Part shown: positions 1 to 64,000 of the stretch, piece after piece
How positions within the stretch are numbered: the stretch's first letter is position 1
Layout: the number at the start of each line of letters is the position of its first letter
IMG/VR virus record: IMGVR_UViG_2884152688_000003
Coordinates: 42,301-106,300 of that record
Reading direction: 5' to 3' (one strand)
DNA: 64,000 bases
Source: a virus
Taxonomy: Duplodnaviria > Caudoviricetes
Made by a program: the position numbers and the translations under genes
Notes under the pieces: generated by a model
The model's database searches: none
Told to the model about the DNA's origin: nothing
Seen by the model: only the letters and a program-made list of their open reading frames with translations

Positions 1-1
1 A

Positions 2-979
2 GATTTAAAAGAGATAAAAGAGAAAATCTTAGAATTAAAAAGAACTAGACAACAACTATCCGATGAAAGAACCTTTACCAATAAAAAGATAAGAGGTCTT
101 GCAAGAATAGAGGACTTTATAAATTTACTAAGAGATGAATTAGAGCTTCTTGCGTATGAAAAACCAATGATAGTTAAATCTGAAGATTTAAACTCATTAG
201 GGTTCAGTTGTCAAGATAATGTAGGGATACTATTATTGTCAGATATTCATTATGGCATAGAGAGTGACAATATAGCAAATAAGTACAACACTGAAATCGC
301 AATAGAAAGAATGAATTCTTTAATAAATGATACTATAAAATATTCAAATCTACATGGTATTGACGAGATATATGTTTTTGAACTAGGGGATAGCATTTCA
401 GGACATATACATAACAATTTAAGATTAGAGAATAGAATAGATGTAGCTCAACAAATAATAGGTATATCAGAATTGTTATCAAGTGCTATGTTTGAACTAT
501 CTAAGAGTATCAAGAAAGTCAACTTCTGTATGGTTGAAGGAAATCATGATAGAATTTTGCCTAAGAAGGATGATAATTTAAATAAAGACAGTTTTGCAGT
601 GTTGGTGCAAGAACTTATCAAACAAAGAACTAAAAATATAGAAAACTTCAATTTTATTGACAGTATTGGGAAAACGTTTTCTAAAGTTGAGATAAAAAAC
701 AAAACGTGTTTTGCAGTTCATGGAGACAAAGATAGTTCAAAATCAGTCGAGGGGTTACAAGCAATATCTGGTATCAAGCCAGATTATGTATTTATGGGGC
801 ATTTTCATAATGCTAATGAATACACAATTAATCAATCGGAAATAATAGTAAATGGTGCGTTTAGTGGCGTTGATGAATATGCTTACAATATAAGAAAAAA
901 TTCACCACCTATTCAAAAGTTCATTATTATGAATGAGAATGGAAGATTATGTACGTATAATTTCAATTTAAGCAATTAG
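2..979 (+). CDS. Calcineurin-like metallophosphoesterase, 5'-truncated by the window edge
   Basis: Motifs SDIHYG, LGD, GNHD, HGD and GHFH. The frame is open from position 2, upstream of the tracked ATG at 167. Confidence 0.8.
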   Translation, partial: DLKEIKEKILELKRTRQQLSDERTFTNKKIRGLARIEDFINLLRDELELLAYEKPMIVKSEDLNSLGFSCQDNVGILLLSDIHYGIESDNIANKYNTEIAIERMNSLINDTIKYSNLHGIDEIYVFELGDSISGHIHNNLRLENRIDVAQQIIGISELLSSAMFELSKSIKKVNFCMVEGNHDRILPKKDDNLNKDSFAVLVQELIKQRTKNIENFNFIDSIGKTFSKVEIKNKTCFAVHGDKDSSKSVEGLQAISGIKPDYVFMGHFHNANEYTINQSEIIVNGAFSGVDEYAYNIRKNSPPIQKFIIMNENGRLCTYNFNLSN

Positions 980-1107
980 GGATTCGTCCCTTTTTGAAAA
1001 AAGGGCATTATATTTTATAGTGTCTTTTTTTCAGTTACTTAGGTAACTGGCATAATTTCCTCCATTCTCCTTATGATGTTGGGTGGTTAACGCCACCCGG
1101 TGTCATA
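979..1107 (+). other. Structured intergenic element: four hairpins around a CU-rich anti-SD-like stretch
   Basis: Hairpins GGGA/TCCC+T5, AAAAAAGGGCATTATA/TATAGTGTCTTTTTT, CAGTTAC/GTAACTG and ATGATGTTGGGTGG/CCACCCGGTGTCAT flank TTTCCTCCATTCTCCTT. Confidence 0.45.
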
Positions 1108-1122
1108 TTTTAGAAAGGAAAA

Positions 1123-1998
1123 ATGGAGATGGAAGTAAATAAGAAAATAAAAAACTTAGGAACGGTTATAAAGTGCCACTCTTGTGGTAGTGGAAAAATT
1201 GTTTCTGAATACTACAAAACAAACAATAAATTCAATGCAGATGAAGGCTATCTTCCTATATGTAAAAAATGTTTATCAACTATGTTTTCAAAATTGATAA
1301 AGTTATATGAAAAAGATATTAGGAAGGCCTTTATGCATTTATGCATGATGATGGACTTTGAAATTAATCAAGATGCATTTGATAAAAATATAGATAAAGA
1401 AAATCCAGAAATTAGTATATTAGCGTACTTTGATCATATAACAAGAACAGCAGGAAGAAGAAAAATAACCTCTATGAATGAGGAAAGTATACATAGTATT
1501 ATTGAACTTTCTAAGGGTCTAAAATTAGAAAATAATGATTATGAAATGATTATAGAAAGCTTTGAAGTCACCCCTGAAATGTATAAATTATGGGGAAAAT
1601 CATACACTAAAGAAGAAATATATTTCTTAGAAGAGCAATTTGAAGAAATAAAAGAAACTCACTCTGGAAAAACGCCAATGGAATTTAACTGGTATAGAGA
1701 TTATGCAGTCATGGAATTAAATAAAAGAAAAGCTCAAGACGCTGGAGAGCATAAGGAATACATGGCATATAATAAAGCACAATCAAGTTTGATGAAAGAG
1801 GCGGGATTAAATCCTTCTAAGAATGATATGGCAGAGAGCGATTCAGCTTTAGCAGGAATGATGGCAAAGGCACTAGAAAATGAGGCTCCTATAGGTGAGG
1901 TATCGGAAGATTTTAATGATGTAGATAAAATAGAAGAATATATGAATACTCTTTATTGTCCACCTCTAGCAAGATCCATAGGTGGTGTTTTAAAATAA
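1123..1998 (+). CDS. Zn-finger protein, putative small terminase / packaging partner
   Basis: CHSC and CKKC pairs; lies immediately before the large terminase, as in SPbeta-like gene order. Confidence 0.5.
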   Translation: MEMEVNKKIKNLGTVIKCHSCGSGKIVSEYYKTNNKFNADEGYLPICKKCLSTMFSKLIKLYEKDIRKAFMHLCMMMDFEINQDAFDKNIDKENPEISILAYFDHITRTAGRRKITSMNEESIHSIIELSKGLKLENNDYEMIIESFEVTPEMYKLWGKSYTKEEIYFLEEQFEEIKETHSGKTPMEFNWYRDYAVMELNKRKAQDAGEHKEYMAYNKAQSSLMKEAGLNPSKNDMAESDSALAGMMAKALENEAPIGEVSEDFNDVDKIEEYMNTLYCPPLARSIGGVLK

Positions 1999-3734
1999 CG
2001 GAATTCAAATTATTTACTAAAACAAAAAAAAGAGAAAATGTGCCAAAGAATCCTATAGAGGCATATAAGAAGTCCATGAAAGAATGGATTCAGTTTTGGA
2101 GAGCTAACCCACATAGGTTTGCACAAGACTATTTACAGTTGAGGTTAAAACCATTTCAACAAGTAATGTTATATATGTTTAATAAGAATAAAACTAATAT
2201 TTTAATAGCAACTAGAGGTATTGGGAAGTCATTTATGACAGCAGTTTACGCCTGTTGCATGGCTATACTTTATCCAAACTCAAAAATAGTAGTAGTTTGC
2301 AAGACTACATACCAATCAAAACTATTTATCAGTCAGAAGATAGAAAATGAGTTATATCAAATGTCTGTAATGCTAAGAAGAGAAATAAAAGAAATAAGAT
2401 CTGAAAGTGAACAAAAAGTTGTTCATTTTAAAAACGGGTCTACTATAACAGCAGTCAACGCAGCCGAAAACAGGAGAGGTCTAAGAGCCACAATTTTAAT
2501 AGTGGATGAGGCAGTAAAAATTGAACAAAGTATATTGGAATCTGTTTGTCTTCCATTTTTAAATGGGGCTGTAAGACAAAGAGGGTATAAGAAAAAGCCT
2601 GAGTATGCTAGTTATGTAGAAAAAGAGAATCAGACTATATATCTAACATCAGCATGGTTTAAGAATCATTATTTTTACAAAGAATATTACCTTAGAAGTA
2701 TAAAAGAGATGCTTAATAAAGAAAGTTCCTTTGTGTTATGCTTTGACGAAAAAATGCCTCTAATGGAAAACTTAACAACAGAATCCGAAATAGCAGATTT
2801 AAAGAAAAAACTTAATCCAATGCGATATGACATGGAAATGAGATCTATATTCTGGGGCGAAGATATAGATGCATTTTTTAAGGTTGATTTATTTAATAAA
2901 TGTAGGACTGGAGTAGATGTATATTATCCACCAAGCAATCTTGATTATGTAAGCGATGCTAGAAGTAAATATGAGATAGCCAAAAAAGATGGTGAGGCTA
3001 GAGTGCTGTCAGCCGATATAGCGGTAGCGGCAGGAAGAAAAAATGATAACTCTATATATTCTTTAATGAGAGTATTACCGATATCAGGAAGTGGATTTAG
3101 AACGCATTTAGCACATATGGAGTCACATAATGGATTAAAGCCTGAAAAACAAGCACTTCAAATTAAGAGGCTTTTTTATGATTTTAAATGTGACAGAGCT
3201 GTAATAGATGCTCATGGTGTAGGAATTTCTGTTTACAACGAACTAAAGAAAGAAACCTACGATCCCGAGAGAAATGAAAGATACCCTGAATGGGGTGCTT
3301 ACAATGAAGATAGTATGGTTCCTGGAACAGTGGTTAATGATGTCCACTATGTTTTATATGCTATGAAAGCCAGTGCAGATTCAAACCATGAAATGGCTAT
3401 GCATCTAAATGGTGATATCATGAGTGAAAAAATTGTTTTTCCTATGAGTGAGACAGAGGCGGAAGAAATATTGCAAGAGAGATATGGATATTCTTCTTTA
3501 ATCGGTTCAATGCAAGCAAAATTATTAGAACCATTCATTCAAACAACATTATTAATGGGGGAAATGGTAAACCTAAAAGGCGAATGGCCTAATGGAAAAA
3601 TAAAATTAAAAGAAAAGGCTGGAGCAAGAAAAGATAGATACTCAAGTTTGGCTTATGGTAATTTCATATGCCATCAGATAATAGAAGAAAGAACAAAGAA
3701 AGTTACGAAGAGCAAATTTATGTTCTTCACATAA
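1995..3734 (+). CDS. terL: Terminase large subunit (probable ATA start at 1995)
   Basis: Walker A ATRGIGKS, Walker B ILIVDEA, YLTSA coupling motif, nuclease SADIA and KDRYSSL. SD AGGTGGTG lies 7 nt before ATA1995. Confidence 0.9.
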   Translation: MTEFKLFTKTKKRENVPKNPIEAYKKSMKEWIQFWRANPHRFAQDYLQLRLKPFQQVMLYMFNKNKTNILIATRGIGKSFMTAVYACCMAILYPNSKIVVVCKTTYQSKLFISQKIENELYQMSVMLRREIKEIRSESEQKVVHFKNGSTITAVNAAENRRGLRATILIVDEAVKIEQSILESVCLPFLNGAVRQRGYKKKPEYASYVEKENQTIYLTSAWFKNHYFYKEYYLRSIKEMLNKESSFVLCFDEKMPLMENLTTESEIADLKKKLNPMRYDMEMRSIFWGEDIDAFFKVDLFNKCRTGVDVYYPPSNLDYVSDARSKYEIAKKDGEARVLSADIAVAAGRKNDNSIYSLMRVLPISGSGFRTHLAHMESHNGLKPEKQALQIKRLFYDFKCDRAVIDAHGVGISVYNELKKETYDPERNERYPEWGAYNEDSMVPGTVVNDVHYVLYAMKASADSNHEMAMHLNGDIMSEKIVFPMSETEAEEILQERYGYSSLIGSMQAKLLEPFIQTTLLMGEMVNLKGEWPNGKIKLKEKAGARKDRYSSLAYGNFICHQIIEERTKKVTKSKFMFFT

Positions 3735-3752
3735 AATATATAGAGAAAAGAG

Positions 3753-5225
3753 GTGAGAGTAATAGAAAATGAAAAAGTAAACACAGTTGAGACCATCACA
3801 AAGGAAGAGCGTGAAAAAAGAGAACAAAGCACAAAAATGTTCGCATCTAGAGCGGGACGTGACTCAAGGGGAATATCTTCTATAGAAGAAGTCTATAAGA
3901 AAATTTATTCAAATTCCACGATAACACCTGATATGTTGCAAAACTATTTAAGAAATCCTATAGCTAACACCTCTGGATTGCAAGATGTTTCTCAGAAAAT
4001 GTTACTATCCAATGGTATTCTAAAAGAGTTTATAAATTATAAAGCTACGATTCTCACTCAAGATCATTATATTTATGCATCCGACTCTTTTCGATATAAG
4101 GATAAAGATTCAATTTTAAAAGATGAATTAAAAGTGGCTCTTCATCTAGAAAAATTCCATGTAAAAACACTTATTAGATGGATAACCGAGAGACTTTTAA
4201 TAAATGGTGAAGTATATATTTATAAAAGAGAACTAAAAGATGGAATATTAATGCAAGAAATTCCACAAAAGTTCTGCAAGATTGTACAACTCGATGAGTT
4301 TGGTGTATTTAGGTATGGCATTGACTTGGGGAAAATAGATGATAAAGATATAGAATTTTATCCGGATGAAATTCAAAAAGCTAAAAAGTTGAAAAACAAA
4401 ACCAATAAAAAGAAATTTAAAGGTAACTATTATATTGTAGGTGAAAACGGAATAGCTTTTCAAATGAACCAATGGGATTCCAAAGGTTTACCATATTATA
4501 TGCATTTGTTCCCAGCTTTGATGAATTTATCGGAATCTGAAAATATAGATAATCTTAGTAATGAGTTGGATAACTACAAACTTTTACATCAGAAAATAGA
4601 CACTGATAAAGATGGAAACATACTAGTTGAATCAGACACAGCGGAAATGTATCATGAGGCATTAAAGCAGAAAGCACCAGATGGGGTAGGGGCGATAACA
4701 ACTCCATACACCATTAAACCAATAACGCTTGGTGATGGCAAATTAAAAAATTATGAACACACAAATAAGATTAAAGAAAGTATATATGACAACGCTGGTA
4801 TCGCCAACGATTTATTTAATGGAAATTCAAAAACGAATGAAGCTACAATACTTAGTGCTATTATAGATACCTTAATTCCACTAAAGATCCAATCACTGGT
4901 AGAAACCTATTTAAACTATGAACTGAAATTAAAGTTTAAAAGGGGTGGATGGAAAGTACAATTTGTCTCAACAACTCATTATAATAGGTCAAAGATGATG
5001 CAAGAAGAAAGAGAAAATTCGGCAGTATATACTTCTAAAAAAAGATATTTAGCTATACAAGGACACACACCTTTACAAGCTTTAAATATATTATATTCTG
5101 AAAACTTAATGGGATTAGAAGAATGGATGAAACCAATGCAGACAGCCCATACATTAAGTGGTAAGGGTAGACCAACTAATTCGGAAAACCCAAATTCTGA
5201 CAGCGTTGGTGAACAAGGAGATTAG
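3753..5225 (+). CDS. Portal protein
   Basis: 490 aa directly after TerL; LLINGEVYIY segment; C-terminal GRP tail. Confidence 0.75.
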   Translation: MRVIENEKVNTVETITKEEREKREQSTKMFASRAGRDSRGISSIEEVYKKIYSNSTITPDMLQNYLRNPIANTSGLQDVSQKMLLSNGILKEFINYKATILTQDHYIYASDSFRYKDKDSILKDELKVALHLEKFHVKTLIRWITERLLINGEVYIYKRELKDGILMQEIPQKFCKIVQLDEFGVFRYGIDLGKIDDKDIEFYPDEIQKAKKLKNKTNKKKFKGNYYIVGENGIAFQMNQWDSKGLPYYMHLFPALMNLSESENIDNLSNELDNYKLLHQKIDTDKDGNILVESDTAEMYHEALKQKAPDGVGAITTPYTIKPITLGDGKLKNYEHTNKIKESIYDNAGIANDLFNGNSKTNEATILSAIIDTLIPLKIQSLVETYLNYELKLKFKRGGWKVQFVSTTHYNRSKMMQEERENSAVYTSKKRYLAIQGHTPLQALNILYSENLMGLEEWMKPMQTAHTLSGKGRPTNSENPNSDSVGEQGD

Positions 5226-5227
5226 GG

Positions 5228-5449
5228 GTGATAAAAATGAGTAAAGAAAATATCCCAGACCTTAGAGATTATTATTTGTACATTATTTCAGAAGTTAAAA
5301 TTTTGGAACAAATGGGTTATAAATTGATATGTGAATACCCTCAATCAAATGGGAAAACATATTATGCATTTCACAACAATGGTAGTCATAGCAAGGTGTT
5401 GGATGAAATGAAAGAGAAGTTTTATTACACAAATGAGCTATTCTTATAG
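5228..5449 (+). CDS. Hypothetical protein
   Basis: ORF in the operon, followed by a terminator. Confidence 0.55.
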   Translation: MIKMSKENIPDLRDYYLYIISEVKILEQMGYKLICEYPQSNGKTYYAFHNNGSHSKVLDEMKEKFYYTNELFL

Positions 5450-5468
5450 GCTAACGCCTATTTTTTTT
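5446..5468 (+). terminator. Intrinsic terminator
   Basis: ATAGGC-TAAC-GCCTAT followed by a T-run. Confidence 0.7.
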
Positions 5469-5512
5469 ATATTCAAAAACAAAGACAAAATACAAAAGTA
5501 GGAGGTGATACC

Positions 5513-6772
5513 TTGAAGAATAAAAAATTATTTATGCAATGTGACCTTTCCGAGGGGAAGAGTGAAGTAGTAAATGGAAATCTTGTCCCGGTTAAGATTG
5601 CACTAATGCATGATAATGTCAATAAGCATGATTTAAATATAGACCTTGAAGTTATAAAATCAGCTTCAGAATCTATTAAAAATAAACCAATTCTAGCTTA
5701 TATAAGACAGAAGGAAGACGGATCGTATGATTTCGCCGGACATGAATTTAAGCTTCAAGAAGATTATTACAGTGGGGAAATTAAAAGAGAATTTTTTGAA
5801 CACCCTATTGGGTTAATACCAGAGTCAACGGAAATTGACTATGTTGAACATGATGGAAAAACATATATGACTTGCACAGGTTATATATATGAAGGGTATT
5901 CTAATCAAGCGTTAGATATCATTAAAGAAACTGGATCAAAATGTGTGAGTGTTGAAATTGAACATTCAGCGGAAAAACCAAATTCTGAATACTCAGGGGT
6001 TTCAGATATAGAAGCATTTACTTTTTTAGGAGTGACTATACTTTCTGATGAAATTGAACCTGGTATGGATGATAACTGTAGAATATCTTTTTCAAAAGAT
6101 TCAAGCAAATTTGAAAGCTTTATAGCAAATGCAAATAAAGAACTTAGCGAGTTTGAATTGAAAAAGAAAAAAGAGGATGAACATTCCGAAGATGAGGGTG
6201 AGAATGACGATTCTAAAAACGACCCAGATACAACAAATGAACCTGAAGATGAAAATGAGTCTAAGGGTGAAGATGCTGAGCCGGAAGAAGATTTTGCTTG
6301 TAAAAAGAAGAAGAAAAAGACTTATACAAAAGAAGATGTTATGGCTTTAAATGAAGCCTTGTTTACTTGCTATTCTACAGAGATGGATACAAGTATCGAG
6401 ACAATCGAAGATTTAAAGGAAAAAATATTAAATTCTTTCTCTTCTTTGATTAATGAAAACAAAGAACTTTCTGAATACAAAAAGGAAAATGAAAATAAGA
6501 AAAATGCAGAAGCTGTAGGAAACTTGGTTTCAGAATTCCCACTTTCAGAAGACGAAACATCAAGCTTGAAAGAAAAGGCCTTAAATGGTGAGTTAAGTTT
6601 AGAGGACTTAGAGAAAGAACTATATGTTCTTGTAGGAAAGAAAAACTTAAAGAAAAACAGTGAAAAAGAATTTAGTGCAAATGGGATAATGATGCACGAT
6701 TTCAATGAGCCAGAAGAAGAAAATGAAGTCGCACAATATGGGCCTTCATTAAGAAAATATTTAGGATTTTAG
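5513..6772 (+). CDS. Putative prohead protease / scaffold protein
   Basis: Lies between portal and capsid; globular N-domain (VSVEI...FLGVTIL..IEPGM), acidic linker and coiled-coil C-terminus; SD AGGAGGTG. Confidence 0.6.
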   Translation: MKNKKLFMQCDLSEGKSEVVNGNLVPVKIALMHDNVNKHDLNIDLEVIKSASESIKNKPILAYIRQKEDGSYDFAGHEFKLQEDYYSGEIKREFFEHPIGLIPESTEIDYVEHDGKTYMTCTGYIYEGYSNQALDIIKETGSKCVSVEIEHSAEKPNSEYSGVSDIEAFTFLGVTILSDEIEPGMDDNCRISFSKDSSKFESFIANANKELSEFELKKKKEDEHSEDEGENDDSKNDPDTTNEPEDENESKGEDAEPEEDFACKKKKKKTYTKEDVMALNEALFTCYSTEMDTSIETIEDLKEKILNSFSSLINENKELSEYKKENENKKNAEAVGNLVSEFPLSEDETSSLKEKALNGELSLEDLEKELYVLVGKKNLKKNSEKEFSANGIMMHDFNEPEEENEVAQYGPSLRKYLGF

Positions 6773-6786
6773 GAGGATTTAAAAAT

Positions 6787-7266
6787 ATGGCATTAATAAA
6801 TGTAAATAGAGACACAAATGATAGACCTATTTCGGTCGAATTAAAGGATATAGCGAATAAAGAATGTGTGAATGGACAGTTTATATCAATATCACACCCA
6901 ACTGATGAGGCAAATCAAGAATTATTTGAAGGTGTAAAGCTGGATGCGTCTTTACCAGTAGGTATAATTGATGAACCTTTTCATCCATATGAAAAGTCTG
7001 AACAATATAATGATATGGCTTTTCCTGTTGGGGCAAGAGTTAGAGTGCGTTATATCGAACCAGGTTTAGAAATGACAGTTTCTAAAGCAGACTCAATAAA
7101 AGGGCAAATCGCATTAGGGGATTTTGTAACAATAGTACCAGGGGATCACAAACTTACAAAAGTTGCAGCTCCAAAAGAAGGCGAAACAGCAGGTGTTGCT
7201 GTGGGAAGAATAACGAGAGTCTATAAATTTAATAGACAAGATTCAGTAAAAATAGAATTTTTATAA
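6787..7266 (+). CDS. Putative head decoration / minor capsid protein
   Basis: 159 aa, beta-rich, strong SD, immediately upstream of the major capsid gene. Confidence 0.5.
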   Translation: MALINVNRDTNDRPISVELKDIANKECVNGQFISISHPTDEANQELFEGVKLDASLPVGIIDEPFHPYEKSEQYNDMAFPVGARVRVRYIEPGLEMTVSKADSIKGQIALGDFVTIVPGDHKLTKVAAPKEGETAGVAVGRITRVYKFNRQDSVKIEFL

Positions 7267-7288
7267 AATAGAGGAGAGTGGTATATAA

Positions 7289-8269
7289 ATGAGTAATGAA
7301 ATTACAGCTTTAGCGTTAGAAATATATGAAGGGAAGAAGACATATTTTACAAATGCTAAAAAAGAAAAAGTTGATGCGAATGAAACATTAAGAGGAATGA
7401 TAATGGAACAATGTGGTGGAAAGTGGAACCACAGAAGTTTTGATTTAGTTAAGCATACATTTTTTGATTTAATAGAAGAGATAGTAACGGTAAGAGGTTC
7501 TGAACTAACTAGAGATCTTTTTTCAAATATAATGACGTTCAAAGATGTTTCTCCAGGACAAAAACCTCAGTTTAGAGTTACTAATCCAGATCTATTTGAG
7601 GTTTCAGTCGTAGCAAATGGAACTATGAACTTCAATAGACAGAGACTATTCGATAGTGTAGTTAATACTACAGCTTTTGACCTAGGGGTAGCAATATATG
7701 ACGATTGGGATTCTTTCATGTTAGGGTTAATAGATTTTAATGAAGCTGTAGACAAAGTAATTAAATCGTTTAATCATAAGATTGCTGAGTTGATAGGGAA
7801 AACGTTTACAGAAGCTTATAACACTTTAAAGAACGGACAGTTCCATGAGGTAGGTCAGTTAGATGAGACAAAACTATTAGAACTTGTTGAAAAGGTTGGT
7901 AACGGTGCTGTAATTTATGGTTCTAAGTTAGCTCTATCAAAAATACCAGGGATACAAGGTTTTGTGACTGATGCAACTGATATCAGAAATGGTGGATACT
8001 TGAGAATGTTCAAGGGTGTAAAGTGTGTTGAACTTGAAAATAGTTATAACAAGGAAAAGGAAAAGTTCGTAATCCCAGATAACATACTATACATAATACC
8101 AGAAGGTGAACATGTGTTATATGGTGGTTTTGAAGGAGACGCATTTGTTTATGATAGAACAAATATAACGGAAAGAATGGATAAGCAGCTAGAATTCTTC
8201 TATACTAGAAGATTCCATCTAGGAGTAGCAGTGGCGAATAGATTTGGTGGTTACGAGATAACAGCTTAA
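7289..8269 (+). CDS. Major capsid protein
   Basis: 326 aa; position, strong SD and a terminator directly after it. Confidence 0.7.
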   Translation: MSNEITALALEIYEGKKTYFTNAKKEKVDANETLRGMIMEQCGGKWNHRSFDLVKHTFFDLIEEIVTVRGSELTRDLFSNIMTFKDVSPGQKPQFRVTNPDLFEVSVVANGTMNFNRQRLFDSVVNTTAFDLGVAIYDDWDSFMLGLIDFNEAVDKVIKSFNHKIAELIGKTFTEAYNTLKNGQFHEVGQLDETKLLELVEKVGNGAVIYGSKLALSKIPGIQGFVTDATDIRNGGYLRMFKGVKCVELENSYNKEKEKFVIPDNILYIIPEGEHVLYGGFEGDAFVYDRTNITERMDKQLEFFYTRRFHLGVAVANRFGGYEITA

Positions 8270-8276
8270 ACATAGA

Positions 8277-8304
8277 GGGCACAGATATCTGTGTCCTTTT
8301 TTTT
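8277..8304 (+). terminator. Intrinsic terminator after the capsid gene
   Basis: GGGCACAG-ATAT-CTGTGTCC followed by T8. Confidence 0.75.
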
Positions 8305-8323
8305 AAACACAAATGGAGGTAAT

Positions 8324-8881
8324 ATGGGAAAGATAATCAGAAAAAACAAAGGTAATAATAATTTAAACGAAATGCAGATCAAACTAAAGTCAACACTAAG
8401 AGAGAGTCAAGATGAAATAAGTGTGGACTTAGTAAATCTAGGTGTAGGGGGAGTTTATTTTAAATGTCCTCTTACGAAAGAAGTATTTATGTGGAATGAA
8501 GGTGGAGATGTAAGAAATGTTCCTTTGAGGATAATATTTTCTATACAGAGTAATGCTAAGTCATTATTAGAAGATCTTCACTTAGGGATAATTGAAGCTT
8601 ACGGTATAGGTTTTGAACTTGAAGATCTTATCTGTGCAATAGGATTAAAAGAATCTTATGAACCATTTAATTTTGACGTAGGAAGTATAGATGACATAAT
8701 AATTGATTCTAATCAAGACGACTTTAGGAAGTTATGCGAAAAGTGTAGCAAAAAAATACTAGAAAGAATTGCAAAGAGATATTTATTTTTAAGAGAAGAA
8801 AATTTAATCAATGAGAGGTCAAAGGAGTTAGACTTAGAGCATTTTTTAGATGAGAGAAATATATTTATTGAGACTATATAA
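8324..8881 (+). CDS. Hypothetical virion-module protein
   Basis: SD GGAGGT before ATG8324; the tracked GTG8291 lies inside the terminator. Confidence 0.6.
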   Translation: MGKIIRKNKGNNNLNEMQIKLKSTLRESQDEISVDLVNLGVGGVYFKCPLTKEVFMWNEGGDVRNVPLRIIFSIQSNAKSLLEDLHLGIIEAYGIGFELEDLICAIGLKESYEPFNFDVGSIDDIIIDSNQDDFRKLCEKCSKKILERIAKRYLFLREENLINERSKELDLEHFLDERNIFIETI

Positions 8882-8891
8882 GAGGTATTAG

Positions 8892-9503
8892 ATGACGAAA
8901 ACTGAAGATATTTACGAAATTTTTCTTTCTCAAATTGATGATGAATTATTTGCGATGTTAAGCCCAAATACTATGAGAAAACAATTGCATAATTACCTTG
9001 TTGGTGCGACAGCCAAGTTCAAAAAATGCAAAAAAGATCTTACTATTTTAGATTACAAGAATAAAAAAATAACTATTGACACAGATTTTCTTGACTTTGA
9101 TAAAGACGAAGTTAAAGAGTCTTTTATAAATGTTTTTGGTGAAGAAACAGGAATAGAATATAAAAAAGGAATAGATTGGGTAATGGAAGGTGAAAACAGA
9201 ATCATCTTTGAAATACCCCCACAAGAACCTGTATCAGTAGTGTTTTACAATGATGGATATTTTGAAGATACTTTAAGCAATGAAGAAGTCTTTATATTAG
9301 TAAAAGGGATGATAATCTATTGGTTGCAGCCAAAGGTTAATCGTGAAGAAAATCTAAAGAACATGGTGACAGATGGTGATTATAAAAAGCTATCTGGAGC
9401 TAATATGTTAGATAAAATGATTAAATTATATAAGACTACTTTAAGAGAATTTGAACTTGCTGTTATAAATTATACTTATAATGATTTTAAAGGATTCAAC
9501 TAA
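8892..9503 (+). CDS. Putative head-tail adaptor
   Basis: Position after the capsid gene; helical protein of connector-like size. Confidence 0.45.
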   Translation: MTKTEDIYEIFLSQIDDELFAMLSPNTMRKQLHNYLVGATAKFKKCKKDLTILDYKNKKITIDTDFLDFDKDEVKESFINVFGEETGIEYKKGIDWVMEGENRIIFEIPPQEPVSVVFYNDGYFEDTLSNEEVFILVKGMIIYWLQPKVNREENLKNMVTDGDYKKLSGANMLDKMIKLYKTTLREFELAVINYTYNDFKGFN

Positions 9504-9504
9504 T

Positions 9505-10506
9505 ATGTCAGATTTTTTAAATGAATATAGATCAAGAGTCGCAAACAAGGCAAAAAACGCAAAAGAAGTTGAAAAAAAAAGGGCTGAACAAGCATTTAAA
9601 TCTTATCTCGATAACACTCCTACTTCTCAAAAAGTACAAATAACAGATGTTGATGAACCATTTATCTCAAAGAAAACTAAGAAGGTTTTAGCCGCAATCA
9701 CAGATGTGACAAATAATGATAAATCTGTTCTTGATGAAAAAAATTTATTTGTAGAGCGAAATGTGAATATGGATGTCGGATGTTATGTTAAATTTGATAA
9801 TCAAACATGGTTAATTATCTTCGAGGAACATCAGCCACTTGGTGTTAAAAAACAATATATAATGAAAAAATGCAATAACTATATTACTTTGAAATATAGA
9901 GGCAATTTAGTTCAGATACCAGTGTCTATAGAAAACTTAACAATGTATTCAGATGGTATAGCTGATGATGTATATATGTCTTATATGGATTCAAAAAAGC
10001 AGATAGGATATGGAAATAACTATATAACAAGAACAATAGGTGAGGGTTTCAGAATCCTATTAACCCATGAAACAGCTTATAAAGTAACCCACATAAATGA
10101 TTTTGAATACAAGGGACTTATAAAATCTTTAGTTCTACAAACACAAATCTTGGTTGGTGATGAAACAGACATCTTCTTAGCTAATAATATTGGTTATTTT
10201 AATAATCTTTCCCCGGAAAAAAGAGTAGAAGAACCCAAAGACATAAAAGGGGAAATACTTGGTGAAAATAAATTGCTTTTAGGTGAAGAATCAGAATTTA
10301 TCTTTGAAACAAAAAACAAAGAACATGAATTTGAATGGATATTAGAAGAAGATTATATTTTTAATATAATAGAAAATAATGGAAACAAGGTTACTGTGGT
10401 GGCGACTACCAACCCAAAATATATAGGTAAAAAAGCAGTCCTAAAAATAAAAGAAAAAAAGACTGAAGAAATAATAGACAAAATAGAACTGATTTTGAGG
10501 GGGTAG
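9505..10506 (+). CDS. Putative head-completion / neck protein with C-terminal Ig-like segment
   Basis: Synteny; ATG9505 follows the previous stop; beta-rich C-terminus. Confidence 0.45.
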   Translation: MSDFLNEYRSRVANKAKNAKEVEKKRAEQAFKSYLDNTPTSQKVQITDVDEPFISKKTKKVLAAITDVTNNDKSVLDEKNLFVERNVNMDVGCYVKFDNQTWLIIFEEHQPLGVKKQYIMKKCNNYITLKYRGNLVQIPVSIENLTMYSDGIADDVYMSYMDSKKQIGYGNNYITRTIGEGFRILLTHETAYKVTHINDFEYKGLIKSLVLQTQILVGDETDIFLANNIGYFNNLSPEKRVEEPKDIKGEILGENKLLLGEESEFIFETKNKEHEFEWILEEDYIFNIIENNGNKVTVVATTNPKYIGKKAVLKIKEKKTEEIIDKIELILRG

Positions 10507-10510
10507 TAAA

Positions 10511-11035
10511 ATGGCACAAATAGGATATATGAATAGAATGGTAACTGAGGTTTACAATGTTTTAATTCAAGATGATTTAATTTCTAAATTCATGCATTAT
10601 TATAAAGAAAAAGATATAGACATTCCATCTCAACCAAAGGTAAAGAATCCAGTGGGTGCTTTAAAAAAACAGTTTTTTAAAAATAGAAGAATAGAAACTT
10701 TGCAAAGGGATGCGAATGTAAATATAACTATAAATATATCTAGAAAGACAAACTGGCAAGATGGCACATCTAAATGGCATGGAAAGAATTCTTTTGAAAA
10801 TATTCTTGAAATAGGGGTTTCTTGCCACAATGACTGTGACAGAACTTTAAATGGCTCAAGAACATATGCATTAATTGATTTGATAGTTAAAAAGCTATCG
10901 GGAAACTCTATAGATTCTTTAGGTGAAGTTAGGTTCATAGAAACAATAGGAATTAGAGACTTAAATCAAGAATACTCTGGATACCTTACATACTTCAGTG
11001 TATATGGGATGAAAGACGAGGGATTTGATGATTGA
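10511..11035 (+). CDS. Putative tail-completion / terminator protein
   Basis: Synteny and size (174 aa). Confidence 0.4.
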   Translation: MAQIGYMNRMVTEVYNVLIQDDLISKFMHYYKEKDIDIPSQPKVKNPVGALKKQFFKNRRIETLQRDANVNITINISRKTNWQDGTSKWHGKNSFENILEIGVSCHNDCDRTLNGSRTYALIDLIVKKLSGNSIDSLGEVRFIETIGIRDLNQEYSGYLTYFSVYGMKDEGFDD

Positions 11036-11909
11036 GAGTAAATTAATGACTGGACAAGATATAGACTTGTCTCAATATGGATTAGGAGTCATAAAACAGC
11101 CAAGCTTAAAAGAACTATTAGAATTGCCAATCAAAGAATCTGATATAACATCTACTTTCATAATGATTGAAACTTTCTACGAAAAAATGACTGGGTTATC
11201 ACCGAGTGCAGACTTATATAAATTAGATTGTTTGAGTATGGTAAATGAAGCTGTGGCTCAAATGGATTCAGAGGAATACAAAAGAGAAGTCCAAACAAGG
11301 TATAATGATGTATTTTTTAAAAGAGAAATAAGGTACACTTTTTTAGAAAAATTATTCTTGCTACTAAGTTGTTTTTTTGATTGCAATATAAAGGACATAG
11401 ATATCAAAGAAGATCCTTTTGAGGACAGAAAAGATTTCAAGGGAATAGTTATCCTAATAAATAAAGGGGACTCTGAAGATGATAAAATTCTTATAGATAA
11501 AGAAAATTTCAACATACTTTTAAAGGTTATTTTTAAAATATTAGATATAGATATCAAGTCTATACTAAGTAGAACAGAAGAAGATGATGAGTGGGTAGAA
11601 AACAATGGGAGTGCAAAAGAAAGAAAATATATAGAAATATTTAAAAGAAAAGAGCGAGAAAGAAAGAAAAAAGAAGTATTACATATATGTGATTATATCA
11701 ATGTTGTAGTAAATGATTCAGGTAGAGATTATAAAGAAGTAGCCAATTGGACGTATTACCAATTGATTAATACGTTTAAAGCTAGTTTCTTGAAAGATAG
11801 ACATGATATGGATGTTAAGATGTTTACTTCTGGGAATTACAAGATAGATCCAAAGGAAATGTTGGATTGGAAAAAAGAAATTAAGATAAATATAGATGAG
11901 ACAATTTAG
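11025..11909 (+). CDS. Hypothetical tail-module protein (possible assembly chaperone)
   Basis: Overlaps the previous gene; C-terminal WTYYQL motif; followed by a hairpin and T-run. Confidence 0.5.
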   Translation: MMIESKLMTGQDIDLSQYGLGVIKQPSLKELLELPIKESDITSTFIMIETFYEKMTGLSPSADLYKLDCLSMVNEAVAQMDSEEYKREVQTRYNDVFFKREIRYTFLEKLFLLLSCFFDCNIKDIDIKEDPFEDRKDFKGIVILINKGDSEDDKILIDKENFNILLKVIFKILDIDIKSILSRTEEDDEWVENNGSAKERKYIEIFKRKERERKKKEVLHICDYINVVVNDSGRDYKEVANWTYYQLINTFKASFLKDRHDMDVKMFTSGNYKIDPKEMLDWKKEIKINIDETI

Positions 11910-11956
11910 TCTTGTCTTTTTTTATATAAAAATAATGAAGGATAGGTGATTAATTA

Positions 11957-12766
11957 ATGGCATTCGCAATAAAAGACGCTGCCGATATGGGAGTATTTAA
12001 TAAAGAGACAGGAGTACCGTTGTTTTATACTGAAGCAGCGAACTCTTTTGAGTTAAAAATTGAATCAGAAGAAGTTTTTGCAAAGGCAAAAGGCGTAGAT
12101 ACAATAGGGTTTAACAGTGGTAAAAAAGTAAGTGGGAAAGCGGAGTTTGAAGTTATCCAGTTTCCACAGCTTTCTATAATTCTTGCAAGTGATGTTGCTG
12201 AAAAGAATAATTATGCAGTAGCAAAAAAACTTAAAGCAAAATTGGGAGCCGATAAGAAGGTAATACTAAAAGGAGAGTCTCCTTTAGAGGGTTCTATGAT
12301 GGCTATGCTACTAAAAGATGATGGTGCCGAACTAGGAGAAAAAGTTGAGGTAACTGTTACAAAAGTAGGTGATGATACAGAAGTTGTGTTCCCAGATACT
12401 GTAAAAGAGGGTCAGTTTGTAATACTTTTTTATCAGAATGTAGCACAAAAAGTGAAGGTAATAAAGGTTACTTCAGAAGGAGATACACCAAACCTTAGAA
12501 TTGAAGCAATAGTTTCAGCTAAAATGCAGAATGGTAAAAAGATGGCTTTAAATCTAGTTATAAATAATGCGAGAGCAAAGAATAATGCAGAACTTACATT
12601 CTCTACAGAGAATCCATCTAAGTTCCCAATGGAATTTGACTGTTTCCCAGATGAATTAGGAGAAATTTTTGAATTGACATTTATTGAAGATGATGGAACA
12701 ACAGATTTAGAAGAAAAGGTGAAAAACCTAGATCCTTCTATAAAACTTGATAATGAAGCTGCTTAG
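11957..12766 (+). CDS. Major tail (tube) protein
   Basis: 269 aa, beta-rich, LTFSTENPSKFPMEFDC segment, strong terminator after it. Confidence 0.7.
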   Translation: MAFAIKDAADMGVFNKETGVPLFYTEAANSFELKIESEEVFAKAKGVDTIGFNSGKKVSGKAEFEVIQFPQLSIILASDVAEKNNYAVAKKLKAKLGADKKVILKGESPLEGSMMAMLLKDDGAELGEKVEVTVTKVGDDTEVVFPDTVKEGQFVILFYQNVAQKVKVIKVTSEGDTPNLRIEAIVSAKMQNGKKMALNLVINNARAKNNAELTFSTENPSKFPMEFDCFPDELGEIFELTFIEDDGTTDLEEKVKNLDPSIKLDNEAA

Positions 12767-12775
12767 TATTGATAT

Positions 12776-12805
12776 ACCCCACCAATTGGTGGGGTTATTT
12801 TTTTT
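12776..12805 (+). terminator. Intrinsic terminator
   Basis: ACCCCACC-AATT-GGTGGGGT followed by a T-run. Confidence 0.8.
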
Positions 12806-12885
12806 AAGTCAATTTAAAATTTTATTTAAATTCAATAAGATTTATTGGCTTTAAATATTTTTTTAAAAGAAAGGAGACAATAAAA

Positions 12886-13662
12886 TTGGTCTTTCATTCG
12901 GACAGATTTATATTCGATGGAGTCAATTCGGAGAGCATAGGGATAATGTTAGTGACTGTCGGTGAAAATGACGTGCTAATGGACTATGGGATTCCATTTG
13001 AATACAAGTTAAAAGTAGAAAGTAGTTTTGGAGATAATCCTTTTTATACCAAAGAGGAGTCTCCACCAGAACCAATCACTTTAGATTTTTGCTTAACAGA
13101 GAATAGACAAGCAATAAAGTGGAGTGATGAGTTGGAAAAAGAAATAATTAACTGGTTAACACAAGATAAATTTTGTGAATTCATTTCTTATGATAATCCA
13201 GAATTAGTTTACTATTTTAGAGCAACAAAGGTTACAAAGAAAATGACACATCAAAAAAAAGGTATTTTATCAGTAACCTTTCAACCATATTACAAACATC
13301 CAGTGAAAAAGATAAGAAAAGATTTGTTGGTCGAGGGAGAAAGATTTACAAATATAAACAATGAGTGTATTTCAAGAGAATATGTATATCCAATGCTAGA
13401 AATTGAGGCAAACGCAAGTGGAAACGTAGAAATTTTAAATGAATCAATAGAAGATTCTGAACCTCTTGTAGTAAAAGGGCTAGAGGACGGAGAAAAAATA
13501 TTTATCGACAATCAACTGTTTATAGTAATAGATGAAAATGATGAAAATAAGTTCCATAAAGTAAACAGACATTGGTTGAAACTAAAAAAGGGAACAAACA
13601 AAATAAAAATCAACGGAAATGTAAATATAAAAATTAAATGTAATTTAGAGATAAAGATATAA
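12886..13662 (+). CDS. Distal tail protein (Dit-like)
   Basis: N-terminal FIFDGVNSESIGI, internal WL...F.SYDNPELVYY and C-terminal WLKLKKGTNKIKI pattern, typical of siphophage Dit. Confidence 0.7.
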   Translation: MVFHSDRFIFDGVNSESIGIMLVTVGENDVLMDYGIPFEYKLKVESSFGDNPFYTKEESPPEPITLDFCLTENRQAIKWSDELEKEIINWLTQDKFCEFISYDNPELVYYFRATKVTKKMTHQKKGILSVTFQPYYKHPVKKIRKDLLVEGERFTNINNECISREYVYPMLEIEANASGNVEILNESIEDSEPLVVKGLEDGEKIFIDNQLFIVIDENDENKFHKVNRHWLKLKKGTNKIKINGNVNIKIKCNLEIKI

Positions 13663-13672
13663 GGAGAAAATT

Positions 13673-14125
13673 ATGAGAACAATAAAATTAAGTGAACTGC
13701 CTAAGAAGGAAAAATATAGAGATATAATTTCGGTTACTATGGATGACGGTGAAATAGATTATATATACGTTTTGAATCCAACAGGCGAAATAGAAAAAGA
13801 ACTTTTAGAGGTATGCTCTGAGGTTATATTTGAAAAATGTGAACTTGACGATTCTGAATTGATGAAATTATTCATAGAAAAACTTACAAATATAGAAGTT
13901 GAATACGGATTTCAGGAAGTTCCAGAGTCCGATGCTTTAGCAAGAGTATATACTACACTAAAAACTATTTACTTTGAAATGATAGATTTTTGCTACAGAT
14001 TTTATATTTGCGAAGAATCAGCAATGAAGGCAGAAGAAAGTAGAGAAAAATTATTAAAAGAAATCAGTGCGAAAGAAGAAAAAGAAGATAAAGAAATTAT
14101 AAACGCCATAAAAGAAGATAAATAG
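13673..14125 (+). CDS. Hypothetical protein (possible tail assembly chaperone)
   Basis: Acidic 150 aa protein in the tail module; SD AAGGAG. Confidence 0.5.
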   Translation: MRTIKLSELPKKEKYRDIISVTMDDGEIDYIYVLNPTGEIEKELLEVCSEVIFEKCELDDSELMKLFIEKLTNIEVEYGFQEVPESDALARVYTTLKTIYFEMIDFCYRFYICEESAMKAEESREKLLKEISAKEEKEDKEIINAIKEDK

Positions 14126-14140
14126 TTATGAGGTGAAAAT

Positions 14141-16694
14141 ATGGTCTTTGGATCGATTGAAGAGTGTGAAGCTTATATAAAGAGTTGTATGACACAAACA
14201 ACCCCAGTTATGGCACAAAAAACTCAAGAAGAAGGAAAGAACATAATATCCGGACAGGTTGGTGGAATAACAGGAAGTTTGGCAAATTCAGTGTTTATAT
14301 TGGGAACATCAGCAAATTCAATGGAGGTAGGAATAGAGGATAGAGGTGGTGGAAATGATTATTCATGGACATCACAGGTTTATAGAACTCATTTCTTTCC
14401 GATGTACGGATTAGAGAAAGGCCACACATGGAATAGAGGTGCCACAACAATTATAGGTTTTTCAAGCGAGAAAACCCACGATTTTAATCGTGTGGATGAA
14501 AGCTTGTCAAATACACTGTAAGCATATAGAGAAATCTGTATGTAGTGAATACATAAAACTCATGTATTCCAATTAAGAAACTGAATTGCTGGAAATTCGT
14601 AAAGCTAACTTAACTACAACGCAAAGATAATACAAAACTTAAACGTGAATGTGGCGAGAGCAGAAAAAATAAGTTAGATGGCATAAGGTTAAACCCTAAG
14701 TGCTTTAAAATTGAAAATCAGCATCCAAGCCTAGAAATAGGAAGGTTCAACGACTATTCCTCTTGAGGGAAGTACATCACAAGCCATTGGTGATGGAAGT
14801 GGTTTCGCCTTAGCACGTAATGGTGAAGGATAAGATATAGTCTGTGCTTGCACGAAAGTGTAAGAAGTTCATAAGAGAACTGTATAGATAGTAGCGAATC
14901 TATATGAACAAACTTCACACAAAAAAAAGAAAGTATAATAGTTTTAATATTGTGTATAAAACTATTGATTTCGTACACTAAATAGCATATAATAAAATTA
15001 TGAATAATGAATACAGAGACTCAAAAACAACTGTTTCGTTAATCAATTATCATTTTGTTTTTTGTCCAAGATATCGAAGGAAAATATTTGAAGATTCCAA
15101 AGTAGATATTAGATTTAAATCAGTCATTCAAGAAATATGTATTGAGAATGATTGGGATATTATTGCAATAGAGACAGATAAAGAGCATTGCCATTTATTC
15201 ATAAATGTACAACCTATATATTCTCCTTCTGAAATAATGAAGATAATAAAAGGTATTACATCACGAAAATTAAGGCAAGAATTTGAACATTTAAGCAAAA
15301 TGCCAAGTGTTTGGACAAGGTCATTTTTTGTTTCAACTGCTGGTGATGTATCTAGTAAAATAATTAAAAGATATGTTGAAAATCAAAGAACAAGATACTG
15401 ATTATACGTTAAGGAGGTGACAGAAATGAAAAAGGCACATAAGATACGTATTTACCCAAATACTAAACAACAGATACAATTTCAAAAAACATTTGGATGC
15501 GTAAGATTTTACTGGAATTTTATTTTAAACCAAACTCAAACAAATTATAAAATGAAACAAGAAGATGAAATGTATTTAGAAGACAAGACAACATATGCAA
15601 TTCTTAAAAAACAAGAAGAATATTCATGGTTAAAAGAAGTTGAAGCTCAACCATTAAGCCAAGTGACTATGGATTTAAGAAAAGCATACAAAAATACATT
15701 TAAATCTAAGTTTGGGCTCCCTAAATTCAAGAGTAAAAAATACTCTAAAAAATCTTATAGGACAGCAGCTGGAATGAAGGTGAATGAAAACTACTGTTAT
15801 ATATCTAGAGTTGGGTGGGTAAAAATGGCGGAGAAGTTACGATTTAAAGGAAAATTAATGAATGTAACAATCAGTCAATCTAAATCTGGAAAATACTTTG
15901 CAGCATTCTTAGTAGAAACTGAAAATGTTGAACTAGAACCAGTCGAAAATAAAATTGGCTTAGATTTAGGTCTTTCTCATTTCTGTGTAGCTTCCACAGG
16001 AGAAAAAATAGATAACAAAAAATTCTATCATTCTCTTGAAAAGCGACTAATAATTGAACAAAGAAAACTTTCAAAACGTTTAGAGATAGCCAAAAAACAT
16101 AATCGTAAATTAGATGATTGTAAAAACTATCAAAAACAAAAAAAGAAAGTTGCTTTAATACATGAAAAGATATTCAATCAAAGAAATAATTTTTTACATC
16201 AAATTTCTTCAAGAATAACTGATGAAAACCAAGTCATTTGTATAGAAGATTTAAACGTAAAAAACATGATTAAAGATCATAAATTAGCGAAATCAATAGC
16301 CGATGTATCGTGGAGTGAATTCGTAAGACAATTAGAGTACAAGTCTAAATGGAAAGGAAGAAAACTTGTTAAGGTAGATAGATTCTTCCCTAGTTCTCAA
16401 ATTTGTTCTAAATGTGGACACAATGATGGCAAGAAAGAGTTAACCATAAGAGAATGGACTTGTTCTAATTGCAACACGAATCACGATAGAGATATCAATG
16501 CGAGCATAAATATTAAAACCGAAGGACTTTCGGGGTTAGCTTAGTAAATTTACTATCAATAGATGGTATTACCTAAGAACCCCACGATTTTAATCGTGTG
16601 GAGTGTCAGGATTACATGGGAATCATGGGCTTCTGGAAACTTAGATAAGATATTCTTAGAAACAATGAGTGGTCTAGGAGTACCTATAGGATAA
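14141..16694 (+). CDS. HK97 gp10-like tail protein split by IStron-1 (exon 1 14141-14454, exon 2 16610-16694; 132 aa spliced)
   Basis: Joining ...ACAATTAT|GATTACATGG... reads [33 protein letters not shown]-stop in frame; [10 protein letters not shown] motif. Confidence 0.75.
14455..14920 (+). ncRNA. Group I intron ribozyme core of IStron-1
   Basis: P AATTGCTGGAAA 14584, Q AATCAGCATCC 14716, R TTCAACGACTA 14746, S AAGATATAGTC 14832. P1: TTAT|AG pairs with CTGTAA 14516-14521, with U.G at the splice site. Confidence 0.9.
14965..14993 (+). promoter_or_regulatory. SigA-type promoter, probably giving a leaderless tnpA mRNA
   Basis: TTGATT-17nt-TATAAT; the ATG starts 7 nt after the -10 element and has no SD. 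Confidence 0.6.
15000..15401 (+). CDS. tnpA: IS200/IS605 Y1 HUH transposase
   Basis: [14 protein letters not shown] motif [17 protein letters not shown] and catalytic YVENQ. Confidence 0.95.
   Translation: MNNEYRDSKTTVSLINYHFVFCPRYRRKIFEDSKVDIRFKSVIQEICIENDWDIIAIETDKEHCHLFINVQPIYSPSEIMKIIKGITSRKLRQEFEHLSKMPSVWTRSFFVSTAGDVSSKIIKRYVENQRTRY
15417..16544 (+). CDS. tnpB: RNA-guided endonuclease TnpB (canonical RuvC D-E-D, Zn ribbon)
   Basis: KIRIYP...[12 protein letters not shown]; [17 protein letters not shown]; CSKC/CSNC. Confidence 0.95.
16545..16625 (+). ncRNA. Predicted omegaRNA 3' part of IStron-1 (scaffold to 16609, guide from 16610); probably extends into the tnpB 3' end
   Basis: Inferred from known TnpB biology: right end plus about 16 nt of flank. 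Confidence 0.55.
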
Positions 16695-16709
16695 GGAAGG
16701 AGTGATTTT

Positions 16710-18869
16710 TTGGCTGAGTTTAGAATAAAAAGTACATTAGATCTCAGTACAGATGAAGCAAAGAGCAAAATGAAAGCTCTTGAAAATGAAAAGATTAAAG
16801 CTAAATTAGAACTAGATGCCGAAAGTAGTAAGAAAGCCCTTAACAGTTTAGATAAAGCGTCAAAGCAATCTCAACAGAATAGGGTCAAAGATGCAAAGAA
16901 GGCAGAAAATGAATTAGCTGGGATAGATAGAAAAAAGCTAAATGAATATAAAAGATTAGGGCAGGAAAAAGCTTCTTTAAGTAATAAGTTTGCTAAAGCT
17001 GAAAGCGATAATGCTAGAAAGAATTTAGATAAAAATATTAGAGATAGACAACGACAGATGTCTGGACTATACAAACAAATGTCTAGTGAACAGCAAAAAA
17101 TAGCAAAACAGATGGACACTCAAATGTTCGGTGCTAAATCAGGCAATGGCTTACTGAAGGCATTTGGACGAATAGATAAAGATGCTTTAAAGATAAAAAA
17201 TACTATCAGAAGTCTAGATGGGGATATAACTAAAACCTTAGGGAATAAGCTATCTAAACAAATGGATGGATTTTATAAAGGATTAGATAAAAAACCTGTC
17301 AATAACGCTACGTATGAAAACGCTAGAAGGACGATGAATAGTTATCAACAAAGTGCTAAAGCTTTGAAAGAAATTTCCTCTCTAGAAAAATCATATGGAA
17401 GTAGACAAACGGCTGTAAACAATAGACTGGGTGGTTTAAGTAATCTAGTAACGCAAAAAGCTGGGGCTGAACTAAATAAAAATTTAAGCCAATCTTTTTC
17501 ACAAATTAGAGGAAAAGATATAACTTCAACAGCTAGTAAAATGAAAGTTTTTGGAACTGAATTAAACAGGACAGCTACAGCAAGTAAACAATTACAAGGA
17601 TTAGATAAGACAATAAATAGATTGTCTGGATTAGAAAGTGGTTTAAAACCTAAAACTATTAATGGTCTTAGACAAGGGATAGTCGATTTATCTAAATCAC
17701 CTTCATTAGGAACAGCAAGTTTTGATTCCGAATTAAAAAAAGTAAATACGCAAATGACAGTAGCGAGCCGATATCAAGGCCGAATGGCAAAACTTAAAGA
17801 TGATTTTAAGATGTCCATGTTCGGAACCTCAATGGGATATTTGGCTGGCTCTTTTTTACGTTCTCAAGTAACTGGAGCAATCCAAACTTTTAAAGATTTA
17901 GATGCTTCAATGACAGATATAAAGAAGGTAGCAAATCCTAGAGATGTAGCGACAGAATCTCAAACAAAAGCTATTAGAAAACAAGCTATCCAAATAGCGA
18001 AAGATGTTGGGATGGCTTCATCTGATGTCCAATCATCAATAGCTACAGCATTACAATCTGGTATGGGCGGTATGAAAGAGTCTATGGCAGTTGCAAGAAA
18101 ATCTATGATATTAGCTAACGTTGGTGATATGGATAAAGTTGAGGCAACAAAAGCTGTCAATACCATAGTTAAATCTTTCAACTTAGACCCTTTAGGGAAA
18201 CAAAGAGTTAACGTAAAGGGAATGTCAAAAGAAACAACACAATTAGCTAATGCAATGGACTTGCTTAACTATGCAGGTAATAATTATGCTATATCTTCAG
18301 CAGGTGTAGCCGAGGCATTACAGCGTGGTGGTGGAGTTATGAAAGCATATGGAATGAACTTAGCCGATTCTGTTGCAATGATTACAGCCACAAATGAACC
18401 AATACAGAATCCAGAAAAAGTTGGTAATGGTTTAAAATCTATTGCTATTAATATGGCTGGTATTACAACCAGTGCCAAAGATGGGACACTCCATGCGAAT
18501 AAAACAGCTAAGGCACTTCAAGAAATTGCTGGCGTTGATATATATAAAGATAAGGCAAAAGGATCTCTTAAATCCCAAGTTGAACTTTTAGATGAAGTTC
18601 AGAAAAAATGGGGTGGATTAAACGATGCTCAAAGAGCCGGTCTATCTGAGTCTATAGCAGGTAAACATAGAGCGGATATATTCCAAGCTTTAATGGGGAA
18701 TTACGAAACATTTAAGAAACTTCGTAATGAGTTTAGCCAAGGAGACCACTTTGGTTCAGCTGAAGCCGAAAACGAAAAATATGTAAACTCATTAGCTGGT
18801 AAGACAAACAAGCTAAAAGAGACCATGACTTCCATAGGAACTGGTCTTATAAATGGGAAGGCTGTTTAT
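16710..18869 (+). CDS. Tape measure protein, exon 1
   Basis: TP901-like core (LDASMTDIKKVA, MDLLNYAGNNYAISS, VGNGLKSI, IAGKHRADIFQALM); ends at TTAT 18866-18869. Confidence 0.9.
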
Positions 18870-19360
18870 TAGGAACGTAGTGATATAAACGAGAATCCTC
18901 GTGATTTTAATCATGAGATGAATCGTAAAATAGATACGTAAATAGTAAGCATATAGAGAAATCTGTATGTAGAGGTGAGAGAAATTCATCCAATACTACT
19001 TGAATTGCTGGAAACCCCTAAAGCTAGTAAAACTACAACATAGAGATGAAATATACTCAAGTGTGAATGTTGCGAAAGCAGAAAAAAATTACTAGATAAC
19101 ATAAGGTTAAATCCTAAGTGTTCTACAATAATGGGCAATCAGCAGGTAAGCTCCGAATAGGAGAAACTTCAACGACTATTCCTCTTGAGGGAAGTACACA
19201 CAAGCGTGTGGAAGTGGGTAGACCTTAACACGTAATGGTGAAGGATAAGATATAGTCTGTGCTTGCACGAAAGTGTAAGAAGTTCATAAGAGAACTGTAT
19301 AGATAGTAGCGAATCTATATGAACGAGACCTCAAAAATGATAAAGTACAAGGTTCAAGGC
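18870..19360 (+). ncRNA. Group I intron ribozyme core of IStron-2
   Basis: P 19003, Q AATCAGCAGG 19137, R 19168, S 19247. P1: TTAT|TA pairs with TAGTAA 18943-18948. 19229-19324 is identical to 14814-14909. Confidence 0.9.
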
Positions 19361-19442
19361 ATTAGTCCAGAAAACTTTTACAAAAATATGGGCTTATTCA
19401 GTAAAATGCGGTACAATTGCCTTATAGAAAAGAGGTGAGAAA

Positions 19443-20693
19443 ATGTATTTAACTGTAAAGCAACAAGTAAAACAATTATCTAAGGAAGACTATAAAAATA
19501 TAAGAGAACTATCTCATGTAGCTAAAAACTTAGCAAATGAAGCTATATATAATATTCGTCAGTATTATTTTCAAGAAGGAGAATATTTGAACTACGAAAA
19601 AAATTATGTATTACTAAAAGATAGTGAAAACTATAAAAAACTAAATTCTAATATGGCACAACAAATATTAAAAGAAGTAGATGGTTCTTTTAAGTCCTTT
19701 TTCAGTCTTATTAAATTAGCTAAGAAAGGAAAGTATTCATTTAGAAATATTAAATTGCCAAAATATCTTCCAAAAGATGGATTTACGACACTTATTATAG
19801 GATTTGTTAGATTAAAGGGAAATCTTTTAACTATACCATATTCTAATCAATTTAAAAAAGAACATTCAACTGTTACTATAAAAATCCCACAAATTCTTTT
19901 AGATAAAAAGATAAAGGAGATAAGAATTATACCTAAAGCTAAAGCTAGGTTCTTTGAGATTCAATATACTTATGAAGTTGAGAAAGAACAAAGAAATTTA
20001 GACAAAAACAAAGCACTAGCAATAGATTTAGGAATTAATAATTTAGCTACTTGTGTGGTATCAACAGGTGAATCCTTCATAGTTGATGGGAGAAGGTTAA
20101 AATCTATAAATCAAGGATATAATAAGCAAAATGCAATATTACAAAGCATTAAAGATAATCAAAAATATGGGAAAAGACCTACAAATAGACAATATAGAAT
20201 TGCTGAAAAAAGAAATAATAAAGTCAATGATTATATGTCTAAAACAGCAAGGATAATAATTAATTATTGCCTTAAAAATAATATTGGAAAAATAGTTTGT
20301 GGGTATAATGAAACATTTCAAAGAAACAGTAAACTTGGCAGAATAAACAATCAAAACTTTACAAATATACCATTTGGTAAACTAAGAGAAAAGTTGGAGT
20401 ATCTATGTGAATTATATGGTATAGAGTTTAAAAAACAAGAAGAAAGTTATACTTCTAAAGCAAGTTTCTTTGATAATGATGAAATCCCAACATATAACAA
20501 TGATAATCCAAAAGAATATGTATTCTCTGGCAAAAGAGTAAAAAGAGGATTGTATAAAACAAAAAAAGGATTAATCTTAAATGCAGATGTAAATGGAGCG
20601 TTAAACATATTAAAGAAAAGTAACGTTGTACCCTTAGAAGGGTTATACACTAGAGGCGAACTGGACACGCCAATACGTATCAAAGTAGTTTAA
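19443..20693 (+). CDS. tnpB: TnpB, Zn-finger-less type with rearranged RuvC-II
   Basis: AIDLGINNLA; IVCGYN at the usual RuvC-II E position; QEESYTSK; NADVNGALNI; no CxxC pairs. Confidence 0.9.
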   Translation: MYLTVKQQVKQLSKEDYKNIRELSHVAKNLANEAIYNIRQYYFQEGEYLNYEKNYVLLKDSENYKKLNSNMAQQILKEVDGSFKSFFSLIKLAKKGKYSFRNIKLPKYLPKDGFTTLIIGFVRLKGNLLTIPYSNQFKKEHSTVTIKIPQILLDKKIKEIRIIPKAKARFFEIQYTYEVEKEQRNLDKNKALAIDLGINNLATCVVSTGESFIVDGRRLKSINQGYNKQNAILQSIKDNQKYGKRPTNRQYRIAEKRNNKVNDYMSKTARIIINYCLKNNIGKIVCGYNETFQRNSKLGRINNQNFTNIPFGKLREKLEYLCELYGIEFKKQEESYTSKASFFDNDEIPTYNNDNPKEYVFSGKRVKRGLYKTKKGLILNADVNGALNILKKSNVVPLEGLYTRGELDTPIRIKVV

Positions 20694-20780
20694 GCTATGG
20701 AGAACGTAAATAGGTTTAATTAATAAACCTTAGAACCCTGTGATTTTAATCATAGGAGGTTCAGGGTGGGTTAGATGCTC
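20694..20780 (+). ncRNA. Predicted omegaRNA 3' part of IStron-2 (guide from 20765)
   Basis: Hairpins AGGTTTA/TAAACCT and the right-end stem between the tnpB stop and TCAG; inferred from TnpB biology. Confidence 0.55.
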
Positions 20781-23700
20781 TTAATGCTTTTGCTGGAGGT
20801 TTAGATAAATTAGTAGGTTTTGCAGAAAAATATAATCTTCAACTACCTGTTATGGCATCAGGGCTAGGGATGTTAAAAAGTTCATTTAATGGGTTTAAGA
20901 CACCTATAAAAACGTGGGAAGAATTACTTGGGAACGATACTCCTAAGAAACATTCTAAAGCTACAAACAAACCGAAAATAACAGCAGATTCTTTCTCTAA
21001 ACCTAGAGATATAAAAGAACAAACAAATGCAGTAAATACATTGACTAAAGCTAATGATAAAAATACTCAATCTATAAGATCTAATGTCAAGGCAAGTGAA
21101 AGAACACCAGAACAAGCAAAAGCTGTTAGAAAAGAATTAGCATCTCAATTTAAGACTGTTGATTCATTAGGTAAAGCAAAAGAGAAAGATTTAGATATAA
21201 CTAAAAAAGGGATTTCAGCTAATATTAAGGCAGCCGAAAGTGCTAAACAACACAGAAAAGGGATATCTGGACAAGTCCAAGAACTTAAGTCTTTAAATAA
21301 AGTTAGTTCACAATCGTCCAAAATAGGTATAGGAGATAAAATCAGTGGAGTAACAAAAGGAATAGGTGGGGTAGCTAAAAATCTATTATCTGGTGTTGGA
21401 GGAATGTTAGCAACAGGTGCTTTATATGGTGGAGCTACTTTAGCTATATCTAAAGGATTAGAATATGGGTATAAAGGATACCAAAAGTTAACTAATGGTG
21501 TGAACATGTCTAGGCAAGCCCACATAGATAGAAGAAATGCCTTAGTAGGTGAGAACAAAGCTATTTCTTCAAATATAAACTTTTTACAAAACAATAAAAA
21601 AGAATATGATTCTTTAAGAAATAAACAAAAGCAGTTATCAAACACGCCATATGAGAATATGTCAGAATCGCAAAAGGCTGATATGGACAAATTAAAGGCA
21701 TATAATGAAAAAATTGCCGATATGTTCCCTAATATGGTTAAAGGTTATGATAAAGATGGAAACCCAATTGTGTCCATGAGTGCTAACGCAGATGGTCTGA
21801 TTAAAAGACTAAAAGTGGCACAAGAGTCAAAAGAAAGATTAATAAAACAAGAAAATCAAAGCATAGCAGACAAGAACTTAACTGAAATGACTAGGGGCGA
21901 GTCTATAGGTGATAGCATAATCGGTCGCATAAACAATAAAAACAAAAGCGTTTCAGATTATTACAAAAATCTAGCAAAACAAAGCATGAAAGATTATGCT
22001 TTTACAGATATGTCTAAGTTTTTACCAAAAAACAAAACACACAGCGATGCTTTGTTAGGTGATGATTCTTGGAAAAAAAGACAGGCAAAATGGAAAGAGG
22101 GCTACAATAGTTACAAAAAAGAAGTAGACAAAACCTATGGGGAACTAGCTAATGACATAGCTAAATATGACAAAGCTAACGCCCATAATGCATCAGTAGG
22201 GCAACAAAGCTTACTCGATTCTGGGAGATTTAAAAACTTAAAAAATTCTGCAAAAGAAGCAATCTCCGAAATGGGCTCTATGCTTACATGGGGTAAAATA
22301 AGCACGACAGATGGTGTAAGCTTTTTAAATAAATTAGGAGAAAATGCCGACCCGTCAAAAATACAAAATTGGACAAAACAATTAAATAAATTAAACGAAG
22401 CGTATAAGATGGATAAAGATAGGCAAACTTATCAGGCTGGCATAAAGAGCTTGGCTGATGAAATGGCTAAATCTACAAACGGAAGAGCAAAAGACTATAT
22501 CAAAATGCTTGAAGATGTTGATAGGGGATACGCTAATTTAGAAGAAAAAAGAACCGCAGATTATATGAAGAAGAAAGGTACTAAGTTTAGTGACTTAATG
22601 GAAGGTGGATCTAAAGGATCTTATGCTGACAAAGTTCAACAAGAAATAAGGGACATAATGTCAGCTGAACAACTTCTTATGAATGCAAGAACAACCGCCC
22701 AAAAGAAAAATGCTTTAAGTGAAATTGCTTCATATGATGGTTTAGGTTCTGGCGTTCAAAATTGGGCAAAAGCACTAAGTAATCAAAATGGTATTTCAGA
22801 TGCTAGTATGTCCGCTTTCTCTAAGGTGCTAGGAGCGATAGAGAATTATGACCCTAAAAATAAAAATGCCGCAAAAGACCTAAGTAATATAAAGAAAGCA
22901 CTTAATACTGGTGATATAAAAAATGGAATGAGTATCGCTGACGTACTCTCTCTCACTAAGGACGAATTAGAAGCGATAAGGAATATTGACCCTAATGGAA
23001 ATGCCGGTAATATATTTGAAAAAATGTTAACGGGTGGAGAACAGCTTAAAAATAGCTTGAAAAATGTTCAAGATTTTTATTCTAAAGGTGATAATAAGAT
23101 TGAACTAGAGGCTGAGGTTGCATTAAAGATAGCGGATGCTAACTTAAATACAAAGGAACTTGAAGGTCTAGAAAAAGCTGTCCAAAAAATAGAAGATAGT
23201 AAAAAGAATATGTTTCGAGGTGAAGGAGCAAAATATTTTTCAGGAACAAATGGGGATGTGAATAAGGCATATGAGAATATGTCTAAGACTGATGAGGGTG
23301 TTAAGTTTGCTATCCGCTCTGGTGCAAGTGAAGAAGTTAATAAGTATCGTGAGGGGGTTTCACGTTTAAGCGATAGCTATAACCAACTTAATAGTGAAAT
23401 GAAAAAAAGCATAGATTCTTTAAGTGGAAAGGAATTTAGTTCATATTTAGATACTTTTTCTAAACTTGACGATAAAATGAAATCGTTTGTAAAGAATAAT
23501 AATATAGTTTCAGAAAGTGGTATCAAGGCTGCAAGTGGTCTTTATGATATTGGTAAAAGTACCGGTCTTTCAGATATTCAATCTGAAACAATGGTAAAAG
23601 TAGTGATAAGTACAGTGGGGGAAGAAGGGGCGTCTAGAGTTAAATCATATTTAGACAGTTTGCCAGCTGAAAAAAGAGTAAATGTAACAGCACAGCTAAG

Positions 23701-26700
23701 TGGTGAAAATGGTGAAGGATTCGCACAAGGGTATGACGCTTTAATGCAACATTTCAATGGTGACACTAAACTTGTCCAAAAAGTAGCTTTTGAATTAGAA
23801 AATCAAGGACAAGGGGATCTTATTTCACAACTGAGACCGGACAATTTAAAGGAAACTTTAAAGGTAAAAGCTGAGATAGATATAGATAATATGGATGGTT
23901 TTTCGGGAAAAGAACTTCCTCCAAAAAAACAAAGAGTAGAGATTGAAGAAAGCGAAACAAGTGGTTCAAAAGAATTACCACCAAAGAAACAGAAGGTTAC
24001 ACCCGAAATTGCAACAGACGCTTTAAATGGTGGATTTGCAGGACTAAACGCTCACTTGCCACCTATTAAACAAAAGGTAGAAATTGAACAACCAGCACCA
24101 CCAGCTCCAATTGAGGCTGCACCATACATATTCCAAAAACCAGTAATTCCTCAACCAGACCCACCTCAAGTCGGGCCTATAGCGGCACCACAAGTTGAAA
24201 CGCCAGTTACACCTGAACCAACTCTGCCGGCAATGCCAGCTTTACCGGCGCCACAAATGCAGGCACCTACAATGCCAGTACCAATTATGCCAGTCTTACC
24301 TGTGTTCCCCGCTCCGATAGTAGGAACACCAATCATTCCAAAACCTACATTACCTAGTATGGGGACAATACCTGCACCAAAAATAGGTATGCCAACTGTG
24401 CCTAAACCATCTTTACCAAAGATGGATACTATAGCTGCACCAAAGGTTAATACACCTAAGGTTCCAGCACCAACAATGCCTAAAGTCGAACCAATAAAAA
24501 TAAGTATTCCTTCGGTAAAAGTCCCAGATGTAAAAGGGCAATTAGCTAAGATACCTAAAAGCACAACGGCTACAGTTAGGGTAATAGACAATGCATCGGG
24601 GCCGGCAAGAGCAGCTGCGGGTGCTGTTAGATCATTCCCTACTGGAACAAGAGTAGCGACATTAATTACAAAATATGTAACTCAAGGTTCACCAGGTGGT
24701 GGTGGAGGGAAAGGTGGAGGAAAGTCTCTTGATATTAAAAGAGATGAAATAGACTCTAAATTAGAAAAACTTAAAAAGTTAAAGAACTCTAATTATTTCA
24801 ATCTTAAAGATCTTTCCATCTTTAGAAAAAAGAATACTCAACTTAATCCTCTAGCAACAGCACCAGTAATGGGAGCAGTAGCAACAAGTGATGGTTCTAT
24901 GTCTACACCAATTGGTGGTTATATAGGTGGAACAGCTTCACCTATGGATGAAGACATCGTGTCTTTAGTTAATGAATTCAAGAATAGAACTCTCAAAGGA
25001 TTTGACTATAAAGGAATTACAGCTTTAGATAGACTGAGTTATTCCTTAAAGGAAATACAATTTGGATTAAAAGAAGATATTAATCTTCTTCATGAAATGG
25101 AAAGAGCAGTTAATAGAGTAAATAATTCTATTAAAAGAATAGACTTAAATATGCAAAGAGCTCGTGGCTCTGAAAAAGTGTCTATGCTTTTCCTTCAGAA
25201 CGACCAAATAAGAGAATCAATAAGACGTTCTCAAGCACATCGAGCGGCATTAGTAGTAGAAAGAGATGCATATAGAAATATGTTGAGGACTGAAGGGTTC
25301 AAATTTACACCAGACGGAACTCTGACAGCAAACTATTACGCTCAAATGGCTAAATATAAAGAGCGTGATTTAGCTATCGAAAAAGAATTAGAGAAGTTAA
25401 AAGATGGCAAAGGCGCTGATAGCAAGAGAAAGAAACTTGAAGAAGAAAAGAAAGAAATTGAAAGAAAAAGAAAAACACTTGATGAATACGAGAAAACAGT
25501 AGATAAAATTGTTGATGTGGATTATGGAATTAAAGAACATGAAGTGAAGATAGATAATAATGTTGATGAGGTTGAAAAATTAAGGATTTCTGCATGGAAA
25601 GAAAATTATGAGGCCGCAACAAAAATTATGGATTCTGCTATAAAAGCAATAAATAATTCACTAGATATATATTCTATTAAGTTTAAATATGCTTTTGGTA
25701 TGGATAGATTAAATATCTTAGACGCACAAACATCCAAATATAGAGAGATGAATACAGTTATCGAAAGTAATATTAATACCTTAAATAACTTAAAATCAAA
25801 TCTACAAGGACGTTTAGAAAAACATGGGTTTACTTTTAATGGAGATAACATCTCAAATTATCAGACACACATGGCACAGCTTAAAGATACTTCCACTCTA
25901 TATGAAGATATTAAAAGTTTAGCATCTCAATATTTCGACATTGTTGAAAGCAAAATTCCAGATTATAATAAGAAAATGGAAGAAATGAACCAAAAGGTTA
26001 AAGACAATGCGAAACAAAAGCTTGAAGACACTAAAACGATAGAAGATAAAATTACTAGCATGTTAAAGAAACAGGCTGATGAAAGAATAAAAGCTATCGA
26101 GAAGGAAAGTAAAGCTAGAGAAGATGCTATAAAGAAAAAGAAAGATGAATATAATGAGGCTAGAAAAGAAGCTGATTATCAAGATGATTACCAAAAGAAA
26201 TTAAAGGAAATTGAAAAACTTGAGAAAAAGCGTGATATATATACAAAAGATACTAGCCAAAAAGGGCAAAAAGAACTTCAAAAAATAAATGAAGAACTAG
26301 AAAAGAAAGTAGAAGAACTTCAGAAAAGCGTTGAAAAACACGTGGATGATAAAGTAAATAAGATATATGATGATGAGTCTAAAAGATTAGCTGATGAATT
26401 GAAAGAACTTAAAGAAAAAAGAGATGAGGAATATACTGACGCTGAATTATTGAAAAAAGCTCAAGAGGCTATACAATCGGGGCAATTTACTGATTGGGAT
26501 GGTAATGTGAAAGATCTTCAAACAGCGTTGATAGATTATATGAATGAGTTTGAAGGCGGATTATCAGCAACAGGAGCTTTAATTCAAGCAGAACTAATCG
26601 CCAAATTAAAGGTGGCTAATGATACAATAGCAAGTTTTAAGGAAAATCTCGACATACTTGGAGTAGGTGATTATAATTTAGGTGGTTACATACAGCATTC

Positions 26701-26875
26701 TAAATATAATGAGTTAGAAGATAGAAGAAAAGAATCTACCAACAACATTACCTATAACAAGTCTTTAGTAGAAATCCAAGGCAATGTAGATACTGGAACA
26801 TATGAGAAGATACTTGCTGAAGTTCAAAAATATATAAAACAGCACGAAAGAGATTTAAGAAGCAATATAAGATAA
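20765..26875 (+). CDS. Tape measure protein, exon 2 (spliced product 2756 aa)
   Basis: The frame is open from 20765 and in phase with ATG20852; long coiled coil, hydrophobic Gly-rich segment and Pro-rich block. Confidence 0.88.
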   Translation, partial: GGLDALNAFAGGLDKLVGFAEKYNLQLPVMASGLGMLKSSFNGFKTPIKTWEELLGNDTPKKHSKATNKPKITADSFSKPRDIKEQTNAVNTLTKANDKNTQSIRSNVKASERTPEQAKAVRKELASQFKTVDSLGKAKEKDLDITKKGISANIKAAESAKQHRKGISGQVQELKSLNKVSSQSSKIGIGDKISGVTKGIGGVAKNLLSGVGGMLATGALYGGATLAISKGLEYGYKGYQKLTNGVNMSRQAHIDRRNALVGENKAISSNINFLQNNKKEYDSLRNKQKQLSNTPYENMSESQKADMDKLKAYNEKIADMFPNMVKGYDKDGNPIVSMSANADGLIKRLKVAQESKERLIKQENQSIADKNLTEMTRGESIGDSIIGRINNKNKSVSDYYKNLAKQSMKDYAFTDMSKFLPKNKTHSDALLGDDSWKKRQAKWKEGYNSYKKEVDKTYGELANDIAKYDKANAHNASVGQQSLLDSGRFKNLKNSAKEAISEMGSMLTWGKISTTDGVSFLNKLGENADPSKIQNWTKQLNKLNEAYKMDKDRQTYQAGIKSLADEMAKSTNGRAKDYIKMLEDVDRGYANLEEKRTADYMKKKGTKFSDLMEGGSKGSYADKVQQEIRDIMSAEQLLMNARTTAQKKNALSEIASYDGLGSGVQNWAKALSNQNGISDASMSAFSKVLGAIENYDPKNKNAAKDLSNIKKALNTGDIKNGMSIADVLSLTKDELEAIRNIDPNGNAGNIFEKMLTGGEQLKNSLKNVQDFYSKGDNKIELEAEVALKIADANLNTKELEGLEKAVQKIEDSKKNMFRGEGAKYFSGTNGDVNKAYENMSKTDEGVKFAIRSGASEEVNKYREGVSRLSDSYNQLNSEMKKSIDSLSGKEFSSYLDTFSKLDDKMKSFVKNNNIVSESGIKAASGLYDIGKSTGLSDIQSETMVKVVISTVGEEGASRVKSYLDSLPAEKRVNVTAQLSGENGEGFAQGYDALMQHFNGDTKLVQKVAFELENQGQGDLISQLRPDNLKETLKVKAEIDIDNMDGFSGKELPPKKQRVEIEESETSGSKELPPKKQKVTPEIATDALNGGFAGLNAHLPPIKQKVEIEQPAPPAPIEAAPYIFQKPVIPQPDPPQVGPIAAPQVETPVTPEPTLPAMPALPAPQMQAPTMPVPIMPVLPVFPAPIVGTPIIPKPTLPSMGTIPAPKIGMPTVPKPSLPKMDTIAAPKVNTPKVPAPTMPKVEPIKISIPSVKVPDVKGQLAKIPKSTTATVRVIDNASGPARAAAGAVRSFPTGTRVATLITKYVTQGSPGGGGGKGGGKSLDIKRDEIDSKLEKLKKLKNSNYFNLKDLSIFRKKNTQLNPLATAPVMGAVATSDGSMSTPIGGYIGGTASPMDEDIVSLVNEFKNRTLKGFDYKGITALDRLSYSLKEIQFGLKEDINLLHEMERAVNRVNNSIKRIDLNMQRARGSEKVSMLFLQNDQIRESIRRSQAHRAALVVERDAYRNMLRTEGFKFTPDGTLTANYYAQMAKYKERDLAIEKELEKLKDGKGADSKRKKLEEEKKEIERKRKTLDEYEKTVDKIVDVDYGIKEHEVKIDNNVDEVEKLRISAWKENYEAATKIMDSAIKAINNSLDIYSIKFKYAFGMDRLNILDAQTSKYREMNTVIESNINTLNNLKSNLQGRLEKHGFTFNGDNISNYQTHMAQLKDTSTLYEDIKSLASQYFDIVESKIPDYNKKMEEMNQKVKDNAKQKLEDTKTIEDKITSMLKKQADERIKAIEKESKAREDAIKKKKDEYNEARKEADYQDDYQKKLKEIEKLEKKRDIYTKDTSQKGQKELQKINEELEKKVEELQKSVEKHVDDKVNKIYDDESKRLADELKELKEKRDEEYTDAELLKKAQEAIQSGQFTDWDGNVKDLQTALIDYMNEFEGGLSATGALIQAELIAKLKVANDTIASFKENLDILGVGDYNLGGYIQHSKYNELEDRRKESTNNITYNKSLVEIQGNVDTGTYEKILAEVQKYIKQHERDLRSNIR

Positions 26876-26891
26876 CTCAATAGTAAAAAAT

Positions 26892-26919
26892 AGAGCGAGG
26901 GTTAATGCCTTCGCTTTTT
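26892..26919 (+). terminator. Probable intrinsic terminator / attenuator
   Basis: AGAGCGAGGG-TTAATG-CCTTCGCTTT followed by Ts. Confidence 0.55.
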
Positions 26920-26938
26920 CTATTGGAAAGGAGGAACG

Positions 26939-28663
26939 ATTATAAAAAGAAATATCTACCTAGACTCAGCAAAAAATAAATATACCGTTCATTTATCAAC
27001 CATAAGCGGAAGATATTTAGGGCAAATTCCTTCAAATGCAATTACTGAGATATCTAGAAATGTGGGTGAACATTCTGTAATACAATTAAAGATACCTAAG
27101 TATTATTTAGATATTTTTAGTCAAACAGAGAAAATATATCCTCTTTTTAAAGAAATAAAAAATGAAAGAAGAATAATCTTGAATGAAAATGAAGTCTTTC
27201 TGATAAAATCGATTGAGACGCAAAATGAACAAGTCTTAGAATTAGAAGCAAAAACAAGTGAAATAAGACTTGCTGAAATAGATGTAGAATTAGAAGATTG
27301 TGGGCTATCTTTTTTTCAAGAAGATGAAGAAAGTGAAATATTAAGTTTAGATAAATACCTATATCAAGAATCTGGTTGGAAATTAGGCGAAGTCACAGAC
27401 TTGGTTAAATATGAACCAGGCACCGAAACCGAAAGAGTTAGATGGATAGAGAATGTAGAAAAGAAATGGTATGACTTTATCACAAAAGACTTATGTGAAA
27501 GTTTCGATTGCATGGTTTCTTTTGATTCGTGGAACAAGACAATTGACTTTTTTAAGGAAGAAGAATTGGTAGATGAAATAGGTTTATATCTTTCAAAAGA
27601 CAATTACATAAAATCATTGGAAAGAGAATATGATTCAGACAAAATTGTTACACGTTTAAAAGTTGTAGGAAATGATGAAATGGATATAATAGGTTCTGTT
27701 TGTACAGGTGAACCATACATAGAAGATTATACATATTTCCTTGAAAATGATGAGATGACGGAAGAATTAATAGAAGCTTTAAAAAAATACTATGAGATTG
27801 TAATTGAAAGAGAAAAGATATGGAAAAGATATGTTGATGAAAGAGTGAAAAAACTTGAAGAAAAAAGAATACTTGGTTCAGAACATATTGATCTAGAGGC
27901 TCAAATCACAGCATTAGAAGATATATTAGAAGAGTATGAAAGACCACCTGGTGAAGATAAAGTAAGGGCGGCTGAAATAATATCTAAGATAACAAAACTT
28001 AGAGATAGAAAATCTCTTGTAATAAGTTCCATAGAGTTCTTAGAGGAAGAACTAAAAGCTCTAGAAGGGTCTATAAATAATATAATAACTCTCTGCAAGA
28101 AACCAACAGCGACTGACAATGAAGGAAACCTTATTTTTACAAAAGAACTTTTAGAAGAATTAATGAACTATAACTACACAGAAATCTATAAAAATGATTC
28201 CTTTTTAACTGAAAATGTAGGTGAATTAATTGAATTAGCAAAGCGTAAGTTGAGAGAAAAAAGCTATCCAACGAGAAAGTGGGATATAGATGTTGTTAAT
28301 TTTTTAGAAAGATTGAATCCTTTAAATAGATTAAATTGGAATGGACAGATGTCTTTAGGTGATTTAGTCATTCTGTATGATAGGGAAAATGATACTGAAG
28401 AGTTTATATATTTTACTGGATATTCTCATAAAGTTAGGTCAAACGAGTTATCTATAAAATTATCTAATAAAAAAACAGTAAAAGAAGATGGTATAACTAT
28501 AGCTGATTACTTAACTCAGGCTAAAAACGCAATGAGGGCAATAGATGCTAAAAAATATTTATTTATTCAACAAAAATATAATAGGTTAAATCTTCCAAAG
28601 GAATATATACCTAAGTATAAAGAAAAAGAAAGAGATAGACCAGAGGGAATAATAATTGACTAA
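26939..28663 (+). CDS. Tail hub / Tal-like (prophage tail endopeptidase-type) protein; probable ATT/ATA start
   Basis: IVTRLKVVG and YIEDYTYF motifs; SD AAGGAGG precedes in-frame ATT26939/ATA26942, and the frame is open to GTG27062. Confidence 0.7.
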   Translation: MIKRNIYLDSAKNKYTVHLSTISGRYLGQIPSNAITEISRNVGEHSVIQLKIPKYYLDIFSQTEKIYPLFKEIKNERRIILNENEVFLIKSIETQNEQVLELEAKTSEIRLAEIDVELEDCGLSFFQEDEESEILSLDKYLYQESGWKLGEVTDLVKYEPGTETERVRWIENVEKKWYDFITKDLCESFDCMVSFDSWNKTIDFFKEEELVDEIGLYLSKDNYIKSLEREYDSDKIVTRLKVVGNDEMDIIGSVCTGEPYIEDYTYFLENDEMTEELIEALKKYYEIVIEREKIWKRYVDERVKKLEEKRILGSEHIDLEAQITALEDILEEYERPPGEDKVRAAEIISKITKLRDRKSLVISSIEFLEEELKALEGSINNIITLCKKPTATDNEGNLIFTKELLEELMNYNYTEIYKNDSFLTENVGELIELAKRKLREKSYPTRKWDIDVVNFLERLNPLNRLNWNGQMSLGDLVILYDRENDTEEFIYFTGYSHKVRSNELSIKLSNKKTVKEDGITIADYLTQAKNAMRAIDAKKYLFIQQKYNRLNLPKEYIPKYKEKERDRPEGIIID

Positions 28664-28677
28664 AGGAGGTGTTTTGA

Positions 28678-30423
28678 ATGATATCAGATAACTCACCTTC
28701 CTTAGGTTGGATAAGAGTTACAGGAACAGTTGTTACTTATAGAAACAAAATTTATTACGTTCCAGATGATTTTACTGAAAAAAAGTATATTTACTGGGAT
28801 GCTGAACAACCGGGAAGATTTATTTTTTCAAATACGATTTTGAATGAAAGCACAACTAGATTCCTTGTTTTAATTAACAAAGATGGACAACACACGATTA
28901 CACATTCAAAGAATGAGTATTTTAATATATCTTTTGGCGCTAGCAAATTAGCTACAGTGGAAAAGAAAATTTATGGAATGTATGAAGAATTTCAAGAAGA
29001 GAATGGAAAAAATACAACAAAATTTTCAAACATAACCCAAACGTTAGATAAAATCAATCAAACTGTTGGGTCTATAACTACACAAACTACTAGTATAGAA
29101 GAAAGCATTTCACAAATTAATCAGACAGCGAATGATATTATTTTAGAAGTTAAAAATACAAAGAAAACTTTTTCTAATAACATATTAAAGGATAACATTA
29201 ATCAAGGTTTTATGGATCTTATGTCTGGAATAGGTGTTTTCCAAATGGCAATGGAAAGAATTATGGCTGATGAGAAGAAAGATTTTGGTGGAGGGACTGA
29301 AGAACAAGATGAAATAGATGCCCATATATCGAAATTGACAGAATTAAAAGAAGAACTTTTTACATTTCTTAGGGAAGTCGCAAAAAGTGAGGACTTGTCT
29401 GATGATATATTAAAAAAATTAGAGAAAATAGAAAATCCAATTATACCAGAAATCAATATAGCAGAAAAAAATCTAAAAGATATTATAGAAGGTGCTGGGC
29501 AAGATAGAAACTATAGTCCTTCAGATAGAAAAAGTATATATGAATTTTTCGCAAAATATATCTCTGTTTTAAATCAACATAAGAATTATTTAGATGAAGT
29601 TTTAATCCTTGGAACTGGTGGAAAGATATCAGAAATTATAGGAAAAATGTTTTTAGACAGTTCTAAAGGTGGTTTTAGTTTTTCCGAAAAAATTAATGGT
29701 ATAGTAGATAAACAATCTGAATTCAAGGTTTCGTTAGATGGGATAGAGACAAAGCTAAGCGATAAGGTTAGTAGTACTGAAATTTCTATATTAAGAGGTG
29801 AAATAAGATCTAAAGTAAGTGACTCAGATTTTCAGACTGAAATAAAACAGCTAGGGGATAAAATCACTTCAAAAGTAAGTTCTAGTGAAGTCACGTCTAT
29901 AATTGAACAAAACCCAAAATCTATAAAGTTAGCATTTAACAAAATTGATTCAGCGTCTGCTGTATTTGATGATAAAGGTTTAACTATTAATAAGGGATTT
30001 GTAGCTGTAGACTGTTTAACCGTTCCAAATAATCATGAACCTATTATAAATCTGTTTACGGATCAATATGCTGGAGATGGTTTTGATCCAAAAATAGATG
30101 CTAGAAAAACTGGAAATGGGAAAGCGATAAGACTTCAATATTCATCTTATCATTATATATACGTAGGTAATAATACTTTTGATGTTTATTTAAATGGTGG
30201 TGATAGAGGTAAGTTTAGTGTTAAAGAACTATCCACTCAAGACAGTTGGGACGGAACTACTTATGCAGCAAGAGTTAATAATGAACATTTAGCTACAAGA
30301 AAGTATGTAAATAATTACATTGGTGGAACGCTTAGGCGAAATAGTGATTGTATTTATATAGAAGTTGATGGAAAAAGGGTTCGATTTTACCCAAACAAGA
30401 CATGGGATATAGATGGGTTTTAA
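28678..30423 (+). CDS. Tail spike / central fibre-like protein
   Basis: Coiled-coil repeats (I.SKVS, SIIEQNPKSI) and beta-rich C-terminus; synteny. Confidence 0.6.
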   Translation: MISDNSPSLGWIRVTGTVVTYRNKIYYVPDDFTEKKYIYWDAEQPGRFIFSNTILNESTTRFLVLINKDGQHTITHSKNEYFNISFGASKLATVEKKIYGMYEEFQEENGKNTTKFSNITQTLDKINQTVGSITTQTTSIEESISQINQTANDIILEVKNTKKTFSNNILKDNINQGFMDLMSGIGVFQMAMERIMADEKKDFGGGTEEQDEIDAHISKLTELKEELFTFLREVAKSEDLSDDILKKLEKIENPIIPEINIAEKNLKDIIEGAGQDRNYSPSDRKSIYEFFAKYISVLNQHKNYLDEVLILGTGGKISEIIGKMFLDSSKGGFSFSEKINGIVDKQSEFKVSLDGIETKLSDKVSSTEISILRGEIRSKVSDSDFQTEIKQLGDKITSKVSSSEVTSIIEQNPKSIKLAFNKIDSASAVFDDKGLTINKGFVAVDCLTVPNNHEPIINLFTDQYAGDGFDPKIDARKTGNGKAIRLQYSSYHYIYVGNNTFDVYLNGGDRGKFSVKELSTQDSWDGTTYAARVNNEHLATRKYVNNYIGGTLRRNSDCIYIEVDGKRVRFYPNKTWDIDGF

Positions 30424-30598
30424 GGAGGATAATTTGGAATTTAATAAAGATATGTATATAGAAGTTTTGCAAAGTCAAGTAAATTCATTTCTTGATGAAA
30501 AGTTAAAACTTATAACTATGTATGAAGCAGAAAAAAGAAAAAGATTGGAATTAGAAGAGATAATAGAAAACAACAAAAAAATTGAACAGGAGGCTTAA
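30413..30598 (+). CDS. Small coiled-coil protein
   Basis: 61 aa, overlapping the upstream gene. Confidence 0.5.
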   Translation: MGFKEDNLEFNKDMYIEVLQSQVNSFLDEKLKLITMYEAEKRKRLELEEIIENNKKIEQEA

Positions 30599-33280
30599 AT
30601 GACAGAAAGTATTAATAAAGACTACCCCCTAATAATTGACTTGCTTAAAAGTGATGATAGAGGATTAAACAAGGGGATTATGTTTAATGAATCTGATAAA
30701 AATACAGCTTTCGTAAATGCACAAATAGTTAGGGATGAAGTTCCTGTTAACTTGGTCGGTGCAATTATATACCTAAATGTAGACAAGCCAAATAGAACAA
30801 AATTACAGGTAGAAGTAGAGATAGAGAATCCAGAGGAGGGGAAGGTTAAACTTCCCTTTTCAGAAAATACTTTGAATTTTGCTGGACTTGCGTCATTTCA
30901 ACTTCAGATTGAAGTAGGAGATAAGACATCAATAACACCAAAATATTATTTCACAATAGAAACTGGGAATATAACTGATGAAGATATTATGGATAGTAAC
31001 GAATACCCTATACTTACGAAAGAAAGAGAACGAGTAGAGCAAGCTTTAAATAACTCAAAAATTGCTATGGAACGTGCTGACAACTTATTATTAACTCAAA
31101 TTGAAGCTAATAATAAAATGAATAACGCAGAATTAATTAGAAAAGAAAACGAGTTAAAAAGAAGGAATGCTGAAACTCAAAGAGGTGTTGAGTTTGAGGA
31201 TATGAAAATAACTATTTCTCAAGAATTGGCATCCATAGAGAAGATAGTCGAACAAGCTACTGAGTTAAAAAAAGTAGCACTAAGAAACGAATTAAATAAA
31301 GACTTTGAAGAAAAATTTAATGAAACACAGATTTTATTTGACGGAATAACTAATAAAAAGGTGCTTGAACTCAAAGAATATTCCGATTCTCAAATTGAAC
31401 CAGTTAAAAATGAAATTAGAGAAAAACTAAAGACAATACCACCAGTAGAAGAATTAAAAGGTAGAGATGGAACTTCTATAACATTAAAAGGAAAAGTAGA
31501 CAATATAGATGAACTTCCGACTTTAGAGAAATCTTCTTTGGGGGACATATATGTTGTTGGTGAAACCTTATATATGAACAATATAACCGAGTGGGTTGAT
31601 ATAGGAGGATTTAGAGCGGGGCCTCAAGGTCTAAGAGGTGAACCGGGCAAAGATGGTGTCAATGGTAAAGATGGGGTAGATGGCAAAGACGGAATTGATG
31701 GTAAAGATGGATATTCTATTTATGTAAAAGGAACTTTAACAAGTGAGGAAAATCTTCCTTCTATTGACGATAGTAGAAACGGTGATATGTATGTTATAAA
31801 TGGAGAATTATATTTATTTACCGGTGAAAATAGTTGGTCTAATTTAGGTAAATTTGTTGGGCCTCAAGGTCTAAGAGGTGAACCGGGCAAAGATGGTGTC
31901 AATGGTAAAGATGGGGTAGATGGCAAAGACGGATTGACTCAAGATTTAACCCCAATTACAACAAGAATGGACGAAATAGAACAAAAGGTAGAAGAAAATA
32001 AAATAGAAATAGAAATCGTAGACAACTTAACTACTGGGGGTTCTAATAAAGTTCTTTCAGCAGAACAAGGTAAAGTTTTGTTCGCGCAAGTCTCCGATAT
32101 AGAAGAAAGGACAGGGGTTGTAAATAACTTAGAAGATGGTGGAATAGACAAACCACTATCCGCTGAAATGGGTAAACAACTTTTTCAATCTGTCAGTGAT
32201 GGTAAGACAAAGATAGCTAGTGCAATCACTGACAAAGGGATAAGCACTAGCCCTACAGATACTTTTGATGTAATGAGTGGAAATATAAAAGATATAAAAA
32301 CTGGGTATGGCGTGGGGGATGTATTAGAGTTGGATTCTGTAGATTTTGAATATAAATTGGACTATTCACCAGAATTTTTACATAAAATACAATTCAGTGG
32401 GAATAGTGTTTCAAGTCTATCACTTGATGTAAAGGATAGCGTGTTATACCTTTATTCAAACCCTCACATTACATATTATAATTTGACTGAAAATGGATTG
32501 ATTCAAAAGTCTGCTGATGTAACAAAAAATGAACATACCCGTATTATTCCATGTCCATCTAATAAAACCATTTATGCTACAACAATAGGGGGAAAACCTT
32601 TGGTTACTTCATATGACTATTCTTTTAATAAAAAATATACTTATGAAGGCGAACTTCTATATAACTCTTGGATTAGAGGTATGGCTATTTCTGATGAAGA
32701 TAAAATTGATATATATGTAACAAACTATACTCCTGATTCTGGCAAACTTATTTCCTTGTCAGAATATTTAATTAAAAATTGGGAATTAGATTTAAATGGA
32801 GCAAGAGACGTAACAGTTCTCAATAAAGACACTATAATATTTTCAAATTCATCTGTGATAAAGTCTGTAAATAGTAAAGGTGTATTGAAAAAGAGTCTGG
32901 AGACTTTAGGTGCTATTCAATTATTTTCTGATAAAGATAATGGTTATATAAATGGATATAATGACAAAAAGATATTTCAGTTAAACACCAACTTAGAAAT
33001 TATTTGGGAAAAAACATTAGAAAATGAAATCCTTAGTTCTTATTATAATTCTGAAGAAAAAGTATATATTATCTTATCTAAAGCAAAAGGGGGGTATTTA
33101 TCAGTAATAGATGGATTTAATGAATATGGTGAAAATGTTTTTAATGTAGAAAGTCAGGCATTTTATGATGAAAATCAAAAAATATTTTCTATAGAAAATA
33201 TCATTCTACATACAGGGTCAAACAAAGGTATAGTTTATACGATTAAGAACCCAAAAATTAATAGAATAAAAATAAAATAA
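30599..33280 (+). CDS. BppU-like baseplate / tail fibre protein with collagen repeats and C-terminal beta-propeller-like domain
   Basis: BppU-type N-domain, two GPQGLRGEPGKDG collagen blocks and DNL..GG..K.LSAE.GK.L fibre repeats. Confidence 0.75.
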   Translation: MTESINKDYPLIIDLLKSDDRGLNKGIMFNESDKNTAFVNAQIVRDEVPVNLVGAIIYLNVDKPNRTKLQVEVEIENPEEGKVKLPFSENTLNFAGLASFQLQIEVGDKTSITPKYYFTIETGNITDEDIMDSNEYPILTKERERVEQALNNSKIAMERADNLLLTQIEANNKMNNAELIRKENELKRRNAETQRGVEFEDMKITISQELASIEKIVEQATELKKVALRNELNKDFEEKFNETQILFDGITNKKVLELKEYSDSQIEPVKNEIREKLKTIPPVEELKGRDGTSITLKGKVDNIDELPTLEKSSLGDIYVVGETLYMNNITEWVDIGGFRAGPQGLRGEPGKDGVNGKDGVDGKDGIDGKDGYSIYVKGTLTSEENLPSIDDSRNGDMYVINGELYLFTGENSWSNLGKFVGPQGLRGEPGKDGVNGKDGVDGKDGLTQDLTPITTRMDEIEQKVEENKIEIEIVDNLTTGGSNKVLSAEQGKVLFAQVSDIEERTGVVNNLEDGGIDKPLSAEMGKQLFQSVSDGKTKIASAITDKGISTSPTDTFDVMSGNIKDIKTGYGVGDVLELDSVDFEYKLDYSPEFLHKIQFSGNSVSSLSLDVKDSVLYLYSNPHITYYNLTENGLIQKSADVTKNEHTRIIPCPSNKTIYATTIGGKPLVTSYDYSFNKKYTYEGELLYNSWIRGMAISDEDKIDIYVTNYTPDSGKLISLSEYLIKNWELDLNGARDVTVLNKDTIIFSNSSVIKSVNSKGVLKKSLETLGAIQLFSDKDNGYINGYNDKKIFQLNTNLEIIWEKTLENEILSSYYNSEEKVYIILSKAKGGYLSVIDGFNEYGENVFNVESQAFYDENQKIFSIENIILHTGSNKGIVYTIKNPKINRIKIK
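31619..31933 (+). repeat. 75-bp perfect direct repeat (31619-31693 and 31859-31933) encoding a collagen block
   Basis: Identical sequence at an offset of 240 nt. Confidence 0.9.
32173..32280 (+). repeat. 108-bp direct repeat, copy 1 (copy 2 at 35483-35590)
   Basis: TAAACAACTTTTTCAATC...GTAATGAGTGG is identical in two fibre genes. Confidence 0.9.
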
Positions 33281-33294
33281 AGGAGTGAAGTGCA

Positions 33295-33615
33295 TTGTAT
33301 TTAATATTTGACAAAAAAGAATTAGAAGAAAAGAAAATTTTAGAGGTGAGCCTGATATATTACATAGAACCACCAAAAGAATTTACTTACATTGAAATTA
33401 AAGAGGAAGATTTTCCAAAAGATAAAGATGGTTACAGCAAGAAGGTTTTTTATAATAAAGAAAACAATGAAGTTTATGCAGAGTATGAAGAAGTTATAAA
33501 TGAAGAAAATCCATTAAAAAAAGAAATAGAACAACTTAAAACAGCGAATGTCAACTTAGCTGAGTCAATAGCACAGATTTATGAGACAGTCTTAGACATT
33601 CCAAAAGAAATATAA
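33295..33615 (+). CDS. Tail-fibre-associated protein (XkdW-like)
   Basis: Follows the fibre gene; C-terminal coiled coil EIEQLK...AQIYE. Confidence 0.55.
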   Translation: MYLIFDKKELEEKKILEVSLIYYIEPPKEFTYIEIKEEDFPKDKDGYSKKVFYNKENNEVYAEYEEVINEENPLKKEIEQLKTANVNLAESIAQIYETVLDIPKEI

Positions 33616-33692
33616 TGATTAAGAACTTTTTTAATAAAATAAGGTTCTTTTTTTTATGCTTAAATTTAACTTTGAAAGGAGGTGAAGAAGAT

Positions 33693-33821
33693 ATGGTATA
33701 TGTATATGTAACATTAATCGTTGCTGGTAGACGTACATTTAAACAAGTTCCTACCACTGTAAAGGAAGAAGTTAAAAATGAACTAATAGCTATGGAACTT
33801 AGCAAGTTAGTAGAAGAGTAG
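33693..33821 (+). CDS. CD1375/XkdX-like small protein
   Basis: MVYVYVTLIVAGRRTFKQVP..VKEEVK pattern; SD AAGGAGGTG before ATG33693. Confidence 0.7.
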   Translation: MVYVYVTLIVAGRRTFKQVPTTVKEEVKNELIAMELSKLVEE

Positions 33822-33864
33822 GGTTTAATGCCAGCCTTTTGGCTGGCTAATACCTAATTTAATA

Positions 33865-34647
33865 GTGAAAGAAGTGAATAATATGATAGATTTTTTGCAT
33901 TTATTTAAATTTGATTTAAGAAAAGAAGCTGATGAATGTTTCACTATGATAGTGGATGGGGAGGTTGTCACAAATATTCCTACTTTACATGCTGGTGAAA
34001 CATCTAGAGGAATAAGAATATCCGTAGTAAACTTCAAATATGATGAAAAGATGTCTTGCTATGCTTATTTCAAGTCTAAACAAGATAATGAGTTAATAAG
34101 AGTTAAACCTTTTTCTAGGACAAAGAATTTATTTGATATATATTACCCAAGACTTCCAGTAGGGGAATATGAGTGTGAGATAATTCTTTGTTATGATGGA
34201 AAGACAATTTCATCTGGAATTTTTACTGGGGTATGTGAAGAAACTTTAGCTAATGAATTTGCAACAGATGTAGAGATATCTACTACAGTTCAAGACATAA
34301 TAAATACTTATGATACGTATTCTGAATTATATAAGAAAAGGCTTATAGAAGTTGGAACCCTTAGTGAAAAATCAACGAGTATCATTAATAACTTAAATGA
34401 TAAAGAAAAACAACTTGAAGAACTAATAGAAAATATCCCTAGCGTAGAAACAGACAAGGGTTTTATTTTTGTGCAAAAAAAAACGACACCTATTTGGGAA
34501 GTTACACATAATCTAGGGAAATATCCAAGTGTAGTAATAACAGATAATGGTGGAAACACAGTATATGGAGACATTTCATATATTAGTGAAAACAAATTAA
34601 TCATAAGTTTCTCTATTGGATTTAGTGGGAAAGCTTATTTGAATTAA
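33865..34647 (+). CDS. Baseplate / fibre-related protein
   Basis: C-terminal WEVTHNLGKYPSV...FSGKAYLN phage module. Confidence 0.55.
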   Translation: MKEVNNMIDFLHLFKFDLRKEADECFTMIVDGEVVTNIPTLHAGETSRGIRISVVNFKYDEKMSCYAYFKSKQDNELIRVKPFSRTKNLFDIYYPRLPVGEYECEIILCYDGKTISSGIFTGVCEETLANEFATDVEISTTVQDIINTYDTYSELYKKRLIEVGTLSEKSTSIINNLNDKEKQLEELIENIPSVETDKGFIFVQKKTTPIWEVTHNLGKYPSVVITDNGGNTVYGDISYISENKLIISFSIGFSGKAYLN

Positions 34648-34665
34648 ATAGGAGGTAATGAATAT

Positions 34666-35346
34666 ATGAAATTTCTTAATAATATAGATCTTGGGAAAAA
34701 TCAAATAGAAAATGTAGTTTTACATTCATTGATTAAAGAACCAGATTCCCCTGAAATAGGGCAATTGTATTTCAATATGAACGAAAAGCGAGCTTATATT
34801 TATATCGGGAATAGGTGGTTGGCTTTGGACGCCAAAGACGCAAGTCCAACAGCTGTTTCTATAGTGAATACTATCAATGAAGGGTCTGCATTGATTAATA
34901 TTGGAAAAGTAGAAGGGCTAGAGAGCAAATTAGCGCCACTAGAGACGAAAGAAGGTTCTCAAAATAAAGCAAATACAGCTCTAAATCAAGCAAAAGAATT
35001 TACGCGAACTGAAATTGCAAAAGTGATAGGTGGGGCAAGTGAGCAGTACGACACTTTGAAAGAAATAGAAGATTTGTTGAAAAATAACTCCGATATAACA
35101 GAAATAATCAATATATTGAATTCAAAGACAACTAAATATGTAGAAGTCATAGGGGATGGAATTGCGACAGAGTTTGATGTAAGACATATGTTGAATTCTC
35201 AAGATGTAATCGTTCAGTTAAGAGAAAACATATCACCTTTCGAGACTGTTTACACAGATATAGAAATTATAGATGAAAACTCAGTGAGAGTTAAGTTTGC
35301 GAAAGCACCTAATACCAATGAATACAAAGTGATTACTATAGGGTAG
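34666..35346 (+). CDS. Tail-fibre-related protein
   Basis: GQLYFN...W module, IGGASEQYDTLKEI motif, H.LNSQDVIVQL module. Confidence 0.55.
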   Translation: MKFLNNIDLGKNQIENVVLHSLIKEPDSPEIGQLYFNMNEKRAYIYIGNRWLALDAKDASPTAVSIVNTINEGSALINIGKVEGLESKLAPLETKEGSQNKANTALNQAKEFTRTEIAKVIGGASEQYDTLKEIEDLLKNNSDITEIINILNSKTTKYVEVIGDGIATEFDVRHMLNSQDVIVQLRENISPFETVYTDIEIIDENSVRVKFAKAPNTNEYKVITIG

Positions 35347-35354
35347 GTGATGAA

Positions 35355-36551
35355 ATGAAAATTTTATCTGAAATAAAAAATGAAGATTTAGATAAAAAAA
35401 TTAATGGTAAAATCGATAAAAAAGATGTTATACAAGATATTTCAATCGGTGGAATAGATAAAGTTATATCCGCTGAAGCTGCTAAACAACTTTTTCAATC
35501 TGTCAGTGATGGTAAGACAAAGATAGCTAGTGCAATCACTGACAAAGGGATAAGCACTAGCCCTACAGATACTTTTGATGTAATGAGTGGGAATATAAAG
35601 GATATAAAAACTGGCTATGGTGTTGGGGATATTGTTTTACCAAAAAATATAAAAGAAATACAAGAATATACACCAAATAATACTATATGGAAAACAGGTC
35701 GAATTGATTGGGGTTTGAGCATAGTCGTTGATAAAGAAACGGATGTTTACCTTGGCGGGACACAAGGTATAATTTACAAACTTGACAAATATGGGAAAAA
35801 AATGTGGGAATATAAAGGACACACCGATTGGATATATTCATTGGTTATAGACAACCAAGCTAATATCTACAGTGGATCTAAAGATACAACAGTTCACAAA
35901 GTAGACAAAAATGGAAATTGTATATGGAAATATATAGAGGGAATATCATATATCGAAGATTTAACTGTAGATGGAGATAATAATATTTATATCGCTGACC
36001 ATGGTAGGGTGTTACATAAAATCAATAAGGATGGAAAAAAGATATGGCAATATAAAGGCTATAATATAAGATTGTCTGCTGTAACGGTAGACTTAGAATT
36101 TAATGTATATTGCGGAGGAGCCTCTTATGGAGTTCACAAACTTGATAAAAATGGAAACAAGATATGGGCATATGTTCCTGATTCAACAAATGTTGTAACA
36201 CTGATTGTTGACGAAGAATCCAATATATATATTGGATATGAAAGTGGGAATGTTCATAAAATAGATAAAGAAGGGAACAAAATATGGGAATATGCCGAAC
36301 ATCGTAAAAAAATATCCTCATTAGCTATAGATAGTCGATCTAATATCTATAGTGGATCTGAAGACACAACGGTTCATAAAATAGATAAGAGTGGGAAAAA
36401 AATTTGGAGATACACTGATTATAACAGTAAAGTACTTAGCATTTGTGTGGATTCAAATAATGAAATTTACTGTTGTGGAAATGGTTATACCGTTCATAAG
36501 TTTTCTAATGGGGAAAGTTATGAAACTACAGGGTATAAAATTCTAAATTAA
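35355..36551 (+). CDS. Second fibre / receptor-binding protein with PQQ/WD40-like beta-propeller
   Basis: About 40-aa repeats (VHKIDK.G.KIW.Y...I.SL.ID...NIYSG); shares its adaptor segment with the 30599 gene. Confidence 0.7.
   Translation: MKILSEIKNEDLDKKINGKIDKKDVIQDISIGGIDKVISAEAAKQLFQSVSDGKTKIASAITDKGISTSPTDTFDVMSGNIKDIKTGYGVGDIVLPKNIKEIQEYTPNNTIWKTGRIDWGLSIVVDKETDVYLGGTQGIIYKLDKYGKKMWEYKGHTDWIYSLVIDNQANIYSGSKDTTVHKVDKNGNCIWKYIEGISYIEDLTVDGDNNIYIADHGRVLHKINKDGKKIWQYKGYNIRLSAVTVDLEFNVYCGGASYGVHKLDKNGNKIWAYVPDSTNVVTLIVDEESNIYIGYESGNVHKIDKEGNKIWEYAEHRKKISSLAIDSRSNIYSGSEDTTVHKIDKSGKKIWRYTDYNSKVLSICVDSNNEIYCCGNGYTVHKFSNGESYETTGYKILN
35483..35590 (+). repeat. 108-bp direct repeat, copy 2
   Basis: Identical to 32173-32280. 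Confidence 0.9.
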
Positions 36552-36570
36552 CATAAAAGAAGGTGATTAT

Positions 36571-36867
36571 TTGAGTGAACAAGAGGTTTACTTCATAATA
36601 TTAAAGATAGTTACAGTAGCAATTCCAATAATAATAGGAATCGTAACAATAACAGAAAAACTCACAAAACCAATAAATCAATTAGATAAAACTATTTCTA
36701 ATCTTAATGCAACGATATCAAGCCTTCAAGAGAGTAATAAGGTTCAAGATAAAAGGTTGGATAGACATGGGCGTGAAATAGACGAAACAAAACATAAGAT
36801 TATAGAACATAATACTAGAATTGGGAATGTAGAGAAAGATATAGAAGAATTGAAAGGTGGTAGATAA
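36571..36867 (+). CDS. Holin-like / lysis accessory membrane protein
   Basis: One N-terminal TM helix plus coiled coil, upstream of the endolysin. Confidence 0.6.
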   Translation: MSEQEVYFIILKIVTVAIPIIIGIVTITEKLTKPINQLDKTISNLNATISSLQESNKVQDKRLDRHGREIDETKHKIIEHNTRIGNVEKDIEELKGGR

Positions 36868-37153
36868 TATGATAAATTTTACTGATTATATAAATGTAAC
36901 AACATTGGTGTTTTGTTTAGCATTGGGATATGCTTTAAAAAATTGGGTGACTAAATATAACAACAACTTTGTACCTATTGGATTAGCTCTAATAGGTGCT
37001 GTAGCATGCTGTTTTACAGTAGGTGAAATCAATATTGAGGTAATTACAGCTGGAATGATAAGTGGTTTAATAAGTACAGGGCTACATCAAACTTTTACAA
37101 GATTCATTGAAGGGATATCAGAAGTTGCGGAAAACAAAAGAGGTGATATTTAA
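36857..37153 (+). CDS. Holin
   Basis: Two to three TM helices, NNFVPIGL and G.ISGLISTGLHQ motifs; directly before the endolysin. Confidence 0.8.
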   Translation: MVDNMINFTDYINVTTLVFCLALGYALKNWVTKYNNNFVPIGLALIGAVACCFTVGEINIEVITAGMISGLISTGLHQTFTRFIEGISEVAENKRGDI

Positions 37154-38175
37154 TGAAGATAGCCTTAACAGTAGGACATAGTATACTTAAAGGTGGACAA
37201 AGAACTTCAGCTAGTGGATATATAAATGAATATAGATACAACAAAGCTTTAGCCCCTTATGTAAAAGAAGAGCTTGAACTCTTAGGTCATAAATGCGATT
37301 TATTCATATGTCCTGAGTATACTTTTACAAATGCATCTCAAGAAAGAACCTATAAGCTGCCTAAAATTAATAATGGTGGATATGATAGATGTTGTGAACT
37401 TCACCTTAATGCTTTTAATGGTACGGCTAAAGGTGAAGAAGTCTATTACTACAGTGGTGATAGCACTGGTGGATCAATTGCAACAATAATGTCAAAGAAT
37501 ATAGCAAGCCTTGGTTTCGATAACAGGGGTGCTAAGGGAACAAGAAACTTATATATGATAACTCAGACAAAGCCTACAGCTATTTTAGTTGAGGCTTTTT
37601 TTTGTGACAACAAAAAGGACAGTGATCTAGCTAACAGTGTTGGTTATAGAAAAATGGCGAAAGCAATAGCATATGGATTAGTCCAAAAAACTTATGATGG
37701 AAAGAGTGGGGGGGGTGGGGTAGTCAATCCTGAACCACCAAAAGAAAACAATACTTCACCTCAAACATCTAATGCAGGATATTATGTAAAAACATCTACA
37801 AAAGGTGATGTTTTAAATGTAAGAGATTCAGTAGGTAATAATGGTAAAATAATGTCCACTCTACAAGATGGTTCTATTATATATGTGGAATCTATACATA
37901 AAAATACAAGTGGAACTTGGTATAAAATAAGAAATAGAGGATATGTTCATAGTAATTATTGTGTAGGCATATCTAAACCAATGATTGTATTATACCAATC
38001 TGGGGCAAATGATTACAATAAAAAGATTGCTGATATTATAGGTGAAAGACATAATAAACCTGTATATGTAGAAGATAAAACCAAAACTAGTAAGGATTAT
38101 GAAATCATGTATGTAGGTGGTGGAAAAGACAGATACCATACAGCCGCAATTGCAGCCGACAAGTATCTTAATTAA
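37153..38175 (+). CDS. Endolysin: amidase_3 + SH3b + C-terminal cell-wall-binding domain
   Basis: VGH, NE, ELHLNA and ILVEAFFCDN motifs; LNVRD...WYKI...GYVHS SH3b. Confidence 0.9.
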   Translation: MKIALTVGHSILKGGQRTSASGYINEYRYNKALAPYVKEELELLGHKCDLFICPEYTFTNASQERTYKLPKINNGGYDRCCELHLNAFNGTAKGEEVYYYSGDSTGGSIATIMSKNIASLGFDNRGAKGTRNLYMITQTKPTAILVEAFFCDNKKDSDLANSVGYRKMAKAIAYGLVQKTYDGKSGGGGVVNPEPPKENNTSPQTSNAGYYVKTSTKGDVLNVRDSVGNNGKIMSTLQDGSIIYVESIHKNTSGTWYKIRNRGYVHSNYCVGISKPMIVLYQSGANDYNKKIADIIGERHNKPVYVEDKTKTSKDYEIMYVGGGKDRYHTAAIAADKYLN

Positions 38176-38182
38176 TAAGTAT

Positions 38183-38202
38183 AGGGTGGGTTATCCCACC
38201 CT
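38183..38202 (+). terminator. Hairpin after the endolysin (weak U-tract)
   Basis: AGGGTGGG-TTAT-CCCACCCT. Confidence 0.5.
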
Positions 38203-38225
38203 TATTAAGTAAAGGAGTAATAAAA

Positions 38226-39134
38226 GTGAAGAATGATATACTCTTTAAAAAAGGATTTAATAAGCAAGATTATTTATTCCCAACAAGTGGAAGAATAAAA
38301 AGTTCAAAGAATAGAATAAATATTTATTTCATACAAGATGGTAATGTTAGAGGGAGATATAAGGAGTGTTTGAATAATAATAGGTTAGTAGCACATTATG
38401 TGGTAGACGATACTTATTGCTTAAGATTGCTGATGGAAGATTGTTCTACTTATCATAGTTGGGCTAAGACAAATGATGTCACTATAGAGGTTTTAAACTC
38501 TAAATATGGTGATAAGACTCAAATAGAAAGAAATTTAGGTTCACTATTAAGAACCCTGTATGATAAATTCGGATTCCATCAAGGTAAGGTAACATATCAT
38601 GGTAGATTGGGAAATGTTAATTTCAACAATGTAAAAATAATAGCAAATGCAAAACCATATGATATAACTACAAATTTAATAACACATAGCAACAACTTAA
38701 AACCATTAGCAGAAATATTGAAAATATGTAAGTTTAAAAAAGTAAAACATATTGAAAGAGATGGTGAAAAGTTAAATCATGACCAGGTTACAGATATGTG
38801 TTTCTATTGGGATGCATATTATGTCAATCATATAGGATCTAATGACAAACAGTCAACTTTAGGATACATTAGACGTTTCATAAATAGTAAGGCGTATTCA
38901 TTAAGCAGATTAAATAAAGTTAAGTATGTTTGTTATTTCAATGATGCGGATGAACCAATAGCTAGATTATTAGCCTTTTTAGCTGGTGCAAGTTGTTTTA
39001 AGGACAATGGAAGTACTATGGAAGGGTCAAAGATAAGACAATTAAAAGCTAAAGGGTGGTTAATCTACATAAGTGGCATTGGTTCCAATCAGGAAGACAC
39101 TGCAAGGCAATATATTCAGAAATATTTGGTGTAA
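38226..39134 (+). CDS. Degenerate amidase_2-like protein with endolysin-type C-terminal domain
   Basis: AHYVVDD, YHSW and TIEV remnants; C-terminal YVCY...D..IA...G...DTA..YL resembles the adjacent endolysin tail. Confidence 0.5.
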   Translation: MKNDILFKKGFNKQDYLFPTSGRIKSSKNRINIYFIQDGNVRGRYKECLNNNRLVAHYVVDDTYCLRLLMEDCSTYHSWAKTNDVTIEVLNSKYGDKTQIERNLGSLLRTLYDKFGFHQGKVTYHGRLGNVNFNNVKIIANAKPYDITTNLITHSNNLKPLAEILKICKFKKVKHIERDGEKLNHDQVTDMCFYWDAYYVNHIGSNDKQSTLGYIRRFINSKAYSLSRLNKVKYVCYFNDADEPIARLLAFLAGASCFKDNGSTMEGSKIRQLKAKGWLIYISGIGSNQEDTARQYIQKYLV

Positions 39135-39143
39135 AATAATAGT

Positions 39144-39165
39144 CAATAAAAGGCTGATTTTAATA
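39144..39165. promoter_or_regulatory. Putative phage operator AATAAAA-N6-TTTTA, copy 1
   Basis: Similar intergenic copies at 45373-45394 and 50068-50089. Confidence 0.45.
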
Positions 39166-39205
39166 CGATTTTAGGGTATAAAACAGCTAAAATTTGCGTA
39201 TAATG

Positions 39206-39235
39206 TTGCATTTCAGAAACAAATAGTGTTATAAT
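39206..39235 (+). promoter_or_regulatory. Promoter of antitoxin RNA 1
   Basis: TTGCAT-18nt-TATAAT with TG extension. Confidence 0.7.
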
Positions 39236-39241
39236 AAGTAT

Positions 39242-39316
39242 AAATAATTGTTAATGCTATATAAATCCAAAATGTTTATGGATACAAAAAAGGAGAGCTG
39301 GCGGGCTCTCCTTTTT
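39242..39316 (+). ncRNA. Type I antitoxin RNA 1 (par RNAII-like)
   Basis: Direct repeats of the toxin 5' region (39243-39261 ~ 39389-39407; 39262-39276 = 39413-39427); bidirectional terminator at 39287-39316. Confidence 0.75.
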
Positions 39317-39319
39317 GCA

Positions 39320-39421
39320 TTATCTGTCCTTTTTTTCAATATATCTCTTAAAAAGAAATACTAAAATCTCTTTTATCGTGGGACATATAATAATTGTTAT
39401 TGCTATAATCACTAAATCCAA
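39320..39421 (-). CDS. Fst-like type I toxin 1, MDLVIIAITIIICPTIKEILVFLFKRYIEKKDR (33 aa)
   Basis: SD AAGGAGGTG inside a CTCC-GAAA-GGAG hairpin; TTG start; hydrophobic helix with Pro and a charged tail; converges on an sRNA. Confidence 0.75.
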   Translation of the reverse strand: MDLVIIAITIIICPTIKEILVFLFKRYIEKKDR

Positions 39422-39457
39422 AATGTTCACCTCCTTTCGGAGTGGACTAGTTATATT

Positions 39458-39553
39458 ATACTACATATAGTTATATATTTTTATATTTATTACAAATAAT
39501 TTCACAATACAATATGTAGTTGTTTAATAATGCAAAAACACTATATATAGAAA
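39458..39553. promoter_or_regulatory. Three NrdR-box-like palindromes upstream of toxin 1
   Basis: Cores CTACATATAG 39461, CAATATGTAG 39510 and CTATATATAG 39541; the last two are 31 bp apart. Confidence 0.4.
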
Positions 39554-39690
39554 CATCATAGTTATATTATAATTTAGATTCAAAAATAAAACAAGTTCTA
39601 TTTTATAAATAAAATACTTGACTAGATTAATAGATTAAAAATATTAAAATCAAACTACAATAATCTATATATGTGTGCTATAATTATGTT

Positions 39691-39760
39691 AATTAGCATA
39701 CGAAATCCTTATTTTTTTTAGGGATCAATGGGAGGAGATTGGTACCTCCTTCTTTTTTTT
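39691..39760 (+). ncRNA. Orphan small RNA
   Basis: TGcTATAAT at 39676-39684, hairpin 39705-39725, terminator GGGAGG/CCTCCT followed by a T-run. Confidence 0.5.
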
Positions 39761-39780
39761 GCAAAATAAATTTTAAAAAT

Positions 39781-39810
39781 TTGCATAATTAGAGTAAATA
39801 GTGGTATAAT
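39781..39810 (+). promoter_or_regulatory. Promoter of antitoxin RNA 2
   Basis: TTGCAT-18nt-TATAAT with TG extension; same layout as promoter 1. Confidence 0.7.
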
Positions 39811-39816
39811 TAGATT

Positions 39817-39896
39817 ACAAATAGGTTGTTAAAAAAGAACTGCGTTCATAGTTCTAACAAAGAAAAAGAGGAGAGCGGCTACTCTCCTCTTTTTTT
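39817..39896 (+). ncRNA. Type I antitoxin RNA 2
   Basis: 39822-39835 matches 39967-39980 (13/14); 39838-39858 resembles 39979-39998; bidirectional terminator at 39863-39894. Confidence 0.75.
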
Positions 39897-39897
39897 G

Positions 39898-39990
39898 TTA
39901 CTTGTACTTATCATCTAGTACTTTTTTGGCTAATATAAGTACTATACCAACAATAATTGGATATATTAGGTTATTAAAAACTGGTTCCAT
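39898..39990 (-). CDS. Fst-family type I toxin 2, MEPVFNNLIYPIIVGIVLILAKKVLDDKYK (30 aa)
   Basis: PIIVGIVL Fst signature, charged C-terminus, SD in a CTCC-GAAA-GGAG hairpin, extended -10 at 40041-40049 on the - strand. Confidence 0.85.
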   Translation of the reverse strand: MEPVFNNLIYPIIVGIVLILAKKVLDDKYK

Positions 39991-40130
39991 TGTCTAACCT
40001 CCTTTCGGAGAAATTGCCTTTTAGTGAGAAGGCTTCTTTAATTATATCATAAATAAAATTGTTTCAATTTACTAAATAAAATTATACTAGACACTATTAA
40101 GTGTCTTTTTTTTTATATAAAATTAGAAAG

Positions 40131-41165
40131 ATGGTGATAAACATCAGTAAGAAAGTATACAATAATTTCCAGACACCAGAAAAATGGGATAATGTTAATA
40201 AACACAATAAGGAATTAATAAAAGATTATGAATTAGAACTCAAGGCTAGAGCTTTATCGGAAAAAACGATAGAACAATATAAAAATGATTTAAAGATATT
40301 TGCATGCTATACACATGATGAACTTGAAAATAAGCCATTTTACAAGGTCACAAAGAAAGAAATTAGAAACTTTGTTATAGATTTACAAGAAAAAAACGTA
40401 TCACCGGCAAGAATCAATAGATTGCTTTCAGCGATACGAACAATGTTAGATTATGCTACAGAAGATGATGATTATGAAGATCAGTATGCAACTAATGTAG
40501 CAAGTAAAATAAAGGGATTAAAGAAAGATTCAGTAAGAGAAATAGTATTCTTAACTAGAAAAGAAGTAGACACTTTATATGACATATTAGTCTCTAAAAA
40601 AAGATATCAAGAGGCATTACTTTTAGCATTACTTATAGATACAGCCGCAAGAAAAAATGAAATATTCCAAATCAAAAAGAGTAGCATAACAAAAAAGGGG
40701 AAACTAACAAATAAAGTTACTGGAAAAGGTAATAAAAGATTTAGCTTGTCTTATAATATGCTTACTAAAAAAACATTCCCTCTATATTTAGAGCAAAGAG
40801 GTGAGGATGATAAAGATTTTCTATGGTATAAGAAAGATACTGTAAATGGTATTGTTGAATTAACACCACACAGATTCTATTCATGGATAAAGAGTTGGAA
40901 TAAGTTGCTTGAAAAAGAGACCGGTATACATAAAAATTTCAATATACATAGTTTTAGACATACAGCTCTTGAGTTATTAAGCACTGGAGAACATTATATA
41001 TGTGAGTTAATGGGAGTAAAGAAGTTTGAATTAAGCGACTTACAGATCTTAGCAAATCACAATGATATATCTATAACCAATTCTTATTTAAAAGATAAGA
41101 CTGAAGACGAACTTGTCAATAAATTCCACGTGGAGGATGATGAGGATGGTGATGATGAGTGGTAG
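40131..41165 (+). CDS. Tyrosine recombinase (XerD/YomM-like)
   Basis: SAM-like N-domain; R (TAARKNE), K (GKGNK), HSFRH, ANH and Y (NSY). The tracked GTG40101 lies in a terminator hairpin. Confidence 0.88.
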   Translation: MVINISKKVYNNFQTPEKWDNVNKHNKELIKDYELELKARALSEKTIEQYKNDLKIFACYTHDELENKPFYKVTKKEIRNFVIDLQEKNVSPARINRLLSAIRTMLDYATEDDDYEDQYATNVASKIKGLKKDSVREIVFLTRKEVDTLYDILVSKKRYQEALLLALLIDTAARKNEIFQIKKSSITKKGKLTNKVTGKGNKRFSLSYNMLTKKTFPLYLEQRGEDDKDFLWYKKDTVNGIVELTPHRFYSWIKSWNKLLEKETGIHKNFNIHSFRHTALELLSTGEHYICELMGVKKFELSDLQILANHNDISITNSYLKDKTEDELVNKFHVEDDEDGDDEW

Positions 41166-42100
41166 AGAAAAGAAAATACAACGACTTGAAACATGGTGAG
41201 TTTTTTTTACCAGAAGAATTGGATAATATTGATTTTCCAGATATACCACCTCATATAAAATTACTAAACCCTCAAGTTATGTGGGAAAAGGGTATCACTG
41301 GTGAAGGGGTTAAAGTTGCCATAATTGACTCTGGATGTGATATAAATAACCCTCTATTGAAAGGGAAGATATCTCATATATGCAACTTAACTAGAGATGA
41401 TGATGGTGACAGGGCTAATGTTACAGACTATTCGGGGCATGGAACCCATGTTGCATCAATAATAGCATCAGACAATTATAACGACTTAGTTGTAGGAATA
41501 GCACCAAATGTAAAGCTTATGATATATAAAGTAATAGAAAAAGATGGACAAGCTAGATATGAAAACATAGCTAGAGCCATATATGCGGCAATACAATCTG
41601 GTGCTGACATTCTTAATATCAGTTTAGGGGGGAGTCAAGAGGCACCCCAAATTCACGAGGCTATTAAAAGTGCAATTAAGATGAATGTTTGTGTTGTAGT
41701 TGCGGCAGGAAATGGGGGCAATGGTGAAAGTGATTTATCAGGCTTATGGTTTCCGTCTTGTTATCCAGAATCAATCCAGGTAGGGTCTATAGGTTCTAAT
41801 AAAAAGGCTTCCAAATTTACAACAACAAATCACTTTACTGACTGTGTTGCAGTGGGGGAGAAGGTGCTTGGTTTATCTCAAGAGGGTGGATTTGAAGTAC
41901 TTAATGGTACATCTCAGGCTGCACCCATAGTATCAGCTTCTCTTGCCTTGCTAAAAGAGTGGGCTAAGAAAGAGTTCAAAAGAGACCCTAGTGAATCAGA
42001 GCTATATTCTCTACTCATCAAAAACACTAAGACTATCAAGGGTGTGTCTAGAAACGCTCAAGGAAAAGGATACGTAGTATTTAATAAAAATACACTATAA
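41159..42100 (+). CDS. S8 subtilisin-like intracellular serine protease
   Basis: Triad IIDSG / HGTHVA / GTSQAAP, oxyanion AAGN, no signal peptide. Confidence 0.92.
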   Translation: MVEKRKYNDLKHGEFFLPEELDNIDFPDIPPHIKLLNPQVMWEKGITGEGVKVAIIDSGCDINNPLLKGKISHICNLTRDDDGDRANVTDYSGHGTHVASIIASDNYNDLVVGIAPNVKLMIYKVIEKDGQARYENIARAIYAAIQSGADILNISLGGSQEAPQIHEAIKSAIKMNVCVVVAAGNGGNGESDLSGLWFPSCYPESIQVGSIGSNKKASKFTTTNHFTDCVAVGEKVLGLSQEGGFEVLNGTSQAAPIVSASLALLKEWAKKEFKRDPSESELYSLLIKNTKTIKGVSRNAQGKGYVVFNKNTL

Positions 42101-42131
42101 AAGCCATGCGTTAGCATGGCTTCCTTTTTTT
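42101..42131. terminator. Terminator at the convergence of the two genome arms
   Basis: AAGCCATGC-GTTA-GCATGGCTT with T/A flanks. Confidence 0.75.
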
Positions 42132-42133
42132 GT

Positions 42134-43279
42134 TTACATATTTATTTTCTTATTTACAGCGCTCACACTTGCTTTATTGACATCTTTAAATAAATGTACA
42201 TAAATGTCTTTTGTTGTCCTAATGTTTTTGTGATTTAAGAGTTTGCTTATTTCCTTGATAGATAAACCATCTTCATTAAGCATTGTGGCATATGAGTGCC
42301 TTAATCCATGGAAAGTCACACCTTCTATTCCATTTTCATTCATAATTTTTTTAAATTTTATACTTAAAGAAGATGGATTTGTTAGCTCGAACTTTCTATT
42401 TAAGAACAGTAGGTTTTCTATATTTTTTGCACCTGGTGTGGACATTTTTTTATCCCAAATTAACTTATACTCCATTAAATTTTCCTTTAAAGCATCAGGT
42501 ATAGCAAGATATAATGGTTCTTTATTTTTAGTATATGGTTGAAGAGTAGGTTTTTTATTCTCATCCCTAACTATTATTTGATTTATTGTAATAATATTTT
42601 CATCTAGGTCTATATTGTCCCAACTTAATCCTAATATTTCTGATTCTCTAAGACCTAGTGACGCACCTAATAACATTTGGAGACCTATATCAGTGCCCTT
42701 TGTCTTTTTTAATATCTCATTTAAAACGTCATAGTCTAAAACATTATCTTTTGCTTTTTTAGGATTTCTTCCCCATATTTTTAGACCTACAGTTATATCT
42801 CTATCTATAAAATTATTTTGTAAAGCATAATGAACACCTTTTCTTATTACAGCAACTATTATATTTACAGTAGATTTTGACAATGTTTCAGCTTTCTTGT
42901 CTATAAAATCTTGCAAGTCCTTCGTTGTCATTCTAGAAACTATATAATCAGAGATACCATTTTTCTCGTCATTTATATGACTGTTATATGCCCCCATATA
43001 TGCATTGTAAGTGTTTCCAGATTTATATTCTCCACGTTCTCTTTCTTTTTTAAAAGCTTCTTCTATGCATTCACCAAATCTTTTCTTATGGTTTATCTCA
43101 CCGATTGTCTTTATCTCACCAGTATTAATTTTTCTTTGTATCTCTTCTCTGTTTATTTCTGCAGCTTCTCTTGTTTCAAAAACTTTAATTCTCTTGTATT
43201 TTATTTTATCTGTTAATTTGTCTCTATAACTAATCGCTGTTTCTAATTTTCCTTTATTTTTTCTAATAACTGCCCTCAT
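42134..43279 (-). CDS. Tyrosine integrase (ICEBs1/phage type)
   Basis: GLRESE, TKN, FHGLRHSYAT, LNH and DIY motifs; N-terminal arm-binding-like domain. Confidence 0.92.
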   Translation of the reverse strand: MRAVIRKNKGKLETAISYRDKLTDKIKYKRIKVFETREAAEINREEIQRKINTGEIKTIGEINHKKRFGECIEEAFKKERERGEYKSGNTYNAYMGAYNSHINDEKNGISDYIVSRMTTKDLQDFIDKKAETLSKSTVNIIVAVIRKGVHYALQNNFIDRDITVGLKIWGRNPKKAKDNVLDYDVLNEILKKTKGTDIGLQMLLGASLGLRESEILGLSWDNIDLDENIITINQIIVRDENKKPTLQPYTKNKEPLYLAIPDALKENLMEYKLIWDKKMSTPGAKNIENLLFLNRKFELTNPSSLSIKFKKIMNENGIEGVTFHGLRHSYATMLNEDGLSIKEISKLLNHKNIRTTKDIYVHLFKDVNKASVSAVNKKINM

Positions 43280-43310
43280 GATATACCTCCTTGTTTATTA
43301 TTATGATTAT

Positions 43311-43360
43311 ATTATATCATTAAGTTTAACTAATATCAACAGTTATTTAAGATTAAATAA
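43311..43360 (-). promoter_or_regulatory. Integrase promoter with upstream palindrome
   Basis: TTGATA-17nt-TATAAT with TG extension; TTATTTAA-GA-TTAAATAA at 43343-43360. Confidence 0.65.
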
Positions 43361-43375
43361 AAAATAGCCTTATGG

Positions 43376-43618
43376 CTACTTTTTATCTCCATTAAAGAAT
43401 TTAAAATCCATAGAGTTACCATTTACTACCATGTCAAAAGCCTCTCTAAGGCATTGCATATAGTATATTTTATCCTCATCTGTGGCTTCCAAATCCTTTA
43501 TTACTTCCTTTACAAATGATGTGTGAGTCATATATTGCTTGATTATCTCATCTAACTCTCTTTCATCACAATATATTTCTTGACTGCCATCTACTTTATT
43601 ATTTGTTATTGTTAACAT
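43376..43618 (-). CDS. Hypothetical protein
   Basis: ORF with SD, coupled to the ruvC-like gene. Confidence 0.55.
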   Translation of the reverse strand: MLTITNNKVDGSQEIYCDERELDEIIKQYMTHTSFVKEVIKDLEATDEDKIYYMQCLREAFDMVVNGNSMDFKFFNGDKK

Positions 43619-44112
43619 TCCGCCTCTCTTCCTACTGCGATTGCTATGCCTATAGCATCATATATATCGCTTGTTTTTTTCTTGCCAGTCTTGTCGCTAT
43701 ATTCACCAATGTCAATGCAATTTTCTTGAATATATTTAGCAACCTCATCTTTTTTTGCTCTACCACTTCCTGTAATTATCTTTTTAACTGTGGTTGGTGC
43801 TAGGTATACAGTTTTAATAGAACATTCTTTATAGACCATTCTACAAACAGCACCTAAAAGTTTCCTCAATACCATAATAGTAGCTGTTCTGCTGGATATG
43901 AACTGATTTTCTATTCCCACAAGTTCAATTTTGTTTTCATATTTCTTAATTATATTTTTAATTTCATCTACTATATAGTTGATCCTTTCATCTTCGCTTT
44001 CAAACTTATCTTTTTTTGTTTCTATTTTACCACTTAAAATAACGTTTTCTTTATTATCTACAACACTATATCCTGTTGATGTCATAGATAAATCTAATCC
44101 CAATATTAACAG
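43612..44112 (-). CDS. ruvC: RuvC-like Holliday junction resolvase (probable CTG start at 44112)
   Basis: LILGLDLS..STG, GIE, PTTVKKIITGSGRAKK and D.YDAIGIA motifs. Confidence 0.85.
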   Translation of the reverse strand: MLILGLDLSMTSTGYSVVDNKENVILSGKIETKKDKFESEDERINYIVDEIKNIIKKYENKIELVGIENQFISSRTATIMVLRKLLGAVCRMVYKECSIKTVYLAPTTVKKIITGSGRAKKDEVAKYIQENCIDIGEYSDKTGKKKTSDIYDAIGIAIAVGREAEC

Positions 44113-44123
44113 TTTACCACCCC

Positions 44124-44306
44124 TTAATATAATTCATAATGTTTTATATGTGTTCTCATAGCTTTTTCTAATTCTTCACCAATTATAGAAGATAGAATCA
44201 CACTTTCATTGCTATCCAACCCTTCATATTGCTTGGCAAAGAATATCTTTATTTCTTTTCTTATTTCATTTTGTCTACTTAAAAAATATTCTTTTTTATT
44301 TTCCAT
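44124..44306 (-). CDS. Hypothetical protein
   Basis: ORF with SD AAGGTGA. Confidence 0.55.
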   Translation of the reverse strand: MENKKEYFLSRQNEIRKEIKIFFAKQYEGLDSNESVILSSIIGEELEKAMRTHIKHYELY

Positions 44307-44315
44307 GTTATCACC

Positions 44316-44525
44316 TTAATTCAGTGGTTCTTTTTCAGCCATAATCATTTTTTGGTATATTTTTTTACCATCTTCAAAAAGGTTATCAAAAGCCTCATCA
44401 GCTTGTTTACCCCTACCATACTGTGTTCTCATGTTTGCAATTAAAACTAAAAACTCTGCGGTTAAGGTTGTTATATCACCTTTTATAGTTCCTTTATTAT
44501 TTTTACTTAAATCTATATGTATCAT
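44316..44525 (-). CDS. Hypothetical protein
   Basis: Tightly packed ORF. Confidence 0.55.
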   Translation of the reverse strand: MIHIDLSKNNKGTIKGDITTLTAEFLVLIANMRTQYGRGKQADEAFDNLFEDGKKIYQKMIMAEKEPLN

Positions 44526-44807
44526 TTATATGCTCTCCCATTTCAATATTTTATTACAACTTACTTCATATTCATCACTTTTTGATAAAATTGTTATTCT
44601 ATTTGATCTCGCAATTAGGTTTTCTTCATATTCATTGACTATTTCGCTTATTAGTGATTTTATATCCTCTTGATAATAAACCTTTTTATTTTCAATTTTA
44701 AAAAATCTAAGTTGAACCACATATGTTATTATTATCAGCTTTGTACCATTTTCACGAGAATCCAATAAGAAGTTCAATAATTGTCTTCTTTTACTCATAC
44801 TATTCAT
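44526..44807 (-). CDS. Hypothetical protein
   Basis: Tightly packed ORF. Confidence 0.55.
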   Translation of the reverse strand: MNSMSKRRQLLNFLLDSRENGTKLIIITYVVQLRFFKIENKKVYYQEDIKSLISEIVNEYEENLIARSNRITILSKSDEYEVSCNKILKWESI

Positions 44808-44808
44808 A

Positions 44809-45345
44809 TTATATATTCTCCAATCGCACTATTTTGGTTGGTTCTTCATCTTCCCATTTTATTGAAGGAAATTTACACTTAAGCCCTTCTAATTTTTTTG
44901 CATCTATAGACTTCCAATATCCCCATTCTTTAAGTTTTATTGGCACTTCTTTTTCACCATATACCCTTCCGTTTTCGTCTTTAGAAATCCAGTTACATTC
45001 TTCATCAATATACTTCATTGCTTTTAACTCTTCATCACTACACTTTTGAACTGTCTTGGTAGCCACGTGGTCTACGTCGTCTTCATCAATACATTGTTCA
45101 TATTGATTGTATACTCTGTCTACTGTATGATATACAATCGTTATTTCGTCATCGTAATAATCAAGAAACTGTATATCTTCAATCTCATATATAAATTTAC
45201 CTTCCACAATCTTGTCACCAATTTTATACATTGGCCTTGGGTTTAATCCAAATTCTTTTCTAATTATATCTATAATTACTTCAGGATTTTTCACTTCAAG
45301 TGTAAATTTAATTCTTTTGTTTAATTCCATTTGTATTTTCTCCAT
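44809..45345 (-). CDS. Hypothetical phage protein (C-domain shared with 53646-54308)
   Basis: WISKDENG...FPSIKWEDEEPT. Confidence 0.6.
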   Translation of the reverse strand: MEKIQMELNKRIKFTLEVKNPEVIIDIIRKEFGLNPRPMYKIGDKIVEGKFIYEIEDIQFLDYYDDEITIVYHTVDRVYNQYEQCIDEDDVDHVATKTVQKCSDEELKAMKYIDEECNWISKDENGRVYGEKEVPIKLKEWGYWKSIDAKKLEGLKCKFPSIKWEDEEPTKIVRLENI

Positions 45346-45394
45346 TTTATCTCTATTTTTTTAATTTTCACATAATAAAAGGACGATTTTATTG

Positions 45395-45712
45395 CTACAC
45401 TCTATATATTGTGACATTCTGTTCCCCTTTATCTATCTCTAATTCAACCAATGAACCTGTGATTTCTGACCTCTCAATACCTTTAGAAATAGTATATGTG
45501 GCTTTAGTCTCATTTAATAATATTAATTTATCTATAATGTACTGCTTAGAATACTTATATCCCATTTTTTCCATTTCTTGATTTAATAGATCTACATATA
45601 TCGTTGTAGATCTAACTTTATTATCATGCGTTTTAGTTAACAATACATATAAATCTATTTCTGACTTTCTCAACTCTGATAATATTATTTCTTTAATTAA
45701 TTCTTTTTTCAT
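45395..45712 (-). CDS. Hypothetical protein
   Basis: SD AAGGAG. Confidence 0.55.
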   Translation of the reverse strand: MKKELIKEIILSELRKSEIDLYVLLTKTHDNKVRSTTIYVDLLNQEMEKMGYKYSKQYIIDKLILLNETKATYTISKGIERSEITGSLVELEIDKGEQNVTIYRV

Positions 45713-45724
45713 TTTTAATTCTCC

Positions 45725-45910
45725 TTAAATTTTATTTATTAATTTTCTTATTCCTTCTATTATGCATAGAAACACCTCTATAATTAGCATTGCTATAAAT
45801 ATCATCGTTCCTATACATAATAATGGTACTGCTACTACTATCCATAATGGCATGAGTAATATGACAGCTAAGATGTCATAACCATTAGACATTTGTTTCA
45901 TTTTTATCAT
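45725..45910 (-). CDS. Small membrane protein
   Basis: Long hydrophobic stretch. Confidence 0.5.
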   Translation of the reverse strand: MIKMKQMSNGYDILAVILLMPLWIVVAVPLLCIGTMIFIAMLIIEVFLCIIEGIRKLINKI

Positions 45911-47210
45911 CCCTTATTCTATGGTTGTAGCTTGCAAATCCTAAGGCATAGCCTAGTCCCGACTCATTCTGTGTTATTTTTTGGTATTTAACTTCTATAA
46001 TTTTATTTAAATAATATTCTTTATTATTCCAAATATCATATCTTTCATCTTCTGTAAATCCAGAACCCACATTACATCTATTAGGAATGCCGTCATATCT
46101 AAACTCAACTACTAACGAACCTAGTACCCCTTTATTCTTTCCATTACCTTCTATAAAGTCAACTATCCTAACATCAGCAATTAAATCCTTCTTTAGTTTC
46201 AATATAGCATCTGTTCTCATTCCTTTATAAGGGGCATCAGCAAGGTTTATCATTATTCCTTCTTTCCCCATGTCATCACATTCCTCAAGCATTTCCATTA
46301 GCTGAAAGTGACTGACTTTCCCAACCCTATAGAAGTCCATATCCTCTGTTGTGAAGACTATATTGCTATCAAGTGTACTTAATGTGTTTATTAAGTCATT
46401 ATGTCTATCTATATATGGAGCATCTGAATAACCTTCAAAGAAGTCTTCTACATCCACTTTATCAAAAGCTATAAATGAAATATCTTTTTTATCAGATAAT
46501 TTTAAATTTATAACAGAACAAGTTTTTTGAAATCTTTCTTCTTCAGTATCAAAAACTCCCATATGAAGCAGTTCACCGTCATAAACAGCACTAGGAACTT
46601 TGTCTGATTTAAATATTTCTTTTAATTCATCCAACCCAAATATTTCTTTTCCTTGTCTTGAGAACATTGATACATTGCCATCTTTATCTTTAATTATGGC
46701 ACATCTCACACCATCTATTTTTTCAGAAACAACGTATTCCTTATCATAATCAAAGAATCCCTTCTCAACCCTTTCCATGTACCCTTTAGCTCTCATAAAC
46801 TCTAGTATGGTGATAGACTCAGGGATTACTTTATTTAAGGTTTTTGCAGTAAGGCCTATCTTCAAAGTCTTAGTTATTAACCCTATTATAGTTTCTCTAT
46901 ACTGTTCTGGGTATAAATATAGAAATGACTTTACTATAGCTAAATCTTCTTTTCTTCCTGTATTATTTTTCTTTAAATACTCCAATAAGTCCATTAGACA
47001 CATATTTGGATGTTCATCATATTTAATTCTTTTTCCTATTTTTTTCCTATCTATTCCAGTAGTTATTGCTGGATCTAGAAGAAACTTAACAACTTCTATG
47101 GTTGGTGATTCTTTATCCGATAACTCTTTAATGTATGCTTGTTTATCATTAACACTTTTTATATCTTTTAATTTTGTTAGTTCTTCAAATATTAATGTAT
47201 CTTTATGCAT
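45885..47210 (-). CDS. ATP-dependent DNA ligase
   Basis: EKIDGVR, YDGEL, FD, EGIMI, LKLK and VGSGF motifs. Confidence 0.92.
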   Translation of the reverse strand: MHKDTLIFEELTKLKDIKSVNDKQAYIKELSDKESPTIEVVKFLLDPAITTGIDRKKIGKRIKYDEHPNMCLMDLLEYLKKNNTGRKEDLAIVKSFLYLYPEQYRETIIGLITKTLKIGLTAKTLNKVIPESITILEFMRAKGYMERVEKGFFDYDKEYVVSEKIDGVRCAIIKDKDGNVSMFSRQGKEIFGLDELKEIFKSDKVPSAVYDGELLHMGVFDTEEERFQKTCSVINLKLSDKKDISFIAFDKVDVEDFFEGYSDAPYIDRHNDLINTLSTLDSNIVFTTEDMDFYRVGKVSHFQLMEMLEECDDMGKEGIMINLADAPYKGMRTDAILKLKKDLIADVRIVDFIEGNGKNKGVLGSLVVEFRYDGIPNRCNVGSGFTEDERYDIWNNKEYYLNKIIEVKYQKITQNESGLGYALGFASYNHRIRDDKNETNV

Positions 47211-47692
47211 TATTTATCTCCTTTGTATGCGTATGTATAAGCTATTTCATTTTCCATATCTCTAGCTATTGTTAATAAACATTCTTCGTTCTCTTCTATT
47301 TTTATATTATAGTAATCTTCCATTATCCCATAATATTTTTTATTTATAACAACTTCTGCTATATCATATAATGGAGAATTAAAACACTCTTCAGTCTCTT
47401 GATTTATTTGGTTTAGAACACAATTGAATACATTCCTATTGAAAAGTTCACCACCATAGAACATCTTTTCTACACCCACAGAGTATAATTCTTTCGATAG
47501 TTCTCTTAGTAGTTTTGTTACCTTTAATATGTAATCTATATCTAAGTCATGTTCTTTCTTCTTAATATAGTTCAAGTCGCCCTTTTCTATGCTAATCTCA
47601 CAAAAAGAACCTTCTAAAAGTTCATCTATTAATTGTTTTGCCTCAAGTGCCTTTCCTTCAAAATCATAATTACAAAGTGCTAAATTCTGCAT
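47210..47692 (-). CDS. Hypothetical protein
   Basis: ORF coupled to the ligase gene. Confidence 0.55.
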   Translation of the reverse strand: MQNLALCNYDFEGKALEAKQLIDELLEGSFCEISIEKGDLNYIKKKEHDLDIDYILKVTKLLRELSKELYSVGVEKMFYGGELFNRNVFNCVLNQINQETEECFNSPLYDIAEVVINKKYYGIMEDYYNIKIEENEECLLTIARDMENEIAYTYAYKGDK

Positions 47693-47710
47693 TTTAATTC
47701 TCCTTATATT

Positions 47711-48406
47711 TTAATTTAATTCATTTATTCTATACATTGTATCTTTTGCTATTCTGTTGACTTTTGCAGCCCAGTTACCGCCTACACAATATTTTGAACC
47801 TATTTTAGAAACTGATATTCTGTCCTTTTTTGTGTTACCTGTATATATGTATCCTTTACTCAAAAAATCTTGCATATATAATAATGATTGTTTTTTATCA
47901 GAAAATCCCAAATATCCATATGTTTTTCTTGTTTTTCCATTCTTGTCCGTTGTGAGATATGCTCCTTTGATTCCTCCCACATTATTTTTAACCCTATATA
48001 GATAGCTTGATCCGTTCCAGCTTTCTAATCTTATTACCGATATTAGGAATAATGCGTTTATAGGTTTTTCACTATGTTCTATTTGATATAGGGTTGGTGC
48101 AAGTTCTTTCATTCTAGCTGGGAGAAGCTGTTTAATCTCATCTTGAGACAAACAAGATATTACTCTAACATCATTCTGACTGTAACCACCCACTCTTTTC
48201 TTCTTAGCTGTCTTAGTCTCTTCTAATTTTGTATATGTTTCAAGCTCTAACTCTGGTTCTTCCATCTCTATTAGTTGTTCTTCAATTGCCATGGAATCAT
48301 ATTCCTCAATATTATTTTCGATATCATTAGCAAAAATCGGATTGATCGTTCCTACTAGTAGTATTGTGGTCGCTAGGCTTAGCGCCATTCTCTTCTTAAA
48401 ACTCAA
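47711..48406 (-). CDS. Secreted glucosaminidase (GH73-like) peptidoglycan hydrolase
   Basis: Signal peptide; INALFLISVIRLES, NNVGGIK and IGSKYC motifs. Confidence 0.75.
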   Translation of the reverse strand: MSFKKRMALSLATTILLVGTINPIFANDIENNIEEYDSMAIEEQLIEMEEPELELETYTKLEETKTAKKKRVGGYSQNDVRVISCLSQDEIKQLLPARMKELAPTLYQIEHSEKPINALFLISVIRLESWNGSSYLYRVKNNVGGIKGAYLTTDKNGKTRKTYGYLGFSDKKQSLLYMQDFLSKGYIYTGNTKKDRISVSKIGSKYCVGGNWAAKVNRIAKDTMYRINELN

Positions 48407-48466
48407 ATTAATTCTCCATTCTCTTTTTATTTTTTTAACTTTTAAATTATGTTATGTCACTGCTAT

Positions 48467-49651
48467 TTAAACTGCTATTTTTTCACATTTATAGACAATG
48501 TTTAACATAGACTCTGGAATCTCTTTTATAATTTCTTCTAGCACATTTACAACTATGCTGTTACCAGCTTGCTTGTACAGTTGTGAATTACTATTTACTT
48601 TTTCTGCTTTTTTAAAATCTTCTACATCAAACCCCATTAATTTCCAGTATTCACATGGGGTTAACTTTCTAATATGTGTTTTACTATCTACAACCCCTAT
48701 TGATGGTTGGGTAGTTAATGTTTGAGACTTTTGTTCACCTACTCTTCCACGTCTAGTCTTGCTGTCTGGATAAGCTAAATTCACACTATCACCTACGTTT
48801 GCAACTTGGTATCCCTTCTTTGTAGCATTTTTTATGTACAAAGGCCCACTAGATACACTTTTTGTTAATTGGTTTTTTGTGACTAAAGTGGGACATATAT
48901 TGTTTTTTCTTACTCTTAACCCCTCATCATATCTAAAGTCTGCTACACATTTTGGGCCTTTATAATCTCTTGCACATAGAGTCCCTACTACTTCTGTCGA
49001 CATTCTAGCCCTATTGGAACTATATGTAGAATAAAGTATTTTATCAACTTGTTCTTGAGTTAAATAAAATTTTTCATCAACTTCTTCATCTAGTAAATCA
49101 TACAATGTTAATTCCAATGGTTTCTTTTTAGGGAATTGATATTTTTCTTCACCTAAAAAACTTATCACAAAAATTCGTTCTCTACTTTGAGGTATTCCAT
49201 AATCTGTTGCTGACAGAACTTCATAGTTACTTGTGTATCCTAAATTTTCTAAGGATTCTATGTAGTTATCAAAGTTATGTTTATGTCTTTTAGAAATAAC
49301 ATTTTTTACGTTTTCCCAAACAACAACTTTAGGTCTTATTTTCTCTATAATCCTCACACTTTCATGCATAAGGCTTGAACGTGTCCCACTTCCTTTGTCA
49401 CCACCTTTGTTGCTACCAGCTATGCTATAATCCTGGCATGGACTTCCATGTATTATAACGTCCACATTATCAAAATTCTTGTCCCATTGTGTTATGTCTT
49501 GTGGTTCAAATGAAGTTCCATTTAATGCATTGTATGATGCTACAGCATATTTATCTATTTCTACATAATCCAAGACTTCATGCTCTATCTCAAGTCTATT
49601 TAATGCTTTTGTAAATGCACCAATTCCACCAAATAATTCTATAATTCTCAA
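48467..49651 (-). CDS. C5 cytosine DNA methyltransferase (orphan)
   Basis: ELFGGIG, GSPCQ, WENV, PQSRERIF and KQAGNS motifs. Confidence 0.95.
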   Translation of the reverse strand: MRIIELFGGIGAFTKALNRLEIEHEVLDYVEIDKYAVASYNALNGTSFEPQDITQWDKNFDNVDVIIHGSPCQDYSIAGSNKGGDKGSGTRSSLMHESVRIIEKIRPKVVVWENVKNVISKRHKHNFDNYIESLENLGYTSNYEVLSATDYGIPQSRERIFVISFLGEEKYQFPKKKPLELTLYDLLDEEVDEKFYLTQEQVDKILYSTYSSNRARMSTEVVGTLCARDYKGPKCVADFRYDEGLRVRKNNICPTLVTKNQLTKSVSSGPLYIKNATKKGYQVANVGDSVNLAYPDSKTRRGRVGEQKSQTLTTQPSIGVVDSKTHIRKLTPCEYWKLMGFDVEDFKKAEKVNSNSQLYKQAGNSIVVNVLEEIIKEIPESMLNIVYKCEKIAV

Positions 49652-49763
49652 ATTTTCCTCCTTATAATTGACTTAACATAAAATTTATGCTAACATAAAA
49701 GGGCATAGAAATCCCTTTGTTTATGCTTTCGCACAACATATTTTGTTTTTCTACTACCCTTTC

Positions 49764-49792
49764 ATGATACTATAATTTAATTGTTATGTCAA
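49764..49792 (-). promoter_or_regulatory. SigA promoter upstream of the methylase leader
   Basis: TTGACA-17nt-TATCAT on the - strand. Confidence 0.65.
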
Positions 49793-50047
49793 TACTTTTT
49801 CTTCTTTTTTATCTTTAAATCTTTTTAAATACCATATCGCCTTATCTAGATCTTGATATCCACCCTTATCATTACATCTCCATATATACTTAATTGCATT
49901 AGATAAAGATACCGATTCTTTGGATGTGAAGTCACTACAGATATATTCCATAGCGTCTATACACTCTATATCACCTCTATTATATCTGGCAGGGTGATTT
50001 ATTTCTTCTTTTATTATGTTTTTTTGTTTTTTATTATCTTTTTTTAT
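49784..50047 (-). CDS. DUF3310-family protein (T7 gp1.7-like), 87 aa, ATA start; absent from the ORF track
   Basis: INHPARY...IECIDAM...NAIKYIWR..KGG.QDLDKAIWYL; SD GGAGTG lies 8 nt before ATA. Confidence 0.8.
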   Translation of the reverse strand: MKKDNKKQKNIIKEEINHPARYNRGDIECIDAMEYICSDFTSKESVSLSNAIKYIWRCNDKGGYQDLDKAIWYLKRFKDKKEEKVLT

Positions 50048-50083
50048 GTCAAAATCACTCCATTCTGTATTAAAATCGTGGTT

Positions 50084-50743
50084 TTATTGTTTGTGTCTCC
50101 ACCTACATATATTGTTAATTTTCATAAGCTTTAAAGGTTCTTTTTCTAAATCTAAATTTTTAAAATAATGGGCTATATGTGAACAAGAAAATGCATCTGT
50201 ATAATGTATATACCTTTTCCCCCTTGCACTTGTAGACAATAAATTTCCTGAATCACCTACATATAAATAATTATATGAATCCGCCATTTTATCCACCCAA
50301 CTCAATTGTTCCAAATTGCATCTTTTTAATGTTTCATTCTCTTCTTCGTACTTAATGTTATAGAAAAACTTACTGTAAAGTTCCTCTGAATTTGTTATAT
50401 TATAACCTTGAAATACTCCAATATCATTATAAATCAATGATTCTATTTCTCCTATACCTTCTTCAAAATACACTTTGTCACCTACTTTGAATTTCGGTAT
50501 CTCTAGAGGGATTATATTCCTCATAATACCTAATATGGACTTCTTGTATTTCACCCAAGCTCCATAAATATGTTCGTTCTCATAAAAACACTCTAAATCC
50601 CCATCTTTTATCTTAAAATATCTACTACAATTTTCATTACTAAGATAGGCCTCAAATATTTGTTCTTCCTCTAAATTGTAGTATTCCATCGCAAATTCTA
50701 TTAATTTTAACTCTAACTTATCTTTTTTATTATTTTTATCCAT
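50084..50743 (-). CDS. Hypothetical protein
   Basis: PKFKVGDKV SH3-like module. Confidence 0.55.
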   Translation of the reverse strand: MDKNNKKDKLELKLIEFAMEYYNLEEEQIFEAYLSNENCSRYFKIKDGDLECFYENEHIYGAWVKYKKSILGIMRNIIPLEIPKFKVGDKVYFEEGIGEIESLIYNDIGVFQGYNITNSEELYSKFFYNIKYEEENETLKRCNLEQLSWVDKMADSYNYLYVGDSGNLLSTSARGKRYIHYTDAFSCSHIAHYFKNLDLEKEPLKLMKINNICRWRHKQ

Positions 50744-50972
50744 TATTTTTCACTCCACGATTTTGTTCTTTACTTTTAACCATTTCATATCTAAGATTCA
50801 ATATATTAAAGTATGGCATCATTGCATCATGCTGTAATGTAAGTAATAACTTGTCGGTATCATCTAATTCACTATCTTCTTCTAACAATATCTCGGTTAT
50901 TTTTACCATTCTTTCGTCTAATTCTTTTAATTCTCTTCTCATCCTACTTATATAATTCATTTTTTTCTCCAT
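50736..50972 (-). CDS. Small coiled-coil phage protein
   Basis: Y..RM..ELKELDER...LL..Q..AM..Y..IL..R pattern. Confidence 0.6.
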   Translation of the reverse strand: MEKKMNYISRMRRELKELDERMVKITEILLEEDSELDDTDKLLLTLQHDAMMPYFNILNLRYEMVKSKEQNRGVKNNG

Positions 50973-51456
50973 ATAAAATTATTTTATTTTCTTTTAAACT
51001 TTTTTGAACATCAATTACCCTTTGATTTGTAGAACCAGCATATTTATAATTCAAATCTGCTTTTTCTTGTTCAAACTTTCCGTCTACCAATACGTCTATA
51101 TACTTTAACAAATCAGGTGTCCTCATTAATTCCTCATATCTGTATCCAGTATATACCCATATCGTTTTGTTAGGATTAGTTTCTTTGAAGAACTTAATTA
51201 TCTCTGAAACTTCTTTTCTATTTCCTAGGTGAAATGGATCTCCCCCACTTAATGTTAAGCCAGATATATAAGATTTCTTCACCTTATACATAAGTTCAAC
51301 CATTGCATTAGCATCAAACTCTATTCCACTATTTGTATCCCAAGTTTCCTTGTTATGGCAAGATGGACAACCATGAGAACATCCAGCTACCCATAATACA
51401 GTTCTTAATCCTTCTCCGTTTAGCATGTCATCCGTTGTTATGTTATGATAATTCAA
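50944..51456 (-). CDS. nrdG: Anaerobic RNR activating enzyme
   Basis: NGEGLR, CxxxCxxC, LSGGDP, VLVDG and GSTNQR motifs. Confidence 0.95.
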   Translation of the reverse strand: MNYHNITTDDMLNGEGLRTVLWVAGCSHGCPSCHNKETWDTNSGIEFDANAMVELMYKVKKSYISGLTLSGGDPFHLGNRKEVSEIIKFFKETNPNKTIWVYTGYRYEELMRTPDLLKYIDVLVDGKFEQEKADLNYKYAGSTNQRVIDVQKSLKENKIILYGEKNELYK

Positions 51457-51467
51457 TTTATCACCTC

Positions 51468-53645
51468 TTACATGCTTATTCTGTCTTTTATTTCTGCCAT
51501 TTTACCAGCATTTAATCTTGTGTCACCTTTTACTCTACTATAAGATAGATAACCATTCATCCTATCTATCTTTGTTAGATTTCTGCTTCCACACTTTGGA
51601 CAAGTATCCATGTTTAGTTCTTCATGCCCACATTCTTCGCAATAAGAAAGAGAGAGATTTATCCCTTCATAAAAACCTAAGTCCATTGCTCTTCTAACTA
51701 GGTCTTTAATTGCTTTTTTATTATATGATATTGGGTATTTACAGTATTGTATTTTTCCACCATTACACAAATCCCAAAATCTTTTCTCATAATCCTGTTT
51801 TTCTATAGGGCTTATATTCTCAGATACATGGCAGTGAAATGAATTTGAAACGTATTCCTTATCGGAAACATTCTCTACTATTCCATATTTCTTTCTAAAT
51901 TGTTGAACTTGTTTCATAGTTAATGATTCGGCAGGAGTACCGTATAGGGCGTACAATAAGCCATCTTCTTCTTTGAATTTTTGGGCCTTTCTATTAATAT
52001 AACTCATGACTTCCAATGCAAAATTACCATCTTCAACTAAGGATTTCTGATTATAAAGTTGTTGCAACTCATTTAACGCTGTTATTCCGAAACTCAAAGT
52101 GAAAGATTTTATTACAGATTTAATTTTTTCCTCTGGGTCTAAGTTTCCACCATAGAATCCTCCTTCACAAAAACCTAAAGGGTTTGTTTTAGCTTTCATT
52201 TCACCTAAATAGTTAAAAGTTCTAATATGTATTCCTCTTATTAGTTCTAAATAATAATCTAAAACATCATAAAAGTTTTTATTCTCTTGCTTTGATTTAG
52301 CTAAAATCATAGGTAAATTTAAAGATATTGCCCCTAAATTTGCTCTACCTATAAAAATAGGTTCATCTTCATTATTTAAAGGTTCTATTCCACCTTCTTG
52401 ATACCAAGGAGAAAGAAAGGCTCTACATCCCATTGGGCTAACTGCTTTTCCGTATTTTTTATACATATCTGATACATAGCCTTCGCCAGTTAAACTTAAA
52501 AAGTCTGGATACATAGCAACTGAGGAACAGTCTATAGCCAAGTCGAATATATCTTCTGATTCCTTGCCCTCACCATGTAATTCTTCATCATATAAAAATA
52601 TTAATTTGGGGAATAAAACTGGTTTTTTATAACCCTTTTTCCCCTGCCCTTCTTTTCTTACCTTTAAACATGCCTCCGATATCATTTTTCCAAAAGTATC
52701 GTCTTGTAATCCAAATGTAATCGAAGTAAAGGGGTAGTCTCCCCTGCTACTACCAACAGTGTTTAACTTGTATTCTAAGCCTTGGAATCCTTGTTCTAAA
52801 TCTCTTTGCACTTTTCTCATAGTATATCTGTCTCTTTTTTTCTTATATCTTTCACTTTGCAAAAGAGAATCTATTTCCATATTTAACGATTCACAAGTAG
52901 CCTTATTAACTTCATCATATTCTTTTGAATACTTATTATAAGACTTTATAACATACTTATGTAGTACTTTGTCTATTTCTGGGACTGTGAGCCCACCGTA
53001 TTGTTGACTAGACGCACTTGTTATTATATCCCCCAATACGTCAAATGCTGTATCTATAGTTTTTGGTTCATTATACCAAATGTTACCCATTTCAAATCCA
53101 TCAGATAATATTTTTTCTACATCTAATAAACAACAATTTAAACAGTCTCTTCGAGCATTCATATCATGGATATAGATATATCCATCCTTTATAGCTTCTA
53201 ATTCTGGTATGGATAAGAAGAATCTTTTATATAATTCTTTATTTAATTCACCATAAATCAAGCTTCTCTTTGTTGATACAAGCGTTGAATCTGCATTGCT
53301 ATTTTCTTTGTCGCCTATATACATTATCTTCTGTGCTTCCTTGTAGACATCATCAAGCATTGCTACAAAATCAGTCTTATAATTACGATAATCCTTGTAA
53401 GACTTTGCAACATCTGGATTCACGTCATCTAAGGCCTTTTCTACAATTCTATGCATATCTAAGACAGAAACTATTTCTTTATTTTTTTCATCAATATATT
53501 TTTTTACAGCCTCATAAATATTAATTAAATCTTCATCTTTTAAATCTACCAAAACTCTGTTCGCTGATTTTCTGACCGCATTATATACTTTGTCTATATC
53601 GAAGTCTTCTAATATTCCATTCTTTTTTTCTACTTCTATTGTCAA
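51468..53645 (-). CDS. nrdD: Class III anaerobic ribonucleotide reductase
   Basis: ATP cone, NCC, PMGCR, TPAES, Zn cysteines and RMNGYL glycyl-radical loop. Confidence 0.95.
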   Translation of the reverse strand: MTIEVEKKNGILEDFDIDKVYNAVRKSANRVLVDLKDEDLINIYEAVKKYIDEKNKEIVSVLDMHRIVEKALDDVNPDVAKSYKDYRNYKTDFVAMLDDVYKEAQKIMYIGDKENSNADSTLVSTKRSLIYGELNKELYKRFFLSIPELEAIKDGYIYIHDMNARRDCLNCCLLDVEKILSDGFEMGNIWYNEPKTIDTAFDVLGDIITSASSQQYGGLTVPEIDKVLHKYVIKSYNKYSKEYDEVNKATCESLNMEIDSLLQSERYKKKRDRYTMRKVQRDLEQGFQGLEYKLNTVGSSRGDYPFTSITFGLQDDTFGKMISEACLKVRKEGQGKKGYKKPVLFPKLIFLYDEELHGEGKESEDIFDLAIDCSSVAMYPDFLSLTGEGYVSDMYKKYGKAVSPMGCRAFLSPWYQEGGIEPLNNEDEPIFIGRANLGAISLNLPMILAKSKQENKNFYDVLDYYLELIRGIHIRTFNYLGEMKAKTNPLGFCEGGFYGGNLDPEEKIKSVIKSFTLSFGITALNELQQLYNQKSLVEDGNFALEVMSYINRKAQKFKEEDGLLYALYGTPAESLTMKQVQQFRKKYGIVENVSDKEYVSNSFHCHVSENISPIEKQDYEKRFWDLCNGGKIQYCKYPISYNKKAIKDLVRRAMDLGFYEGINLSLSYCEECGHEELNMDTCPKCGSRNLTKIDRMNGYLSYSRVKGDTRLNAGKMAEIKDRISM

Positions 53646-54308
53646 TTAACCACCTATTCTTTCTATTAATGTGGGATACTCATTAGACCACTTCACTGAA
53701 CTAAACACTTTATCCTTAATTCCAAATTCTTTGCCTAAATCTTCTTTAGTTCTCCAAACAGAAAAATAAGTATCTTTATAAGGTTTTGTCTTATATAGAT
53801 ATAATCTTCCATCCTGGTCTTTTGCTATCCACTTATATTCTTTCGGTATATCCCAAATTTTTATTTTAGGTTGAGATTCTGAATATTCAGCCTCGTCTTT
53901 CCCTATAATTATATTTCCTTGATATTCTATATTAGGAAAGTCAAAAACTTTCTTTACTTTTCCTAATATTTTTTCATCGAAACTTTGGCATACTACCTTA
54001 TCGTTCTTTTTCAATTGGATACAACTTATATTCTTAGCATAAAATAATTCATGTCCATTGTATGGTTTTATTAACACATAAGAATCTCTTATATCTCTTT
54101 TTTCCGTTCTTAGTATTATTTTTTCACCATGTGATAACTTCTTTACAGTCTTTCTATTTTTAGTTATTGAAAACTCTTCAATAGTTATACTTATAGTTTC
54201 TCCTTCACTTAGTTCCTTGTGAAGTGTTAAAGGATTACTTTCCAACATGTTAAAACCATTTTCCAATAACTCTGTAACATATAGATCTCTCAGCATATTT
54301 TCTTTCAA
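53646..54308 (-). CDS. Hypothetical phage protein
   Basis: WIAKDQDG...FSSVKWSNEYPT C-domain. Confidence 0.6.
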   Translation of the reverse strand: MKENMLRDLYVTELLENGFNMLESNPLTLHKELSEGETISITIEEFSITKNRKTVKKLSHGEKIILRTEKRDIRDSYVLIKPYNGHELFYAKNISCIQLKKNDKVVCQSFDEKILGKVKKVFDFPNIEYQGNIIIGKDEAEYSESQPKIKIWDIPKEYKWIAKDQDGRLYLYKTKPYKDTYFSVWRTKEDLGKEFGIKDKVFSSVKWSNEYPTLIERIGG

Positions 54309-54323
54309 TAAATCATTCCTTTC

Positions 54324-57300
54324 TTATGAGACGGATTCAAAACTAGATAACCAATAATTATATTCGGTTCTAGACTTAACCCACTCACCATTTATTTTTA
54401 TATTTCGTGGTTTTCTTTCAATTCTATTTATTTTTATAAAATTGCTATTCCCTCTTGAAACAATTCCTTTTATATTTCCATTTGTTCTTAAAGTACTTCT
54501 TTTCCCATCTGATATATTTACCAAAGACACTTTATAACTCTCCACCTCATCTATTATATAAATAGCCTTATCGAAACTTTCTATGGGGGTAACTAACCCT
54601 GTATATTCAAATTCATTTTGAACCTTCTCTAAATCAGATATATCTTTATTGGGATAAGTTTCCATTATCATAGATATTAATTTCTTATTATTTATTTCTT
54701 TAAAAAGAGATGTCGTTTCTTTTGTAGAGCATTCCTTCAATATAGATAATTTAATTCCACAATCATTCTTTTTAATTTGTTTTGACTTAAAATACTTTTT
54801 ATATATTTCATAATATCTAAGTAAATATTTTATTTTTCCAAATTCTGAAAAGAAGTCTAATTTTATTAAAACTTCCATTTGTCTTTTATCTAAAGTTCCT
54901 TCTACTTCACTTAATAGATCGAAGAAGGTCAAGTCTTTATTTCTAAGCGAATATAAGAACTCCCCACTTTTTTGATTTAGATATTTTATGCTTTTAATAC
55001 CTTTATATATAGTGTTGGTTTCTCTGTCAAAGAAGTATTCTGACTTTGAATATCTGAATTTTGCTTTTTCTAGTTTTATTCCAAAATACTTAAGTTCATT
55101 TGTTAGCTTTGCTGTTCTTGTAATATCTTCTTCATATATATTTAAAGCTACTGAATAATATTCTAGAGGATAATGAGATTTTAAATACGCTCCATATAGA
55201 CTGTCGTACGCATAGCAAAGTGAATGGGATGAGTTAAAACTATACTTAGCTGAATCCTCAACTACTTGCCATGTTTCCTCAAATCCTTCTTCTTTACCAA
55301 CTTCTCTTATCCAACCCTCATGAAGTTTCTTTTTTAGTTTTTCCAACTCAGTTCCGTTTAATGTTTTTTTACTTATTTTTTTAAGTATGGTATATGAATC
55401 TGCTTCATCCACCCCTAACCAAATTAAATACTTCATTATAGATTCTTGATACATCATATAATGGAATGAGTCTTTTAGTATGTTATCTAATTCTTGTACG
55501 CCAGTAGTATAAGGCTTTCTTTGAATGAAATTCTCTAATAGTGATTTAAACCCTGGTCTTATCGCAGCCACGAATGCACATAATTCTGATACATTCTTAG
55601 GTTTATATCTTGAGACTAACTCCGTAGCATAATCTGAATCTGCTTGGTTTATTGTGCAAGTTAATCCATTTTCATATATTTTGAAAGTCTTCTCATCGAG
55701 CATTTTATCCAGTTCTTCCACTGTAGGGATATTGATTCCAGCTAACTTACAAGTATCTTCAATTATCTTTAGTACAGTAACAGCTAAGTAATCATTTTTT
55801 AAATATTTATATTTATCACAATCAGCACCGTCTAAATTACAACAGTAAATAGGATTACCTTCCTTGTCATTTTTTAACCGAACATAACCTAAATGTTTAT
55901 CTATTGGTTCAGTTCCTAGAATCATTGAACAAGGTGAAGGCGAAAGACCTTCTATGACACCTACAAATCTTTTACTATCTACTAAAGCATCGCCCCACTC
56001 AGGATTTTCTTCTTCTTCCTCTATTTTTTTCCAATCTTCTCTTTTTTCGAGGTCTTTAATATATTTTGCGAACTCATTGTAATCGTTATGTTCGTATCCC
56101 TTAGATTTACAATATAATCTAAAAGAACTTGATATTTGAAGAGTTTTATATACTATCAACCATCCACAATTGTCTTTTCCTATAATATCTTCACTTGCTT
56201 TAATTAACGCACTTTGATTAGAAGTATTTATATCTATATCCGGCAAGGATCTAGAATCGAGTATTCTACTTATACTCATGAATCTAGTCGGGTAAAGAGT
56301 AACGGGTGATTTAAGTCTATCTATATCAGTTAATTTTAATAATTTATTTATATAGAAGGAAGGCGCAGACCCCCTACCTGTTTTAGTTACATAGCAACCA
56401 TATTTAGAACGTGCATGTTCTGTAATTTTGTTTGTAAGCAAGAAGTATTCTTCCATATTAGTTTTCTCTACTATTTCAACTTCATCTCTTATAGCTTTTA
56501 GATACTCATTATTTCTACCAATAACATCTGATTTTTTCTTTTCTTCTAACCATGTTTCATTCATGAGGGTTTTTAATTCTTTATTTGGGTTATTAGAAAT
56601 TTTAGGCATTTTTATTTCTTTATTATAAATTGTTATTTCTTCACATTTATTAAAAATCAAGGTATTCTTTAAAGCTTTTATTATTTCACTTTTACTAAAA
56701 ACACCTTGTTCTTCATATCTATTTAATATAGTTTTAACATTAGGAAAATCTAATATAAATCCTTCTTCCTCTGGATAATAGATTCCTTTGCCCTTCAAAA
56801 ATAAATCTCTATATTCTAAATCTTCCGGGTGAATGTAATGTGAGTCATTAGCATGGATTAAATTTATCCCATACTTATTAGCCATAGTTTTTATGAACTC
56901 ATTATGTTTAACTTGTTTATCGTTGGTGTGTGCTTGTATTTCTAAGAAAAAATGTTCCTTAAAATAGTCCTTAAACCACCTTATAAATTCTTCAGACTTA
57001 TCGTTCCATAACGCACCTATACCTGCAACACACGCTGATGTGACTACAACGTCTTTTGGATTTATTATTTTTTCTATCATTCTAAAATCTATTCTAGGTT
57101 TATAGTAAAATCCATTCTTATTAGCTTGAGTCATAAGGAAGTTAATTTGTTCAACTCCTTTGTTGTTCAATGCGACTAAAACTATATGGTAATTACTTCT
57201 GTCTTTTTCATTAGCATCTTCAACAAAATAAGCTTCACAACCCATTACCATTTTTATTTTTCTATCTTCTGATAAATCCTTGTTATACTTTTCTATAATA

Positions 57301-57464
57301 TTTAAAGTCTTAAAAGGTGAACCTTGATATCCATGTTCCGTTGTAAAATAATGAGTATGCCCTAACTCAATCATTCTTTCTATGTAATCTTCTATTTTTG
57401 TGATAGAGTCTATCGTTGACATATTTGAGTAATGAGTATGTTTATGATAATTGTGGTAAATCAT
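54324..57464 (-). CDS. dnaE: DNA polymerase III alpha subunit (phage type)
   Basis: PHP HKHT.YS, TTEHG, NDSHY; GRGSA; LPDIDIN; YSFNSSHS. Possible ATT start at 57491. Confidence 0.95.
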   Translation of the reverse strand: MIYHNYHKHTHYSNMSTIDSITKIEDYIERMIELGHTHYFTTEHGYQGSPFKTLNIIEKYNKDLSEDRKIKMVMGCEAYFVEDANEKDRSNYHIVLVALNNKGVEQINFLMTQANKNGFYYKPRIDFRMIEKIINPKDVVVTSACVAGIGALWNDKSEEFIRWFKDYFKEHFFLEIQAHTNDKQVKHNEFIKTMANKYGINLIHANDSHYIHPEDLEYRDLFLKGKGIYYPEEEGFILDFPNVKTILNRYEEQGVFSKSEIIKALKNTLIFNKCEEITIYNKEIKMPKISNNPNKELKTLMNETWLEEKKKSDVIGRNNEYLKAIRDEVEIVEKTNMEEYFLLTNKITEHARSKYGCYVTKTGRGSAPSFYINKLLKLTDIDRLKSPVTLYPTRFMSISRILDSRSLPDIDINTSNQSALIKASEDIIGKDNCGWLIVYKTLQISSSFRLYCKSKGYEHNDYNEFAKYIKDLEKREDWKKIEEEEENPEWGDALVDSKRFVGVIEGLSPSPCSMILGTEPIDKHLGYVRLKNDKEGNPIYCCNLDGADCDKYKYLKNDYLAVTVLKIIEDTCKLAGINIPTVEELDKMLDEKTFKIYENGLTCTINQADSDYATELVSRYKPKNVSELCAFVAAIRPGFKSLLENFIQRKPYTTGVQELDNILKDSFHYMMYQESIMKYLIWLGVDEADSYTILKKISKKTLNGTELEKLKKKLHEGWIREVGKEEGFEETWQVVEDSAKYSFNSSHSLCYAYDSLYGAYLKSHYPLEYYSVALNIYEEDITRTAKLTNELKYFGIKLEKAKFRYSKSEYFFDRETNTIYKGIKSIKYLNQKSGEFLYSLRNKDLTFFDLLSEVEGTLDKRQMEVLIKLDFFSEFGKIKYLLRYYEIYKKYFKSKQIKKNDCGIKLSILKECSTKETTSLFKEINNKKLISMIMETYPNKDISDLEKVQNEFEYTGLVTPIESFDKAIYIIDEVESYKVSLVNISDGKRSTLRTNGNIKGIVSRGNSNFIKINRIERKPRNIKINGEWVKSRTEYNYWLSSFESVS

Positions 57465-57529
57465 TTCATCTTCATTTATTTGTATCTTAATTCAGTTCAC
57501 CTACTTTCTTCTTATACAGTTGTATCTCC

Positions 57530-57988
57530 TTAATTCCCAGTAGAACCAAAACCACTGGTTCTTGCTGTCTCTAAATTTTCCTCATCATCAACTGTAAGAT
57601 AATTCATAAATATACCTTGGAATACCCTTTCACCTGCTGATATCCTCACAGTTTTATCAGACAAGTTTCTCAACTTAAATCCAATATTTCCATCATTATC
57701 TTCATTTTCATAATAATCACTATCTATAACACCTGTAGTGTTTGCAAGCACTAGGTTCTGTTTAATTCCCAATGAACTTCTTATATGTAGTAATAAAACC
57801 TCGTTTTTATTCATGCAGGCCTTTACGTCAGTAAATATCAGTTCTGAAGTGCCATAGGGTTCTATTTCTATATCTACTGGTGTACAAAAATCATAGCCAG
57901 CTGAATAGTTTGTCCCTCTCTTAGGAAGTCTTATTTTTGTGTTTTTATTTTTTCTTTTATTATCTTTTACTATTTCAAATTTCCTCAT
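57530..57988 (-). CDS. dut: Trimeric dUTPase
   Basis: SAGYD, RSS, GVIDSDY, QG and R.SGFGSTG motifs. Confidence 0.93.
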   Translation of the reverse strand: MRKFEIVKDNKRKNKNTKIRLPKRGTNYSAGYDFCTPVDIEIEPYGTSELIFTDVKACMNKNEVLLLHIRSSLGIKQNLVLANTTGVIDSDYYENEDNDGNIGFKLRNLSDKTVRISAGERVFQGIFMNYLTVDDEENLETARTSGFGSTGN

Positions 57989-57997
57989 TCATTCTCC

Positions 57998-59191
57998 TTA
58001 TGCTTTAAAGTTATATATTGGTTTAATATGCTTTAAAATATTAACTGTATCTCCTATATTTGATATTATTTCTTCCTTATTTTTATATGCAAAAGGTGCT
58101 TCGTCTAGAGTTGATTCCTTTACAGAGGTTGTATATATTCCTCTCATAGATTCTTCAAAATCACTCAATTTAATGATTTCTTTAGCTTGAGTTCTACTTA
58201 GGGTTCTGCCTGCACCATGTGGTGCTGATTCATTCCAATTATTATTTCCTTTTCCAATACAGATTAAAGAACCATCTCTCATGTTAAGTGGAATGATTAC
58301 TTTCTCATTTCTCTTTGCTGAGATAGCACCTTTTCTCACCATATTTGTCTCTGGGTCTATATAGTTATGTACGGTCTGCCAAATATTTTTAGGTACAAGA
58401 TTAAGTTCTTCTAAAATTGTATTTAACATAGTCTCTCTATTTTTAACTGCATATTCTTGACATATCTTCATGTCATGTAAATAATCATACGCAGTTTCCC
58501 CAGATAGATAAGATAACTCTTTAGGTGTTTTTAATGTATTTTCTTTAAGTTGCTGTATATTCTTTTTTATTTCATACGCTTCCCATTTAGGACTATTTTC
58601 TTCAATCTTTTTTGAAACATATTCTCTTTGTTTAGTCTTTATGTTCTGCATATGTTCTATTGCTTTTTTTTGATAATATTTAGCAACTTGATTTCCAATA
58701 TGTCTACTTCCAGAGTGAATCACTAGGTATATATTGTCTTCATCGTCTTTATTTACCTCAATGAAATGATTACCCCCACCCAATGTTCCTATTGATAGCT
58801 TTGAACGTCCTATATCTACGTGTTCTTTGCAAATTAAATCCTCTATCCTATTAAATTTCCTTTTAGGTTTTAAATGTACATTTGTTCCAAAAGGTATTTT
58901 TTTTCTAATAATATCATCTAATTCCTTTAAGTCAATTTCAACCTTCCCTAATTCAGCAACAGCAAGTCCACACCCAATGTCTACTCCTACTAGATTGGGG
59001 ATAGCTATGTCTTTGAAATTAGCTGTAAATCCAATAACACACCCTTTACCAGCATGGCAATCTGGCATTATTTTAATACTAACATCTTTGCTAAAAGGTT
59101 GATTCAACAGTGTTATAATTTGTTTTATCGTCTCGTTATCAATGTTATCTGTAAATACTTCAGCTGTATTGTACTTCCCTACTAAATGCAT
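57998..59191 (-). CDS. rtcB: RtcB RNA ligase
   Basis: MPDCH, GVDIGCG, GGGNHFIE, HSGSR, HNY, RKGA, HGAGR and DEAP motifs; SD before ATG59191. Confidence 0.95.
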   Translation of the reverse strand: MHLVGKYNTAEVFTDNIDNETIKQIITLLNQPFSKDVSIKIMPDCHAGKGCVIGFTANFKDIAIPNLVGVDIGCGLAVAELGKVEIDLKELDDIIRKKIPFGTNVHLKPKRKFNRIEDLICKEHVDIGRSKLSIGTLGGGNHFIEVNKDDEDNIYLVIHSGSRHIGNQVAKYYQKKAIEHMQNIKTKQREYVSKKIEENSPKWEAYEIKKNIQQLKENTLKTPKELSYLSGETAYDYLHDMKICQEYAVKNRETMLNTILEELNLVPKNIWQTVHNYIDPETNMVRKGAISAKRNEKVIIPLNMRDGSLICIGKGNNNWNESAPHGAGRTLSRTQAKEIIKLSDFEESMRGIYTTSVKESTLDEAPFAYKNKEEIISNIGDTVNILKHIKPIYNFKA

Positions 59192-59192
59192 T

Positions 59193-59534
59193 TTATTCTC
59201 CTTTTTTGAACTTATCTGCCATTGCAACTTTATATGTTTCATAATCTTCCTTTAACTCATTAATAGTTACATCAGGATTTATCTTTATTAATTTCTTTAC
59301 TTCTTTTATTTTTTTATCTAACTCCTCCATTGTCGCTGAAGGTTTAGTTTTTAAATGATGTCTTGCCAACCCATCCAGTAATCCACTTAATGTTCTGTAA
59401 TATCCCAAAACATCAAAATAATGGTCTTCCTTTTCAAAGAAGTTGTTGCTCTTTGGTTTAGCTTTAGACTTTTTAACCAATATGAAATTGTGGCTATCTA
59501 TATCGATTAAATAGTTTTTACCTAGTTCTACCAT
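59193..59534 (-). CDS. Hypothetical protein
   Basis: Packed ORF. Confidence 0.55.
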   Translation of the reverse strand: MVELGKNYLIDIDSHNFILVKKSKAKPKSNNFFEKEDHYFDVLGYYRTLSGLLDGLARHHLKTKPSATMEELDKKIKEVKKLIKINPDVTINELKEDYETYKVAMADKFKKGE

Positions 59535-60351
59535 AATGTTTTTTTGCTCCTATCTTTTCCCTAGCTGTTGGACATATATCTAGATTACTGCATAGATTCT
59601 CACAGAAAAATATATTAACGTTTGGTTTCCAATCTTTTTCTATCCTAGGATCTTTTTCTTTTATGGACTCATATATTTCCTTTACAAAATCTTTAGCCTT
59701 CTGTATATTCTCCTCATTGAACTTAACTTTAACTAATCCTTTTTTATCTTGATTCTCCACTGTATTTCTTTCTTTTAGTGTTCCTCTTTCATTTTTAGTA
59801 TATTTACACATGTCGAAATATAGGTTTCTAACTTCTAATTCTGGATATTTTTCCTGTAAAGCTAGTCCGTAGATTATCAACTGTATCTTTTTTTCCTCTA
59901 ATTCTTTTTTAGAAAACTTTGAAGATGACTTGTAGTCATATATATCTATATATTTGCCATTTATAGTATATAGGTCTATATATCCTCTCATCATTACATG
60001 AGATACTTTTACCTCAAAATATTCTTCTATTTTGAATTCATCGGCATCTATTTTGTTGTAATTACTAAAATATAGCAAATTACATTCTTTAAAGTTCTTC
60101 TTTGAATTAGGCGTAGGAAACTTATAATCTAATATTTCTGTACTATCTAATGCATCCAAGAATTTTTTTTGTGCATCTTCTTTAGTAATATTTTCTTGTT
60201 GAAGTTCTTCTAGTAATCCATGTATCGTAGAACCCATAAATGAATATACATTATCTTTCCTTTCTGCATCTTTAATATACGTTAGATAATATGCATAAGG
60301 ACAAGTTTTAAATGTCGTTAATTTACTATAACTAAATAACTCTCTCTCTAT
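59518..60351 (-). CDS. PD-(D/E)XK Cas4/AddB-like nuclease (probable ATA start at 60351)
   Basis: SYSKL..F..CP N-terminus upstream of the tracked ATG; G.TIH, GYID, DYKS, QLIIY; C-terminal Cys cluster. Confidence 0.85.
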   Translation of the reverse strand: MERELFSYSKLTTFKTCPYAYYLTYIKDAERKDNVYSFMGSTIHGLLEELQQENITKEDAQKKFLDALDSTEILDYKFPTPNSKKNFKECNLLYFSNYNKIDADEFKIEEYFEVKVSHVMMRGYIDLYTINGKYIDIYDYKSSSKFSKKELEEKKIQLIIYGLALQEKYPELEVRNLYFDMCKYTKNERGTLKERNTVENQDKKGLVKVKFNEENIQKAKDFVKEIYESIKEKDPRIEKDWKPNVNIFFCENLCSNLDICPTAREKIGAKKHYGRTR

Positions 60352-60358
60352 GATGTCC

Positions 60359-60610
60359 CTACTCTCTTTCTATATTTGTAATTCCACCCAATTGAGTTAT
60401 ATTTACTTCCTCGAACTCAATCGTTGCATTTTCTATTAAAAAATTTCTTTTTTCTGAAGTGTTCATGTTTTCCCATTTTTCTTCTTCTATTTCAGCTTGG
60501 CAATAACCGTATATATCAGCTTTTATATTTGCCAAATCGCCATAAACCGTAATTTTTTTTGTCATAATTAATTTATAATTTCGCAACAGTTGTCTTTTAA
60601 TTTCTCCCAA
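60359..60610 (-). CDS. Hypothetical protein
   Basis: ORF; the true start is possibly the internal ATG near 60565. Confidence 0.5.
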   Translation of the reverse strand: MGEIKRQLLRNYKLIMTKKITVYGDLANIKADIYGYCQAEIEEEKWENMNTSEKRNFLIENATIEFEEVNITQLGGITNIERE

Positions 60611-61572
60611 ACTTCCAATCCATTATCTGTTGGCGAATCTTTACTACCTTCCTTTAAATATAAATTTTCTCTATCTATCATTATCTTTATTTTAATATTC
60701 ATTCTTTCAGTAAACATAGCTAATTTATTAGCATTTCTCAGAATAACTTCTTCATCAACACCTTCATCAAAACAAATTGTCACACTTTTTGGTGTAAGTT
60801 TCGCTATTTCTTTGCATTGTTCCGTTGAAATCATAGACCCGGATAAAGCTAATGCATTATTATATCCCATAGAATCTAATTGCATCACAAATTTTTCAGC
60901 CTCACCAATATAAATATTTTCAGCACAATATAATTCATTATAATTATTTGAATATCCGTACAGAATATTGCTCTTTTTAAAAGGGATTAATGGCAAGTAT
61001 TTGTATTTTTTATACTCTTCACCATTTCTATTTAGCCTCCCAATTATTCCACATAACTCTCCTTCTGGTGTCCTATGTGGTATAGTTATCCTATTTGTTT
61101 CTTCATCATAGCCTATGTCGAATTTTCGTTGTGTTTCTATACTAATTCCATCTTTTAGAAATTTTGTATTCCAATAATTAGAATACTGTTCTAATATTTC
61201 TTCATCATATACATTTATTTCTATTTTTTCCTTGAATACAATTCCTTCAAAAACTCTAGATACACTCTCATTATTATATTTTTTTAAAAAATCTACTTTT
61301 ATATCTAAGAGTTTCTTTATGTCACTTATGATGTTTGAAAATCTAATGTTTTTATGTTTACTTATTAAAGTGAATATGTCCCCTTTTATGGATCTTGAAA
61401 AATCTATCGCACCTAAACGTTCGTCTAAATATATTACAATCGCTCTAGGGTTAGATTTTTCTTTCAATCCACATCTAATTTCTTTTCCTTCTTTTTTTAT
61501 ATTGAAGTAATTGTAGAACTCCAATACCTTTATTATGTTATCATCTTGAAGTAATGTTTCCTTAATTTGCAT
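60568..61572 (-). CDS. dnaG: DNA primase (TOPRIM)
   Basis: GDIF, RITIP, GIIGR, KY, LYG, IGEAEK and CFD motifs; follows the helicase. Confidence 0.8.
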   Translation of the reverse strand: MQIKETLLQDDNIIKVLEFYNYFNIKKEGKEIRCGLKEKSNPRAIVIYLDERLGAIDFSRSIKGDIFTLISKHKNIRFSNIISDIKKLLDIKVDFLKKYNNESVSRVFEGIVFKEKIEINVYDEEILEQYSNYWNTKFLKDGISIETQRKFDIGYDEETNRITIPHRTPEGELCGIIGRLNRNGEEYKKYKYLPLIPFKKSNILYGYSNNYNELYCAENIYIGEAEKFVMQLDSMGYNNALALSGSMISTEQCKEIAKLTPKSVTICFDEGVDEEVILRNANKLAMFTERMNIKIKIMIDRENLYLKEGSKDSPTDNGLEVWEKLKDNCCEIIN

Positions 61573-63097
61573 TTATATTTTTTCTTTGAGGTTTGCAGAG
61601 ACAAACTTCTCTTAATGTTCCGTTATCTCCCTCAGCTTCTAAAATTACTGCATAATTACCCTGGTGAGAGTTTTTCCCTTCTCTTAATTTGTCTAAGAAT
61701 AGAACTTTATAATTCTTATTTGGATCTAAGTAATATGGGTCGGAGTTATAAACCTCTATTCCTTTCTCATTTACTTCTTTTCTTGCTGTATATGGATTGC
61801 AATAGTATTTTTTATTATCTTCTTGCATTTCTTCTTCATATATATCTCTTATTAAGAATAAGTTTTGACATACTTCTTTAACCTGTTTTGAATTAGATAA
61901 AGCATTTTCATCTAAAAATAATCTACCTTTTGTATGTGGAGCACACTGCATTGTCGCAAACACCTTAACATTGCTAGATTCATATTTATTTGCAAAATCG
62001 GCTAATCTTCTAGAGTCTTCTATTAATCCTATCCAAGCACTTTCTCTCTTGTTGTCGAAATCCATTTTAAATGTGTCATATATAAAAAAAGTACATCCAT
62101 GTTTTAAATGATATTCTCTGAATTTCTTTTCTACGTATTCCATTTTTGCTGTTGGTAAAGCTATGAAGTGTATTTTCCCTTTATACTCTTCATCCCAAAT
62201 TTTTCTAGCCTTTTCAAGCATTTCAATATCTTTATCTGTTAATGCAGACCTACCTTCTTTAAGTTTTTTCTTATTTATATTTTTATATTTCAACTTTTCA
62301 TGTAAAGTCCACATTAAGAAATTATCTAAGAATGGTTTAACACTCTGTTCATTGGAACATATAACTACTTTTTCACCTCTATAGACCATAGCCATAGTCA
62401 GTGGTACAACTAACATAGATTTTCCTACACTTGAGTATCCTGCTAAAACAGAAAATGAACCTTCTATTAATCCGTTAGCCTCATAACTAGTTTTAGGAAA
62501 AGCAATTATATCATTCCCATTTATATCTATCCCACTTATGTCAAAGTGTGTTCCTGTTTCTTGACCTGAAAGTGTACTTTCTATATATTCTTCTGTAAAG
62601 TCAATTACAGTCTCTTTTATTCCTTTATCTATATCAACTATTCCAAAATTATTTACATGATACTCATAAAATTCCTTAATTTCTTGAGAACTCATTTTTT
62701 TAAAAAACTCAAATGGAACTATTTTTGTTCCCTCAAAATCATATTCCTTAAAAAGATCCATCCCCATATCACATAAGGTAAGGTATATATCATTCTTACA
62801 TATCTTATCTATATAATTTAAAAAATTTTGAGTATTTGCAATATCTTCATAGTTTGATAAAACTCTCCACACTTCATTATCTAGAAAATAAGTTCTTTCT
62901 TCCTCTGAAAGTCTACCTTTAACTTCTAATTGGGTGGCAGAGTTATAATTTTCTTTTTTTAATTGTTTCGCTATTCTCCACAAAATGCTATACTCTATCG
63001 ACTTAAAATAAGAGTCCGGTATAGTATAGTCATCGAGCAATGTCAAATCTTTAAATATGCAACATATTGCTTGAGTCTCTGGGAATTCTCTTTCCAT
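61562..63097 (-). CDS. dnaB: DnaB-like replicative helicase
   Basis: Walker A AGYSSVGKS, SNEQ, IYDTFK, TMQ and K.R.G motifs. Confidence 0.85.
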   Translation of the reverse strand: MEREFPETQAICCIFKDLTLLDDYTIPDSYFKSIEYSILWRIAKQLKKENYNSATQLEVKGRLSEEERTYFLDNEVWRVLSNYEDIANTQNFLNYIDKICKNDIYLTLCDMGMDLFKEYDFEGTKIVPFEFFKKMSSQEIKEFYEYHVNNFGIVDIDKGIKETVIDFTEEYIESTLSGQETGTHFDISGIDINGNDIIAFPKTSYEANGLIEGSFSVLAGYSSVGKSMLVVPLTMAMVYRGEKVVICSNEQSVKPFLDNFLMWTLHEKLKYKNINKKKLKEGRSALTDKDIEMLEKARKIWDEEYKGKIHFIALPTAKMEYVEKKFREYHLKHGCTFFIYDTFKMDFDNKRESAWIGLIEDSRRLADFANKYESSNVKVFATMQCAPHTKGRLFLDENALSNSKQVKEVCQNLFLIRDIYEEEMQEDNKKYYCNPYTARKEVNEKGIEVYNSDPYYLDPNKNYKVLFLDKLREGKNSHQGNYAVILEAEGDNGTLREVCLCKPQRKNINAN

Positions 63098-63134
63098 TAA
63101 TATCTTTATTGGGTATTTACTTTTTAAACCTTCA

Positions 63135-63515
63135 CTAAATATTTTTTTCCCTCCATTCTTTTAATGTGTCAAATATCGTCTTCTTTTTTTTAAGAGTTTT
63201 TTTATTAATTCCTCCTAAAAAACTATTTGGTATGTATAAATTTTTGTCTGTTTTTATAATTTCTTTCTTTTTTTTAATTAATTCCATCACATAATAATGT
63301 AATTTTTCTTGATTCTTCTTTATGTTTGGCATTAATAATATAATGTCAAAAGAATATTTTTCTATTATTTCTTCAATTTGTTTTAAAGTGAGTTCTTCTT
63401 TTAGGATTTCCAATTCATGTTCCCAATCGTACTTACTAATTCTTTTAATATCTAACTCACTAAGTATTTTCATTTTTACCTTTTCTTCATTTATCAATTT
63501 ATTCTCCTTTTGCAA
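63135..63515 (-). CDS. Hypothetical protein
   Basis: ORF upstream of the helicase; SD suggests a TTG start at 63497. Confidence 0.5.
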   Translation of the reverse strand: MQKENKLINEEKVKMKILSELDIKRISKYDWEHELEILKEELTLKQIEEIIEKYSFDIILLMPNIKKNQEKLHYYVMELIKKKKEIIKTDKNLYIPNSFLGGINKKTLKKKKTIFDTLKEWREKNI

Positions 63516-63565
63516 GGTACATAAGGGGGGTACCCCCTTAGTTTTGCAAAAAAATATTGGATTTA

Positions 63566-64000
63566 TTATGCTATCCCAATATTTAATTCTTCAACAGCAT
63601 ATTTGATTATTTCTATAGTACGTTCTAATTTTAATCCTGTTAAATTCTTAGTGCCATCTGCATCTAATACTTCCCTTACTTTATTTTTAAAGTCTTCATT
63701 TTTCAAATAATGTTCTTTTATAAATTCAAATCCGTTTTCTTTTGCGAAGATTTCATATTTATCTTTAGCCCTTATTTTTTCCTTTTCTTTTAATTTTTTT
63801 TCTTCATTTTCTTTTAAAGCTTCTTTTTTGTATTTTTCATATTCTTCATCAGAATACTCATCTTCTAAAGAGGCTCTCATGCCTTTTTCTATTATCCCAA
63901 TGAATTCAGAGACACTTTTTCTTCCATCATAAATCATATATTCAGGTATTGAATCTTCAATAAACCTGCAACCTGCATCAACTCTAGTATTTCCTCTAAA
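63566..64000 (-). CDS. C-terminus of a probable AAA/Sak4-like ATP-binding protein, truncated by the window edge
   Basis: Frame open to 64000 (FRGNTRVDAGCRF...PEY); synteny before helicase-primase. Confidence 0.45.
   Translation of the reverse strand, partial: FRGNTRVDAGCRFIEDSIPEYMIYDGRKSVSEFIGIIEKGMRASLEDEYSDEEYEKYKKEALKENEEKKLKEKEKIRAKDKYEIFAKENGFEFIKEHYLKNEDFKNKVREVLDADGTKNLTGLKLERTIEIIKYAVEELNIGIA

Follow-up and report, generated by a model that had tools for sequence, protein, structure and literature searches.

The 64,000-nt window analysed here is part of a contig that represents a circular phage replicon of 106,173 bp, with an exact terminal overlap of 127 nt. With full modules for late functions, lysis and replication, the phage looks complete. 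Two open reading frames in the window, at 16710-18872 (720 aa) and 20852-26875 (2007 aa), constitute a single tape measure gene of 2756 codons, which is interrupted by an element of 1895 nt at 18870-20764; all features described below lie on the plus strand. This element, here called IStron-2 (ISt2), is of the group A (IS200/IS605) type, begins with TAG, ends with GGTTCAG and carries tnpB only. A second element, IStron-1 (ISt1), is located 4.4 kb from it.

The interrupted tape measure gene

Exon 1 (16710-18869) comprises 720 codons, from a TTG start to the 3' end ...GCT GTT TAT. Homologues align with it from residue 1 onward, and a domain search placed PF10145 (PhageMin_Tail) at aa 423-651 (E 3e-23). 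Exon 2 (20765-26875; 2036 codons plus stop) has an open frame from 20765, and the 29 codons preceding its first ATG (20765-20851) align with homologues and are conserved coding sequence. In silico removal of 18870-20764 joined GTT TAT|GGT GGG in frame and gave 2756 codons plus stop; in unspliced RNA, the first intron codon (18870-18872) is an in-frame TAG.

The first-pass annotation had already read the two frames as one gene, with the same boundaries, joint and 2756-aa product and with an immediate stop at TAG18870 in unspliced RNA. The stop is evident in the sequence, the boundaries and the joint were reproduced, and the unity of the gene was confirmed with a sample of the 120 best longer homologues (1276-3454 aa), 116 of which match both halves. 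A single BLASTP alignment crosses the predicted joint ungapped in 115 of these 116 proteins, and in 18 of the 20 best homologues the exon-1 match is followed by the exon-2 match with zero offset. The joint encodes the peptide AVYGGLDALNAFAGGLDK. Its first exon-2 residue is a glycine common to 20 of the 21 displayed homologues, and because of this residue the sites TTTAT|...CAG|GGT are favoured over those shifted by one base, which would give cysteine. The shifted pair (TTTATT|...CAGG|) could form a 7-bp pairing with GAUGAAU, but it also fails for ISt1; it is the GUAA/GUCA guide beside P2 that covaries with the target instead.

Searches of the genome's own contigs, of viral contigs and, by pattern, of metagenomes revealed no near-identical phage with an IStron-free allele. 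The genome's own contigs contained no empty-site sequence for ISt1 or ISt2, and the 72 matches of an exon-1 tail pattern in genome contigs included no relative. A 23-nt exon-2 pattern had no match in viral contigs, and a 19-nt exon-1 pattern had 12 matches in metagenomes, all 12 with unrelated flanks. The boundaries therefore rest on the protein homologues, which show at most 68% identity near the insertion site, on the IStron end motifs and on the P1 pairing. From the sequence we infer that the element is spliced from the mRNA and that the tape measure gene still works.

Ends and ribozyme of ISt2

Group A IStrons are described as inserting at T-rich pentanucleotides (TTGAT, ATTAT or TTTAT), as terminating in TCAG at the 3' end, and as combining subterminal palindromes with an IS200/IS605 component (PMC4227781). 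ISt2 is inserted directly 3' of TTTAT (GCTGTTTAT|TAGG at 18869|18870), and its 3' terminus at 20764, ...GGAGGTTCAG, is a TCAG end with G20764 as the last intron base; the end GGAGGTTCAG is common to ISt2 and the IStrons L012, L013 and L014. The left-end subterminal hairpin (18898-18917; CTCGTGAT-TTTA-ATCATGAG), which was read from the sequence and folded, has homologues in ISt1, L011, L012, L014 and L019-L022, and the right-end subterminal hairpin (20737-20756; CCTGTGAT-TTTA-ATCATAGG) is followed by AGGTTCAG. Both palindromes are homologous to those of ISt1 and of CdISt1-type copies. The last 34 nt of ISt2 fold at -12.2 kcal/mol, compared with -10.3 to -14.7 kcal/mol for the other folded IStrons. 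The ribozyme is on the 5' side, 75 nt inside the left end, and the IS200/IS605 component on the 3' side is tnpB, with tnpA absent. ISt2 thus displays every sequence feature given in print for group A (IS200/IS605-type) IStrons. Among its closer relatives, the flanks are uninformative on phage genes: L012 lies near the 3' end of an ORF, L013 is without its 5' part, and the 3' end of L015 is degenerate.

The ribozyme core of ISt2 (P2 to P9, 18945-19279) matches the group I intron family RF00028 of Rfam over the full model (1-253) with 69.5 bits (E 4.9e-17; gathering score 50), and large deletions are absent from its alignment with the ribozymes of three other IStrons. Together with the PF01385/PF07282 tnpB within 18870-20764, this match confirms the earlier view of the interrupting element as a TnpB-carrying IStron. 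Rfam scans of the whole window, at the gathering score and at E <= 0.001, missed the ISt2 ribozyme both times; the introns of ISt1 and ISt2 were detected only by scans of stretches of <= 2.2 kb. We call the ribozyme group IA2-like because it resembles introns of the CdISt1 type and the Twort-like ones of phages, and on the basis of the literature.

The 5' strand of P1 (18864-18871) is composed of the last six exon bases, GTTTAT, and the first two intron bases, TA, with TTTAT as both target and predicted TAM and with the predicted 5' splice site after 18869. Its 3' strand is the internal guide sequence UA-GUAA-GC (18943-18950), directly 5' of P2. Exon positions -1 to -6 are all paired with GUAAGC, and intron positions +1 and +2 with the UA preceding the guide. 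U18869 and G18945 form a U-G wobble, which together with the terminal G20764 is what is expected of a group I intron. The guide follows the target across the tabulated elements: it reads GUAA in all four with a TTTAT or ATTAT target (ISt2, ISt1, L012, L014) and GUCA in all five with a TTGAT target (L011, L019-L022). Covariation also links intron positions +1 and +2 to the dinucleotide directly 5' of the guide (UA/UA in ISt2, AG/CU in ISt1, GAU/AUU in L012). P1 of ISt2 is short, with 4 bp certain, and the count of 6 bp takes two bases from P2. A search by eye for P10 found the start of exon 2, GGUGGG, unpaired with the bases 5' of GUAA in ISt2; P10 is dispensable in some group I introns. The sequence AUAAAC at 18886-18891 was ruled out as an alternative guide, as its counterpart is absent in other IStrons.

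The short P1 bears on the question of whether ISt2 is a dead insertion, with an inactive ribozyme and a broken tape measure gene in a replicon that is plasmid-like or a defective phage. Such a reading would also agree with the outcome of the pattern searches, which returned no near-identical relative that would show the phage to be spreading. However, the ribozyme scores well over the Rfam threshold, exon 2 has remained open over 2036 codons in DNA of 30-36% G+C, tnpB and both ends of the element are intact, and a second, equally intact IStron is present in the neighbouring gene. With the contig forming a complete circle in which every module is present, we regard a dead insertion as quite improbable.

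TnpB, the guide-RNA-like scaffold and the neighbouring IStron

The tnpB gene of ISt2 (19443-20693) encodes a protein of 416 aa, TnpB2, with matches to PF01385 (E 1.2e-29) and PF07282 (E 1.7e-10); it aligns at full length with family members that are 74-82% identical. Among 100 family members, Asp is found at the position of D195 in 98 and at that of D382 in every one. The region of the usual RuvC-II glutamate reads GYN(E/V), and E290 is Glu in 65 and Val in 27 of the 100 members, with E333 and E334 invariant in all of them. This pattern resembles the clades with a "rearranged RuvC-II" (PMC10691335). A C4 zinc finger is absent from TnpB2, whose last 100 residues contain one Cys and no CxxC motif. 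A search of PDB sequences gave no match at 1e-5; the best one was weak (8j3r, 3.2e-4), and a profile comparison with the TnpB of ISt1 reached a probability of 40%, too weak for placing the catalytic Glu. We class TnpB2 as a non-canonical TnpB without a zinc finger, and its nuclease activity is assumed in what follows. A promoter scan of 14000-21200 predicted 33 sites, compared with 30.0 +/- 5.6 in shuffled sequences, and gave no signal for an internal tnpB promoter.

A scaffold resembling a TnpB guide RNA (omega RNA) was predicted at 20560-20764 by alignment and RNAalifold, with a provisional 5' limit, overlapping the 3' end of tnpB. For the ISt2-type 3' region, an alignment of only six sequences, RNAalifold predicted 31 pairs, 10 of them with compensatory changes. 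In the covarying stem ACCC (20630-20633)/GGGT (20640-20643), within the 3' end of tnpB, all four pairs are compensated. A structured 3'-end scaffold, as expected of TnpB guide RNAs, is present in ISt2 and conserved among these six sequences. The predicted guide and target is 20765-20784, the first ~16-20 nt of exon 2, since the mechanism described for IS605/IS607 elements implies this position (PMC10690162); its sequence is unique in the genome.

ISt1 (14455-16609) follows ATTAT, ends with GTCAG and is autonomous, carrying tnpA as well as tnpB. Its tnpA (15000-15401) encodes a full Y1 transposase (PF01797 Y1_Tnp, E 1e-37), and its tnpB (15417-16544) matches the ISDra2 TnpB chains 8h1j/8exa at E about 1e-70. 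The ISt1 ribozyme matches RF00028 at 14518-14864 (63.3 bits). The element splits a gene just upstream of the tape measure gene (14141-14454 plus 16610-16694), and its removal restores the host frame as in ISt2, the predicted joint AATTAT|GATTAC being backed by one homologue, in L008. Despite their unrelated tnpB genes, ISt1 and ISt2 have in common a near-identical ribozyme segment of 116 nt, the hairpin cores (GATTTTAATC), T-rich targets ending in TTAT, and TCAG ends.

The common hairpin cores, targets and ends would be suited to a transposase of ISt1 that acts on both elements. It is conceivable that TnpA from ISt1 precisely removes ISt2 from single-stranded DNA during replication, so that some members of the population would regain an intact tape measure gene in their DNA and splicing would be a minor route. 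Precise excision that mimics splicing is reported for one IStron of C. senegalense (PMC10690162). As the main route, however, DNA excision appears very improbable to us: the assembly is without empty-site sequence for both IStrons, although it represents the majority form and would be compatible with rare excision, and TnpB would be expected to re-cut empty sites. Furthermore, the conservation of the ribozyme suggests that splicing is under selection, which counts against this route.

Maintenance of ISt2 and comparison with published systems

We consider it probable, at roughly 80%, that ISt2 is a selfish mobile group A IStron in the tape measure gene, which is removed by self-splicing and retained by its TnpB. 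According to this reading, the element joins a 5' group IA2-like ribozyme to an insertion sequence of the IS200/IS605 type that kept tnpB alone, and it would have entered the tape measure gene of the circular 106-kb phage directly 3' of TTTAT. In late mRNA, the exon end GUUUAU would pair with the guide GUAA(GC), with the U-G wobble at the cut. The ribozyme would cleave after U18869 and ligate this base to G20765, just past the terminal G20764, thereby restoring the tape measure protein of 2756 residues. At roughly 1.5 Å per residue, a protein of this size would correspond to a tail of about 400 nm. On unspliced RNA, ribosomes would be halted by the TAG in the first intron codon. Other transcripts may give rise to a guide RNA, in which the scaffold from the tnpB 3' end and the right end precede about 16-20 nt of exon 2. 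TnpB with this guide would cut IStron-free sites (TTTAT followed by a match to the guide), and the element would be retained or spread by homing.

Since the scaffold overlaps the 3' splice site of its own element, a regulatory role is conceivable as well. The first-pass annotation had proposed that the level of TnpB could gate full-length tape measure protein and virion output, as a post-transcriptional switch on lytic development, and had taken competition between omega RNA maturation and splicing to be known for IStrons. In such a switch, TnpB binding or guide RNA maturation would compete with splicing strongly enough for the TnpB level to determine how much full-length tape measure protein is made. 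For IS607-type elements this competition is published: in the CboIStron/CseIStron, guide RNA and 3' splice site overlap, and a given transcript can be either spliced or matured into guide RNA, not both (PMC10690162, PMC13521648). The competition has been shown only there, however, and the two papers disagree about the effect of TnpB on splicing. In the preprint, TnpB supplied in trans lowered splicing of the CboIStron in single-construct assays, and two native C. senegalense IStrons were spliced at 80% and about 2% (PMC10690162). In the pooled study, splicing was equal with or without dead TnpB, and the authors concluded that RNA structure alone, independently of TnpB, decides the outcome (PMC13521648). 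The experiments described in these two papers all concern IS607-type elements and none an IS605-type one or a phage setting (PMC10690162, PMC13521648). The immediate in-frame stop is habitual in IStrons and group I introns and is thus no sign of regulation (PMC4227781). The occupation of many unrelated genes by IStrons (PMC4227781) is also more in keeping with a selfish element than with a dedicated regulator. The ISt2 sequence itself bears no sign of regulation, and we consider a switch quite improbable. Few copies of tape measure protein are needed per virion, so that partial splicing may suffice.

An extension of the preferred reading, that of a selfish, self-splicing element, would be a phage-borne, RNA-guided gene drive formed by the two IStrons, which we regard as rather doubtful. 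TnpB2 with its guide RNA would cut IStron-free tape measure alleles of co-infecting or resident sibling phages, and the cut alleles would either be repaired on the IStron copy as template, and so converted, or be put at a disadvantage, as with the homing endonucleases of introns in phage competition. TnpA of ISt1 would act in trans and move the tnpA-less ISt2 during single-strand-rich phage replication, and the near-identical 116-nt ribozyme segment could be a trace of exchange between the two elements.

Both group I introns in tape measure genes and IStrons in phages are already in print. The introns TMP-IVS1, -2 and -3 (IA2/IA1) interrupt tape measure genes of Bacillus cereus-group prophages, so that the tail ruler depends on self-splicing, as is predicted for ISt2 (Tourasse and Kolsto 2008, PMC2504315). 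In contrast to ISt2, they are described as having no transposon or TnpB, most being ORF-less and one carrying a homing endonuclease (PMC2504315). CbISt3 and CbISt4 from the Clostridium botulinum phages c-st and D-1873 demonstrate that large clostridial phages carry IStrons, in this case of group B (IS607-type) (PMC4227781). Their ribozyme is 73.4% identical to that of ISt2 over about 340 nt. They belong to a serine-transposase family, with targets ending in GG, a CGG 3' end and splicing after G (PMC4227781), whereas ISt2 belongs with the Y1 transposase type and has the canonical U-G pair at the 5' splice site. The CboIStron/CseIStron (Zedaveinyte et al., PMC10690162; NAR 2026, PMC13521648) serve as the mechanistic model, and their splice sites coincide with the transposon ends; unlike ISt2, they are IS607-type, reside in bacterial genes and were tested in E. 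coli (PMC10690162, PMC13521648).

Close published counterparts are CdISt1 of Clostridioides difficile and its relatives, which like ISt2 combine a 5' group IA2-type ribozyme with a 3' IS200/IS605 part (Tourasse et al. 2014, PMC4227781) and have the TCAG end, the two subterminal hairpins and the in-frame stop opening the intron in common with it (PMC4227781). The ISt2 ribozyme is 84-86% identical to CdISt1-type copies. The differences concern the host gene, here a phage tape measure gene, the target and guide (TTTAT/GUAA versus TTGAT/GUCA) and tnpB, which in ISt2 belongs to another clade, unrelated to the ISDra2-like TnpB of the CdISt1-type elements and ISt1 (27% over 89 aa).

The mechanistic work described in the two papers on the CboIStron/CseIStron deals with IS607-type elements in bacterial genes (PMC10690162, PMC13521648). 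ISt2 adds a clear natural case of an essential phage structural gene that would depend on an IS605-type IStron. Since the ribozymes of ISt1 and ISt2 are closely related and their TnpBs are unrelated, the locus offers a compact system for three questions: whether a tnpA-less IStron is mobilised in trans by a co-resident one bearing tnpA, whether ribozyme modules are exchanged between elements, and whether a TnpB without a zinc finger is functional with a guide RNA overlapping the 3' splice site. Annotators who meet a split tape measure ORF in a large Firmicute phage should look for an intron, which whole-window Rfam scans may miss.

A comparable case is present in the Clostridioides phage ES-S-0173-01 (GenBank CP067352, unannotated), where a group A IStron likewise splits an essential phage gene. 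It follows TTGAT, ends with GGTTCAG and separates a half resembling the TerL ATPase from one resembling a nuclease; its ribozyme is 84.5% identical to that of ISt2 over 414 nt. It differs from ISt2 in its terminase-like host gene and in its tnpB, which is ISDra2-like and 44% identical to the TnpB of ISt1.

A tape measure gene split by a group A IStron

Three ORFs follow one another in the same orientation (+ strand): a 720-aa ORF (16710-18872) with a phage minor tail/tape measure domain (PF10145, E 3e-23), a 416-aa TnpB (19443-20693; PF01385, E 1.2e-29; PF07282, E 1.7e-10) and a 2007-aa ORF (20852-26875) that matched no Pfam family. The first-pass annotation had read the outer two as a single gene, which was borne out by a homologue search limited to longer proteins. 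This search yielded 390 relatives; among the best 120 listed (1276-3454 aa), 116 match both halves, and in 115 of these 116 one alignment covers a 130-residue window over the predicted exon-exon joint. The end of exon 1 and the start of exon 2 fall on adjacent residues in 18 of the 20 best homologues. Upstream of its first ATG the third ORF stays open as far as 20765, and deleting 18870-20764 does join GTT TAT to GGT GGG in frame, as originally claimed, giving 2756 codons. The Gly that this junction predicts directly after the joint is present in 20 of the 21 homologues displayed, and the stop said to meet unspliced RNA at once is indeed there (TAG at 18870). Because the 29 codons that lead from the end of the insert to the first ATG in the 2007-aa ORF show conservation at the protein level, exon 2 is predicted to start at 20765, not at 20852.

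The 1895-nt insert (IStron-2, ISt2; 18870-20764) had been described as a TnpB-carrying IStron, and this identification holds. A local Rfam scan placed a group I intron (RF00028) at 18945-19279 (69.5 bits, E 4.9e-17, full model). Group A IStrons, as defined in PMC4227781, are inserted 3' of TTGAT, ATTAT or TTTAT, have TCAG as their 3' end, contain subterminal palindromes and carry an IS200/IS605 component on the 3' side of an IA2 intron. All four features were found in ISt2: it follows GTTTAT, ends in GGTTCAG, has subterminal hairpins at 18898-18917 and 20737-20756, and carries tnpB downstream of the ribozyme. When the whole 64-kb window was scanned with Rfam, once at gathering score and once at E <= 0.001, no group I intron was reported; the introns of ISt2 and of the neighbouring IStron-1 (ISt1) reach 63-70 bits once 0.8-2.2 kb are scanned, and that of L011, a Clostridioides phage locus, was likewise missed in a 65-kb batch.

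Predicted splice sites, guide RNA-like end and the proposed switch

Directly 5' of P2, GUAA (18945-18948) pairs with the exon end UUAU, with a U-G wobble at the cleavage site, and the following bases GC are able to lengthen the guide-exon pairing to 6 bp. Among elements whose bounds were set independently, the predicted guide covaries with the target: it is GUAA in ISt2, ISt1 and the related loci L012 and L014, which follow TTTAT or ATTAT, and GUCA in L011 and L019-L022, which follow TTGAT. Covariation extends to the first bases of the intron, which change together with those 5' of the guide (UA/UA; AG/CU in ISt1; GAU/AUU in L012). G20764 is the last intron base, and choosing the next G instead breaks the frame. 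P10 pairing was looked for in ISt2 and not seen. A shifted splice-site pair was rejected, because it would put Cys at the joint and does not hold for ISt1.

ISt2-like elements have a conserved stretch of ~200 nt at their 3' end. From six sequences, RNAalifold predicted 31 pairs, 10 with compensatory changes, and such changes occur at all four pairs of the stem 20630-20633/20640-20643, within the tnpB coding end. This region fits a putative guide RNA scaffold that overlaps with the 3' splice site. It had been proposed that the TnpB level gates full-length tape measure protein and thereby acts as a switch on lytic development. The underlying competition between splicing and guide RNA maturation is real for IS607-type IStrons (PMC10690162), but in a follow-up study dead TnpB left splicing as it was, and its authors conclude that the structure of the RNA alone determines the result (PMC13521648). 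Nothing in the ISt2 sequence bears on regulation. IStrons and group I introns generally open with a stop codon, as ISt2 does, and its right-end stem (-12.2 kcal/mol) shows no greater stability than those of the folded copies of the CdISt1 type, the group A IStron of Clostridioides difficile (-11.0 and -12.7). We consider such a switch very improbable.

A non-canonical TnpB and a second, autonomous IStron

Compared with its family, a very large one (7999 scored hits), the TnpB of ISt2 is full length; the 119 relatives listed share 74-82% identity with it and belong to several Firmicute genera. Phage records held no close relative (32 records, <=40% identity). In this family (P0121-P0240), D195 and D382 are (near-)invariant, as are E333 and E334 (both invariant), and the expected position of the RuvC-II Glu is taken by an invariant G287. 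The region that usually contains this glutamate has the sequence G-Y-N-(E/V), and E290 varies (65 E and 27 V in 100 family members). A CxxC/C4 zinc finger was sought in the family and is absent. The protein resembles the "rearranged" TnpB clades of PMC10691335 and is treated here as a putative nuclease whose activity is assumed. Its lineage also occurs in an intron-less IS ending in TTCAC (L017, and probably L016).

ISt1 (14455-16609, + strand), 4.4 kb upstream of ISt2, follows ATTAT, ends in GTCAG and is autonomous: besides its ribozyme (RF00028, 63.3 bits) it encodes an intact Y1 transposase (tnpA, 15000-15401; PF01797, E 1e-37) and an ISDra2-like TnpB (15417-16544; PDB 8h1j/8exa, E about 1e-70). 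It splits a phrog_11057 gene (14141-14454 + 16610-16694) directly upstream of the tape measure gene, and its predicted joint aligns with one homologue, in L008 (IMG/VR UViG_3300012991_000413). The host ORF continues 22 codons into the intron, up to a TAA overlapping the guide GUAA. The L008 homologue (4018-4437) contains three in-frame TGA, two aligned with Trp, and the longest open frame of L008 measures 1358 aa with code 11 but 2106 aa with code 4; TGA may be a sense codon in this phage.

Judged by sequence, the two TnpBs are unrelated (27% identity over 89 aa). The ribozymes are 96% identical over 116 nt of their 3' part (14794-14909 vs 19209-19324) and about 79-80% elsewhere, which, with unrelated tnpB genes, suggests exchange (gene conversion) between ISt1 and ISt2. 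No further copies occur in the 2.15-Mb genome, and no empty-site form of either site is in the assembly. The predicted 20-nt guides of both have no other genome match at <=3 mismatches; the sole other 16-nt guide match has 2 mismatches and no TTTAT motif.

Relatives and the phage replicon

In a same-genus genome, the tape measure segment is 72% identical, uninterrupted at the ISt2 site and without TTTAT there. In seven of eight IMG/VR loci the gene is interrupted elsewhere, by one to three insertions that contain stop codons and no ORF, and none of the eight has a tnpB within 6 kb. The insertions in L004-L010 (IMG/VR) and L047-L050 (genomes) measure about 270-640 nt and lie near positions equivalent to residues 520, 570 and 650 of the present protein; in L009, 6045-6295 is a group I intron (RF00028, 103.7 bits), and 5701-5938 reaches 16.5 bits only. 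In this phage lineage, the tape measure gene seems to be a hot spot for introns. Across the order, 39 of 301 genomes, the present one counted, match the ISt2 element, most with only the ribozyme or only tnpB. An ISt2-like element on the chromosome of another genome (L014, 1301-2871) keeps the left end, P1/P2 and tnpB, with 75 nt between regions 351 nt apart in ISt2; its ribozyme core seems to be deleted. The unannotated GenBank record of Clostridioides phage ES-S-0173-01 (L011; CP067352.1, 57215-69625) contains a CdISt1-like IStron with an ISDra2-like tnpB, located after TTGAT and ending in GGTTCAG. It splits a terminase-large-subunit-like gene: the TerL ATPase half lies upstream of it, and the downstream part matches Terminase_6C weakly.

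Tape measure genes with group I introns have been on record since 2008 (PMC2504315) and phage IStrons since 2014 (PMC4227781), the latter paper citing literature that reports CdISt1 splicing. The split tape measure gene with its IStron is of an already known kind. The one paper that a full-text search on IStrons and tape measure brought up describes no IStron in this gene. Of some interest are the non-canonical TnpB and the presence of two IStrons, of which one is autonomous.

The contig (C12, of which the window covers 42301-106300) has an exact 127-nt terminal overlap and is therefore a circular replicon of 106,173 bp. Its late module is complete (terminase, portal, tail, fibres, endolysin), and replication genes of its own are present (Pol III alpha, DnaB-like helicase, NrdD, ATP-dependent ligase, RtcB). 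It also encodes a C5 DNA methylase and two tyrosine recombinases. A circular replicon with complete modules argues against a decayed prophage; C12 is a large phage or else a phage-plasmid. Two repeat regions were also seen: a tail fibre gene (31619-31933) with collagen-like Gly-X-Y repeats, where a 75-nt unit is repeated exactly 240 nt apart, and six repeats of 120-nt period in the gene of a beta-propeller-like protein (35772-36412).
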